A DNA stretch of 64,000 nt, taken from assembly GCA_964187785.1 (NCBI GenBank), contig OZ076410.1, forward strand, positions 83,452,001 through 83,516,000, given 5' to 3'. Below the pieces are notes generated by a model, which saw nothing but the letters and a program-made list of their open reading frames with translations, did not search any database and was not told where the DNA came from. Source of the stretch: Amphiscolops sp. MND2022. Lineage: Eukaryota. The position numbers were made by a program, and so were the translations under genes. The stretch's first letter is position 1. Each line of letters starts with the position of its first letter. Positions 1-64,000 of the stretch are shown piece by piece.

Positions 1-1109
1 TGCTATGAAATCTCGTATTAAAAACAGCTTATGCGAGGGAATTCCCTTATTATCGAAAATACATGACGATTAATTGACATGGATTTAAATTACCTTATGC
101 GAGCCAAAAAAATGTACCTTAAGTCAGAACTTTAAATCGCGGGATATTTGCAATACGCTTGTTCCACAATTTGAAATAGCTTGCAATTATCTTTCCCTAT
201 GAATTAGCGGAATTAGTGCGATGAAAACTTGACTGAAATGGGCGGATTCATTCATTTTATTCAATTTCGTAAACTTGTCAACGTCATGTTGACGCGTTTT
301 CTTGGCAGAATTTAAGCTTCATAAACTTGTCAACGTCATGTTGACGAGTTTTCTTGGCGGAATAGAGATTTTGACGCAATGCTGACAAGTATTTTAGAAA
401 TGAGTCTCTCGCTAGCTGCCGGAGCAGTGACGTCACATTGGCGGTACTACCAAGTAAATTGGTAGTAAATTGGAATGATTTCTAGCAATGCTATTAGTAT
501 AGGCGGATAATTGGAATGATTTTCTGGTACGGGTATGCGAGGCAATGACGTCAATACCTTCAAACTTGTCTGCGTCCTACTGACGACAAATATACATGTA
601 TTCTTATTTTCTCCGCTGCCTTGTTTACTCAGCGCAATATTGACGTCCTAAACCACGCTAATTGCTGTTCAAAGAGTAATTAGGCTGCTTTTCGAAGAAA
701 AGGCTTAATTCTTTTGGTGTGCCATCTCAGAGTATTTTTCATTTTAGATCTGATTGATGTTCTTTAGGGAGATGACTTTGACTATGCTTTCATTTAGATT
801 GGGCTATGGTTTTCTTATTTCGAAGCGTGTTTTAATTTAGTTTTCAGGTGGCGGATGTTATTGATTTTACGTGGCAAAAGCGTCTCAACCGGAAATGTAA
901 TATTTGTTTTAGCACATTCAATTCATTCTTTGTAATTAGTTTCATTTGAAATTTCCGTTGATCTGACGTATTTTTGTTTTCATAGTCACAGTTTATTTGT
1001 TAGTTTTAATAGTTAAAGTAAGTTTTTGCGAACCTCGCAGTGCAGCCGTGGCCTCTCCCGAAGCCGACTCTTAAACACCCACAACCCAGTCCGGGAGCGG
1101 ACTGTGACA
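1..1109 (-). repeat. 3' LTR (partial) of the deleted Gypsy element
   Basis: Starts TGTCACAGTCCGCTCCCGG (large LTR: TGTCACAGCCCGCTCCCGG). Blocks at ~690-740 and ~830-900 match the reverse complement of large-LTR 36700-36880. Confidence 0.75.
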
Positions 1110-1759
1110 GGGCCACTGTCATGGGTCTTATTGTCCTCCCTTGGAACTTCGGCTGGTAGAAAGGGTATTGTAGCTCGTAGACATTTGGGTCAACTGCCTG
1201 GTCCCTGGATGGAGGCATTACTGCTGGGCCCCTTTCTTCATCTAGATCGTTTAAAGATTCCTTCTTCTGCTCTCCCCAAACTCTCGGAGGGCCGCGGGGG
1301 GATTTAAAGTAAGAAAAGTAAGAGCTGGCATCGTCCTCTGTTGCTTGTCTTATGAATTCAGCAACTTTACTGCTAGTCAAGGAGGACGTTTCTTATTCGT
1401 GAGGTTTCTCTACGACGAACACATCTGAATTTAAAGAGGGGTCAGGGCTTTCTGGTGAGTCCGCTAATATTTCCTCTTCGCTTTCTGACTGAGAGTATTG
1501 GCCCGACTCTACTGTTTCAAAGCTTGTTTATGATTAACTGAGTTTCATCCTTTTACAATCGGTTTCCAGAGAGTTTAAGGATAGATCAAGAAATTCTTCC
1601 TCATCTGCCGCGGCTTCTGCTGACGAATTTAATATCTCTATCATTATTCTAGGGTATTTTTCGTTGTCTCTAGGCAGTGGGAGATTTTGTAATTTCGCCT
1701 TCTTCTTCGCTTGACGATGAAATGTCGATCTGTTCGTATATGTCCAATAAATTGTTCAT
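1006..1759 (-). pseudogene. Disrupted homolog of ORF3 (49501-50214)
   Basis: Translated pieces MNNLLDIYEQIDISSSSEEE / ADEEEFLDLSLNSLETDCKRMKLS / SKVAEFI..EDDASSYFS / VALSQSAPGLGCGC..GRGHGC align colinearly with ORF3 MNGLKNVYELIDISSSEDEEE / ADEEECFDISTDSLESSCKKLKLS / SRVAEYI..EDSGSYFS / VALSQPAPGLACGC..GRGHGC. At least one frameshift and one in-frame stop. Confidence 0.8.
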
Positions 1760-2033
1760 CTTCTTTATTTGACTTCTATCTTCTGCGACTGTTGATCGTA
1801 TTTTAATTCTTGGTTATTCAACACCCTTAGGTTTGTAGCATTCCCCGTTCCATTAAGTTTTTGTGAATCATACAAAATTCCAGAAAGGCCTTTTCTGTCA
1901 TCGTACCAGCACAGCTTAGCTTTTCTGACGCGTCGATTCGGGAATGTGTTCTTCAGAGACTACGCCATTGTCATTTTTCAAACGCACATCTCAGCCTCAG
2001 GAAGAGTGTCCTATTTTAATTTACCAATGTGAG

Positions 2034-2480
2034 CTAATTCACCCGTCTCTGGGCGAAGATAACACCCCAGAGAGTATATTGCCAGCTTTTGGAATCTCGT
2101 TTGGCGGTAATCGATCTCCTCGATAAGTGTTGGACTGCATCTGACAATTTACTGACGGGTTGGATGTTGTTGGTGTAGTCGTCGAATTTTAACTCGTTTA
2201 GTATCAGTAGGTTAACACATAGTCTCCATTTGGCGTTTGGGTTGCGTTGTTCAATTAGTGTATGTTCGTCTTTATTTCCAAGGCGGAGAGTATCCGCGTT
2301 GTGGAGGGACGCTCTTCGGACGGTAGGCGGTTCTGAGTTTTTCTTGGAAACATTTATTGAGTGGTCCAAAACTCCTGTCACCATGTTACGGCTTCGGTTA
2401 GGGTCACTGTTCTGTACATTTCTGAAAAATTTCATTGCTTTTTTGAAAGACGTTTTTCTTTTCTGGCTTCTCGTTGACAT
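2034..2480 (-). pseudogene. gag N-terminus fused in frame to an RT fragment (internal deletion)
   Basis: MSTRSQKRK...RN-MVTGVL matches the large-element Gag start and PBS read-through. It is followed by NPNAKWRLCVNLLILNELKFDDYTNNIQPVSKLSDAVQHL, matching RT KPNGKLRLLVDLRKINALISDDYINNNHPVSTLSDAA. Confidence 0.75.
2372..2383 (-). other. Primer-binding site (TGGTGACAGGAG)
   Basis: Directly abuts the LTR-terminal CA; identical to 38787-38798. Confidence 0.7.
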
Positions 2481-3840
2481 CTTGATGAAAACATTTTCGG
2501 ATTTATCAATTTTGAATTGAAGGTTGCAGAGCAATTGTTTTAACAAAACAATGTAGAGTTTGATACAAGATCGCACATTGGATCAGAAATTGAATGAATA
2601 ATTTTACAAGTACAAGCTATATCTATACCCTCCTAGCATCAACTGTTAATACTCGCGTACTTTAATATTCATCGGGATATTAGTCAGTTCCTGTAATTTT
2701 GCGGCAAAATTTTGATCTGCGTTAGCATTTTGTCAATTTTTGTGTTATTTCCATAGTTAGATTGATATCATTCATCACCCAGTGGCAAATCTTTTCATTC
2801 CGACGTCCTTTTATTTTCTCCCAAACAGGAAGTAGATTTTACTTCAGTCTGTCAAACCGGAAATGTTTCCCTGTTTTACTGCTTTGGTTCGCGGGAAAAT
2901 TGACGCGGAGCTAACGCTGGCGTGATCAACTAATACCTGATTTTGAATTTCTACCTGAAAATTTATGACTAATTATCTTGATTTAGGCAATTTAGTGATG
3001 CTAAGAGTGTGACTGATTTACATCAGTCTAAGCAATTGAATATTTCAAACATTAACATTTGTTTATCTAATTAAAGTTAAGAGCAACACCTTTGAGCAAC
3101 AATAAAGGACGACGTGGCGTCGTCAATCAGCCAATGAATTTATTAAACTACATTATCATAGCATACATTTAAAAAGCCTGCTTAGACTGCACTTTGTTAA
3201 CACAAATTGAATATAAACTGTGACTCTCCAAGTTAAATAGTGTAAAAATACTGTTACTTATAGTTAGTCTGAAAAATCCTGGCCTGATTACCACATTCTG
3301 TTTGAATTCAATGTTAGTCGACGCAATACTGACGTAGAAATGTGTTTTCTCAAATTCTAGTATATTAGTTGATGTAGCGCTGGCGTAGATTCAAAATTTT
3401 GGCTTGGTTAGTTAAATTGCGACGTAGTGTTGATGTTGATTCATTTTCTAGCTCCGATGAGTTTAACAGTAGTAAAAAAAAGGCTTTTTTGAATTTAGTA
3501 ATGACTAAAACGCCTAATTTCATAAATTTTGGACGTAGAGTGGACGTAAATTTGATGTTAGACCTAGTCCGCTATAATAGTGGACGTAACGTGGACGTAA
3601 ATTTGGTATTATACTTAGACCGTTAAAATTTTGGACGTAGCGTGGACGTAAATTTGGAATGGTTTCTAGTTAGCTGTCCTAGCTGAGACGTAGCGTTGAC
3701 TAAAATTTGGAATGAAATGAAGTCTTGCTAGCTGCCGTAGCGGTAACGTAGCGGCGGCGCAGACTCACTCGTATTGGCGAAGCGGTGTCGTAGATTAGTT
3801 TTAGTTTGTTTTTATTACATTCCGGGCGCGTACTGTGACA
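2384..3840 (-). repeat. 5' LTR (~1457 bp) of the deleted Gypsy element
   Basis: TG...CA termini on the minus strand, adjacent PBS, and core homology to the large LTR. Confidence 0.7.
3528..3720. repeat. About four tandem ~55-60 bp units with GACGTAGCGTGGACGTAAATTTG-like cores inside the LTR
   Basis: Read directly from the sequence; position is consistent with U3 enhancer-type repeats. Confidence 0.6.
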
Positions 3841-4320
3841 GTTAATAAACAGGATCAGCAGTATTTGATCTATCTAACGTTTTTTTGCGTTTTGGCGCCA
3901 TCTGAGCATTCTGTTAGGTCTGGACTTTGATGAAGTGCTGATCTCCCAAATATTTATGTTCTGGATGAAAATCTTAAGATACTTTGGAGAAACAAAAATT
4001 GGCACGGGAATGAAAACAATTGAGGATGAGAAATCAGCAGTGAGTACTAGTTGTCGAACGGAGAAAACTACGAAAGAGGAAACGTAAAGGAATAAAAAAC
4101 ACTCCAGAAAAAAGTCTTATCCACATTCGACAAACGCGAATGGCAGGAGGCAAAGCTATGGTGGCGTAGAATAACACAAAAGTCAAAATGACACAAAACG
4201 TTGAACTAAACTAGATGAAAACAGACAGAGAAACAATGAAAGAAAACCAGAACGATCCGAAACACCTGATCAAGAATCTGTTTATCTGAGCACTCGGGGA
4301 GTCAGGTATAACGGAAATGA

Positions 4321-4375
4321 CAACAAGACGGGAGCGTCTAAAATCGGCGCTATATCTAAGGCTCAAAAAAGCGCT
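4321..4375 (+). repeat. Terminal motif of a dispersed repeat family (AACAAGACGGGA.CGTCT..AAGTCGGCGC..TATCTAAGGCTCAAAA); possibly Helentron/HINE-like
   Basis: Similar copies at ~5049-5095 and ~23120-23170 (+), and ~15042-15086 and ~15691-15735 (-). Contains a short AGACG...CGTCT hairpin. Family assignment is inference only. Confidence 0.55.
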
Positions 4376-5618
4376 AAGTTTTTAAACTTGTAGAAGGGTG
4401 GACACTTTCAGCTTTTTGAAAATCCAGTCTGTTGCAAAATATCAAAAAAAATTGAAGGAGACATTTCAAAAATTCGGAAATTTTTTTGAAAAAACTTTCG
4501 AAACAACGAAAAATGAGAACTTTGAAACAGTCTCACAGTGCCAAAAACTGGACCCTGTAGTACCGTCCGGTTTGTATCTTACGTTAAAAATTGAGTACAC
4601 GAAAGGGAGGATCGTTTGCAGTAACTCAAATGTGATTACTCTGCCGGTTCAGTACTTTTAGTAGTTCTGTAAAAAGTGTCCACTACGCATACATTCTGTG
4701 GTCTGACGAAAAAAAAGAAGAAAAAAACTTGCCACTGTAATAGTCGGGCTCATTTTGATAAAAAGCCCCGACTAAAAACAATTAGGGACAGAGCTCAAAG
4801 TAAAATGTACTTATCCATATCAACTCTACACAGAATTCCGGGTCCGTTTTAAACCGGAACGCATTAAGTTTCACAGTCGAGCGGACTTTTCAAGGAAAAT
4901 AAGAGAGCCGAATGACACCACAGAAAACGTATTGACATCCACACAACAAGGCGAGGAAAACTCGCATTTCAAAACGACACATCGGAAGAACTGATCGCAT
5001 CAAAATTTCAATCTTTAATAGGTACATTGTCCTGTGATTATGAACTTACAAGACAGGAATGTCTGAAGTCGGCGCTTTTACCTAAGGCTCAAAAGGTTTT
5101 AAAATATGCTCAGGACGTTTATGAAAAACTCACAAACATTTTTTGAAACACAGAAAAGTTGCCTTTCGTGCTCGAAAAACACCTCAGAAGTTCGGATATG
5201 GCTTACTGAAAGAAACGACGCTTTTTGACTGTATGGCTCCTACTGTTGTCTTCGGACCTCCACCTACTCCTAAGTTAAATGCAATAAAGTTCGGATATAA
5301 CGTTGAAAATTTGGATACAGCACAATATTTTTGTACCTCCACCTCCAAAATTTAGACAGTCATGAAAGAAATTATTTGGTGGATAAATATTGAGAAAACC
5401 TAATATCGGACAAAAAATGAGAATTTTGAACAGTCTTCTCGTGCCAAAAAAGTAAAAAGGGAGAGCATTTGAGATTCGTACCATCCGTTGTGTTGCCAAA
5501 AATCAAAAAAACATTAAAGGGTGACCCAATGGTGCAATCAAAAGAGACGTTCCGAAAATTGTCTAATAGTACCAAAAAAACTAAAAGGCCCTAGCTGAAA
5601 ATTTGATACCCAAAATTA

Positions 5619-8146
5619 ATGATATTTTTTGAAACCCCGTCAAATATTGCTTTGTGGTGCTTACAGCTCTCCTCTCTAGGCTATTTTTTGGAAAAACCAC
5701 CTCGAGGAGGTACACGTCAGCGGTCATCACTTAGTGCAATTATCAACAAGAGTATTTGGGATGGTGTCATTGAGAAAAAACCGAAAGGCGACAGAAAACC
5801 GCAGCAGAAAAGCGAGTTAGATCGACGACTGCGTTCCATTTGCACTAAATTAGACGAAGGTAATGTTAAGGCCGGAATCAGAATGGCAGTAGGCGACGAC
5901 AAGATTGCAGATTTCACGGTCGACAACTACGCTGCCCTTAAGCTGAAACATCCGAAGAGGGAAACTTGCTCAGTTTCGGACCCCACAGATATCGATTGTT
6001 TTTCAAACTCGGAGTTTTTCGTCCACAAGGCTCTTATGTCCTTCCCCAACGGCTCTAGTGCAGGGTTGGATGGCATTTCGCCCCAAATTTTGAAAGATTT
6101 GACTGCCAGAGCCTTAACAAATGTTGTAAATGTGATTCTCGAAGGAAAAGTACTTTTCGAACTTCGGCGTACTTCTTTGGTGCGAAACTAATTGCGCTAA
6201 AAATGCCCGATGGAGGACTTCGTCCTATCGCTGTAGGCAATACTTTCCACCGATTGTCCGCAAAATGGGCCGGATACCATTTCTTCGAATCACGTCAAGC
6301 AAGATATGGAAATCGACAAGAAGGTGTAGGCACCAAAAGGGGCGCTGAATTGGCCTCACATGTTTTCCGTTGTTTGAGAGAAATCCCTCAGTCAAAAAAT
6401 GTAATTTTGAAAATTGACTTTGAAAACGCTTTCAATTCGATAAACCGGCAATTCATGCTAGAGAAAATTTTTGAAATACACCCTGAAGTTTATAAGTATT
6501 CACACTCGGCGTAGAGTCAGCCAAGTTTTTTTACGGTGATTCTGTAATCAAATCCTGTGAAGGGACCCAGCAAGGAGATCCTGAGTCTCCAGCTTTGTTT
6601 TCGGATTCCATTCAGGATCTGATTGACAGTTTGGAGTCGAAAATAAACTTATGGTACCTTGACGATGGAAACTTAAGTGATGAATACCGAACCGTTTTGA
6701 AAGATCTCAAAGAAATTGTTGAAGCGGAAAGAACGCTGGGACTCAAAATAAACCCACGAAATGTGACTTTTTTCCCTGGTGACATCACTGAAAAACGACG
6801 ACGTTCGACAAATTTAGCATCTTTCCAAAAACTTTGTCCCGTGATCAAAAGACCAAAGAAAGATGTACTTATCATTCTTGGTTCACCGCTCGGTCCGAAA
6901 TCACAAGCAGGATTATTGGAAAAGAAAGCTAATGAACTGGAAAAAGTTAACGGCATTGTTGAAAAACTAGATGCGCACTATGGTTTTTTTATGTTGAAAA
7001 ATTGCTTCAGTTTGCCAACGTTGTTGTACTTCCAGCTCTCTTGGAGAAATATGACAAAACCGTGCGCGACGGATTTTCCAAAGTGTGTAACGTGAACTTC
7101 GACGATATTTCGAGTACTCAGCTGGCTCTGCCTGCTCAGATGGGTGGTCTTAGGGTTTCATCCGCATCAGTATTAGCACTTCCCGCCCTTTTGGCCTCAG
7201 CTTTTGGCGCGAGTAACTTTCTCACGACGATTTTCTCGGAAACATTCGAAGATGTTTCGTTTACAAAAGCGCTTGAGAAGTGGTTGAAATTGGCGAACGA
7301 ACAGGAAAGTCCTCTCAATGGAACTCAGAAAAAGTGGACAAAACCTGTCTACGTCAAAACCGCCCGAAATTTGATTTCTAGAATGGATGACAAACGTTCG
7401 AAAGTTTTTAACGCTCATCAAGGCAAATTCGGGTCTCAAGGCCCGAACGTCGTTCCTTGCAAGAACCTAGGTCTGAAACCTGATGATCAGCAACTTCGAA
7501 TTTCAATTGGTTTGCGTCTCGGTGACAACATCTGCGTTGCGCATACGTGCCACTGTGGAAAAAGAGTTGAACGGGACAGTTTACACTGTCTTTCTTGCAC
7601 CAAGAGTGCTGGTCGCTTCTCATGTCATGCTACTCTCAATTCTCTCATAAAGCAGACATTGGGATCTCTCGACTTGCCTCCAATGCTCGAACCGCGTGGA
7701 CTGTACCGAACTGAAGGCAAACGCCCAGACGGTGTTACCATAATTCCTTGGGAAATGGGCAAACAGCTGGTGTGGGATGTCACGGTTGTGCATGCTCTTG
7801 CACCCAGTCGCATGAATCAAGGCTCTTTATGCAACCCGGGAACCACCGCCACCGAGGCTGAAGCGCGTAAAATTGAGAAGTATCGCGAACTAATGGCTTT
7901 GGAAGTACAGGGTTCTTTAGGCGAGAGCAGTGAAATTTTCATCACTCGTCTCTGTAAAATGCTCTGTCGTTCGCACGACGATCAACGAGCTGGCAGCGTT
8001 TTGAAGCAACGGATTCCAATGGTTCTTCAGATCGGCAATGCGGCCTGTGTTCTAGGAACTGTCAGCGACAGAGATGCGTTCCAAGAAATTTATTACTTAT
8101 AGCCTAATTTTTTTGACCTTTATATCAAAGCAGCTTTTAAAAAAAA
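5619..8146 (+). mobile_element. 5'-truncated, frameshifted non-LTR retrotransposon with RT and restriction-like endonuclease (CRE-like clade)
   Basis: RT motifs GLRPIAVG, Q.GVG, KIDFENAFNSINR, QQGDP, WYLDDG; C-terminal CHCG..H...C zinc motif; RLE motifs KRPDG...WDVT...KIEKY; ends with a short 3' UTR and A-run. Split over ORFs 5619-6191, 6203-6514, 6595-7095 and 7002-8102. Confidence 0.85.
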
Positions 8147-8278
8147 TTTGCAGCGGTCGACTGCATAGTGGCTGGTTTGAGTAGTTTTTTGGTTGTTTTT
8201 TTATCCTGGTCTACTGGTATAGTGGCTGGTATGGGGTTCCCCACTTTCGTTGCAGACCACGGGTGTGTGTCTTCTCCC

Positions 8279-10640
8279 CAGGGATTTGAAGTATGGTTTG
8301 GCCATATAAATGGTACCTGAAAAAGACCCCCATAAAAATCTTCATATTTTTGGAGGAAGCCATAAATAATGGCCATAATGGCCATATATATGGTGTCAAA
8401 AAAAACAAGAGACGATTGATGAATTGAATCAAACATTTCTGAAAACATCAATCACTGTTCACGACAAGCAAGAGAGTTTCGATGTCCCAGTAATTTTTAT
8501 TCACAGCCAGGTACAGATTCTCCTGAAATTCACTGGGAGGATCCTGTTTCGCAGGGGTGTTCATATGTTATTAGCCTTACTGAACAGTAGGGGCGGGAAT
8601 AACGTCTAAGGAATAACGTCTAAAGGAATAACGTCTAAATTTTACTCATTTTTCGGGAATAACGTCTAAAGATTTAGACGTTATTCCCATTTTTTTAGAT
8701 GTTATTCCCGATTTTGAAATATTGTTTCTTGTGCTGAAAAGTTCTTCCCTTGGTCTAGTTTTCAGGTAATAACGTACAAAATCCAGAAAAATGCCCAAAA
8801 TATCCGAAAGTCATCGAAATACGACTGAGAAACGGGAAAAACATTAAATTGGAAAAAATAAATCGTTTAAGATCTAAAACTAAAAAGTGATATATAATAT
8901 TAAACGTGCTTCGGATATGTCCCCATTCCTTCTAGTGCCCCGCGGCCCCTTGGGGCCGCTTATGTTCCCATCTTGCTACGCGAGGTCGAACAGGAGCAAA
9001 GACCTAGCGGGAACGGAGATCGCGAAGCGATCGTAGTGGGAGCTGGTCTTTGCGACGGTGAGGGCGAGCGTGCATACACCGCATATGCCCCACATTTTGA
9101 TATTTTCGCTTTCAGAAAGCCTTTTTCGAAACAGGAATAACGTATAGAACTTTAGACGCTAGTCTCAAAAAATGATTTATTTTAGACGTTATTCCCGTTT
9201 TATATTTAGATATTATTCCCCAGACGTTCTTCCCGCTGCCACGTATTTTGATGATTTTTTTCTATTTTAGACGTTTTTGCCAATCTTAGACGTTATTACC
9301 GTTTTCAAACGTATTTTGATCGTTTTTTTGACATTTTAGGCGTTTGTCATTTTTAGACGTTATTCCTCTTTTTAGACGTTATTCCGCTTTTTAGACGTTA
9401 TTCCACTTTTTAGACGTTATTCCCGTTTTTTTAGACGTTATTCCCGTTCATTTCAGATTTAGATGTTATTCCTTTAGACGTTATTCCCGGTGGACTTTTA
9501 GACGTTATTCCTTAGACGTTATTCCTGTTCCCCACTGAACAGACGTTGTACAATATTGGAAGTTGAAGGAACCCAATGCAGCTTCATCATCCTTTTCAAA
9601 GCTGGGACCGGTTCTGGAGAGAGGAGTATGGACTCCGCGAACGACTTGTGGCCCATTTCAACGTCAGCATTGGAATGACTGGCTTCCTGTTGGGTTCTGA
9701 AGCGCCCCAGGTGAACTTTTTCTGCCAGTTTCAGATCTTCATAAGGGACAGTGAAAGATTTAACAATAGCAGCTTCAAACAGGATTGTCCACGATTTTTG
9801 GCTCGTTCACTCAGATGGGTGAGCGGAAATAGGTCGAAGGAACGGGATCGAAAATCAGAGTTAGTCCTCATGTCGACATACCAAATTTTTGAATGGGATC
9901 AAAACAACTCGGATCGAAATTTTTATAACGTAGTCAGATATGTTCACATACCCGTAGTGCCCTGAATGCAGGAGCGAAGCGAAGCGGAGCGACGTGCCAT
10001 ATGGCCATGCCTTGATGTTGCTACTTGGCAAAGGGAGCGAAGCGACCGAGCCATACAACAAATACGATAAAATTCGACCGCATTCCATTCGATCCCTGCA
10101 ATTCGATCAAAAGGGTCGACCTCTGTCCTTTCGACCAGAAAAAGTCGACCTATTTACAGCCACCCCTTTCAGATACTTGCACATGGAATAAAACGTCAAA
10201 ATCAAAGCATCAAATAGTCGACGCACTTCCGCGATGGTTATGGAGTCTTCCTTATTTTTTTCCGCCTTCTTGTTCACTTAAGGGTACGCCAATACTGCTT
10301 GCTCTTTGGTTTTTGACTTCCTATACTCATCTTCCCAGGAGTCTTAGTGAACATTTTTCAAGTGACTCATCAAATTTGTATATCCTTTCTTGCCTGGTTG
10401 TTTCACCCTCTTATTGCAGGTGAACTTGAACATATCATCACCGAGGGGTAAAGAAGTCTACAACAGATTTGTTCTTCAGATCCATGACCCTATCTGAAAG
10501 AAACATACGAAATGAATTTCCCGAGAAAAATAAAATATGGTGCCATTATGGCAGAGATACCATACATAATGGCCATTTTTCTCAGTGCAGCCATAAATAA
10601 TTTCCATATATTTATGGCCATTATGGAGTTCCAATCCCTG
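8279..10640 (-). mobile_element. Internally deleted hAT DNA transposon
   Basis: TIRs CAGGGATT(T/G)GAA at 8279 and 10640; perfect 8-bp TSD CTTCTCCC (8271-8278, 10641-10648); ATGGCC-rich subterminal repeats. Minus-strand remnants: BED finger (..TCNKRVKQPGKKGYTNLMSHLKNVH, ~10200-10480) and C-terminal dimerisation region (FEAAIVK...WVPSTSNIVQRLFS|K...LAVNKNYWDIETL). Confidence 0.85.
8588..9534. mobile_element. Non-autonomous hAT-type MITE nested in the hAT transposase remnant
   Basis: TAGGGG...CCCCA ends; 8-bp TSD CTGAACAG (8580-8587, 9535-9542); many GGAATAACGTCTAA subterminal motifs, oppositely oriented at the two ends. Removing it restores the RLFSK codons. Confidence 0.8.
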
Positions 10641-11370
10641 CTTCTCCCCCCAACATGATGATACACATGGCACTTGATTGATGACGAAGAACAATAGCAC
10701 CAATATCTAACAGCAGAGATTTAAAAAAAAATTGGCACCAATGAATAAAACCACTACCTTGAATTGACCTGTGGTGGGCAGAAAATCAATGACGTGCCAA
10801 GTTTCCCCGTAGATATCGTAAGGATATTGAAATTCGGGAAGGAAAGCTGCGAAGTCTGAGAGTCAGCGATTAGTATGTTGGCTGCTGTGGACGGCTTCAA
10901 CGTGTGAAATCGCATTCGATTACGTTGAATAAAATTGTTGCGTAGAAAACATGCTTTTAGGGTGAAGCGTTTATTCAACGTAGTCTGAAAATATAAGTAC
11001 AGTTAGTTAGAGTTAGTCACGGTTAATAAGTTAGTAATAATCAGATTATGGCCATATTCATTATATAACACTATTGATGTTCGCCATGCATACAAGTAGA
11101 GGAAGTCAACTGCCCAATATCAAGACCCTGTATATCCATAAAAGTTCACCCGCTTCTACTCGGAGTGTTTGTTCTAATGTGTTCCATGTATCTGAATCAC
11201 AATCATGTGGATGTTGGGTTGTTATAGTACAGAGTATTGTTTTTGTCTCAGGCTGAATGTCGCTATGATTCTCTTGTTCGAATGGAAAGCGAATAATGTT
11301 CGTGTGTAATTGTTGATATTTTAAGTGTTTTTTTTTGTACTGTCACAAAGAAAATCGTGTTTTTCAGATA

Positions 11371-14300
11371 ATGGGAATTCACAATTTAGCTAAACTACTG
11401 GCTGAGCGAGCTCCCAGTGCAATTAAAGAAAATGAAATGAAACTGTACTTCGGTCGCAAAGTAAGTACCTTTTGTTTGTTGACGGGAGTAGACGCCCGTG
11501 GGTTTCTCAATAGGTTTTTCAGGCTTGGCTCCGTTTCAGGACGTGACACAATACACTTTGCTCTGTTCTATAGTTTTCACTACTAGTAGATATAGGGTCC
11601 AACAAAAAAATTTAGACTGTCAAAACTGTTGCTCATGAAAAACCGTCGTTGTAATTTAGGTTGCCATTGATGCCTCTATGTGCATTTACCAATTTCTGAT
11701 CGCCGTTAGGCAGGATGGCAGTCTGTTGACCAATGAGAGCGGAGAGGTGACGTCACATTTGATGGGCACTTTCTACCGGACTATCAGAATGATCGAGAAT
11801 GGCCTCAAGCCCATCTACGTTTTTGACGGCAAACCACCTGAAATGAAAAGCCAAGAATTAAGGTTAGCGCACAAGCCCAAAAAGCACTTGATTACATTAT
11901 TTTGGAATGAAAATGACGCTGAAATCACGGACAAAAAATTGGAGCAATATCTGAATTCAATTTTCCAGGCTGAGGAACTCAAAACTTAGCGCAGTCTATG
12001 AAAGCTGGCGCATTCTACTTTTGTTGCCCTTCCAGAAGTCTTATTTGCTGCTATTTTTGCTCTATATTTCTCCGATAATTGGGAAATGAAGGCATTTCTG
12101 CTTTTTCAGTACCTCTAGAACTAGAAGTTGTAGTATGGGCAATAATTTGATCCGTTCCTACCTGAACATTATTATTTTCCGACCCACATTTTCAATGGGG
12201 GAGGAAAATCATGATCTGTTATTTTCCGACCCACATTTGCAATGGGGGAAGAAAATCATGATCTGTGTTGCGTTTTTTTCTTCCAAATTTTGCCAAAACT
12301 CCACCTTATACTAACTCCACATACTCAGCCTCCCTACTCAGCCTTACTGAGAGGAGGGAATAATATCTAAAGTAAAAATGAGAATAAGATCTAAAGGGAA
12401 TAAGATCTAAAATCACTTAATTTTAGATTTTTTTCTTTAGGTCCTATTCCCCCTCCCAAAATAGCTATGGCTCAGTTGGTAAAGGCCAAAAGGGAGGAAA
12501 ATATCCCGGTGCTTAGCGGGCGTCTTGTTACAATATACACTGCATATCCTGACGTCAATTTTTTGCACCGTTTTTGTAAATCTGTCCTCCACTTGTTGAG
12601 GTTTTCAGTCTTTATATATACGGGGACTGTTACTGACAGTGCAAGGAGGCTCTGCACCTTGCAACGAATCGACACTATCTCATCATTCAGGAATAAAATT
12701 GCCCTTCGAACACTCGGTCATCATTACCGTTGTAGACCAACAGTTTCCCTTCGCACGGTCCCATGCTTTTGCAGAGACATACGTCGATACGCGATGTTTT
12801 AGGATACACCAGGACTAAGATTGGCGGCGCACTTCTGATGAGTTCGAGTCGTGTATTAGAGGATATAGATCTCTGAAACGCCGTGTCACTCAGACCGAGT
12901 CGTCTATAAGCGCGATTGTGGAAGAGGCTCTCAATTTGACGAGGAAAATAGTTGCAATGCCTTATTTGCAGACGATTGCGATTCGGTGTTTTTTATTAAT
13001 ATCGAAATAAAAATAAAGGTATCGAATTTTATCTGTACGGGACCGTCACTGACACTGCAAGGACGCTCTGCAGCTTGCAACTTATCGACATGATCCATAT
13101 CTATTTGCTGACAAGCCCCCTTTCGCCAAAGGCTACATATTCAAATCATCGTCTTAGTTTCGATGCGCACGATCGATGTGATAGTATGATAGGGGAATAT
13201 GTAGTAGTAGCAGTAGTAGTAAAGGACTTTGTTGTGTATGGTTACATAATCATGTTGATGGAAGGTATTAATTTTATCAAAAATGATTCAGTGGCACCCA
13301 AAAACTATTTACATTAATCGCGCTCATACTCATTGCAGAAGTAGTTCCAGAAAATGATCTTCATAGATCTTCTGAAGCTTTCATGACTGTCTTCGTTCAC
13401 GCTAAATTTATTCGAGAGACAGTTTGCTCGAAACTTTCATTGCTCTAACGAAGTAGAAATAATTTGTTGATTTCAATCGTGTACTCTTCTCGGGAAACAT
13501 TGTCGTCGTGGAAGCTCTAAATCATTTGAAAGACTCTTTATTGACAATCGGAAGATGGGTTTGTAGCTCTGAGCCCAACTGTCCGTTGATTATCATGTTC
13601 GACAGTAGAACGTCGTATAACTGAAGCAACGAGGAAACAGGCAGTAAATTGCATTTTAGGAGTCGAGTTCAGTAATCTGACTCAGGGTATATCCATTTAG
13701 TTACTGTGGATTGAAAGCTTTCGAGTTTTTTTAGATTCGGAGAGAATATAGCAGAACCATAATATAATATAATATCGGATTATAATATATCTTTTGAAAC
13801 TCTTAGAGATTCTATCAGCAATATGAATTGTCCATGTGAGGTAATGACAAAACTTAACACAGATCAGTCACAGGTTTAAAAGTGAAGGACAAGTCAGTGC
13901 CACCAAAAACTGGTATTGGCTGTTCTTCGAGGTTGTTTTTCCGGGTAAACCGGATGAAAAAGATCTTGTCCAGGTTGAAGTCCATTTTTTTTCCAGTCCA
14001 AGTGAAAATTAAGAGTAGTAATGGACCAACTATTGACCCTTGCGGAACTCCACTTCATCTTGGTTGTGTTCACCTGAAGTTTCTCGCCTTTTCTCCGTTG
14101 CCTCGTTTCGTTTGCAGTACCTTAGCTTGCAGTATCTGCACTCTGTATGTCAACTTCGAACATCGACTCAGCCACGTTGAAGCAGTTTCCACAGCACCAG
14201 AAATGTTCGGTGATATCTTGAAGCTTCCGTGTCGTACTTAGCTCATTCCCACGCAATCGATCTGAAACGGCCTGTCGCAACTGTCACTCCCAATCACAGT

Positions 14301-17300
14301 TCGTTTCTGTCCGTGCACTTGCCGAAAACTTTCTTCCTGCAGCTGTTATAACTTTGCTACTCCTTTTCCATGATCATTTTGTTGAACCTCTTCAAGCCCC
14401 TTCAGTAAACTAAAATTAGGTATGTCGCTCAAAGAACCAGAATCGAGCAATTCAAAACCGGAAGCTTTGTCTGTCTAAACTTGCTGTGGCTAGTTGCCTT
14501 TTTTAGTCGGCACTTTTCCATTAAGGGAAAAATGCCCGACTGGCAGTGACTGTTTTTAGTCGGCGCCTTTTCCCTTAAGGAAAAAAGCCCGACTCTTACA
14601 GTGAGTAGTTTTTTTTGTTTTTTTTTTCAGTTGACAATCTCACTCTGAGTGGTCCACTTTTCTTACAATCTTTGTTCACATTTGTTCAACTAATTTTCTG
14701 AGAAGCAGGAGATCGTGGGTTCGATTCTCGCACTAAACCACAAATTTTTTTATGCTTCCAAAAGTAGATGCGAGACCAAAGGTTTGTTTCGTTTCGTTTT
14801 TTTGTTTGGTTTTTTTTCGGCACTATGCGACTTTTTTTTCGAAAATTTACGGATTCTATCAAAGGGTACCCCTTGCATTTTTTTGAAGTTTTCGGTTTGT
14901 AAAAACGTTTAATGAGCCTGAATGGCCTCTTTTTGAGTTTTTCGGCATTGTGCGACTTAAAAAATAATTGTTTCGAAAAAAAAATTTTTGAAAAAAATTA
15001 ATTTTTTGCAAATGTTTCCAATAGTTGTTCCTTGAATATTTCTGAGCCTTAGATATGGCGCCGACTTGAGACGATCCCGTCTTGTTTTTTCTTCAGACTA
15101 CAATCCTCACACTGATCGGTCCACTTTTTAGAAACAATCCTGAAACCACCTGCGCACCTGAGGCCAAGTCCGGCCAGGGGAGACTTAGTCCAAAGGGTCC
15201 CCCCTTTCATTTTTTCACTTTTTCAAGGAAACCTACAAAACCGGACGTGCCTAAAGGGTCCCCCTTTGGATTTTTTTCGGCACTGTGCGACTTTTTTTCG
15301 AAAAAGTTTTTAATGTCTCAAGAGGGTCCCCCCTTCGAGTTTTTTTCGTATTTTGCAACTGAATGTATGTTAATAAATCCCAAAGGGTCCCCCCTCTACA
15401 TTTTTCGGCACTATGCGACTTTTTTTGAAAGAAATAAACTACAAAACCGGACGTGCCTAAAGGGCCCCCCTTTGGATTTTTTTCGGCACTGTGCGACTTT
15501 TTTTCGAAAAAGTTTTTAATGTCTCAAGAGGGTCCCCCCTTCGAGTTTTTTTCGTATTTTGCAACTGAATGTATGTTAATAAATCCCAAAGGGTCCCCCC
15601 TCTACATTTTTCGGCACTATGCGACTTTTTTTGAAAGAATTTTTTTTTCAAAAATTACAAGTTTCTTTCCAAAAAAATGTTTTGCGCTTTTTGAGCCTTA
15701 GATATGGCGCCTACTTTAGACGTTCTCGTCTTGTTTATTCTTTTCGTCGTTCTTTGTGATACTTTGATCTTGTTCTCAATTTTCTGAGTGATTACTGTGA
15801 GAACTTTTGAGTCGCCGCGAATTTTTCAGACTTCGTCGAATTTCCTCAGATTTTAGTCAGTGTTTCTTGAAATTGAACGCGGCTGTTATAGTGGCTTTTC
15901 TTCGGGTTTTCTTCTCAATCCGGTCGAAGTGACCTAAGAATATCTACAATACGCGTTAGATCTGGAGAGGACCAAAAGGTTTCTAAGGATCATCCCTTTA
16001 TATTTTGGCATTTTTCATCAAACGACAATGCTATGTAATGGGTTTTTAGCACTGTCGACTTTTGTTGGAATACTTTTTATTCCGCAAGTCCTCCCTTCGA
16101 TTTTCAGGAGTCCGAAAGTATTTTCGACTACATGTGCAATCGTGAGGTTTTTTCTCCCAACCTTTCAATGAAAATTTCATATTTCTCAAAAACTGTCCAT
16201 ACTATTTTCACAGTCATTGTACACCCAAAGATGCTCGTGCACGCAACAGCCATTTTTAGACTTTTTTCCTTCTCAAAAACTGCCCATACGATTTGAATGA
16301 AATTTTCTACAGTCATTTTACACCATTATAGAGTTCTATACAATAGTGTAAGAAAAAAACTGAACCTTTATTTGTAAGAAATAATTTGGACTGCATGTAA
16401 ATAAAGCTACCATGTTACATGGGGATTTTTTTCGTTCTCTATTTTACTCATGAATTTAAGGGACTGGAAAGACCAATTGAATGTTTGAGATTATAGGTAC
16501 AATCGCCTTAATTAGCAGGTTCTCCTGATACAAATTCTATCGGTAAAAATCTAAAACCGAAAACATAATCCCTAATCTTTGCTAAGAATAGCTGTCTCTC
16601 ACGTATTAGTGAGTGAAATGAAATAGTAGAAAACCCTTATCAAAAACTATACAATACCAATTATCTTGATGTAAATTAGTTGAATGTCTTCAGGAAATGA
16701 GGAAGTACCTGCCAAATAAACAAAAGTTCCAAATTTAGCTCAAAAATGACCAAAAAACAGCCATTTTTCTGAAAAACTGTCCATACGGTTTGAACGAAAT
16801 TTTATACAGTCATTTTACACCAAATTAGTCCTATATGTGCATTGGCTTGAAAATCGTATGACTGGGATGTGAGAAACATAGCCAAAATTAACCCAAAAAT
16901 GGCCAAAAAACAGCAATTCTTGGACTTTTTTATTTTTTTCAAAAACAGTCCATCCGATTCGAACAAATGTTCTACAGTCATTCCACTGCATATTAAGGTC
17001 CTATATGTGCAATTTTATGAAAATCGTATGACCGGGGTTCGAGCGAGTCAGAAGGAAGTAGACCTAAGCCGACTCCTTTACCGCACATGCGGCTCTTGTT
17101 TGGATAGTTTCAGTCAGAAAATCACCTATTTGGTGTCCAAAGTGTCTTTTTATTTTTTTCGTCGTTGAGATTTTCGTGGATAGTTTTTATTCTAGTAAGG
17201 GTTTTCGCTTTGTTTTTTTAGGTCTTTTAGTTAGAAAAAACAACTTTTCAAGCCCAAATGGTTCTCCCCTCGAAGTGTAATATTTCGGATTTTTTGGAAA

Positions 17301-20300
17301 AAATCTCAATTCCCGGTTTGTTACCTTCCGCGAGGAGACTGAATGACACCTGACGTCAAGTATAAGGTTGCCAGACTTCTTCAACTTGTTGAAATTGTCC
17401 GGTCAGGTTTTGGAATTGTTTGTCTGGAGTTGATATTGATGCAATATCGTGTCAGACGATGCGTTTTCCCGAGGAGCTCTCGGCTAGTATGAGGCAGCTT
17501 CAATTGCTTGCTAGTGGTTTTAAGAGCTGGTTCCTAGAAGGAGCAATTGACTGATGGTAGAAGTTGAAGGGATGAAAGCGGAGATGTCTTAGAACAGGGA
17601 TTTTTCTTGAAACTATTCTTAAAAATCAGTTTAGCACCGTCTCATTTTCGTTGGAGATATTCATGTGGCTGGCAAAGCAAAACACCCGACAGAGAGCACG
17701 GAGTTCAACCGACTGCCTTGGAAATTATTGCCAGGCTCGAATCCAAGCTCAGCGCATAGACCTACGTTTCTCGCGGGTTTTACGAGCTATATAAGTACGA
17801 AATTAACCTTACTCCGTGCCCTGCGAGTAATATGACGAGCAAGGTCGTGAAATGTGGTATGACGCTATAAACGGACTATTTTGCTCTATGAACACTTTTA
17901 AAGGTTTTTAAATAATACCGTGGAACCGTTATCGACGCTTTGAGGAGGCTTTCGGCCGTATGTGACTACTAACTTCCCTCTACGTGCCCTCTTCGCAACA
18001 TGAACTTTTTGACATGTTTTTGATTGGAAACTAAGACAGTTTGAGTACACACGGTCCTCTTGATGTTATCGAAATACTCTCAAAAACAGTATTCTCTCCT
18101 GATCGGTTGTTTTCTATCACGTTCACAAAATAGTTTTTTTTGTCTCTAAAGTTTTCTGGAAGAGCAGGGATAAGAAACCCTTTCTGTGCCTGTCGTGGTT
18201 GAATCAGGCCATCCAATTGTAATAAGTGATTTAAACTATTGAGTAAAATGTTATTCTTCATTTCGTATCCAATCGATCGTATCATGAGTTGTTTTTTTTC
18301 TCCAGTAAACGAACGGGACGTCGTGAAGAAGCAGAGGCTGCTCTCAAGAAGGCCGAAGAAGAGGGCAACGTTGAAGATATCAATAAGTTCAACAAGCGGC
18401 TGGTGAAGGTCACCAGGGAGCACAACGAAGAGTGCAAGAAGCTGCTCACTCTCATGGGCGTGCCAGTTGTGTCTGCCCCATGTGAGGCTGAGGCTCAGTG
18501 TGCGGAACTGGTCAAGTCCGGAAAGGTTAAGCCCGTACATTGTCGCGTATCTCATCTTTTTTTATTGAATCTTGTTTTTCTCATCGTTAACAACTCCTGG
18601 CTTCTTAAGGTTAGCATAACTTAATACTTAAATGATTCGCTTCTGCTGCTCTGAAAACTGATGTTTCACACGTTAGTGCTTAGTTTGAAAAATCCGGTGT
18701 TGATGGTGGACTTGATCACTTAAGTGAAAGCGGACAAAGCAACAATTAGTTCGAAAACGAAATGAACAAAGGCGTGGGAGTTTTATGAATCAAAGTTCAA
18801 ATTCTTTTGCAACAATTCTTGTAACAGAAAAAATATACTCCCGTTGGTTCACAGTAGCTTCCGTATTGCCGTTTTGCATTGTAAGTTTTGCAAATTCCGC
18901 GAAAGTTCTTGATTTTAATCCAAGATCTGAGATATATCGGATGTCATTTCGATGTGTCCTTGTTTTGTGGAATATTTTCTTATTCTGTCTCAATCAGATT
19001 AGTTTCCAACATGGAACTCTTCAGCCGGTTGTCGAGTATTCTCTCGCAGTATGGAAGTAGTTATGGGAAGTTGTGCGCCAACCTTCGGTACCCGGGGAAA
19101 AAGGCAACCGGATGCCAGTTAATTGTAACTGATGATTTCCATTGTAAAAATTGAATTGAGAAAAATTTGAATTTCAAATGCACACTTACAAAGCAAATCA
19201 ATCTGTTCAAACAAATAATTGAAGCAAAATTGGCCTATTCATCGTTTTCATCTAAAGTTCGCGAACGCTCGCAAATGAATCAACACGTTCTCAAATGTTT
19301 AGCTACTTTAATTTGCATGTTTTTTTTCATTTCTTAAATATCAGTGGCGCTTGGAACAAAAAACTCAAGTCATCTCTTTCATGTACTTTCTGCATCATTG
19401 AATCTTTTTTTAAATTCCGTAGAAGCAACCATATGTTTGGATGGGAACCAGCAAAATAGGCTTGAAGCCCAAAATGCCATCCTTCTACGCTGTTGGTTGT
19501 TCTTTTTACGCCTACGTTTTTACTTTCCCTTTAAACGATTGCGTCATGTGAAAGTAGCAGCATGATGTTTGCATCGAGCTTTTTTTCACTCAATCCCGCT
19601 TTCTCAAAATCTGCAACGCTATCTGGTTTTGCGTTTGTTTCATCGTAGAGCATTTGTAGCATTAGGGAATTTGTCTTCTGTTTTGTTGGGTAGCAGCAAA
19701 TAAATGCAAGGGGGAGCGGAACCTTTCAACTCAAATTGTTTCGTTATCGCCTTTTCCGCTGTCTTTCAGAAGAAATATTTTGAACTAGTCGGGAATGACA
19801 AAAAGGCGATCAATGGGGGTGGGGTTGTCAATTCTATTCTCTTTGTCGCTTGTGGCAAGCTGTTCTGATCAAGTTTTTTTTCGGCAATGAAAGCTGGACT
19901 GTCTATTCGTCAGATATTACCGCAACTTAACTTTTGCTACAGTTGGTGTCAATTACTCTGATTTCTGCTGAATTCGGTCGACAACTTCTTTCATCTTAAT
20001 TTCGGAAGGGTCACTTTCATGCATGTGATGGTCTTTAAAACTAACCATGTGGTGGTTTGTCTGCCAAAACGGCTGGTTATTCGATTGAATAATTTTTCGT
20101 GCAATCTCCAATCGAATTCAGTGAATTCTTGAAAACATTTTGGTAGGTGCGAAAAACAACTTTTCTGAAATCCTGAGAAAATCGAAACTTCCCCGAATGG
20201 CGTCGTATTCAATGCAACTCGATGTAACTTGTTTTTGATTGCAACAACAACCGTTTATGTACGGCGATGATGCCCACTGTTTGATTTTTTAATTTGAATG

Positions 20301-23300
20301 AACATGTTTTGAGCTTTAAGGTTATTGGACTTGCTGTGTGGTAAGGTTACAATTCAGTCGACTTCGCTATTGATACTACGAAAACATTCCATGTAATTAT
20401 CGCTATTCATAGCGTGAAACGTTATTGTTAGTTGCCACACTCTTTTCATAGCATTACTAAATACAATAGAGGTTTTCATAAGTAGCAGTGTTTGAGTGAT
20501 TAGGTGGATATGTGACAGGTTGAAGGTGTGAATTGATGAAATTACAAGCGATTGAAATTGTGAACGATTGAATTGGCAGCGAGTTGAAATTGCATAGGAC
20601 GAAATGTCCTAACTCCTCCTGAGGGATCTTACTTCTTTTCTAAGTTGTCAGCTGATCCGTCTAGAACGTGGTCTTCCACAGGTCAATAACTGAGCTACCG
20701 TTGACAGCGTTAAAAGTGTTTTCGCCATTGTTTAGTATGTTCATCTGCTGGTATTCAATATAAGGCGCCAGACTTCCACCACTGATGGCGCCACCATTGT
20801 TGGCGAATCTCCCCATAAAGTTCTTGTGTTAAGATATACGAAGAGAACTTCTTCCACGTTATTTCTTTTGCAAACTCAATTGCATTTACGAATGTAATGG
20901 TAAATTCTTCCTTTTTGTTGGCAGCGCTTGTCGTATATACGCCGTAGCAAGGATAGATTATTTGAGGTATTGTACTGCACACCAAATGCAGTCCAAATTT
21001 TCATTTTTTAATTCAGTTATTTTTAGCAACTGGTGTTTTTCGGCTCAGACAGGGATATACCACGTTGATTTTGTCCTCTGTATCTCCAGAAAGTGCGGTG
21101 ATTGATGAAAGAGTCTTCAGGTACTTGTTACTTGGTTTCGTTCATAGTAGTGAAGTCAGGTTTCTGATCTCCGAGATATTTATTTCTTCAGAGTTCCTAT
21201 CAGCCAACGCTTTAGAGTAGTCAAGTCTCTTGTAAGTGCCTAGGAATGAGAACATTTTTTGGTGATGGACTTTCCTTGTGTGGTTTAGGTAAGCTGCGCA
21301 GTTAGGATCGTTTGCTGCGTGTCTTGAAAGGCAGTTTTCACAGTTGGATTCTTCTGTGTTGCAGTCCCAGTGCTGTGATTTTTCACAGATTTCCCTCATT
21401 TCAGTACGCTTTTACATGTTTTGTCTACATGCCCGTAGTTCTGGCAGTTATAGCATCTGACTATTGGCTTTCCTCCTCAATGAACTCACTGGCTCGAAAG
21501 TTTTGATCGTTCAGAAACTCGTGATGACTCTCCGTGTCGTTGCGGTTGGGATAATGATTTTTGACTGCAACAAGGGTGCTTTTGTCTTTTTACACAAATC
21601 CACGAGCAGTTGCATCGGGGAAGCTTTCTTGTAATGCATTCATACTGGAGTCCGTAAAAACGTTTTCCTTTGGGACATCTTTGGTGATAATGGAGTGATT
21701 CTTCTACAGTTTTCGTGGTCTCCTACAAGTCGTTCATGTCCCTCTGAAGGTTGACTTCAATGCTTTGTCATTTTTTTGGAATCTTTGTGTGTTGCGAATC
21801 CAAACGAAAATGTCCCCTCGTTGTTCTGGAAGAATAATTTTTGGGAATGCTTCGGAGAAACTGCGTTTGATGTCTGTGCTGCTGTTAAAGAACGGATCTG
21901 CGTTCTCGATTAGAAGCACCGCTGTTACATCTCTCTATTGCTCTATTTCAGTTACCACATGAGGGGTTCTTGACGCAACTGTAACATATGTTGATGCCAT
22001 TTTTTCAACTGCACTTTGACAGCTGATTTTTGATACCACTCCGTGGGCGACATTATTGATAGATGGAAGTAGCACGGATAGGTCTTTTGATCGCTTGCGG
22101 ATGCTCTCTCGCTAATATAGTGGAACCAACGATTGCAAGCAGCACATTCGATGGCTCTGGTTCCTGATGTAACTGTTGTTACATCGGTCACAGTCGTCAT
22201 TTTGTTGATGTCAGTCGATAAACCGGTTCAATCTTTTTAGGGGCGTCTTGGCTATAATGTGCAACTGCTGCTCCAAGGGTAAAACAAGAGCTTGAGCTGA
22301 CTTAACAATTTAGCAATCCTTTTCGGATGTTCTTTTTCGTGTCTTCATGCCTTGCTGCAATACCAGACAGTAGAGGTTAGTGGACTGGACTTCCTCAGAA
22401 TTCCTGTGATGAAATTTCGTTCCAACGTAGGCTAGGGGTGAAGTTTCCGAATTTAGTAATTGACTGTAGGTGTCCTGTGATTGCGTTTTGTTTAGAAGCA
22501 TTTTCTTGACGTCAACGGTAAGTATATTCAGCGTTCTCATTTCATCAAATATGCTTGGAAAGTCCCAGGCCTTCGACAGTAAATAATAGCTGCGAATTTC
22601 TGAGAAGGATTTGTAAGGATTTCCAATACCGGTTCAACCGTGAGGTTGGTTTCCGTTTGATTTGTGGGGGGGGGGGTAATATGCCATTGTTGATCGTCCT
22701 TCCAGCAGACTCAAAACGATTTTTCTCAAAGTATTTTTCCAGTAAAAGTCCAAGGTTAACTCCAAGGTCCTGAGTTTTTTGCTTGGGGGTTGCGAGACAA
22801 TCCGGCGATAGCTGTAGATTTATTATAAACAGAAGCACGTCCTAATAAGTAAAGACTGGTTAGAGTGAACTCGCTCCCATTAGGTAAACCATAAGAAATA
22901 GAACGAACTAACGATTTGTCGATTGTTGTGGAGACGAAAATGGTGTTTCGAACCAACCAACTTCGTTTTGAGGCGACCATTGCCAGTCAGGGTTTCGCCA
23001 GACAATAACTTATCTAAGTTCATCACAATAATTAGGCTAGATTCAAAGATCTAGTTATTCGCCACATCGTTAAAAAAATACTGATGTAGCAATATTGGAA
23101 GTATTTTGTATTTTAAACGGGAACAAGCCAAGAACGGCATAAGTAGACGCCATATCTAAGGCTCAAAAAGAGCAAAAGAACTCCAAAGTGTCAAGTATTC
23201 TCTTACAGTACCCGAGAAACCTAAAAGTTAGACCGAAGTGGCGCTAAAAGGGGGACACCTTCGGATTTTTCACCATCCATTCTGTGGCGAAACGTCAAAA

Positions 23301-25163
23301 AGGATTGAATGGGGACCCTTTGGTGGAGAAAAAAATTGAAAAAGAATCTCACAATGCCGAAAAATGAAAGGACCTTTAGTCTTGCCCGGTACTTTATGTT
23401 GCGCTGAAAAAAAAGGAAAACTCTTTTGTTCAAGTTCCTTGAGCCAAATGGTCCAATTTGACACCTTAAAGTTTCGTAGAACTTTTAAGAACTATTTTGG
23501 TCAGTTTGTGTGGATTGAAAAAGGGCGAAGCGCCGACTAAAAGAGACAATACCATATAATTTTTCGTTGCATTATAAAGTATTCATAGTTTCGCCGATTG
23601 TATGTTGTGCGTTTTTCGGGTGGGCATAAATGTTCATTGGTTATTTTGTAATTTGGTTTGCAGGCTTTTGCAATTGGAACGGAGGACATGGACGGTTTGA
23701 CGTTTGGAGCTTCAGTTCTTCTCAGACATCTCACTGCCAGTGAATCGAAGAAACTTCCCATCAAAGAGTTCAATTATAACAAGGTTATTTCATTTGACTG
23801 AATCGGATTGAATATTGTCTCATTGAACAGATTTATTTTACATAGAAGTTGATAGTAGCGAGAGATGTTTAGTTCAGCATAAATTATAGGTCTTTTCTTT
23901 CAGATTTTAGAGGAGTTGCAACTGAACCGAGACGAATTCATCGATCTTTGTATCCTCATGGGATGTGACTATTGTGAATCGATCAAAGGTATTGGTCAGA
24001 AGAAAGCACTGGATTTGATCACGCAATACAGGTCTATCGAGAAAATCGTCGAGAACATTGGTAAATTTTTTCACAACCTTTTTTTTAAGTCGGCGCTGTT
24101 TGGAAAAAAATGCGGCTATTATTGTTGTTTGATTTTTACCCTGTTGAAGAGACCAAAAGTCTACAAAAGGGTTTATCATAAGATAGAACAAAATAGGCCC
24201 CTCCGGGGCACACTATTATTCCTGCTTTATACCTTCATTAATAAAAGAATCATATCTGGAATACCAACTCCTGTTTAATCATTATTTAGCGCACAATCAA
24301 ACGATGCTGGCTATGTGAACCACAAAATCGGTACCGAAAAGTCGGAGTTTTAACTTCTGAACAAGGCGCTGAAAAAATTTTTCTTGGCATTCAAAATCTT
24401 CAATTATGGAAGCTGCGAATCTTCAGCAAAAATTTCTTATTCAGTTTTATTAGTCACTCATGGCCAAAACCGGACAAGCAAATCAAAACAAAGACAAGTA
24501 GGCATCAAAGTTTAAACGTTAATTGGGTAATCAAGGTGAGACGCTTTTGTATAACTATGGTTTTGAAATGAATGTGGGGTGACATGATTTTGGGGTGAAA
24601 TGAACGCATATCCTACAATAAGCTTATGACCCAGAAAGGATCAAAGGAGTTCAAATTCTTGTTCGCTTTAATTTTTATGTAAATAAATTTGACAGTTTTC
24701 GGCACTGTGTGAAAAAAGTTTTCTCGCTTTGATTTTTTGATGTAGAGTGGATGGTCTGATGAATCAAACGAAGACTGCTACGGAAATCTTTTATATTTTA
24801 GATAAAACAAAGTACCCTTTGCCCGATCCCTGGCCATACAGGGATGCCAGGCGTCTTTTCCAAACTCCGGAGGTAACCTCCGGAAGTGAGCTGGACGTAA
24901 CAATGCCTGACGTGGATGAAGAAGGATTAGTACAGTTCATGGTTCATGAAAAGGGTTTCGCCGAAGACAGGATTCGAAACGGTGCTAAAAAACTCCTCAA
25001 AGCACGATCGGGAACTCAACAGATCCGACTTGACTCTTTCTTCAAATCGGCTCCAATTGTGAAACCAGCTGCAAGTCCCAAAGTCAAGCAAGAAAAAGGT
25101 GTGAAAGGCACCCCGAAAGCAAAACTGTCCAAAGTTACCAAGAAATCAATCAAGGGCAAATGA
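11371..25163 (+). CDS. FEN1: Flap endonuclease 1 (XPG/RAD2 family), 6 coding exons, 383 aa
   Basis: Exons 11371-11460, 11660-11862, 18306-18525, 23664-23783, 23904-24060, 24802-25163 total 1152 nt in frame with GT-AG junctions. Motifs [53 protein letters not shown]...IKGIG, and a C-terminal PIP-box QIRLDSFF. Confidence 0.97.
12352..12455. repeat. Miniature inverted-repeat element with GGAATAAGATCTAA motifs, related to the 8588-9534 MITE
   Basis: Three forward motif copies and inverted remnants at the right end; lies in FEN1 intron 2. Confidence 0.4.
12618..13097 (+). repeat. Pair of diverged ~60-bp direct repeats (~12618-12680 and ~13035-13097)
   Basis: tacggggactgttactgacagtgcaaggaggctctgcaccttgcaac vs tacgggaccgtcactgacactgcaaggacgctctgcagcttgcaac. 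Confidence 0.5.
13201..14060 (-). mobile_element. 3' fragment of a CR1/L2-type LINE in FEN1 intron 2
   Basis: Minus-strand [13 protein letters not shown], then ..[19 protein letters not shown]-type RT C-terminus, ending in a (TAC)n tail at 13201-13221. Confidence 0.7.
14740..15735. repeat. Dispersed repeat with CGGCACT(A/G)TGCGACTTTTT and AAGGGTCCCCC motifs, including a ~206-bp tandem duplication (15233-15438 / 15439-~15638)
   Basis: Near-identical tandem units read directly; ends in the family terminal motif. Related sequence in opposite orientation at ~23120-23420. Confidence 0.65.
16120..17100. repeat. Dispersed repeat family with AAAACTGTCCATACG motifs and a CGACTCCTTTACCGCACATGCGGCTC end; another copy at ~34790-35055
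   Basis: Shared motifs visible at both loci. Confidence 0.5.
19600..23050 (-). mobile_element. Heavily degraded LINE (ORF1 with PHD-like and CCHC motifs, ORF2 remnants) filling FEN1 intron 3
   Basis: Minus-strand [10 protein letters not shown] (~22120-22150), [15 protein letters not shown] knuckle (~21300-21345), RT-like YLTNRQ (~19895-19915); many stops and frameshifts; boundaries approximate. Confidence 0.55.
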
Positions 25164-25861
25164 ATTTGTGAGTCCATCTTTTACCTTATGTGAAGAAGTG
25201 TTTTGTGCAATATGACAATGATTGAATAACTTGCTTTTGTTTTTGTAATTTTTGATTTTCAAATTCATTTTTATGTGATTTTGTTTTAAGGATATAGCTA
25301 ACGAACAAGAATGACGGCTACCTTGATCTGGTGTCATATGCACGTTTTTTTTTAGTTCATGTCGAGATAATAAGCTCTGGTAGGTTTTGAAACCGCGTGT
25401 GCTGGGACTAGAATTCTGTTCTTCTCGGGCTACAACGTGCATGAAATTTTTGGTATCAATCTGTGGATTCCCATCGCGCCGAAATTTGTAAGGTATTCAT
25501 CGCGCCGCAAAATAATTATTGAAATAATTTGATTGGCTGAAAATTGAATTAGTTGAATTTGCATACTACACAGCGTCCAATTGATTGGGATAAACTGATC
25601 AGCTCTACGTCCACAATACGTAACGCCCTGGTTGCAGATAAGTCTGAGACTAATTTAATTTTCGGGTGCAATGAATAGTCACCTCAATCTATATGGAAGC
25701 ACAAAGCAATCAATTATCAACAGAAGGGCCGATTTCTACTGTGATACAAATTGACCAATTTTGAAAACGTAAAAAAATGGCTGATTTTAAAGAAACAAAA
25801 TCACTATTTGTTTATTGAATTTAGCGTTTCTAAGAGAAAACAATTGGCTGTATGACTCGGT

Positions 25862-26014
25862 ACTAGTTAGAGGATTCCCTCCTTAGATCAGGCTCAACTT
25901 AAAAGAAACAAAAATAGGCCCTTTTTGGTGTTTCACACCAAAATAAGCCTTTTGATATTTTCAGTTTTACCTAATCCAAGGAATGAATCCTCTAACTACT
26001 CTGCAGTCATCAAA
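25862..26014 (+). repeat. Left TIR of the Maverick-like element
   Basis: Reverse complement of ~34438-34588 with scattered mismatches. Confidence 0.85.
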
Positions 26015-26154
26015 ACAAGCATATTCCAAGGTGAACAGGTTTTCTAATTAAATAAATGTTCATCTCATTCAAAGAATTTGTTAATAAATATGGACTAGAA
26101 AACGCAGCCACAAGAAATGTGAAAATAGAAATTTTTACAAATCCTACAAAATTC

Positions 26155-26390
26155 GTGTGGAATATATATGAGAGATGATACAATCTATAAAAAATCAGGT
26201 ATAGTCAATTTACACACAACTAAAGGAACACATTGGGTTATGTTTTTAACGAGTATTACTTTGTTTCATATGACTGCCCTCCTCCACTCAGTGTAATGAA
26301 TCACATTGATAAAGGTATATAATCAGAATATCAAATTCAGAAAAATTATTGTTATTGCGCAGCATTTTGTTTATAAGTTTTATATCTCGC
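26155..26390 (+). pseudogene. Adenain-like cysteine protease remnant (Maverick PRO)
   Basis: GIYMRD..SGIVNL..KGTHWV...YYF.SY.CPPP...YQIQ....YCAAFCL, with a frameshift and stops. Confidence 0.75.
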
Positions 26391-26999
26391 AACAATAATA
26401 GGTTTTAAAAATGCAGTACTAAATTTATACTACCAAACTTATTCATCATATATGAATATGTCTGTCTGAAAAAAATTATCAGACATATTCATGATTAATA
26501 GATGAAGAAAACTAATACTTATTCAGCTCAATTTAAAATCATCTCGGAACAACACTCAGAAAATATAACTGCAAATCAAAATCATCCAAATGAGTATCAT
26601 GAAAATCAAAATCCAAAAAGAACAAATTAACAAAAGATAGACAAGAATTTATAAACAACATATCCGCTAGTGGATTTACACAATTTCATGTATAATAATT
26701 GGATCTATTAAACTTTGTAACTTGTGATAAAAAGGAATCTCTTGCTGAATATTGCAAAATCTAATAAAGAAAATGTTGAAAAGACTCATTCTCAACCACA
26801 TGAAACACACTCTAAACCACATGAAACACATATCACTGTATATAATATAACTCCCACCAACAACGAACTTCAATTTCTACTAACAGACAAACAAACTAAC
26901 AACCTCAACATTGACCTTGAATTAGTAACAACTGTTTTAGATTTATTCAATGCCTATTTTATTAAATGTATTGATAATGAAAACGAGTAAAACAGACTA

Positions 27000-27624
27000 G
27001 TAGAAAAAATTGATACCCTTTTCGCCAATAGTTATTCTGACATCCGTAGACTTACTAGACTAGATTTTAGTCGACTAGAGAACTTAATTGAGGCTCGTGG
27101 TCAAGAACATGCAAATAGAATAAAATTTCGAATATTTGATATTATTGAACAGACTTATGTTGAAGTAAATCTTCCACCTGGAGTGAATGAATTAGTTGAT
27201 ATTAATGGCGCCATTAAACAAACTGACAATTATATTAATGAACAAATGTTGAAATTAGGAAAAAATTTAAGATAGAAGCAGATACAATATCAATGAAACC
27301 TATTTTAACAACCACAAACCCGAGTAAATTTAATTCAGAATTAAATAAATTTGTTGTACATCTACAATGTATAATAAAGGGACCCATAAATCAGAAAAAC
27401 CAGTTATGATTACATCAATAGACAAAATACATCTGAAGTGTGATTTTGAAGATGGCTCAATTGTTAATGGAGATCGAGAACAAATCTTGTTTAGTTTCAA
27501 TCTTTCTTCCCCACCAGGATATAAAGTCATACACACCCCAACAACTGTTTTATACAAAAAGATAAACAAAACACGACTGGATTTTGTTCAATTTTTCTTA
27601 GAAGTTTCGAACCTGATATTGTAA
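27000..27624 (+). pseudogene. Minor capsid (penton-like) protein remnant
   Basis: ITSIDKIHLKCDF..GSIVNG.REQILFSFNLSSPPGYKVIHTP..VLYKKINK resembles Maverick/adintovirus minor capsid C-termini. Confidence 0.6.
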
Positions 27625-29059
27625 GGTTAGATAATAACCAGCATAATAACCAGTAGTAATACCCAGTAGATTTCAGCAACGAGACACTCATACTAACAAT
27701 TCAAATCATCAAGATTTCATTGCGACGCTTAATTTTTCCTAAATAAATGAGCTTCAATAACTTTAAAAGTAATGCTTATTGTGTTGGCAAACACTACTCC
27801 GCCAAAAAAAACATCAAAGGAGATATTATTCAGAATAAAAAAACTAGCATGCCAGTAAAACAACTACGTGGAATGTGTGTAACTTGTAAATGAAATAAAT
27901 CACTTATAGTATCAGATCAAACTATTGCAGCCGAAGGATTGGGTAATTTTGTTTCTTCGTTAGGAAATGCAGCTAAGAAGGTTGAAAAAGAAAATACTCA
28001 ACAATCCTGATAGAGCATGGAGCTCGCAGCTATTATAGGGACAGCAGCAGCAAGTAAAAATTTTCTAATGATAGCTGCAACTGCTCCTGATATTATACAA
28101 TTTGTTCATCAAGGGAAGGGAGTATATCTGTGTAAAATTCATTAAATCATTATTTTGAATATGTCTATGAATTATAATTTAGGTTTTTTCATATTAATAA
28201 ATGTATTCAATTGATAATCGTGATGATTTTAAAAAACTAAAAAATTTTGCAAGAAACAAGATCTTTAATCCACAAACAAATTCTAAAAGAGAAACTTGGG
28301 AAGCAAGACTTTCATTACGATATGGAAGACGTTTTTGAACCCGTTACTGAAAACCAGAAACAAAATCAAAATCAAACGAAGATAGAAGCTGAAAAGCAAA
28401 TAAAAGCACTACGCCATTTTACTCAAGGCACAACACAAGCGATACAAGATCAAACTAAAGCAGTAAATCAAAGTGGTAACGCTTGAATAAAAATTTACAA
28501 AAATCTATTGAAGAAGGAATACAAGAACATGATGAAATTACAAATTGCAATAATCAACTACTCACTTAGCCCCGTTGATTCTAATCAAGTTGATTCTAGC
28601 ATCATAAAAACAGTTTCTAACTTGCTCAAAGACAAAAACAAAACTCAATTCAGTTTAAAACTTTATGAAATTAATCCAAATGTATTCACAATTAATCCTA
28701 CTGATCCTCGAAAAGTACTATTCAAAGGTACTTAACTAACCCACCTGAGTAGTGGTAACACAAACGATTTAAATGATCCGGATCTTTCATTTTTTGTAAC
28801 TAATACAAAACTAGACAAAGAAATACAAAATATAAACTAAAATTTGAATTTCTTGAACGACCTTGTATACGATAAAAATTATGGAGAAAAAAATCAAAAA
28901 GATAATATTTCATTAAAGATTTGATCAATCAATATATATCAACAGTCAACAAATCAACACCAAAACATTGTCCCAGGTTTTAATTAAAAAGGATCCGTTT
29001 GTGGATTAAAGATTTTATACTCTGGATTAGATTCATTGCTTACCTGGTACTTACATCCG

Positions 29060-29560
29060 ATTTTATCTTCTAACCTGGTTGTTAAGAAAGAGTTATACTT
29101 CTCCCGCCAGGCCTCCCTTCCCTGCACAACTCTTTCCATTCGTCAAAATACATATCAAAACCAGCAATGTCTCTATAATATTGTTCTACATCTTTCAATC
29201 TTTGTTGAAATTAACTTATAACATTGCTATTTTTTCGTATGGTGCGCTAACGCAAATCGAAGTATTTTTGTGATGAATAATAAACATCTAAATCATTATG
29301 TCTTCCTCTGGTAAAAATAGGATCTCTTAATTTATGGTTGGTATCCAGCATATCATCAAATGCAACACATGCACTTCTATATGATTTCACACCCAGTACA
29401 TCTCCTACTGAAACATCTTCAGTTTCGATACCGTTATGATGTTCCGGACTCCTCGTAATGATATAGATACATCTGGTAGTATCACACATGCTAGGTAATT
29501 TTATAGCAAACATAACTTTCCACAAAAAAAGAAGGACCTACTACTTATGTCCTATTTAAC
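29060..29560 (-). pseudogene. A32-like packaging ATPase remnant
   Basis: CVAFDDML (Walker B-like) and FTRGRHNDLDVYYSSQKYFDL motif typical of Maverick ATPases. Confidence 0.75.
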
Positions 29561-30000
29561 TCATTTTCATCATCATTTGCATGATACTCATTCGGGTGAC
29601 ATATTTTATTTTCTGCAATAACAGTATGAATATTTTTTATATGTTTTGATATGTATGCTCAGTTGACTTCCCGATCACAGTGTTCACTTTTTGTTTGTTT
29701 ATTAAAACATTCCTTGCTTTTCTTATGGAATGTTTTTTTATATTGATAAAAATCTAACTCGAGTAAATTGCACTCCTCGCACCTCTTTTTATTCTCAAAA
29801 TCAGCACAAACTGGTTGATAAGTACTATTTGCGCAAGTTAGACACTTCATTTATTTAGTAAAATTCCTTATAAGTGCACTACGAAATTCAATAAGAGCGT
29901 GTTTGCTTAGGTACAAAACCCGACACCTAGTGCCTAATTAAATTGTATAAAGAGATCTTGGTGAAAAAAAATCACTAGGAAATCAAACCCAATATTTTTG

Positions 30001-30558
30001 CTACTCAACCCTTATTCCTTGTGAAAAAATATTGTTTTTAAATTCTTCCTTGAAATTGTCCGGTAGCAGTGGCTGTTGCATGCCTTCAACATAGTTATCT
30101 ATTTTGGATTCATTAACTTTGATGTTATTTTGTTCACAATACTCCACGTAGTAGTATACTACATTTCGTGGGGTTATTTCAATGGTTTGATCAGACATCT
30201 CTTCTGAAAAGAATTTCAACCTATTATATCCATCTCCTGTAAAGAAATAGGATTCATAACACACGCAGTCTTCAGGACTCTCCTTCACTTTTATTTTTAG
30301 TTGCTTATAAGCACCTACATCATCTAATTTTATTGTTTTAAAAGCAAGTGACTCGATGTCAAATTTTTCTAATTGTAGTAAATCGACAGCTTTGTTCTCT
30401 GTCTTTCTGTCTCTGTCAAATACAAGATACTCAGAATTGGTTTGATTAAAATTATGTTTCCAAAAACTAGTCTTCCCACTTTCGAGAGTACAATAAACTA
30501 ACAAGTGATCAATTGTATGACTTATCGCAGGACTCAAAGATTCTTCTTGATTAGTCAA
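30001..30558 (-). CDS. Hypothetical 185-aa protein within the Maverick-like element
   Basis: Uninterrupted ATG-initiated ORF in an otherwise decayed element; no recognisable motif. Confidence 0.45.
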   Translation of the reverse strand: MTNQEESLSPAISHTIDHLLVYCTLESGKTSFWKHNFNQTNSEYLVFDRDRKTENKAVDLLQLEKFDIESLAFKTIKLDDVGAYKQLKIKVKESPEDCVCYESYFFTGDGYNRLKFFSEEMSDQTIEITPRNVVYYYVEYCEQNNIKVNESKIDNYVEGMQQPLLPDNFKEEFKNNIFSQGIRVE

Positions 30559-31237
30559 ATGAGAATATTCTAATCCACTAAATGGTTTTAAAGGTGAATA
30601 TAATTTCTTATAAAGCCAAGGGCAAATATTTGACCAATATATTCAAAATATAATACAAAACATAAAACAAATTGCGCCAACATAAGAAAAATACTTAGAG
30701 AAAACATTTTCTCGCTTTGGAACTAATACATAATTTGAATAATCATTTGTTATTTATTATTTTAAAAAATAGATAAATTCCATTTCTTCATCGTTATTAA
30801 AGTCTGATTTCGTTTATAAACAAATATGAACCAGGAATTTTGTTCCGTTTGTCATTCTCTTTGTCAATACAAATCCAAATCTGATCATCCAAAGTCAGTA
30901 AAACATCTCGAGAAATTGAATCAATGTTTTTTGTAAAATATGTAATTCATTATTGCTATTATCAGATAAAACTAGCTATCCAAGTTCGATTGAACATATA
31001 CATCCGAACCATGCATCAGAAATAAAGAAAGTTCTAATTATGACAGGTCTAGTAATTGCTACAACAAGATACGTAAAGTAAAAATTGACACCGAATGAAG
31101 AAATAGCAAGTAAAACAAATCAGATATTATCACAAAAAGTATTCCCTTTATTCAAATGTTAAGTATGTTATTTAGCTAAGTCTGTTAAACACATCAACGA
31201 TATCGAGGATGTATTCAGTAGATAGATAAAGTCTAAT

Positions 31238-33370
31238 ATGATGTATAACTACGACTCTAATGATTTTCACCAGCAGATGTTAGAGTGTGTAGATGATGAG
31301 CAGCTAGAAGGATCAAGTTTTTTGTTTCAAAACATCACAGATGTCATAATTGACTTCCATAGAACACGAGACTTCTCTGCAAGTAGTTATATCGAACTGC
31401 CAAAGAAATACAAAAACTCTAAACAATACTTAACACACAAAATGATGATGTCTTTTGTTTTATGTGATGCACCCTAGCTCACAAGTATCCAGTAACACAA
31501 AACAAAACACGTCCAACAGGTTATTTTAGTAAAACATCTTCGTTGAAAATGCAAAACTTCCTATGCGCATCAAGGATAGTCCTAAATTCGAACGATTAAA
31601 CAATATGAACATAAATGTCTTTGAACTCACTGGATCAGTTTTGTCACCAATCCATATTAATACTAATTATACTAAAACATGAAAAGACTGAATATTTCAT
31701 TATAAATGTTATTCTTTGATAACGAAACTGCACATGTTACTTTAAAAAGACCCCCATATGGAACATGTAACCGTAGATGTATCACTGCATTCAGTTCAGA
31801 ACAAGTTTTTCTGGTCATCTAGAAAGATGTTTGAAAGAAAAACAAACTAATTTTGGTTTTATTTGGAAGGACGAGAATTTATTCGGAGACCACCACATGA
31901 AAATATCACTCTCATTCAGAGTATATGCAGATTTCGAATGTATCAATCAACCTGTTGCTCATCATGCACCTAATCCCAGTATATTATTAAAGCAAATTCC
32001 GATTGAATTGGGTTATTATATAGTTTCACCATTTGGAAAAGAATATAAGTCTAGTTCCTGAGTAGGTTGTGTAAATTGGTTTGTTGATCAATTGTTACAA
32101 CTACAATATTATTCTTGTATTTTAAACCAAGTATAGAAATACAATTTTCCCCTGAAGAAGAAAAACAATTCAAGCAAAGTAGTGAGTGTGTGAAAAACCA
32201 GTACAAGACACATGTAGAGATCATGATCATCTTACTGACAAGTGCCGAGGAGCAACATGTTATAAATGTAATTTGAAATGTTCCCGAGATAAGTTAAACT
32301 ACGTTCCAGTATTTTTCAACAACTTTAGTGGACATGACTGTCATTTGATATTTGAATCCTTTTTAACAAAAGCACATGCACTGGGATTAAACATTCAAAT
32401 AATTCCAAGAAGTATGGAAAACTAAATTTCAGTACAAGTGGGTTGTTTACGGTTTTCAGATTGGTACAGATTCTAAGTTCAAGTCTATATAAATCAGGTA
32501 AGAATCACAATGAATTTACAGTACTGGATTCGTTTGGATTCAGTGATGAAGTGCTGAAACGAAAACTAGCCTATCCATTTGAATACTTCAATTTACAAAA
32601 CCTGTCCAAGAATTACACCTAACCAAAAAATGTTACTGGTCAACCTAACTCATTCATTTGTTAGTGACAAAGTTATAGAACGTATTATTTCAATATTCAA
32701 GAAGTATAAACTGATTGTTGGGCAACAGCTAACTATATTTTACCTGAAGTGTGATGTTTTGTTGTTGGCAGATTTGTTTGAAAACTTTGTAGAAACGTGA
32801 ACTGAAAAATGCACAATCTCCATTTTATACAGCTATTCACTGCCGGGCTATACCTGGAAAGTAGGATTAAAATTACCTAAAATTGCCTTAGATCATGTAA
32901 AAGATAAACACCTGTTTTTCTTGCTAGAAAACAACATACGTGGCGGAAATTGTACTTTTTTAGGTGACAAGTACAGAGAATCGAGTGTTGGCACACAATT
33001 CCTTTACATAGATACTAACATTCTTTATGAATGGGCCATGAGCCAGTATTTACAAACATGCGAAATTGAACAAATTACCGTAGATGATATAAAAAGCGTA
33101 TTACAAACCCCTGATAAGAAGGATTATGGGTTTTTTATAGATTGTGATTTGGAATACCCAGCTGAAACCAAGCAAGATACGGAAAACCTGCCATTATGTC
33201 CCTACCAAACACAAGCCTGTAATGATTGTTTCAGTGAGAATATGAATTCTGTAGCTACAAATTATAAGCCAACCACCAAACTAACATGTGACCTAACAGA
33301 CAAAATGAGGCATATGACACATTATTTGATTTTGGAGTTTTATCCCAAACAAGGAATGAAATGCTCGTGA
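31238..33370 (+). pseudogene. Protein-primed family B DNA polymerase, fragmented and C-terminally truncated
   Basis: RVYADFECI, endonuclease-VII-like DHDHLT.KCRGATC.KCNLK, VFFNNFSGHDCHL, YLKCDVLLLADLFENF, ENNIRGG, YIDTNILYEWAMSQYL, FIDCDLEYP, LPLCP; motifs B and C (K..N..YG, DTDS) not found. Confidence 0.85.
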
Positions 33371-33762
33371 ATATTTGATTCAATGATGGTAAACATTGAA
33401 CGGATGAACTTTAATGATGTTGAAACTCTCTGAAAATCTGGACAAGCTTCAGCCAAGTAGAGGAAACGCATCATGAAACAACCATACGACTTTGAGTAGC
33501 CCACCTCCTCCAAAGTTTTCGAATACTTTCTCTTGAACTTCGTTTTTGCTATTCGCAGCAACAATGCAATGGTCAATATACTCTGCAACGATTTTTGTGC
33601 ATTAACCCTTGCTTTGATCTGCCAATTGTTTTTTGCGTTCATCAATTCCGCTTGTGTATTATATTGTGCGACGAATCTTTCATGCAAACCTGATTCCACA
33701 ATAGAGTCTAATAAAATCTTGAAAACTTGATCGACTTTTTGTTGCTTTTTTTGTGATTGCAT
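33340..33762 (-). CDS. Hypothetical 140-aa protein abutting the truncated polB
   Basis: Open ATG-initiated ORF inside the TIRs; no recognisable family. Confidence 0.4.
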   Translation of the reverse strand: MQSQKKQQKVDQVFKILLDSIVESGLHERFVAQYNTQAELMNAKNNWQIKARVNAQKSLQSILTIALLLRIAKTKFKRKYSKTLEEVGYSKSYGCFMMRFLYLAEACPDFQRVSTSLKFIRSMFTIIESNIHEHFIPCLG

Positions 33763-34437
33763 CTTCTTCCAGTTTCTGTTCTCTAGCTAGTTGTTCTTGT
33801 TCCAATTCTTCTTGATTTACACTGAACTATGTTGGAAACTCTTTCTTGAACTCGAAATTTTGATCTCGAGCTTGAAATTTTTATTTTTTTGTATTTTGGA
33901 CAACAGACCAGCCAAAAGGATGTCAAACGTTTCCACGAATCTTTGAGAGCCATCCATTTTGATTTTTTTCCATGTAAGACGGTAAAAAAAGAAGGTAAAA
34001 TCTCGAGTATTCATTGGGACTTGGTCAAATTTCCACGAAAAGGTGTAACCGGGTACAACTTTTATCGATGTGGAGGCTATCTCAAACAAATGAAAATGGT
34101 TACACATTCTAACGCAAAAATGAAAAGTGAAATATATGGTGCACAGTCAAATGAGAAGATGAATTGAGTGCTGCTTACAGTGCACCGTTAATTCCATAAA
34201 CTGCGTCAAAAATATAAAGAAATCAATAAACCCACAAAACCAAAATTTCATGATTTTCTTTGTTCTTCTGATCTAGGATTAATTGTACGCCCACGAATAC
34301 ACCAGAGGGAATAATCATGTTGTTGGAATACACCAGAGTGAACAATCGTGTTGTTGGAAAATTGGTTACATACAAGCACTGAAAAAGAAAAATTAGTGTC
34401 TGGTTTTTTTCACAAGTTATGTGTTTTTGATACCTAA

Positions 34438-34588
34438 TTTGATGACTGCAGAGTATTTAGAGGATTCATTTCTTGGATTAGATAAAATTAAAAATATCAA
34501 TAGGCTTATTTTGGTGTGAGACACCAAAAAGGGCCTTTTTGGTGTTTTTAAGTTGAGCCTGATCTAAGGAGGGAATCCTCTAACTACT
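34438..34588 (-). repeat. Right TIR of the Maverick-like element
   Basis: Ends ...GAATCCTCTAACTACT (AGTAGTTAGAGGATTC on the minus strand). Confidence 0.85.
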
Positions 34589-35396
34589 TCGCCGGCTTTC
34601 GTCAAAACCCGCCGCTAGTCAAGTATCGCTCTGCATCTGATGTAGTTTCAATACAGGTATGTCATATATAACCTGGAGTCAAATGTTTTTGAGAAGGAGA
34701 TAATCGACGCACGACTGTTTTTAACGAAACTGTATGGTGAAAAACTCAACTCGGCTGCAGCCTAATATGGGTTGTTTGTTAACAGTTTCTTAGGTGTCGG
34801 AAAACGTTTTCGACTACTTATACAATCGTACATTTTCAAAGTTCTCCAAAACTGTCCGTACGAGTTTGTATAAAACTTAGCAGTCATTCTACACACAAAG
34901 GTGCTCCTGCGTGCGCAATGGCATCAAAATAGTACGACTGGGATCCGAGAAACATAGCCAAATTTAGCCCAAAAAAGACCAATCGACAAAAAGTAGATAA
35001 TTTGTTCAAAATTTAATCCGTTTTCGACTCCTTTACCACACATGCGGCTCTGGTTATTATTGGAAAAAACTCTGTACTTTGCCTAAACACGTGTGTCCTG
35101 TACATGCCAGTGATATGACAACTACTTGAGAACTTTTTTTGGATAACACCCAACGCTTAAGTTATAGATAAAATGAAAACTTTGCCAAAACGCCACAGTT
35201 TGAAAGATCGACTTTTTAAATTGAAAAATAATTGAAAAAAAATAAAGCATGAAAAAAATGCATAAAAAATGAGGCATTCACTGTTTTGAAATACTGCATG
35301 TCACACTGTCCCAAGGAAAGTTGAGGGGATGTTTTTTGAGTTCGATTGATTGAAACTAATAATGCCGAAGAATGAGAGGTTCTCATGAAGTTGATT

Positions 35397-36333
35397 TTAC
35401 TTCAAGTCACACAAAGGGTGAAACGGTTGATTTCCGATCGCATCGTGTAGATATTGCATCTCTTTGGTTTGAAAGTGAACGTAAAGCACGATGTATTGCT
35501 GCAAACCTAATGATGGTTCACCTCGGAACCAGTGAATTATATCACTTGCAACTACATCGCCGTTTGTTGTAATAAATTCAGTACTCTTATCAGTTTCTCT
35601 ATACACCCCCAACCACATCGAGTATGAACCAAATTTGCTGACAAAAAATTGCAGTTGTTCAGACGTTCCGTTTAAATCGGAAAATAATTTGCCGCCTGAT
35701 TTCACAGATGTCTTTGGCATCGAACCATCCCATCGTATCTGGTATAAATTTGAGCCAGTATAACGTCCGATGTGTCTCGTTTGAGCCCTTTAGTCCACCG
35801 TGCGCAGAATCAATGATGATTTGTCTGGCCTCCACTGCTTTGTACTCTTCTTGCGAATCAATCTCCACTTCAGATTGCCAAGAGCTCCAATGACGATCAA
35901 CTCTTTTCTTGTTTACTCTACAGTAACCAATGTTTTCATCGTCTTGGACATCTTTTTCTGTACCAGCTTCATTGCAAAAAGGTTGATAGTTTTGTGTCAT
36001 TCCATAGTAGAGACAACTCGGAGACTCTTGAATCAAAGAAAGATTTGTTCCGATTGAAAAAACATCTTCTGAACTTAGACCACAAACGTTTGGAAAGCAG
36101 AAATTGAACGACCGACACAGTGAAGTTTCAGCGCATCTCAAAGCACATTGACTTGGAGATATGGCTTTGCATTTATCAATGTTGCTTCCAGTCAACTGCA
36201 GGCCCTCCTTGAAATCTTCCCACGCCATGCTTCTTCTGGCTGCAACAGAAGTTCTCAATCCTTCGGTAGGTGACAAAAAGTGAGACATAAATGTGACCAT
36301 AAACAAAAACACACTTCGAAAGTGCATAACCAC
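35397..36333 (-). pseudogene. Secreted PAN/apple + C-type lectin domain protein, intronless, one frameshift at ~35700
   Basis: Signal-peptide-like N-terminus; PAN motif QCALRCAETSLCRSFNFC..VCGL; CTL start MGWFDAKDICE continuing in another frame as SGGKLF..MWLG...WFRGEP...LHD......PLC. Confidence 0.75.
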
Positions 36334-36470
36334 TGGTAAAGGTATCAGAATCTCAAACTGGGCAAAATTTAAAAAATGGAAATTTCGTGTCGGGACTAAA
36401 GACGAGGAAAGTGAAATTTATTTTGTTGGATGTGCAAAGTGCATGAACAATTTCGTCAGAAATACTATAT

Positions 36471-38786
36471 TGTCACAGCCCGCTCCCGGTCTGGCGTGTG
36501 GCTGTCGTCAGATGAAAATAGGACGGGGACATGGCTGCAACCTCAGATTCCCGAGATGGTAACTCGTTAAATTTAAAACTTAATAAACTGTGACTAAAAC
36601 ATACGTCAGTGCTGCGCATGCTATAAAATGATAATAGAAAACAGAAATCAAAATGAGCAAAATGATTTCACGCATTTCCGGCACGTCGTTCTTGTCTCGT
36701 CAAATTGGAAACATTCGCCACCTGAAAACTTAATTGAGGATACACATTAGAATAAAAGCCATAATCCGATCTAGATGAAAAATATCCAAAACAGTCTATC
36801 AGGAAAGAACACCAATAAGAACTAAAACAGGAAATACTTTGAGACGGCACGCTGAATTATTTTACGCCTTTCTAAGAAAGGCGGCTTAATTGCACTCTGA
36901 ACCGCAATCAATGCATAATAGGACGGTACCGCGCTGCTGAATAAACAAATGTTGGTATTACACGCAATTTTCAATATTTGTAGTGACGCCATTGACACGT
37001 CGTTGACTAGTTAACTAACTAGAATTAATCTAAATTACTCGTCGCTATGACGTCACAAACTAGGCAGCTAACCAGAACTTTATTCCAAATTGTGACGTCA
37101 GCACTTCGTCTTACTTGGTAGCTAGTCAGAAGTTCATTCTAAAATATGCGTCAGCTACTCGTCAAACTTGGCAAGCTGTCAAGCTAGCTAAGAAACTTGT
37201 CGTTATGTTGTCGCAAATCCATCAAAATAACTGTTTTCATCCATCCAGATTAACATGATGCGAGATGATTGTAACAGATTCTATGTAAACGATGCGCTCT
37301 TTTCAGACTAAAATGGGAAAAATACAAGGATATATCCACATTTTGTCGGGTAAATTATGACTAGATCAGAATCACTTAGGGACTAACTTAAAAGGAGAAT
37401 TTTTCCACTTCTAATAGAACAAAAGTCACGGTTTATTTCCTAACACTAAACAAATGTCGATATTTTACTACCTGAGGTATTTTTATATATTTGCTGTAAT
37501 TTGTGTCATAAAGCTGTTGTTGGATAAACCTTTGTACCATGAATTCATCAATCCATTCTACAAGACGATGTCATTGCGTTGCCTTATATTTATACTCGGA
37601 AGATTTTGTACCTGTTAATGTTATTAAAACTAAATGCTATTCCTCCAAATGAGATTGTTAATGCTAATGCAAGCTCATTTTACAATGCAGTTTAAAGTTG
37701 ATGTTTAAAGTTTGTTCTGTTAAATTTGATTTGTAACCTTGTCGCACTAGTCACGACAAGCCAGAGTTGGGGCATACACTTGCATCTAGTTTGTTGAGGA
37801 CTGTAAATTTAATTCAACCAAAAGATTGCGTCCCAAATTATTTCAAAACCTTTTCCTAGCATCGTTCAAATAACCTTAATTTGAAATTAGTCATCACAAT
37901 TCATCGAGTTGATTTCCAAATTGAATATTAGTTGTTCACGTCAGCGTCACCTCAGCGTCATTTTTCCCGCGAACCAAGTCAGTAAAACAGGGAAATATTT
38001 CCGGTTTGACAGACTGAAGTAATATCTACTTCCTGCTTGGGAGGAAAGCAAAAGGACGCCGAGCTGAAATGATGTGATCATGGTTGATGACTAATGCTAG
38101 ATTGGAATTGCCGTGTCTCAAAAATTGACGAAATGTCGACGCAAAATTGGGAACAAAATGATTTTTTTCATCGAAAATACAGGAAATGACTAATTGTTCG
38201 AGGAAAATTAGGATTTTAATCGTGATCAAATAAAGCTAGGAGGGTATATATAGGATGATTTTCATTGACTCGGGGACTCAGTCTTTTGCAATTGTACAAT
38301 TCAATTGAATTTTCAATTTCACTCTTGCCTTGTTTGTCAGAAAATCTTTGAAAGAAATTCAATTCTTCAAAATCAAACTTTTCTACAAAATGTCAACAAC
38401 AAGAAGCCAAAAAAGAAGGAACGATCAGCAAAGCACCAGTGAGAACGTAAGTGAAGGCTTGATTTCACCCATAGTAGTAGGGAATCCTTGTTCTTCGAAT
38501 CAGGACGATGAGGTAGCGGGGCCGTCTAAACCAAAATCCCCCAGGATCGAGAATAGTCTCCTTGAAAACTTTAGAGCTTCCTTAAAGGAAGAAATAACGT
38601 CAGAGATCAAAAATCTTCTTATCGAATCCCAGAAAGAGATGTTGAAACTTCTTAAGCCTGAAACAAGAGGGAACGTTAGAGAAAATACCGAAGAAGAGGT
38701 AGAAGAGGAAACTAGGAGTTTCTATACTCCAACAAAATCAGTTAGGATAAGTTCTATTCAAAACGACCCGATAATATGTCGTAACA
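36471..38786 (+). repeat. 5' LTR (2316 bp)
   Basis: TGTCACAG...CGTAACA; only 5 substitutions vs the 3' LTR seen by eye (37132, 37624, 37650, 38524, 38572) and no indels. Confidence 0.97.
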
Positions 38787-39829
38787 TGGTGACAGGAGTT
38801 CTAACCGATTCCACTAACCAACCAAAAAGAACGAAAGCCCGGTCTCAAAGTCAACCGGCGTCAAAAGAACGCCCAATTGTAGCGAGAACTCTGTTTGCGT
38901 CGGAAAAAGGCGACAGCACCACGCTGCCTATGCCAAAAGCGTTAACGGCATCTCTCCCAACGTACGACGGGAAATCGGAAAAATTTGAATTATTTGAGGA
39001 CCTTTTCCGTAACAACATCAAAATGTATCCACACCTCACGGAGATACAAAAAATCAATTATTTCCATTCACTGCTACGAGGAGACGCCCTCCAGGCGTTT
39101 TGCAACATAGAAGACACGAAAAAGGATTCCCTTGACGAAATAATGACAATTTTCAAGCGACGTTTTGGAGACTATTTGTCCATGGCCAAGGCACGATGCG
39201 AATGGGATGCGCTCAAATTCGATCCCTCGAACCAGAAACTCCATGAATTTCTAGACATACTTCAAAAAACTGCCAAGGAAGCTTTTGGCTCTGAAGCACA
39301 ACAATTTATTGATAAGGCAATCTATGCAAAGATGCCAGACCACGTCAAGAAAATACTAAACAAGGCATACCTCGAGGATAAACCTTATAATGATATAGTA
39401 CTCCACCTAGAACGCGAAATGAGACTTAACGGCCTCGGAACACCGGATGAGGTAACCCTAGTACCACTAAACAAGGTAGAACCAGCTCCAGCAAAAACTG
39501 AGTCCAAACAAGCCGACAGCACGACGCAAAATGTCAGAAAAGGATATTGCTTCTACTGCAACAAATTTGGACACTATAAGGCAGAATGCAGAAAAATGAA
39601 GAGAGATAAATGGATGCAAACCAGGAAAAACAATGGTCAAACTAACACGAGTGCAGGCAAACAGTTCAAATGCGAAACATGCGGCAAACCCCACAAAACG
39701 GAAGATTGTTGGAACGGAGCCAACTCTGCCAACGATCCACGACCTAAGCGTCACAATAACCCGGAATCAAAAAGGGACGTTCCCGTCCAACCAACGACAG
39801 CTAACCCTGTCACGGAATCAAAAAACTAG
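38390..39829 (+). CDS. gag: Gag (479 aa), initiating inside the 5' LTR
   Basis: Open ORF with capsid-like core (LPTYDGKSEKFELFEDLF) and two knuckles, CFYCNKFGHYKAEC and CETCGKPHKTEDC; the ATG at 38390 is 397 nt upstream of the LTR end. Confidence 0.92.
   Translation: MSTTRSQKRRNDQQSTSENVSEGLISPIVVGNPCSSNQDDEVAGPSKPKSPRIENSLLENFRASLKEEITSEIKNLLIESQKEMLKLLKPETRGNVRENTEEEVEEETRSFYTPTKSVRISSIQNDPIICRNMVTGVLTDSTNQPKRTKARSQSQPASKERPIVARTLFASEKGDSTTLPMPKALTASLPTYDGKSEKFELFEDLFRNNIKMYPHLTEIQKINYFHSLLRGDALQAFCNIEDTKKDSLDEIMTIFKRRFGDYLSMAKARCEWDALKFDPSNQKLHEFLDILQKTAKEAFGSEAQQFIDKAIYAKMPDHVKKILNKAYLEDKPYNDIVLHLEREMRLNGLGTPDEVTLVPLNKVEPAPAKTESKQADSTTQNVRKGYCFYCNKFGHYKAECRKMKRDKWMQTRKNNGQTNTSAGKQFKCETCGKPHKTEDCWNGANSANDPRPKRHNNPESKRDVPVQPTTANPVTESKN
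38787..38798 (+). other. Primer-binding site TGGTGACAGGAG
   Basis: Begins with TGG (complement of tRNA CCA) immediately after the LTR CA; conserved in the relative at 2372-2383. Cognate tRNA not identified. Confidence 0.8.
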
Positions 39830-42800
39830 ATACGCCGCGCCTGCGCTTCGGGGAAACAGTAGACGCGAGGGCGTATTCACCAAATGATCCCCCCACTAAC
39901 TACACCAACGAAACAACCACAGAACGTGACGGAACTCCAACAGAGGACTGGCTGAGACGTCAAGCACTCGCTTCCATACGAAGACCTCTCATACAAACCG
40001 AAAAGGAAATAACACAAGTTGAAGATCATAGAGATGACCACAAACAACACCCAAATCCTCTCATCCAGCCACCCCTCACCAACACAACACAATCCACCAT
40101 AACTCAAACAGAACAAACCGAAAACGCCCTCGACGACCAACCATCGTCAACACAGACAAAGGAAGATACCTATGGCTCCACCCAAGCACCTATCTTCCCA
40201 GAGGATTTCCCCACATCTCTTAACTCTATCAAAGAGTATGTTACTGAAAAAGATGGAGAGATGTACTTACCACTCCACTCCACCATAGTCCTCAAAAATA
40301 GAAGGAGAATGCTGTACTTGCCGCTCGAATTCGGCGAGATAACAATGGATGGACTCGTCGACTCAGGCGCATTCATCAATGCTATGTCCTGGTCAGATTA
40401 CAACGCAATCAAAATGAACAGTGATAGTTGTGTCATAAAAGAATACCCCCAACCCCCCTTCAAGATCGAATGCGCAAACGCACAACTAGAACAACCAATA
40501 GCCACGGCAGACATCCAGTTCAATATTGGAACATATACCTTCACGGATACCTTTGTCATCCTATCGAAAACATCATTCCCCATCATAGGACTAAACTTCA
40601 TGAGAAATCATCAAGCAGTAATTGACACTGCCAACGGAACCATCAATTTCCCGCACGTCGAAATGACGCTAGCCATGACGGACGAGATGAAAAATGCAAC
40701 CCGAAACCGCTCCAAATAATGGCAGAAGGAAATCAAACCCTACCGCCCCAACAAACAACAACAGTGAACGCAATAGTAATAACCACAAACATGCATGACG
40801 TCACTGGAGCGGTACAACCACTACCACAATTTGATGAAGCAGCAACAATCATTGTCGCACCAGCACTAGCGACAGCCCACAATAAAAGGCTCAACATCCG
40901 AATCGCCAACTTAACGGATTTCCCTCATACAATAAAGAATCACACAAAACTGGCCGAACTACAAATCTTCAGACCCGAGGACACGAAACAAATACGTCCA
41001 GTAGACGCCGCCGCACTCAAATTGCTAGAAGATCCTGATGACACCCACATGTACGTCAATGAACTCATGAAAGCCAACGAAACTGAACAAGGTGATGAAA
41101 ATTTCTGGTTCCCCACACCTGAGAATCCGGGAAACGAAGAAGAACATACACCAATCCAACGACGGATCTTGAAAGAAATTCGCGAACTCATCCAAAAAGA
41201 AAAACTCGACCCAACACAAGATCAAGAATCACGAAAGAAATTTCTAGACATGTTCCAATGGGAAGGCTCACAAATCGAAGGAAGTGACAGAAAGCAACTC
41301 GAGCAAACGATAGTCGAATACAACGACATCTTTGCGCGTCATCGCCTTGACATCGGAATCAACAATAACTTCAAAGTCAAATTAACTCCGAAAGATGAGC
41401 GGCCAATTTACACACAAAGTTTGCCAGTACCAATCAACTTGAAAGAGGACCTAACGGTTGAATTGGCGCTAATGCACAGATACGGCATCATAACGACATT
41501 ACCATTTTCGAAATATGCAAGTCCAATTTTCGCACAAAGGAAACCAAATGGCAAACTACGTCTACTCGTCGACCTGCGAAAAATAAACGCACTAATATCG
41601 GATGACTACATCAATAATAACCACCCAGTCAGCACCCTGTCAGACGCAGCCCGAAACATATGCAGGTAAAAAGCTATTCTGCAAACTAGACTGCTCCCAA
41701 GCATATCACTGCTTGCAAATGGCAGACCAAAGATCTATAGAGATGTTAGCATTCAACTTCGCAAGCAGAACATTTGCCTACAAACGGCTGGCACAAGGAC
41801 TAAGCAGAGCACTATCGGCATTTTCAAGTTTCATGAGGGAATATTTGGATAAAGTAATCAAAGCTGACCAATGTGCGCAATATGTGGATGATATCGGAAT
41901 TGCTGCCAATTCTGTGACGCAACTGATACGCAACATACGGGCCGTATTTGAATGCATCCGAAGAGCGGGACTCAAATTGACGATAGAGAAATGCCATTTT
42001 GGAGTGACTGAAGTCGAATTCCTCGGCAGAACGATTACACCGCACGGAATCGCTCCCCAAGACCACAAAATCCAGAAATTTTTAGCCAATGTGAGATTTC
42101 CAAAATCAAAGAAACAAGTACAGAGGTACATTGGTTTCGTCAACTATTATCGCAACTACATCCCGCGATTATCCGAAAAACTGCTCGGATTTTACGAACT
42201 ATTGAAAGCAGACAAACAAATTAAGGTCACAGAAGAACTACTCGATCACTACAAAGCGATCAACGCAGCATTGGCGCAAGCCTGCGGATTGGCTCTCAAA
42301 CAACCAATCACAGGACGACAATACATCCTAATGACGGACGCCAGTTTCCGAGCCTCGGGCTATGCGTTGATGATCGAAGAAGACAACGACAAAAAACTCA
42401 ATTCAAAAAAGAAGACATTTGCGCCAGTCGCATTCGGGTCGAAAGTATTCTCCCCAGCACAGCTAAAAATGTCAATTTATTGCAAGGAATTTTTAGCAAT
42501 ATACCACGCCTTCCTAGAATACAGCCATATCCTGTGGGAAACAACTCTACCGACCTTAGTGATGACAGACAACAGATCAGTAACGCGGTTTTTCCAAACA
42601 AAAGCCATACCGCCTACCTTATGGAACGCGTGCGACTATGTGCTACAATTCAACTTTCATATAATGCACGTGGCTGGTACGCAGAATACAGCAGCCGATT
42701 TCCTATCGCGAATCGATCTCAACCCCAAGGAGAGAGTCGAATTAAAAATCAGAGAGGACATCACAATTCGCCCAATCCAAGTAAACCTACAGTCTACTGA

Positions 42801-44757
42801 CGTCGCAGATGAAGAACAACTTTTCTTTCTTCCAGATGAAACGATTGAAACCGAAGAAGACATTCTTCTGCAAAAAGAACAAGCAAGACAAAACGCGCGC
42901 GACGAACACACGACAAAACTTAAACTAGCCATCAAAGAGACTAACCCAATCCCAATAAACAAAGCTTCCTACACCTTCGGGGCAATAAAGGAAGATGCGC
43001 GCATTAGAGTCGAGCAAGACTCCAGTTTAGTCCTCAAAGCTATCAAGAAAAAGTTAATATGTGAAGAATACGACAAACATCTCTTGCAGACTGACCCGAC
43101 TGCCAAACGTCTCCTAGTCCATGAAAACAGACTAATCGTAAAAGATGGAGTACTAATGAGCAAATACTACGGAGAATGTGGCCAAGTCACTCATCATCAA
43201 ATCCTAATCCCTGAGCATCTGATCACAGAACTCCTGAAAGCAATCCATGGACAAATGGGAAAACACCCTGGGATCACAAAAATGATCCAAGAATGCAGAA
43301 CAAAGTACTACTCCCCTGGACTAGCAAAAAGAATCAAACAATGGGTAATGCAATGCGAAGATTGCATCAGATACAAAAGAATCAATAACAGCCAAATCAG
43401 ACCAAAAATGATCAACAACACAGAACACGTTTTGGGCCCGGAAGACATCTTAGAAATCGACATACTGCCCAATCTACCAAACTCGGCGGGATACCAAAAC
43501 ATTGTCACAATGATTGATGTATTCTCACGCTACCTATTCGCATACCCAACGCAGAATGCCACAGCGAGGACAATTGGACGATGTATAGTCGACGTCATGA
43601 CAAGACATGCCTACTTGCCGACAATGATTCTATCAGACAAAGGGTCGCAATTCAGATCAGAAGTAGTCGCAGAAATAACTCAAATACTCGAAATTCAAAT
43701 CAGCCACGCGTCTACGAAACACGCACAAACGATCGGAATTTTGGAAAGAACACATGCCTCAATCAAAACTGCTCTAAGAATATCGACGGGTGAAAGACGC
43801 TCGATGTGGCACAAGTATGTCCAAATTGCAGTAATGAACTATAACACAACCTATCACGAGACTTTAGGCTGCGAACCGTCTACAGTGTTCCACGGACGTA
43901 TACCTTACAACGTTCTCGATTTAAAACTCGGCATAAAGCCAAAGTGGAAAACCACGCCCAATTCGGACATTGCAGAACAACTCCAAAAGCAAATTGATGA
44001 AGTACGTGCGACAGCAAAAGATAACATCATGCTGTCTTACCTTAAATACAAAAAATACTACGACAAGAAAGCGTCTGCAGCTCCACTGAAAATCAATGAT
44101 TATTGCTACATACTCAATCCGAAAGCCGACAATCAGTCGACAAAGTTCGCTTTTCAAGATTGCATTTGGACTGGACCATATGTGGTAATAAAAGTACTCT
44201 CAAACAATAACTACACAATCCGGAAAATCGGCACCAGATACACACAAACGCTGCACCGAATCCGAATACGACCCTATAAGCCAGAACAGCGCATACCCGA
44301 TGTCACAGTACGAGCAAATGAATACCTTCCTGATCCAGACGTCAAAGTATCGCATAACGAATGGTACGCGGTATCTTGGGAAACGGATTTTGGAAAGCAA
44401 ATAGACGAACATGACACGCTAGGAAAAACAGGAAACGAAAAACAAGTAATGATACAAGAGGTGACGAACACGCATGACGAAAAGACGACGCAGCAAGTCT
44501 CGGAAAATCAGACTGGAGACATGAATGACGCAACGCCGCCGTCTCCGGATTTTTCAAACCTTACTGAAGACGCGGGGGATAATCCGTACATATTCCGCCC
44601 CCCACCCATTGAAAGTCCACCTATTCCCCCGAAATCACCGCCTACAGTAGTCGGATATAATCCGAGAAAAGTAGCAAAATACAACTTGCGACCTAATCCT
44701 AAACCTAATGCTAATCCTGACTTCAGACGACTTGACGCATTGACTACGACTCACTAG
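39805..44757 (+). pseudogene. pol: Pol (aspartic protease, RT, RNase H, integrase) with two frameshifts (~40690, ~41650)
   Basis: LVDSGA protease; RT QYVDD; RNase H MTDAS; integrase HHCC (H..MGKH...CEDC) and D..D(SDKG)..E core; split over ORFs 40261-40719, 40719-41669 and 41602-44757. Confidence 0.92.
39820..39874 (+). promoter_or_regulatory. -1 programmed ribosomal frameshift signal (A AAA AAC plus downstream hairpin)
   Basis: Heptamer 39820-39826 in correct phase just before the gag TAG; the -1 frame is open from 39805 into the protease; GC-rich stem at 39832-39874 (ACGC/GCGT, CGCG/CGCG, CTGC/GTAG) after a 5-nt spacer. Confidence 0.8.
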
Positions 44758-44945
44758 AAAGGAAAAGACTATCAGGAGTCCAAACCGAATCGGCTTGACA
44801 ATTTTCAATTTGAGACTACTACAGCCCCTATAACTTCATTCTCATTACATTCAATCTGTAAAGTTGCCCCACGGACAAGAAAACAAACATCAACAATAGA
44901 TAAAAACTATAAACTACAACACTCCAAATATAAACAAAACTCAGT

Positions 44946-47900
44946 TCAGTCGCCTTTCGAACTAGATGCAGTTTTCTCACCAGCCGCTTTTCCAACACTC
45001 TTCCCACTTCTCGACACAGCTGGTTTGGCAGTGTTCTTCCCACTCTTCTTATCATCTTTTCTGACAACTGATTTGTGACTACTTGACCCAACTCCAGAGG
45101 ACGCAAGTTTTTTCTGATCCTTTTTATGACCCAGCAAGGACACCATACGCGAAGGCACCTTTCCTTTGTCCGATCCATCGACACTGACAGTAGCCGCATC
45201 AGACCCGACGCTTGAAGACTGACTACGAGAACGAATAACAGATGACGTCCCAGTACCACTTACAGAATGCGAGCCCCGACTGCCACCATCACGAAGTCGC
45301 TGATAAGACTCCTTTTTCTTGCCATCCAGATATGCATCAAACAATCCCTGGTAACGCTCCACAAAAGTGCTATGTCCACCGCTGCAAATTCCTTCCCAAG
45401 GATCGAAAGTACCAGACGACATGAAATCGCGCGAACTAGCGATAGCTTCCCGAACTTTATCCATCGTATGCTTAGTGAAGAAAGCACTAAGCTTATAATC
45501 AGGAGCAGAAACACAACTTTGCACCCCACGAATGCAAGACGTGACGACGATGGGAGGGACAGCACAGTTTTTTAAATCAAAATCGACAGTTGGATAGTCA
45601 GCGAGACGCCTCTGTACAACCAAGCAACATAATCTAAACACTCGATATAGATTTTTGCGCGACTGCAACCCATAATCGGCGACCAAGTAAGCAACAATGT
45701 CCTTGATGTCCTCAGCACTACGCTCGTCATTCACATGTCGTGAGCGCACATCCACCACAAAAGTAACAAACTCCTCAGAAGCCGCTTTCAACTCGACAGA
45801 TGACAAGGACCCACTTCTCTCCAAAACTTGAGATAACTTCTTGAATGACATGAAGACGTGCTTGTCATCCCCCTCCAATAACAGCTCAGGACAAAAGCAG
45901 TATATCCCTTCCATAAACTGATTGGAAACGGCACACTGTGAGAGAATTACCTCCACAAGATGATCAAAGAACTCACGACACCGTCGACGGAAGTCCAGGA
46001 ACTCGCTTGTCCCGCGTCGCAGCAAATCAACCCCAAAGTCATGAAGCACAAGAAAACTATCCATATCAGCTTTTTCAAAAGCATCAAGCTTTGACACGTC
46101 CATGAAACTTTCCCAAGCTTCCAGAGGGGGCAATGACGACACCTTCCGACTTCGTGACAGAAGACAATACACAAACTGACATAATTCGAAATAATGGTGG
46201 AATCCATAATCCGCTCGTTTGGTCGTCTGCTTCTTAAAAAAACTGGCATCTAAACACAACCCAAATCCGAGACTCATACCAACCCTCCGCCTATACGACA
46301 AGAGATGACATGCAATACTTACGCAACTCGAGGACATGCACCAGGAGCCCCAGACGAAGTTCATTTGTATTCTCACTATAGACCAGAGTGTCCGTTCCTC
46401 GCATCTAAAATATAACCAACTGGATTATTCAAATACACCAGCCACCGAGGACACTATGCATTACAACTACAAAGGAATATAAAAGGAAAAGAGAAAACAA
46501 AACCCCCCCCTCTCCCTTACTCTACAAAAACAATTACCCTATCAGTCGCACTCCGGAGATGTTTGGGGCCTGTACATCGAACAAACACTCGCACAAACTC
46601 CCAGATGGACAGTAGATCCACGATCACGCCTCGCAATTGTGGGAACTCAACACGACCAACGATGACGCACTGACGCAAGTTAATGACGTCTTCCATCCAT
46701 GACTCTTGTAGAGCCCCTCGTAAACGCAGCAACAGAAAGTCTATCATGCTGTTAACTTCCAGCATTCCAAACACAGCCTGATCCGCCTGACGGTAACACT
46801 GGAGGAACACATCTGTGTCAAATTCAGAGTACATCACGAAGGTACGGCCGTCAACCCGATTGTCGCTCAGCACACGTGTGAGCGTCGGACTAGCACCCTG
46901 CAGAGAGATGGGCAACTGACAAGAGATGACGCTATCAAGAATCCGGGAGAGACAAGACAGCTCAGCACAAGGAACACGCTGACCAAGCGCCTCAACACGA
47001 ACACAGATGGACTGCAACTCGGCGTCGTCCCAGGTGCGCACAATACAATACAACCCATCGTGATGCTCTTCAAATGTGACACTGTAATCTTTGAACGCAT
47101 CCACTCGAGCAAAAAGAGAACGTAGCACCCGAGGGAACAGTGCACGGCAGATCAACGACTAAAACAAGAAAGACACCCTTTTGACTTACTGCCAAACCGA
47201 CCGTCTCTACCCCCTCCCAACAATGCACAAAATCCAATACAAAACCCTACAACTTCAAAGAACAACAATAAAACTTACCAGAGTTTCAGCGCGACTCCAC
47301 ATCAAATTATACAACGGGTTCTCCGGCCCGAGGGTCGCTCGGAAACACCCCCACAGTTTCCGCAGTAGCACATAGCTACCACCAAGTCGCAGCAGCTCCG
47401 TCAAACAATTCACAAGGGTCATCAAAGGAATAGTTGAATCCACCTTGCTACATGCGGGAAGCAAATCTTCGGGGAAGCTGAAACCTTCAGGCTTCTCCTT
47501 ACAAGGACGGGAAAGGTACTCGTCACGTTGTGCCGGCGACAGCTCCATCGGATCCATAAGGCGATTGAAAACTGGGAGGTCGTGATGCACTCGATACGTC
47601 ACATCCAAATTCCAATGCCTGGGTCCCATAAAGTGCCGAGCCAACTCTCCAGCTCCGCGCGTCTCCATTGAAACATCGCGTCCACAAATCGTGCAAAAGA
47701 AGGATGTCGCCACTCCAGTACTTGACCCAGTGACGAAGAGCTCGAAGACAGGATTGCCCTTCACCATATCCTTCCGAAGACGCTTCCGAGCACTGTACGT
47801 CCGAACGCGACGACGTGTTGGCCCAGCCTTCTCCAAGCTCGCCTCCATGCGACTGACTAATTCCTCAAACCCTACAATAGACAACTCAGAATTACAACCA

Positions 47901-48973
47901 CATTGCGCATACCAAAAGACCAAACCACACCATCAAACCAACATAACCAAGAATGGAAAAGTTAAACTACCATCTAGAATAAAAGGATACTAACGAGCAA
48001 CAAACGGCTCCACAGTCCGGGTCTCCAGTTCACCAGCAACAACCTCTCCCAGATGCGCGACCTGCTGACGAGACAAATGACCAACACCCTCATCACTGGT
48101 GACGATCTCGAAGCTGCGTTCCTGCTCTTTGGGAGGCATTAGGGTCACGCGACGTCGCTTCCCAGACGAATTCTTAGCAGCCACGGCCGCAACACCACTA
48201 ACTACAACAACAAGAAACCCATAAATACCCCACGAGGAAAACACAACAACCCACCCAACAAAAAGAGAGGGAAAAAGAAGGAAAGAAGAAAGGAAAAGAA
48301 GAATTTTAACCTCGTGTAGGTGACTGTGTAGGTGTCAGCTGCTTAGGACTACCACTGTAATGAGGAAGAAAAGCACTGAAGCGAGGAGATGTCGTCGCAT
48401 TCACTCCAGTCTCTGCCTCAGACATTCCTTCCCCTCCAACTACCTTCTTTTCTCCGGGGGGACAAGCAATCTCACCTCCGTGAGATGGAACAACTACAGT
48501 CGCAGCCTCAGAAGGAACACCCCCAGCAGCAAAGCACTTAAGGTCAGGCAACAACTGCGACAAGGGAACGTCGAGCCCTTCGGTTTCAGTGTCTTCGGCA
48601 GCAATTTGACCCTCTGGCGGGTCAACCAAGAGAACATCACCAGTTGACTGATCAACAGCCAAGGTATCAGCAGTAGCTCCAGAAGCTGGCAAATAGGCTT
48701 CCTGTACAGGAAGTGGCACTAAAACATCATTTCGAATATCGGCGCGCCAGAAAATCTAAGCTATGGAAGTGTGATGCAGAAAAGGCCTAACTGTAATCAA
48801 CATACTATCCATGAAAGCTTAATGGATTGAGAAATGATGAACTCACCAGCAACTACTCGCCGAACCTCATCAGCGTCACTGTGGCGCACATCAGTCTCCG
48901 AAAAGACGAAGTTTGTTTCATTGCCACTCTGGGCTCCGGGATCATGGCGGGACGAAATGTGATCACCGTCCAT
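44946..48973 (-). CDS. Spliced antisense cargo gene, 7 exons, 1113 aa; zinc finger + hAT-transposase-like fold, catalytic motifs apparently lost
   Basis: Exons (minus) 48973-48847, 48718-48311, 48201-47995, 47871-47279, 47158-46538, 46404-46323, 46249-44946 total 3342 nt = 1113 codons + TGA. All six introns (73-133 nt) are GT-AG and phase-compatible. Contains CTIC-x15-H-x5-H (CTICGRDVSMETRGAGELARHFMGPRH). Confidence 0.85.
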
Positions 48974-49019
48974 CACAAACAGCAGTGAATCTGAAAACAG
49001 AACGAGGATGAAAACAACA

Positions 49020-49330
49020 ACCAAATTGACGTCATCATAACGGTGACAAACTTAAAGTTGGCAAACCACCAACGAAAATGACGCTGGCATAACGTCAGTA
49101 CCAAAAGTTGATTGGAAAATCAGCGAAATCGACGTCGGCATAACGTCGACAAAAAGGTTACTGGATTATTAATCCTATAATCTAAAATGACGTCATCATA
49201 ACGGTGACAAAACAAAAGCTAGCTAAGCTAGCGAAAATGACGTCAGCATAACGTTGACAAGTTTGGCTAAAGCGGATTAATTTAATTTGCAGCCAATAAA
49301 AACACGACGTTATCAAAACGTCAACACCTG
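49020..49330. promoter_or_regulatory. Array of ~6 TGACGTCA(T/G)CATAACG(G/T)TGACAA-like motifs between divergent ORFs; candidate bidirectional promoter
   Basis: Copies near 49025, 49078, 49130, 49187, 49237 and 49305, lying between the antisense ATG (48973) and the ORF3 ATG (49501). Confidence 0.55.
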
Positions 49331-49500
49331 TTAATTGGAAAGGATTAAAAGGATTAAAATGATTGTTTAACCAATCAGAATGAAGGGATTTATCCTGAAA
49401 TTCGCCTTAATCCAAAAAATAATCCTAAGTTCATTGTGGAACAGTCAACAAGTAGAATACAGCAGCACTGAAGACTACAGACTTAACAATAGCTACAAAA

Positions 49501-50214
49501 ATGAACGGACTCAAGAACGTCTATGAACTCATCGATATATCTTCAAGCGAAGATGAGGAGGAAATTCTGAAACGAGCTTCGACGCCCATTCCTCGCAAAA
49601 GTGTCCCCAACTATAGAATAATACTACAGATGTCACACTCGTCGAATGAAGCCACAGCGGACGAAGAGGAATGTTTCGACATCTCAACGGATTCCCTCGA
49701 GTCAAGCTGCAAAAAGCTAAAACTTAGTTCCAGCCTGGAATCAATTGAATCAGAGACGCACGCCCCGCAACAGGACCCTATAAGAATTCGGAAGGAAGAA
49801 CTGCCAGACAGCCCAGAAAGTCCCGATGAGAGCATGAGTTCCGATGTATTTGTAGTGGAAGAATCAACAGAGTCAGCCCAATCGATAACAAGCAGCAGAG
49901 TAGCAGAGTATATTGAAAAAATACACCAAGAGGACTCAGGCTCATACTTCAGCACACCTCCCGGAACGCCAAAGAAGATCAATTTCCGGCCCATAAGCCC
50001 GCTGAACGACTTAGAAGACCCAAGCTTCACCCGCTCGACAGCAGTTCACTATCCTGGCCCTCTCACAACAAACTTCATGATGAGACAACCTGGGAGAGCC
50101 GTTTTCCCCAGAGGAGTGGCCCTGTCACAGCCCGCTCCCGGTCTGGCGTGTGGCTGTCGTCAGATGAAAATAGGACGGGGACATGGCTGCAACCTCAGAT
50201 TCCCGAGATGGTAA
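49501..50214 (+). CDS. ORF3, 237-aa acidic/Ser-rich protein with a Cys/His C-terminal motif encoded in the 3' LTR
   Basis: Intact ATG-to-TAA ORF; last 30 codons inside the LTR; a colinear homolog exists at 1006-1759; no signal peptide or TM segment. Confidence 0.85.
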   Translation: MNGLKNVYELIDISSSEDEEEILKRASTPIPRKSVPNYRIILQMSHSSNEATADEEECFDISTDSLESSCKKLKLSSSLESIESETHAPQQDPIRIRKEELPDSPESPDESMSSDVFVVEESTESAQSITSSRVAEYIEKIHQEDSGSYFSTPPGTPKKINFRPISPLNDLEDPSFTRSTAVHYPGPLTTNFMMRQPGRAVFPRGVALSQPAPGLACGCRQMKIGRGHGCNLRFPRW

Positions 50215-52438
50215 CTCGTTAAATTTAAAACTTAATAAACTGTGACTAAAACATACGTCAGTGCTGCGCATGCTATAAAATGATAATAGAAAACAGAAAT
50301 CAAAATGAGCAAAATGATTTCACGCATTTCCGGCACGTCGTTCTTGTCTCGTCAAATTGGAAACATTCGCCACCTGAAAACTTAATTGAGGATACACATT
50401 AGAATAAAAGCCATAATCCGATCTAGATGAAAAATATCCAAAACAGTCTATCAGGAAAGAACACCAATAAGAACTAAAACAGGAAATACTTTGAGACGGC
50501 ACGCTGAATTATTTTACGCCTTTCTAAGAAAGGCGGCTTAATTGCACTCTGAACCGCAATCAATGCATAATAGGACGGTACCGCGCTGCTGAATAAACAA
50601 ATGTTGGTATTACACGCAATTTTCAATATTTGTAGTGACGCCATTGACACGTCGTTGACTAGTTAACTAACTAGAATTAATCTAAATTACTCGTCGCTAT
50701 GACGTCACAAACTAGGCAGCTAACCAGAACTTTATTCCAAATTGTGACGTCAGCACTTCGTCTTACTTGGTAGCTAGTCAGAAATTCATTCTAAAATATG
50801 CGTCAGCTACTCGTCAAACTTGGCAAGCTGTCAAGCTAGCTAAGAAACTTGTCGTTATGTTGTCGCAAATCCATCAAAATAACTGTTTTCATCCATCCAG
50901 ATTAACATGATGCGAGATGATTGTAACAGATTCTATGTAAACGATGCGCTCTTTTCAGACTAAAATGGGAAAAATACAAGGATATATCCACATTTTGTCG
51001 GGTAAATTATGACTAGATCAGAATCACTTAGGGACTAACTTAAAAGGAGAATTTTTCCACTTCTAATAGAACAAAAGTCACGGTTTATTTCCTAACACTA
51101 AACAAATGTCGATATTTTACTACCTGAGGTATTTTTATATATTTGCTGTAATTTGTGTCATAAAGCTGTTGTTGGATAAACCTTTGTACCATGAATTCAT
51201 CAATCCATTCTACAAGACGATGTCATTGCGTTGCCTTATATTTATACTCGGAAGATTTTGTACCTGTTAATGTTAATAAAACTAAATGCTATTCCTCCAA
51301 ACGAGATTGTTAATGCTAATGCAAGCTCATTTTACAATGCAGTTTAAAGTTGATGTTTAAAGTTTGTTCTGTTAAATTTGATTTGTAACCTTGTCGCACT
51401 AGTCACGACAAGCCAGAGTTGGGGCATACACTTGCATCTAGTTTGTTGAGGACTGTAAATTTAATTCAACCAAAAGATTGCGTCCCAAATTATTTCAAAA
51501 CCTTTTCCTAGCATCGTTCAAATAACCTTAATTTGAAATTAGTCATCACAATTCATCGAGTTGATTTCCAAATTGAATATTAGTTGTTCACGTCAGCGTC
51601 ACCTCAGCGTCATTTTTCCCGCGAACCAAGTCAGTAAAACAGGGAAATATTTCCGGTTTGACAGACTGAAGTAATATCTACTTCCTGCTTGGGAGGAAAG
51701 CAAAAGGACGCCGAGCTGAAATGATGTGATCATGGTTGATGACTAATGCTAGATTGGAATTGCCGTGTCTCAAAAATTGACGAAATGTCGACGCAAAATT
51801 GGGAACAAAATGATTTTTTTCATCGAAAATACAGGAAATGACTAATTGTTCGAGGAAAATTAGGATTTTAATCGTGATCAAATAAAGCTAGGAGGGTATA
51901 TATAGGATGATTTTCATTGACTCGGGGACTCAGTCTTTTGCAATTGTACAATTCAATTGAATTTTCAATTTCACTCTTGCCTTGTTTGTCAGAAAATCTT
52001 TGAAAGAAATTCAATTCTTCAAAATCAAACTTTTCTACAAAATGTCAACAACAAGAAGCCAAAAAAGAAGGAACGATCAGCAAAGCACCAGTGAGAACGT
52101 AAGTGAAGGCTTGATTTCACCCATAGTAGTAGGGAATCCTTGTTCTTCGAATCAGGACGATGAGGTAGCGGGGCCTTCTAAACCAAAATCCCCCAGGATC
52201 GAGAATAGTCTCCTTGAAAACTTAAGAGCTTCCTTAAAGGAAGAAATAACGTCAGAGATCAAAAATCTTCTTATCGAATCCCAGAAAGAGATGTTGAAAC
52301 TTCTTAAGCCTGAAACAAGAGGGAACGTTAGAGAAAATACCGAAGAAGAGGTAGAAGAGGAAACTAGGAGTTTCTATACTCCAACAAAATCAGTTAGGAT
52401 AAGTTCTATTCAAAACGACCCGATAATATGTCGTAACA
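50123..52438 (+). repeat. 3' LTR (2316 bp)
   Basis: Near-identical to 36471-38786 and followed by the TSD TATAT. Confidence 0.97.
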
Positions 52439-53020
52439 TATATAACATCGAAAAAAGACGCGGAAGGCAAATTTAATATTTCGAGATGATTTTTTGGAAT
52501 CATAAGAGGCTGTACATTTTGGGAATACAGTCTTCGTCTTCCAAAACACGTAGTCAAAACGAATCGCTTTGAAGATAGGCCTTTTGAAAATATATACCTT
52601 TCGTTCAAAATGCAGTGCAAGAATCAAACATCAAACGTTTAGAAAAATTTACGAGTTACCTTTTGCCACTTACCATCTTCTTCCAAGACATATCGGCTCC
52701 CTAATTTTTCGTGTAAAGCTCAGTTTTGCAAACTGGCCCTTCTTTTCTTCAGGTTAATTTGTCATCTTAATGCTATCCAAAGTTCTGTCTATACCATTTG
52801 TTTTGTTTCCAACATTCGACTTCGATTTTTTCCAGGTAGTACCTTGAAATTCTGGAGCCGAATTATCTTTCCAGAATTTCTAATCGAAAATGTTTTCTAA
52901 AATGAATTTTGACAGAACCTGAAAATTTCGGCTGAGCTGGGAATTGGACACATCAAACAAATTTGGCTTCTTCATCGGTCCAAAAATTGTTATCATCAAA
53001 ACGAATTGGGAAGCAATGTC

Positions 53021-53156
53021 ATATCTTGTGTTTGTACGAGACTATTCTGACTAAATATAGCAAAAAGTTGTTTTTCATTGATAGAGAATTCTCTATCAAT
53101 GAAAAACAACTTTTTGCTATATTTAGTCACAATAGTCTCGTACAAACACAAGATAT
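53021..53156. repeat. 136-bp spacer-less palindrome (68-bp arms, one mismatch) centred on GAATTC
   Basis: 53021-53088 is the reverse complement of 53089-53156 except at one position. Confidence 0.95.
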
Positions 53157-54780
53157 CTTGAGCTAATTTCAATTTTAGAACAAATTCTAGAACAACTAGA
53201 AGAAAATCTCAAAAAAAATTCTACAAAAAATCTTCTTAGAAAAACTTGATTTGAAAATAATACAAAATTTTGGGCATAATTTGGGCATACTCAATGTTTT
53301 TCACATAATTTTCTGTGGAAAACAACAATCATGATCGGATAATTACGACAAGTCGCCCGGTGAAGAGCGAGATATTTTCCGCCCAAACCTTTCTACAACG
53401 AAAAACTTGAGGCTCGAGAGTAGTTAATGCACTATGAAAATGCAAAAAAGTTCGAGGGAAAAAGTTTTGATTCAACTTCTTAGCCCATTTTCGAAGAAAA
53501 CGCCTGAATGATAAAGACGCTGAGTACCTAATGGATTTGTTGTTGAACTATGTGTATACCAATACCTAACATACCAAATTATTAGTCGACGCTTTTCTTC
53601 AGAAAGGAGCGACTATAGTCGTGGTTTTTTCTCAGCTTTTTTCTTTACACCTGATCTGTCCAAAATTGTTCTGCCAAACGTTCCAGGTAACTCCACACTG
53701 TCACATGGCCCGGATAAAGCAATTTTCATTTTTTGATGTTTTTTGTAAAGGAAATTTGTTTCCCGAGTCTTGAGGGTGGACTCTTTGTTACTTTCTGATA
53801 CTGTGGAACTGATGAGTTTCTTAATGATTGAGGAAAATACTTCTTTTTCAGCTTTTTTCGGCTCTTACCGAAACTTTCGTTTGGTCGAAAGGTACCTCCA
53901 CGTTTTCAAAACTATCCTCAGCTTGAGAAAAATTAGTTGTGCGAGCCGAATCTTTTTTCAGCACCATTGAACTTTTCCGGAAAAAGAACATTTTCAAAAA
54001 ATGATTTTTTATGATTATAGTTGGGGAAAATGGGTTTCCGAGTGAGTCTCTGAGACTTTAATAAAAACTTGGTAAAATATCTATAATATATTTGAAGAAA
54101 TTTTAACGGGGTGCCCACTTAAGTTAATTTTTCTCATTTTATTCATCAAAAATGTCAAAAAATGGAAGTTTTGACAAATTCGTCTTTTTTTGGGGTCAAT
54201 TTGAGGAACGTTTCTAACAAAAAACTACAGATGTCTCTTCTAAGAGGCCTACTGGAGACCGATATTAGTCCTTGTTGAATGTTCACACAATTTTCACCCA
54301 CGAAATAGCCTGAAATTTGTACGAACAGAAGGTATTAAAACCTAAAAAAACCTTATGATTTCCAAGTCATTCTGAGGTTTTCTTCCTACATGGCAAACTG
54401 CAAATACTTTTTCCTTTAGAATTCGTACTGCAACGCTGGGGGATTTCCTTGGAGTTTATTGAATAAAAAATATTCGACCAAGGTGCCAAAAAGACAATTG
54501 AACGTTATCGAGTTTACTCTTTAGAATTTCTGATCGTGGATTGAACAAAAATTGGGATGAATTTATCAAAACACGTGTTTTCTTATTTCGAGAGATTTGG
54601 GTTCGATGCTAACACGAATATGCTGTTACTTTTTCAACAACTCCTTCTGAATACCGGCATCAGTCATTGCTGGAATTTAAAACCATTGTATGCAAAGAAA
54701 TTGCTCAAACATTGAACAAAAAACCACATAAAATTAGTCAAAAACTTGAAAATTCTGAGTTTTTCAAATACACCATTTGC

Positions 54781-54910
54781 AATTCGAGTGAGAGAAAAGG
54801 TTCATTCAAGTGAGTAAAAAAGCACATTCAAGTGAGAACATGCCGTAAGTGACATTCAAGTGACAAATCGAACATTCTAGTGAGAGAAAACGGAAATTCA
54901 AGTGAGAGTG
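54781..54910 (+). repeat. Six to seven ATTCAAGTGA(G) motifs spaced ~20-30 bp apart
   Basis: Read directly; lies just upstream of the Tc1-like remnant. Confidence 0.65.
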
Positions 54911-54999
54911 TTCATGCCTTTTTCAAAGCCTCCCTGAAGTTTTTCATTCTGAACAACTACTCGTCCAAAGCATCGCCGCAGAATATGGGATTGTGTATT

Positions 55000-55411
55000 A
55001 TGAGATATACAAAGGGAGCATGACCATGTCCAGATAACAACGACTCGTTAGCTTATGTTGTGGAAATCTAGTAGCGGAAAATGTGTCAGCATACCTCATT
55101 TTCTATAACGCACCAGCCATCGTGACATTGATTTGCTGATTATGGATCAAATTAGATTCAGACGTTCGCTAAAGTACAGTCCATTTTTGAACCCCGTGGA
55201 AAATGCCATTTCATGCTGGAAATGTGAGTTCAAGACTCAGCTCTCATTAGGGCAAAACGAGTTCATTGAGATGGCACCTAATGGAGGAACGCTGGCCGAT
55301 CAGAGATTCAATTTGCTTTCAGAGATAATAGAATCTACCAGCGTTCCTCTTACCGAACTTTCTACCCTAAAATATACAAATTTCTCTTTGAAAAGCGTGG
55401 TGCGAAACTAA
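55000..55411 (+). pseudogene. IS630/Tc1-mariner-like transposase C-terminal remnant
   Basis: YSPFLNPVENAISCWK matches the YSP.LNPIE..(F/W)S..K motif; upstream LIF.NAP resembles the degenerate DN..H motif. Confidence 0.55.
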
Positions 55412-57600
55412 TTATATTATGTATTCCTTTCCGAAGCTTTCCTCTTTCCGAAAAATTCTAACATCAAAGAAAGTCACTGAAAATATCAAAACGCGAGAAA
55501 AATTTGATTTTTCGACTTTTTGAAGTCAATTTTGGGCATTTTCTAACAGAAGTTTGCATATATGTCTTCGGAAAAGCCTACTAGATAACGCGTTCGGTCG
55601 TTTCTGAACGTTTCCACACTTCTCACTCCAAAAAAATTCAAAAAGTACACATGAGTTGCGAAAAATTATGAAGATGTTGAATTTTTTTGGAGTTTTACAC
55701 TCATTTGGTTGGAATCATACTGAAGTTTTAAAGCATAACGTTGAAAGGTTTTTTTTCAAACTCGCTTACTGCACAGCTAATTCTTTTAGTTTGCAAACTT
55801 TGGATACTTCTAACCCTTGAAATCTCTCGGAAATTCATCAAAAATTGCATGAAAACGACAAATATTTGAAAATTTTGTATTTTCTACATTTCCCGGGTCA
55901 TATAGGAATTTTTTTATCACGTGTATGGATAATATGACAAAAATTGTTTAAAACACTGTGAAAATCAGAAAATTATGGATTTTCTGTCATTTTCGATGCC
56001 AATTTGAGATACTTTTGAATAAAAAACTTTTTTTTCTTTTCATAAAAGACTACTGGGCTCTACGAATTCTTGCCTTGTTGAACGTTTCCATCATTCTAAT
56101 CCTCGATGCTTATCAAATGTTTGACAAAAATTGCATAAAAACCTTGAAAATTGGGAAATTTTGGAATTTGTTTTGTTTTCGGGGTCATTTTGGGTCATTG
56201 TGGTGTCCTTTTGGTCATACCCAAAAAGTTCTAAAATCTTCACGAATACTCATTGCACGGAGCCTAACTTATGTGAGTTGAATTTCATGGGTGACACCCT
56301 TCACTTTGAGTATAAATTTGAAACATGGCAAAGATTTTAAAAAAAACCGTTTGAGATAAATCTTTTTCCTTTCCCTTATGGAATATGGGCGGTAGATAAT
56401 GAAGAATTTGAATGAAATGTCTTAGTGGGAGTACATAGTTTGTACTACTTGAACATTTTGAATCTCACGGTTGAAGCATTACAAACGCATTAATGTTTCT
56501 GTCTTGTGGAGATAAACCTTGTTGGCGCAATGACTTATCGTCTTATTGACCCTTGGGATTTTCCAAAATGTAACATCCCTTGTTGAACTTGCTTGAACTT
56601 TTTATTTGTTTTTTAAAGTTGCCAGCAACTTTTTCAATGATTTTGTAAATCTCATGCGAAAACTTTAAAGCGTTATTATTTCTCTGTTGTCATCAAGTTT
56701 TATCAAGCTGTTTGAAAGAATCATCAAAGGTTCGGTAAGTTTTATTATGCATCAGTTCTAATTTCAAATGCATCTGAGACGTCAAAAATTTTGCCACTAT
56801 TTTAATGCAAATTAACTTCATTCACAATGTAGACAACAAACTAGCGTCATTTATAGCGTCCTGTTTGGAAAGCGGTGATTAAATCAGATGAGTAGTTGAA
56901 AATTAATGTGTGAATACAACATGATCATGTCCGTAAAGAAGTGGGATTCATTTTCAAATTTAGTTGCAGTATTGGAGAATGCAGTGTAACTGTACAAGAT
57001 TTACCACCGGATGCTTACTGAAATTTCTGGGTTTTTTTAAAAATTACCCTGGATACATGCCTGCAGCATGTAAAAAGTTCAAGCCCTTGAAAAGGTTACC
57101 AAGCAAACTGATCACAAAACGCGAATTCTTCAACTTTTACTACGTGAAGATAATGTTTTGATGATTGATTTACAATTGTTTTCCGCAGTTCATTGAAAAA
57201 AAAACATTTTCAAAAGTAGTGTTTAAAATGAGAGTGAAAGAACGGTGTCAAGGTTTGGGCATACACAAAAATTGAGGAAGTTTTTCTTCTGACCTCTAGT
57301 TTGGCTCTTTTCTGTTTCTTTGAAGAACAATAAAAGTACCTTGGTAAAGTACAATTTCGTGCGTGGATTCCTAAAGGACCCCGTAAAAATTTTGTCGACA
57401 CCAAACATAAAAATTGAGAAACATGCACAAAAAGCACGCATTTTCGAACATGAGAACTATCAACTGTTATATGGAGCGGTTCTTTTCTGCCCCAACCCCC
57501 CCCCCCCACCACCAAACTTTTTGAAAATAACTTTCCTTAAAAACTTTAGACTAGCCTAATTAAAAGTAAAACCTTCTTGCAGAACAGGAAGTTAACTTCT

Positions 57601-57802
57601 ATTAGTGTACTTTTCCGCTTGAACAAAACATTGTTCACACATTTTGATAATAATTATGTTCGTATTTAGTGTTTATTGATGACTCAAAACAGGAAGCTGT
57701 TGATTTCTTCATTAAAAATGCGTAACTACATAGGGAAAAAGTGTGAACAAAGTTTGTATCTGAATCCTAAACTATCACCATGAGAATAAATTTAAAACTG
57801 AA
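57601..57802 (+). repeat. ~200-bp dispersed repeat; second copy at ~60215-60413
   Basis: Direct copies share long identical stretches, e.g. GCGTAACTACATAGGGAAAAAGTGTGAACAAAGTTTGTATCTGAATCCTAAACTATCACC. Confidence 0.8.
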
Positions 57803-58552
57803 GCTTTCTGGTTTGTATTCAAGTCGATTTGTTATAAGATTTTCACAAATTTTCCAAACAGAAAAGAGCCTCTAGTTTTTCAGATGTTGCTTGACGAAGT
57901 TAAAAAAAATTCATATTTTTGCAAAATATCCTATTCTCAATGTAAGACAACAATTAATTTTTCCATTCAATTTGAAAACAAAAACTGTTGTTGTATATGT
58001 TGTCAACATCTGAGAAACGTTTGCCACTGCAACTTTTTGTCGAATGCATTTCCAAAGAAAATTGTGCTTATGAAGTTTTTGCCTAGTATAATAGCTGTCT
58101 TTAGCTTTATAGTACCATAGTGTATCTATTCTCCTAGTTTGGAAGGCGCAACGACTGTAATTTTCGAGTCTTGAAAATTAAATTATTTTCGAATAATTCA
58201 TAGTCGGGAAGAGTGAAAAATTTTTATTCCAACGGAACTCTTCTCGAAAAATTTTCCAAGTTAGGGGAAAACAGAAAAGAGCAAAAAAAACTTTTTTCGA
58301 AGCGTATTTTCGAATGATTTATGAAGTGATTTAAAGTTTACTATGAGATTCATTATTATACTATATATACTTTTTGATGTCGTTTCAATTTGGAATATAG
58401 GATCAAATAGAAAGAATTTCGCGATGTTGGGAATCTCCGAATTAAACTAATCATCTAAATTTGAATTATTTTTCACCAGATTTTTGCGAGATGTCATTAA
58501 GTAGAAAGCAGAAAAGTGTGATCAATACTTAAAATTTTAAGCCATATGAGTC

Positions 58553-61500
58553 ATGATCTCGACTTTAGTGGAGTTCCTATACAATCAAAAATTTGCAAAC
58601 CATCTTTATCTTAGTAAATTTAAACTACTATGCTTCTTGATCATTTTAAGCATAGCTGCTGTGCTGATATACTACGTTTCGTCTATACATGTGACCTTAT
58701 GGACAATACATGACCTAAAACCAGACATCCCACTGGATCCTTGCGACCCCCGCTTGATGCCCAATTCAGTATGGATATTTGAAACAAAGCTCAACTGGAC
58801 AACCCCTCGATCACTGTGTGCAGGGATGTTTGAAACATTTATATTTGGGCCTTTTGATTAGATAAAACCCTAGTTCAAAAAATGCTTATCTTTTTTATCT
58901 TTAAATAAAATGCTTTTTTTTGAAGAAATATTCCAAGAATCTTTCAAGATAAAGCTTTTTTCAATGATAATCTTGCATGATGTACATTTTCTCAAAATAT
59001 CTTGAATGAATTGAATTTTCAAATCAAAAAGTGAATTTATGTCCCCAATCTTGCAAGATAGCCATCAAATGCAAGAAATTGGCAAGAATCTTTAAAGATT
59101 TGCGTTTAACTTCACCAAGGGAATCCATAAACGGTGATTTTGTTTCCAAATTCCGAACTCTAATTCAGGCTCTTTAATCCCCCCACCTTCAAATATGTTT
59201 CAAAGAAAACTGTGTATGGGGTAGAGTATATATTAATCTGCAGTTCCAGTTAACTGAAAGTTTTGCAATATATAATGATATTTCGATTGTCATTTTGCAA
59301 AAAGAATTTAGTAAAAAGAGTACAAAGGCTCACAGTGCCAAAACATTTAAACATTTGCACTTGAAGTCGGGACCCGTTAGACTCGAAAGGAGGGGACCAC
59401 TTGATTTTTAAACTTTGTTTTTTAATAGGCGGATTTCCAATCCAGGGCTCTTTTCTTTTTTTGCCAGTATCTCCTGCTTGCGCATCCTAACCCCTAGTAG
59501 GCCTAGTGGCGACACTTTGGCCTCAAGTTGAACATGCTCAAAAAACGGACCGTTTAGTTGGAACAATAGAATATCCAGTCATCCTTGGTTATATGTAGTT
59601 GAAAGTTTAACCATTCAAAATCCGAAGAGGTGCATTCGATTTCTGGTTTTGGATTTCCATGATAGCGACCCACGACACATTTTGGCCAAGAAAATTTTGA
59701 AGGAACGACAAAACGTCAGAATAACTGCTCTATACCCGGATGAAATTTTATCAGGTAAGCCCATATTGCTTCACAAAAACGTTATATTCTCAGTTTCTTT
59801 TGAGGAAAACGTGTGGAAAAGCTGAAAATACGATGAACAGCTCACTGGAGCTGTAACCATTGTAAACACTAGCGGTGTTTCACCCATGTCACGTTTTACT
59901 TTTATTGTACCAAAAAACGTAATAGATTCGATTGTGCCAAAATAATGAACCTAATCGAAAAACATGGAAAAATATCAATTCAGATTAAAGCGAAGAAAAT
60001 GATCAAACTACAAAAAATTTCCTCTGATTTTCCTGAATGATGCTTATCGGTTGCAGACAGTTGCAGAATGCTCCAATCAAAAAACCATTCGGAACTTTTT
60101 CCTCCCCCCCACACTTTTTAAAGAAAAAAACTCAACATAAAGGATTATATATGACTATATCATTCAATATTTCTTCGAATAAGTCTTTTCTTTTGATTTT
60201 GTTGTCTCCACACTATTAGAGTAGTTTTCCTCTTGAACAAAACATTTTTCACACAATTTGACTAATTATGTTTGTATTGAGTGTTTATTGATGACTCAAA
60301 ACAGGAAGCCGTTGATTTCTTCATCAATAATGCGTAACTACATAGGGAAAAAGTGTGAACAAAGTTTGTATCTGAATCCTAAACTATCACCCTGAGAATA
60401 AATTTAAAACTGAACTGTTTCATTGGAAACGCAATTGAGATATAATTAATTGCAAAAACATCATCTTGAAAAGTGTGAGGGGGGGGAAGGAAAAAGTTCC
60501 CAAAAAACCATTTCTGACAGAACCGAAGGTCTCTGAATTGGGCTTCCGAAACTTCGTAAAACGGAAAATCAATCAAACCAACAAAAGTTTTGAAAAATAG
60601 CATAGTAGAGTTTATGCAGTTTCAGCCTTCATTCGTTTTTTCGTCAATATATTTCAACTTCTATACTTCGTTCACGTGGCTTCCTCACTGTTCACAGAAA
60701 CTCCCTTCAAACACTGCTATGGAGCACAAGCAAGGGCGTCGCCACATTTTGCTCCCAACCTGGCTGACTGTCTGCGAGTAGCTGTTTTGTACAAATATGG
60801 AGGAACCCATGTGGACTTTGACGTCATCGCCGTTAAACCTCTACCCAGTCTACCCTTCTTTTTGAGCCGAGTTGTGACAGGTCCCACTTACACTTTTCTT
60901 TCCTTAAACCCCTAAGCTAGACTTGATGAATTTCAGTTTTGAAGCTAATGCTTTCTGGTGTTTTTCAATTGAGATTCTTGAGCGATTATTTCAATTTTAG
61001 AGACATTTCTCAAAGAAGTGTGTTTGAAGTTTTTAGAGATTAATCTGGATTTGAAAATTACAAAAAATCACAAATTTCCAACCTACACATTAAAATTCAA
61101 GTCCCAGATTGCAGAAAAATGTTTTTTTCAACATGTTGCTCAAGGATACCAAAAAGCTACAGACACTTGATTTCAAATCTGAAAATGCAATAAATTTGTA
61201 CATGATCAAAAGACAAAAGACGTTGGAGCAAAATCTTCTCAAATTTCAATCAGAATTACAGGGGTATTTTTGAGCTATTGGAAAAACTACAAATGTTAGT
61301 AGCTAACAAAAGTCTTCGCTAATTTTTACATTTTGTTTTTGTGTTTAATAGTGCAATATCTCGAGAACCGCTGTACTTATTAAAGAAAAGTGTTTGAGAC
61401 AAACTGTGTACCTTTGATTCAGATCTCTAACTTTTAAAATTAATATTTTTCTGAAAACGCCCTCCTCGAGAATTTACACCACAAAATGATCGAAAAATGA

Positions 61501-62175
61501 GAAATCGTCATTTTTTAATTCGTAAAAATATTGTTTCGACCAAACTACTAGTGTGTTTGCCTGTTCTTATTTCAAAAAAGAATTCTTCAATTTTAACCAG
61601 AATTAATGGTTAAATGTGAAAGTTAACGAACGGCGTCTAGAAAGAATTCTTCAATTTTAACCAGAATTAATGGTGTTAAATGTGAAAGTTAACGAACGGC
61701 GTCTAGAAAGAATTCTTCAATTTTAACCAGAATTAATGGTTAATTGTGAAAGTTAACGAAAGGCGTCTATGCATGCTACAAAAATGATCAGTATTTCTGA
61801 GAGATTGCTTTAAAAAGCTCAAATTTTCCAGAATTCCTTGAATTACAATTTGATAGAACTTTAAATTTTGATGCGATTTCAGTCTGATTAAAATTCACCT
61901 GTTAGTTCTCAAAATGACAAGTGTAATGAAAAACGTAGGCGGGGCGATCAGCAGTGCTCTAATGAGGGCATCGGAACCTCGGCGAGAGCTGCTTTGGTTA
62001 GCCATGGAGAACGGGCAAAAACGATTTCAGCCCTTGCGGTATGCGACCATGATGATTTCTTTCCACTACACTGTAGAAACCTATTGCAAGGGACGTGGCT
62101 TCAACGTGTCTCAAGTTGATGAGAAAACCATTGTCGGCACGTGTGATGAATGGAAAATTTTGGGGGCCGATGCAG
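58553..62175 (+). CDS. Glycosyltransferase family 32 (A4GALT/A4GNT-like, type II membrane), partial; 3' exon(s) unresolved
   Basis: Exons 58553-58823, 59599-59754, 60698-60880, 61906-62175 join in phase 1 to give TM anchor, WIFET..RSLCA|VES...NP, ADCLRVAVLYKYGG..VDFD (DxD) and ISSALM. The first donor reads GG, not GT. Confidence 0.75.
61577..61770 (+). repeat. Tandem repeat, 3 x 64-66 bp, in an intron of the GT32 gene
   Basis: Unit AAAGAATTCTTCAATTTTAACCAGAATTAATGGTTAAATGTGAAAGTTAACGAACGGCGTCTAG. Confidence 0.9.
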
Positions 62176-62945
62176 GTAACTGATGTCATGAATAACTGAA
62201 TGACGCAACATATCATTTAAAAAATCCAATTAACCTCCACGTGTTCACAAGATTTGACTTTCATCAGAGTTATTTTACAGCTGAAACTGAAAAGCTTGAT
62301 CAAATGACCCAGGTTTCCCTCCCAAACAAAAAAAGGTCAATCATACTCTGCCATCACACTCACAGTATGATTCCAGGCTGACCATACTCTGAATCATAAA
62401 GGTTTATAATTCCAGGCTGGTCATACTCTGGACCATATATGATTCCAGGCCTGTCACGCCAGCATGATGGAAATATAATCTACTAAATATCTGTAATGTA
62501 AATACTATGTCTTATGTACTCAGATATGGGCAAAATGAAGTCATATAATAAGAACCATGGTTGTGCGCAACTCTACGTTACTTGTACCTAATCCCATTTC
62601 CCCCCTCTTGAGTTTTGAGCTACCTATCTAACTAATATTGAGCACTCTAGTTCCGGTGACCGCAATTATGATCATGCTTGTAGCAAAAAGTGTTACACTC
62701 AAAAGAGTGGTTTGTCACGACAAAGGGAGAATAGTTTTTCCGGTCACACTGGACCGATGGACAGAAAAGTGATGGAATTCCAAGTTACTTCGTAAGCTCC
62801 CGCCTCAGAGCGACCGTCGTGACAGATCCTCATCTCGTAATCATCGATACTAATTTATGCGACCCATAAACAGGAAAGTTCATCCTTTTCTCATCCAGTA
62901 GGCTAGTTACTGCAAATCACGCATAAATTGGTGCCTTAATGAAAG

Positions 62946-63280
62946 TTCATCGCAAATACATCAGCGAGTTCTGTTGGTGACATCAGTTACCATTTTACTA
63001 TAATTCATCGCAAATCCATCAGCGGATTTGCAAACAATTTATATATGGTACTTACCTATCGATTTACATCGTAAATCTATCAACGGATTCCTCGGGACCT
63101 AACATTTGTTAGAACTCATCGTAAAACCATCGCTGGTTTGTGATTTAATGCTTTTACACGAAACACATCGCAAGTTCATCAGCGAACTTGCTTGATATGC
63201 TTTTTTTAAATCCGGTACTTCGAACCAATGTACTCCTCATTTTCTGATTTTAAAACAAATCACTAATTCATCGCCATATT
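62946..63280 (+). repeat. Five to six degenerate CATCGCAAAT.CATCAGCG motifs at ~50-60 bp period
   Basis: Copies near 62947, 63006, 63067, 63117, 63167 and 63269. Confidence 0.6.
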
Positions 63281-64000
63281 AGAGAAAGCAGAGAAAATAA
63301 GAAAGTGCTTCTTAAATTCATCAATAAAAAGCGATTGTACTCGATTTACTTGTATGAGTGTAAACACATCGATTATTTCATGGTCAGATCCGAAATGTGC
63401 CGGAAATAGCAGATACAGGAGGAAGTCCATCCTTGTTCATCGTGAACCCAAATTAGTGCTCTAATTTCAATGAATATAGTTGGGAATTCATCGTTTTTAC
63501 ATCGTATGCTAAATTGGTGCTAGAATTTACTAGATACTGACTAGATTTCATCACTTATCCATACGTGTACTTGAGATAGTGTCCAATATTGATTGCATTG
63601 CTTGGAAGACATCGTTTTACAATCGTTTAATGCGTTTTGCTCTAATTTGACTGTTTTAGTGCAATAACTATCATTTTCATCTTGTTTCTATCTCCATAGT
63701 AACCATTGTTGTGTGCAGGCAATTACAGAGAAGTAAAGTTTATGATTCTTTGCTAATTAGTAAATATGTAGATTTAGCATACGTGGTGGCCATCCTGCGG
63801 CAAATAGCACCACTGGTAGTCACGTGACTTACCAATCAACACCAGCTGGGATAACCAATGAGAACAAAGGTTGGTAAGAATTGAGTCTTACCAACCAGCC
63901 AAAACGCGCGAATTGCTGCAGTTTGAACTGCCAATATTGATTAGTAAGAGAGAGATTGCGACTAGTTGCAGTTGCTATTTTCACGTTGAGAACTTCATCT

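Follow-up and report, generated by a model that had tools for sequence, protein, structure and literature searches.

The 64,000-nucleotide stretch of the Amphiscolops sp. genome analyzed here (the window) contains a Ty3/Gypsy LTR retrotransposon of ~16 kb (36471-52439) that encloses a seven-exon gene in antisense orientation. Across the loci compared, this gene is a family-wide accessory part of Gypsy elements and not stray cargo, and it is under strong purifying selection. It is likely, yet unproven, that the gene is of hAT-type origin, and given such an origin, its protein has very probably lost catalytic activity.

The carrier has everything that marks a Ty3/Gypsy element: TG...CA LTRs, a target duplication, gag, and a pol in the order PR-RT-RH-IN (Table 1). 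The LTR pair is 99.78% identical (5 mismatches over 2317 bp) and the 5-bp target duplication TATAT is present at both element flanks; the near-identical LTRs, their TG...CA ends, and this duplication together show that the insertion is recent. Two breaks, near 40.7 kb and 41.6 kb, divide pol of the window copy among three frames; relatives B, C, and E encode protease to integrase in one frame. The interval from pol to the 3' LTR holds the antisense gene and a sense ORF of 237 aa, with a conserved intergenic region separating the two. An env-like gene was considered and rejected, with no segment above a hydropathy of 1.52. The gag gene starts ~400 bp within the LTR and reads across the LTR end and primer-binding region (window 38390-38787, 52042-52439), a layout common to clades 1 and 2 of the three clades described below.

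Table 1. Features of the retrotransposon and its accessory genes, in window coordinates.
Feature	Position	Strand	Description
5' LTR	36471..38787	+	2317 bp, TG...CA; final ~400 bp contain gag start
gag	38390..39829	+	Begins within LTR; CCHC knuckle; Pfam DUF1759 (E 7e-9), Retrotrans_gag and zf-CCHC (weak)
pol	39805..44757	+	Protease, RT, RNase H, integrase; Pfam Asp_protease (weak), RVT_1, RT_RNaseH, Integrase_H2C2, rve
Antisense exon 7	44946..46249	-	Helical region, Ser/Lys-rich basic tail; read as putative hAT C-terminal catalytic/dimer remnant
Antisense exon 6	46323..46404	-	82 nt; AG/GT kept in 9/9 relatives
Antisense exon 5	46538..47158	-	Predicted RNase H-like core b1-b2-b3-a-b4-a-b5, then helices
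Antisense exon 4	47279..47871	-	Basic patch, zinc finger C252-C255-H272-H278, helical linker
Antisense exon 3	48201-47995	-	Acidic low-complexity N-terminus
Antisense exon 2	48718-48476 (or end 48311)	-	Acidic low-complexity N-terminus
Antisense exon 1	48973-48847	-	Acidic low-complexity N-terminus
Conserved intergenic region	49000..49440		CCAAT boxes and array of TGACGT(CA)-containing units; repeat family D8
Sense accessory ORF	49501..50214	+	237 aa, acidic/Ser-rich; ends within 3' LTR
3' LTR	50123..52439	+	2317 bp

The seven minus-strand coding exons join via GT-AG introns into one frame of 1058 aa. An alternative exon-2 donor (end 48311 instead of 48476) yields 1113 aa, and because the two models differ only in this donor choice, the difference is confined to the low-complexity N-terminus; at 48476, 8/9 relatives have a GT or GC donor. 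Among nine relatives, introns 3-6 have canonical splice sites in 70 of 72 cases, with exons ~55-65% identical and introns diverged, and from this conservation we infer that the gene is spliced. Given the conserved splice sites and a dN/dS of ~0.09 (see below), the antisense gene is, on comparative grounds, genuine beyond chance, and chance ORFs were dismissed as a reading of these frames. The initial annotation of the gene, which spanned 44946..47871, covered exons 4-7 and left exons 1-3 outside; every peptide that it quoted is found on the minus strand and in the order claimed. Its spliced length of 1113 aa is exact with the 48311 donor and becomes 1058 aa with the 48476 donor, while the low-complexity N-terminus that it put at ~250 aa is present with a donor-dependent length of ~190-240 aa.

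The encoded protein combines an acidic N-terminus (31 D/E vs 14 K/R in aa 1-192), a zinc finger of the pattern C-x2-C-x16-H-x5-H, and a basic tail (22 K/R in 113 aa). Of 28 copies from three clades, 27-28 retain the C/C/H/H ligands, and zf-BED matched exon 4 in just 2 of 24 members, at E 0.52. Finger, acidic N-terminus, and basic tail would fit a nuclear regulator.

The antisense gene belongs to a large family in this 1.07-Gb genome, which we scanned with individual exons; candidate counts from these scans are not copy numbers. Exon 7 gave 7697 first-look candidates (132 scored, all matching) and exon 5 gave 6133 (150 scored). A second clade, reached via a neighbour of one fetched locus, gave 5791 candidates (150 scored), and a third, reached via a database relative, gave 6973 (104 scored). 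After removal of 10 duplicates from the 101 rows examined, 91 distinct loci in three clades remained. In 89 of these 91, a pol tail lies on the opposite strand at most 0.8 kb away; the others are one truncated and one rearranged locus. Since the loci were chosen by presence of the antisense gene, this count shows that the gene resides in Gypsy elements, not that every element carries one. At the 22 loci with both genes, identity between antisense proteins is 56-99% inside a clade and 17-22% from one clade to another, compared to 88-99% and 52-66% for integrase.

The family probably extends to other genomes: for the exon-7 relatives P0083 and P0132, the best scored match in this one reaches no more than 32% and 35% identity. 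The exon-7 profile drew 1236 clusters at 50% identity, and the cluster members examined were all without a name. We found no description of the antisense gene in the literature searched, most subscription papers, supplements, Repbase, and Dfam lying outside that search. Two derivatives were also observed. In element K (L124-L126), a deletion derivative, most of gag-pol is missing and the antisense gene, the sense ORF, and the LTR are retained. A relic in the window (3-2258, minus strand) consists of a 3' LTR, sense ORF, and promoter region fused to a piece of pol, without the antisense gene, and shares 88% identity with subfamily A across 1.8 kb.

Selection on the antisense gene was estimated as dN/dS by the Nei-Gojobori method on exons 4, 5, and 7. 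In clade 1 the median is 0.09 (0.06-0.15) for the 8 of 153 pairs with 0.1<dS<1.5, and in clade 2 the range is 0.07-0.10 for 2 of 66 pairs, the remaining pairs being too close or saturated. For comparison, dN/dS is ~0.03 for integrase and ~0.22 for the sense ORF (15 pairs). Selection this strong implies that the antisense protein serves the element. The initial annotation had described the protein as retained as cargo, which understates its standing; a dN/dS of ~0.09 and family-wide presence make it a selected accessory gene.

The antisense cassette moves between elements as a module, independently of LTR and pol, as pairwise comparisons indicate. Element B has an LTR and gag like those of E and F (mostly >90%), a pol like that of G (93-99%), and a cassette like that of H (86-93%), whose LTR interior is unrelated. 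Elements C and I have the cassette in common (89-94%) and not the LTR. Between B and G, dS is 0.046 for integrase and 1.59 for the antisense gene. The elements B, C, E, F, G, H, and I (loci L023-L040) are mosaic, their LTR-gag, pol, and antisense cassette having different nearest relatives, which suggests frequent recombination between subfamilies.

The case for a hAT-type ancestor draws on several comparisons, none of which is significant alone. In hAT transposases a finger comes first, followed by an RNase H core, a long helical insertion, and finally a C-terminal motif, according to the available text of PMC4763223. The exon-5 model has an RNase H-like topology at low confidence (pLDDT 54). 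Foldseek places Hermes at ranks 4-5 (E 0.026-0.029), so that two Hermes chains spanning the whole of exon 5 (208-209 columns) are among its first five matches. In hhalign comparisons, hAT profiles match in the predicted register (P 0.04-0.12), and the best match, to the DUF4371 hAT profile, sets E420 on the first catalytic Asp. Exon 7 aligns with the hAT C-terminal region over 143 collinear columns (hhalign P 0.043; 1/25 shuffles equally high). Using a custom script and a template picked after the motifs were seen, we found that the global profile score vs Tip/DUF4371-type hATs was exceeded by 0/100 shuffles at three block sizes (z 3.3-3.9). Each half aligned to its own hAT half alone (z 2.9 and 2.6 vs -0.6 and -0.65), and the controls (reversed query, RT-RNase H, and integrase) gave z <=0.3.

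Other searches tell against this ancestry or returned nothing. Pfam gave no hAT match, PF05699 included, to the exons of the window copy, to 34 members for exon 5, to 24 for exon 4, or to 42 relatives for exon 7. PDB sequence searches with the antisense protein were blank; a positive control hAT profile found Hermes in the PDB at E 6e-5. Full-core hhalign vs hAT gave P 0.28 in the wrong register, its global mode gave trivial overlaps only, and a reversed hAT profile scored as high against exon 5 as the real one. Hermes was absent from the top 50 in both VIA-align lists for exon 5, and the exon-7 model had no fold match in the PDB by Foldseek or VIA-align. In a viral structure library, exon 5 returned weak RNase H-like rows only; the ESM Atlas offered only unconvincing helical or EF-hand leads; word-indexed homolog searches returned one chimeric gene call and further family members, nothing else; and IMG/VR held no relative of the antisense protein. 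A search for PF14291 had no match, but it missed the positive controls as well and thus carries no information. HMM cross-searches between the antisense family and the resident hATs of the same genome were negative. Those residents include seemingly intact Ac-like hAT transposase frames of 610-697 codons (L141-L148), along with a Tip/DUF4371-type copy in two frames. The antisense gene is flanked by pol and LTR, with no inverted repeats of at least 40 nt, and a recent nested hAT insertion was rejected; among the 91 loci we saw no copy bounded by TIRs.

The hAT-type origin claimed at the outset is therefore partly upheld: the Hermes matches, the in-register hhalign alignments, and z scores of ~3 speak for it, and the absence of Pfam, PDB-sequence, and exon-7 fold matches speaks against it. 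The same division applies to the assertion that the transposase fold is kept, which the low-confidence RNase H-like exon-5 model fits and the exon-7 model, with no fold match, does not bear out, and to the proposed comparison with Hermes, which produced a weak Foldseek match for exon 5 and blank PDB sequence searches.

The chemistry of hAT transposases requires a DDE triad and a CxxH motif (PMC4763223, in the text available). In the window copy, the candidate DDE slots read E420 / Q477 / I858; their assignment depends on weak alignments, with the D2 slot placed by a predicted strand and an invariant Gly (G478, directly after Q477), and changing the gap settings shifts the D2 and CxxH registers. 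Asp occupies the D1 or D2 slot in 0/28 copies, and Glu occupies the third slot in 4/125 sequences; the position after the third slot is Arg in 53/137, as in the hAT "ER." No His is found at 497-503 in 28 copies, and Cys is at 500 in 12/13 clade-2 copies. Loss of the DDE triad, as first proposed, is thus weakly supported, and the missing CxxH is confirmed. The RW motif, also listed as missing, has lost its Arg alone: W544 is invariant in 28/28 spliced copies across clades and aligns with the hAT RW Trp (Hermes W319) by hhalign and in 2/4 gap settings. Further near-invariant acidic residues exist in the antisense protein, so it could still have an unrelated catalytic activity.

The intergenic region is probably a divergent promoter, judging from its motif content. 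Its layout of CCAAT boxes and several TGACGT(CA) units is the same in 9/9 clade-1 relatives, i.e., in all 10 clade-1 elements. CCAAT and CRE are putative labels for these motifs. TGACGTCA, which has two copies in each LTR as well as those in the intergenic array, is a classic host bZIP site, a point against the activator reading given below. The promoter array stays alike while the antisense proteins differ by ~40%. The sense ORF is kept in clade 1; it had no Pfam match under E 0.1 and no hydrophobic segment (maximum hydropathy 0.76). Clade 2 has a 295-aa ORF in a similar place, without significant similarity to the clade-1 sense ORF.

These observations can be joined in a provisional scheme. 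A transposase gene of hAT type, Tip/DUF4371-like, would have been captured in antisense orientation by an ancestor of this Gypsy lineage. Antisense introns would stay in the genomic RNA and hence survive each round of reverse transcription, which would explain how six introns persist in an RNA-copied element; that antisense orientation protects introns during retrotransposition is established logic. Transcription of the gene would start at a divergent promoter of its own, close to the 3' LTR, and the protein, having lost DDE chemistry, would have kept the zinc finger, RNase H-like scaffold, acidic N-terminus, and basic tail. It may thereby work in the nucleus as a regulator, binding DNA and activating or de-silencing transcription of the element itself. 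Precedents exist in part: Hermes BED fingers bind short subterminal repeats (PMC10368747, available text), and transposases can be sequence-specific activators of cognate copies (bioRxiv 10.64898/2026.08.24.746577). In the accessible portion of the same preprint, domesticated transposases recurrently lose DDE residues, and LTR elements are not mentioned.

That the antisense protein is a DNA-binding activator or anti-silencer of the element is, in our judgment, close to an even call, leaning slightly against. Promoter use, nuclear DNA binding, and activation come as a package, for which we would likewise stop a little short of even. The exchange of the cassette across unlike LTRs and the constancy of the array alongside proteins that differ by ~40% show no lock-and-key co-evolution, and would argue against a strict lock-and-key target. 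The activator reading also leaves the strong selection on a presumably trans-acting protein unaccounted for. The fullest version, in which a class I lineage domesticated a hAT transposase long ago and spread it as an intron-rich antisense module among many Gypsy subfamilies of this and other genomes as its own sequence-specific activator or anti-silencer, is possible but doubtful.

Several alternatives were weighed against the activator or anti-silencer reading, which we favour over each of them. The protein might instead be an integration or pre-integration cofactor, its finger and transposase scaffold holding host target DNA or the ends of the element's cDNA so as to tether the integrase complex or import it. 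Strong purifying selection suits such a core life-cycle role, finger and basic tail are kept, and for antisense ORFs of plants a part in nuclear import or an accessory function has been suggested (PMC7264820, available text). However, the cassette has been swapped against near-identical integrases, as in B vs G, and the antisense protein drifts to 56-65% identity where integrase stays at ~95%, unexpected in a tight partner; we regard this role as unlikely. A second alternative is a counter-defence protein directed at host small-RNA, chromatin, or restriction factors instead of a DNA motif, in which the inactive RNase H fold would serve as a scaffold for binding nucleic acid or protein. In the manner of an arms-race allele, the gene far outpaces pol in divergence and passes between elements as a module, and its profile reaches those 1236 clusters. 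Yet pairwise dN/dS is far below 1 and the invariant finger suggests DNA binding instead, which makes this distinctly unlikely.

The protein might also be RNase H-like without being hAT-derived, stemming from another DDE superfamily or an exonuclease and possibly catalytic through other residues. The collinear, half-specific signal to the Tip/DUF4371 profile and the sequence of finger, RNase H core, helical insertion, and C-terminal motif in hAT order (PMC4763223, as available) render this improbable. Finally, the genome does contain true hAT elements (150 scored PF05699 matches), with whose transposases the protein could interfere as a dominant negative, and the related relic in the window without an antisense gene could suggest inert cargo; we consider this pair of readings highly improbable. 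Inert cargo is ruled out by selection, given a dN/dS of ~0.09 and conserved splice sites. Interference, which the initial annotation had raised, found no support: it offers the retroelement no obvious gain, and mixed oligomers with resident hATs are unlikely because the protein has no detectable sequence similarity to them.

By analogy, the antisense gene resembles plant Gypsy antisense ORFs and transposase-derived regulators; it is neither an active hAT transposase nor a hAT transposon. The antisense ORFs of plant and fungal Gypsy elements (maize Grande gene23, RIRE2, Retand TRP28/PF04195, and Boty) occupy the same pol-to-3' LTR position in the same orientation. They are likewise conserved family-wide, Grande's has its own promoter, and a nuclear regulatory role has been proposed (PMC7264820 and PMC11963269, in the parts available). 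The 2020 review, as far as its available text goes, describes most such ORFs as of unknown origin and function and not similar to other TEs (PMC7264820). The gene described here departs from them in its six introns, its length of about 1060-1110 aa, its zinc finger, and its predicted RNase H-like core, and the Pfam search returned no PF04195 match to it. Set beside Tip/PRKRIR/ZMYM1 (DUF4371) hATs, with Hermes as the solved structure, its finger and the putative RNase H-like core, helical insertion, and C-terminal motif follow the hAT order, and it has the invariant G after the D2 slot, the RW Trp, and weak collinear profile similarity. It differs in lacking a DDE triad, the CxxH His, and a PF05699 match, and in being flanked by Gypsy pol and LTR.

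TnpA and VANC are TE-encoded regulators for which sequence-specific activation or anti-silencing has been proposed. Domesticated transposase factors (ZBED1/DREF, ZBED6, and FAR1/MUSTANG) have lost catalytic residues and kept DNA-binding parts (10.64898/2026.08.24.746577, available portion). Factors of the ZBED/FAR1 type are host genes, and others serve DNA transposons, whereas here an LTR retrotransposon carries the gene, which is mobile and present in many copies. The HBZ protein of HTLV-1 is a bZIP protein of unrelated fold, and the Gypsy element has no env-like ORF. In common with the antisense protein as we picture it, HBZ is an antisense-encoded nuclear accessory protein (PMC11963269, available text).

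Antisense accessory ORFs of LTR retrotransposons have so far been known mainly from plants. The one described here adds traceable, if weak, DNA-transposase ancestry, orientation-protected introns, and selection not far below that on integrase. If the proposed scheme is true, a transposase was domesticated by another mobile element instead of by the host, as a retrotransposon counterpart of TnpA and VANC. The gene may help account for the high copy number in this genome, and the natural cassette swaps across LTR types provide ready-made tests of specificity.

Several further features lie around the element in the window. A PAN/apple-domain ORF (35659-36417, minus strand), probably a host gene or repeat cargo, ends 53 bp from the insertion point, and a near-perfect 136-bp palindrome (53021-53156; 68-nt arms, no spacer) lies 580 bp past the 3' LTR. 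Four overlapping open frames of 151-379 codons (5607-8102, plus strand) have no match to the element's proteins. Short inverted or tandem repeats with 19-nt units and a MITE-type or satellite look occur at 4315-5094, 8593-9532, 12356-12395, 15027-15742, and 23115-23181.

Follow-up and report, generated by a model that had tools for sequence, protein, structure and literature searches.

What is encoded by the open reading frame that precedes the 3' LTR of an env-less retrotransposon and runs on into that LTR, and what might its product do for the element? The question is raised by ORF3 of the acoel Amphiscolops sp. MND2022, which was analysed within a stretch of 64,000 nucleotides (positions 83452001–83516000, from a genome of 1.07 Gb; hereafter the window; Table 1). 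ORF3 sits in a young Ty3/gypsy element, which has paired LTRs, a target-site duplication at both flanks and a PBS at 38787 that begins TGG. The Pfam matches of pol above the cut-off follow the gypsy order (RVT_1, RT_RNaseH, Integrase_H2C2 and rve), and the protease and zinc knuckle of the element scored under the cut-off.

Table 1. Positions, within the window, of the element and of the features of ORF3 and its surroundings.
Feature	Position	Strand	Remarks
Broken ORF3 copy in a related, internally deleted element	~1011..1759	-	comparison relative of the original prediction
5' LTR	36471..38786	+	TG...CA ends, 2316 nt; contains an orphan ORF3-tail copy and the first 133 gag codons
gag and pol (PR-RT-RH-IN)	38390-44757	+	gag 38390-39829; pol in three reading frames here
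Spliced multi-exon antisense gene	44946..49051	-	encodes a CxxC..H..H finger; lies opposite ORF3, head to head
Candidate bidirectional internal promoter	49020..49500		CRE TGACGTCA sites; CCAAT at 49293 and 49371; initiator-like TCATTGTGG at 49431
ORF3, acidic, mostly disordered accessory gene	49501..50214	+	237 aa, before the 3' LTR
SIM-like motif, hhXh core at residues 10-13 (LIDI), then Ser/acidic run	49528..49563	+	core 22/22, flank 15/22 lineages
K-K/R-x-K/R-L basic NLS-like motif, residues 71-75	49711..49725	+	21/22 lineages; shuffled mean 0.3-1.7
SPxSP proline-directed phosphosite cluster, residues 104-108	49810..49824	+	20/22 lineages
Sole predicted helix, residues 131-144	49891..49932	+	AlphaFold2, low confidence
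T/S-P-x-G (residues 152-155) and L-N/D-D-L (168-171)	49954..50013	+	each 22/22 lineages
Codons 201-215, PPT region and LTR end	50101..50145	+	DNA-level constraint (third positions 9%/14%)
3' LTR	50123..52438	+	5 mismatches to the 5' LTR; TATAT target-site duplication at both element flanks
Codons 216-234, basic CxC-x8-H(-x-C) tail in U3	50146..50202	+	protein-level constraint
AATAAA then CTGTGAC, just past the ORF3 stop	50234..50246	+	candidate poly(A) signal of the ORF3 mRNA

The gag start codon (38390) lies inside the 5' LTR, at LTR position 1920, and a TATA box is found at LTR position 1775; together with the ORF3 tail, this start supports the claim, made in the original prediction, that the LTR is coding at both ends. 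The LTR-borne gag codons (38390–38786 and 52042–52438) start approximately 145 nt past the TATA box, which is similarly placed in other lineages, and gag of the yeast element Ty1 likewise starts within the LTR. The gag and pol genes share 25 nt, read in two different frames, and pol of this recent insertion is broken over three frames (39805–44757), yet ORF3 is intact. Elsewhere in the window, we take the exons at 11678–25163 (+) to be those of a FEN1-like (flap endonuclease) host gene, the fragmentary reverse-transcriptase-like ORFs at 5619–8102 (+) to derive from a non-LTR element, and the ORFs just upstream of the insertion (35397–36417, −) to resemble a secreted PAN/C-type-lectin-like protein. 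A near-perfect, spacer-free palindrome of 136 nt, with arms that are 99% complementary, occupies positions 53021–53156.

As had been claimed, ORF3 encodes 237 aa and, because the LTR begins at 50123 inside the codon of Leu208, its final 92 nt (stop included) are LTR sequence. The C-terminus quoted in that claim stops short of the true end, ...GCNLRFPRW, which lies three residues further on. The description of the product as acidic, Ser/Pro-rich and TM-free was borne out: the protein is rich in Ser, Glu and Pro, and it contains no TM-like stretch, since the highest hydropathy over 19 residues is 0.76 in the window copy and stays between 0.33 and 0.96 across 22 lineages. Judged by hydropathy alone, the env-type combination of a signal peptide and a TM domain is absent from all 22 lineages. 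These lineages were obtained from the same genome, in which a protein search with ORF3 yielded 3821 candidates; the best 150 were scored, and 130 of these best-scoring matches, a biased sample, have no in-frame stop. Further searches from divergent members and direct fetches provided 122 loci (some places being duplicated), 78 of which carry an ORF3 that is intact by our filter. The intact set collapses to 45 copies at <97% identity and to 22 lineages at <85%, which are 29–70% identical to the window protein.

Pfam contains no family for ORF3 at E≤1 (the best match across 18 members, at E 0.087, is unrelated), and the same search revealed neither a catalytic domain of the GDSL or DEDDy type nor a RING domain, the tail having just three Cys and one His. 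Pfam, PDB and AlphaFold2 gave no sign of an enzyme domain or of a fold that would bind DNA, the PHROG search returned no match, the ESM Atlas search gave nothing usable, and no relative was found among metagenome and viral contigs. PDB sequence matches to NEMO and ferritin were weak (E of at least 0.036) and were dismissed as compositional. A profile search of 1.84 billion proteins returned 118 matches; the 36 inspected all resemble the ORF3 family or LTR read-throughs, the ten that were looked up are all unnamed ENA proteins, and the two most distant full-length matches are 100% identical to loci of the same genome. ORF3 is an orphan family that is so far confined to one genome, and the notion of a novel small non-env accessory protein is supported.

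The claim of selection on the protein had rested on seven synonymous differences from a relative within the window, all of which are present in the sequence. Because the reading frame of this relative is broken, by a shift close to codon 27 and by internal stops, the selection test was rebuilt on intact copies. The dN/dS ratio for the whole of ORF3 was 0.16 among 16 lineages, at synonymous sites near saturation, while 15 independent pairs at unsaturated distance gave 0.21 for codons 1–207 and 0.27 for codons 216–234; the tail is under purifying selection (Fisher p ~1e-9) and is no more constrained than the remainder of ORF3. The lowest values were those of residues 8–16 (0.05) and 70–75 (0.07), calculated for the pS 0.35–0.6 class with its 39 non-independent pairs. 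At four-fold third positions, the share of differing pairs is 9% for codons 201–207 and 14% for codons 208–215, as against 64% for codons 216–234 and 66–68% in other parts of ORF3. Since third-position divergence splits the overlap in this manner, the PPT and LTR end is frozen as DNA, whereas CxC...GRGHG is kept as protein. Amino-acid identity in codons 216–234 is 65%, the alternative frames of the tail carry stops in 13–21 of the 22 lineages, and RNA folding over the PPT and tail is no better than that of shuffled sequences (z −0.31). Protein-level selection on the shared tail thus stands for CxC...GRGHG but not for LSQPAPGL, which is largely a by-product of DNA-level conservation. The original prediction had called for a dN/dS comparison and had named the lack of a synonymous excess as grounds for its own rejection; such an excess was found. 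ORF3 also diverges far faster than pol, with 52–67% identity where pol keeps 94–96% (four lineages), and this pace fits a host-facing protein. Among closer lineages, pS is 0.46–0.65 in pol and gag (41596–44757 for pol) versus approximately 0.7–0.85 in the accessory module (44946–50214), a difference that would reflect either codon constraint or exchange of the module.

The order pol, antisense gene, ORF3 was observed in six of ten flanks of ten kb; in the remaining four the element is deleted or truncated, yet ORF3 is present. The presence of the ORF3 tail in deleted elements proves nothing, because it would be kept in cis regardless. Five loci (L106, L112, L114, L119 and L122) hold derivatives of the element with internal deletions or tandem repeats: L114 retains gag and ORF3 only, L106 consists of ORF3-LTR units in tandem (a 4.76-kb repeat), and in L112 the promoter-ORF3 block is doubled. 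Two further loci (L042 and L045) combine an ORF3 body like that of one lineage with a tail like that of the GHG-G lineage, a mosaic structure that suggests recombination at the LTR junction.

The antisense neighbour is likewise conserved. All seven other lineages share the donor position of its 120-nt intron (47278–47159) and six of the seven show a matching acceptor, and its exons display pN of 0.19–0.42 against pS of 0.67–0.85. One fixed exon chain across the gene gave no open frame, only single junctions being supported. Atlas leads for the finger are zf-C2H2_12 and zf-BED (0.89), and the last exon is predicted to be folded and helical (pLDDT 69), with no family match. An origin of this gene from a hAT transposase was considered and rejected: structural comparison had suggested it through one match with Hermes, long but weak (Z 4.5, rmsd 7.9, 189 residues), and it was supported neither by Foldseek nor by searching 14 hAT ORFs of the host with an HMM nor by a profile comparison with 12 of these (probability ≤3%). 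ORF3 is a real conserved accessory gene within an unusual two-gene module.

The region between the two genes carries promoter-like motifs. The CRE motif TGACGTCA is present in 17 of the 22 upstream regions (520 nt) and in 19 of the 22 U3 regions, with shuffled totals below one (palindromes being scored twice in both the data and the shuffled control). CCAAT boxes lie upstream of ORF3 at similar distances across lineages, and an initiator-like motif (TCATTGTGG in the window copy) precedes the ORF3 ATG by 38–94 nt in 12 of 22 lineages versus 0.1 in shuffles. A TATA motif is not enriched upstream of ORF3 in the 22 lineages, and an acceptor-like motif, found in 2 of 22 regions, shows no excess over the shuffled mean of 2.9. 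In 16 of 22 lineages an AATAAA stands no more than 70 nt beyond the stop codon (shuffled mean 4.8, maximum 9), and CTGTGA follows in 19 (shuffled mean 1.2). Because genomic transcription probably starts well downstream of it in the LTR, the genomic RNA has to pass this early-U3 AATAAA without ending there, which counts against the proposal made below. The CTGTGAC of the window copy (50240–50246) is the reverse complement of the first bases of the LTR (50124–50130), and no folding excess was found. The simplest reading of these signals is that a bidirectional internal promoter would drive a short mRNA specific to ORF3; it is also conceivable that these CRE and CCAAT sites act on the antisense gene alone.

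AlphaFold2, supplied with 22 sequences, modelled ORF3 with a mean pLDDT of 51 and a single helix. The protein is strongly polarised in charge, its first 150 residues having a net charge of −8 to −29 and its last 45 of +4 to +8 across the 22 lineages. Short motifs were scanned by pattern and, because the lineages are related, every conserved motif counts as one evolutionary event. Residues 10, 11 and 13 are I, V or L in all 22 lineages, giving an hhXh core (a SIM core being hhXh or hXhh with I/V/L as h), and at least three D/E/S/T residues follow it in 15 of them (shuffled mean 1.8), the acidic flank being missing in the four most distant lineages. In one lineage the core reads VIDL, which is identical to the SIM core of KSHV K-bZIP. 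The cited part of the source of the SIM consensus describes it as degenerate, with many matches that are not real SIMs (PMC8616421). No additional conserved SIM-like site was found in the 22 lineages with the patterns used, and a reading with several SIMs was dropped since the extra sites were not conserved or not above shuffles. The host genome has a SUMO gene, an exon of which is 83% identical to SUMO of Convolutriloba macropyga and 80% to that of Symsagittifera roscoffensis, which makes a convolutid host most likely. When ORF3 residues 1–35 were modelled in complex with SUMO from an acoel, a protein 98% identical to the exon of the host, the score was 0.12. The K-K/R-x-K/R-L motif, for its part, is NLS-like.

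ORF3 is open and under purifying selection clade-wide, always follows the antisense gene and crosses the PPT into U3. As the best explanation, with the chances evenly balanced, we propose that ORF3 is a nuclear accessory regulator, which would activate or de-silence the element via SUMO-marked chromatin. The steps of this proposal differ in strength. It is probable that ORF3 would have its own short unspliced mRNA, running from the internal CRE/CCAAT promoter to the early-U3 AATAAA, and very probable that the product would be a disordered nuclear protein under the control of phosphorylation; its basic motif would provide for nuclear entry. That the N-terminal motif binds SUMO seems reasonably likely; it would thereby contact SUMO-marked chromatin factors. 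In the cited parts of earlier studies, SUMO-SIM contacts recruit SetDB1/Wde in piRNA silencing (10.1101/533091), and herpesviral ICP0 and K-bZIP employ SIMs against silencing (PMC8616421). The mechanism that we favour, at even odds, is that ORF3 would serve as a scaffold that boosts transcription of the element. It would do so by blocking silencing that depends on SUMO or, alternatively, as a co-activator of the LTR and of the internal promoter with its CRE sites; it would in this manner act on two promoters with common CRE sites. More tentatively, the basic Cys/His tail might form a nucleic-acid or partner binding module, maybe by holding zinc with three ligands or by bridging two molecules. 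HTLV Tax acts via LTR CRE sites, which is a likeness to the present proposal. An extended version, according to which one CRE-driven bidirectional promoter would make both a SUMO-binding disordered ORF3 and a spliced antisense zinc-finger protein that jointly target the element promoters and undo SUMO-dependent heterochromatin, appears unlikely.

Several other functions would make use of the same features. ORF3 could be a cofactor for nuclear import and integration, with its tail joining the cDNA-integrase complex and its SIM and NLS steering this complex to SUMO-rich chromatin. The SIM-like, NLS-like and basic-tail motifs fit such a role just as they fit a regulator, and nuclear import of the pre-integration complex has been proposed for plant aORFs, in the section cited (PMC7264820). 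The separate candidate CRE-driven unit, however, suits an early regulator over a stoichiometric particle component, and divergence so much faster than that of pol fits a host-facing protein, which makes the cofactor role improbable.

A second possibility is that ORF3 is mainly a zinc-finger-like protein in which the CxC-x8-H-x-C tail constitutes one four-ligand site, as the original prediction had suggested. All 22 lineages do have C217, C219 and H228, and 20 of them also have C230 (as do 41 of the 45 copies), with both codons in use at every tail Cys and His position. However, exact pattern counts of LTR ends with the N/S-LRFP type of tail identified 325 GHG-G ends versus 443 GHG-C ends (reversed controls 0), and because many GHG-G ends are paired approximately 13.7 kb apart they belong to full-length elements, such that the fourth ligand is missing from a sizeable clade of full-length copies. 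Four invariant ligands, as expected of a Cys3His zinc site, do not occur among the 22 lineages, AlphaFold2 without metal predicts no fold for the tail (pLDDT ~48), and there is no family match. A four-ligand finger is therefore not essential, which weakens the suggested site; the tail would not be a classical four-ligand finger, a site with three ligands or a bridged one is possible, and a mainly zinc-finger-like ORF3 is quite improbable.

It is also quite improbable that ORF3 acts on the host cell rather than on the chromatin of the element, manipulating the cell cycle or protein turnover of stem or germ cells via docking of cyclins, kinases or ligases. Conservation of the proline-directed sites in 20–22 of 22 lineages and a motif-rich, disordered build that is generally known from viral hub proteins would be in keeping with this role, but the full CDK consensus at residue 156 is present in just 10 of 22 lineages and an FBW7-type degron in 13, RxL does not exceed shuffles, and LxCxE is lacking in the 22 lineages. 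SUMOylation sites, antiparallel SIMs, PxDLS and CaaX were similarly not conserved or not above shuffles in these lineages. A Nef-like membrane adaptor, anchored by lipid on the CxC motif and by a basic aromatic end, would account for the basic tail with its terminal aromatics and for a genomic overlap as in nef (cited part of PMC11076291), but constraint on the protein is strongest at the NLS-like and SIM-like motifs, a CaaX end is absent in 22 of 22 lineages and the invariant His would be left unexplained; this adaptor is very improbable. Finally, ORF3 could be open only as a side effect of constraint on DNA or RNA at the PPT and LTR, with no useful protein made. The frozen codons 201–215 agree with this idea, but it is largely refuted by saturated synonymous sites elsewhere, a dN/dS of approximately 0.2 and the lack of a folding excess, and is exceedingly improbable.

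A nuclear regulator of the element would bear on the question of how acoel LTR retrotransposons, which make up about half of one sequenced acoel genome (cited part of PMC9911081), stay active against host silencing, for which ORF3 is a small conserved candidate. If the reading of the SUMO module is true, it would represent an animal retrotransposon-encoded anti-silencing system at the SUMO step; in plants, the anti-silencing protein VANC derives from a DNA transposon (cited part of PMC13547354). Should ORF3 prove to be an ordinary cofactor, it would still constitute a new orphan family, so far from one genome only. In either case, the element is an env-less retrotransposon with the layout of a complex retrovirus: a candidate internal promoter, a sense accessory gene across the PPT and U3, and a spliced antisense gene. 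A literature search, limited to sources outside subscription journals and repeat databases and to parts of the texts, retrieved nothing on the ORF3 family or on a SIM-bearing accessory protein of a retrotransposon.

Accessory ORFs located past pol and ahead of the 3' LTR are of a known kind, in both sense and antisense orientation (PMC7264820). The sense aORF-3S or env-like ORFs of Athila and Bagy2 resemble ORF3 in orientation, in their location in the gap between pol and the 3' LTR and in their presence in most copies of a family, whereas ORF3 has no TM stretch or sign of an acceptor, is separated from pol by the antisense gene and extends into U3 (PMC7264820). The antisense aORFs of maize Grande (gene23, which is nuclear and has its own promoter) and Botrytis Boty occupy the same position as the acoel antisense gene; the acoel element differs in having a second, sense gene at a common candidate promoter region, ORF3 itself not being antisense (PMC7264820). 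The non-env ORF3s of bdelloid rotifers (GDSL, DEDDy, coiled coil, TM) are also family-specific and carried by an invertebrate LTR retrotransposon, but they are recognisable enzymes or TM proteins with reportedly spliced messages, in contrast to the disordered, motif-based and family-less acoel protein (PMC5408684). HIV-1 nef, like ORF3, extends over the PPT, att site and U3, while ORF3 places only about 30 codons in U3, has no homology to nef and possesses motifs that point to the nucleus (PMC11076291).

The regulators of complex viruses offer possible parallels in function. Foamy virus tas/bel2 is a 3' accessory gene with an internal promoter, of which the candidate promoter at ORF3 would be the counterpart; Tas, which carries an acidic activation domain, targets both the internal promoter and U3 (PMC3798896). 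The differences are that ORF3 has no sequence similarity to Tas (none in Pfam or PDB, the inspected profile matches all being of the ORF3 family) and no identified DNA-binding domain, that the acoel element lacks env, and that its candidate promoter, of the CRE/CCAAT type, shows no TATA excess and has an antisense gene on its other side (PMC3798896). HSV-1 ICP0 and KSHV K-bZIP combine an hhXh core with adjacent Ser and acidic residues, as ORF3 does by sequence, but ORF3 has neither a RING nor a bZIP domain and its SUMO binding is only predicted (PMC8616421). By analogy, ORF3 may work like a regulator of the Tas or ICP0 type while belonging to neither family.
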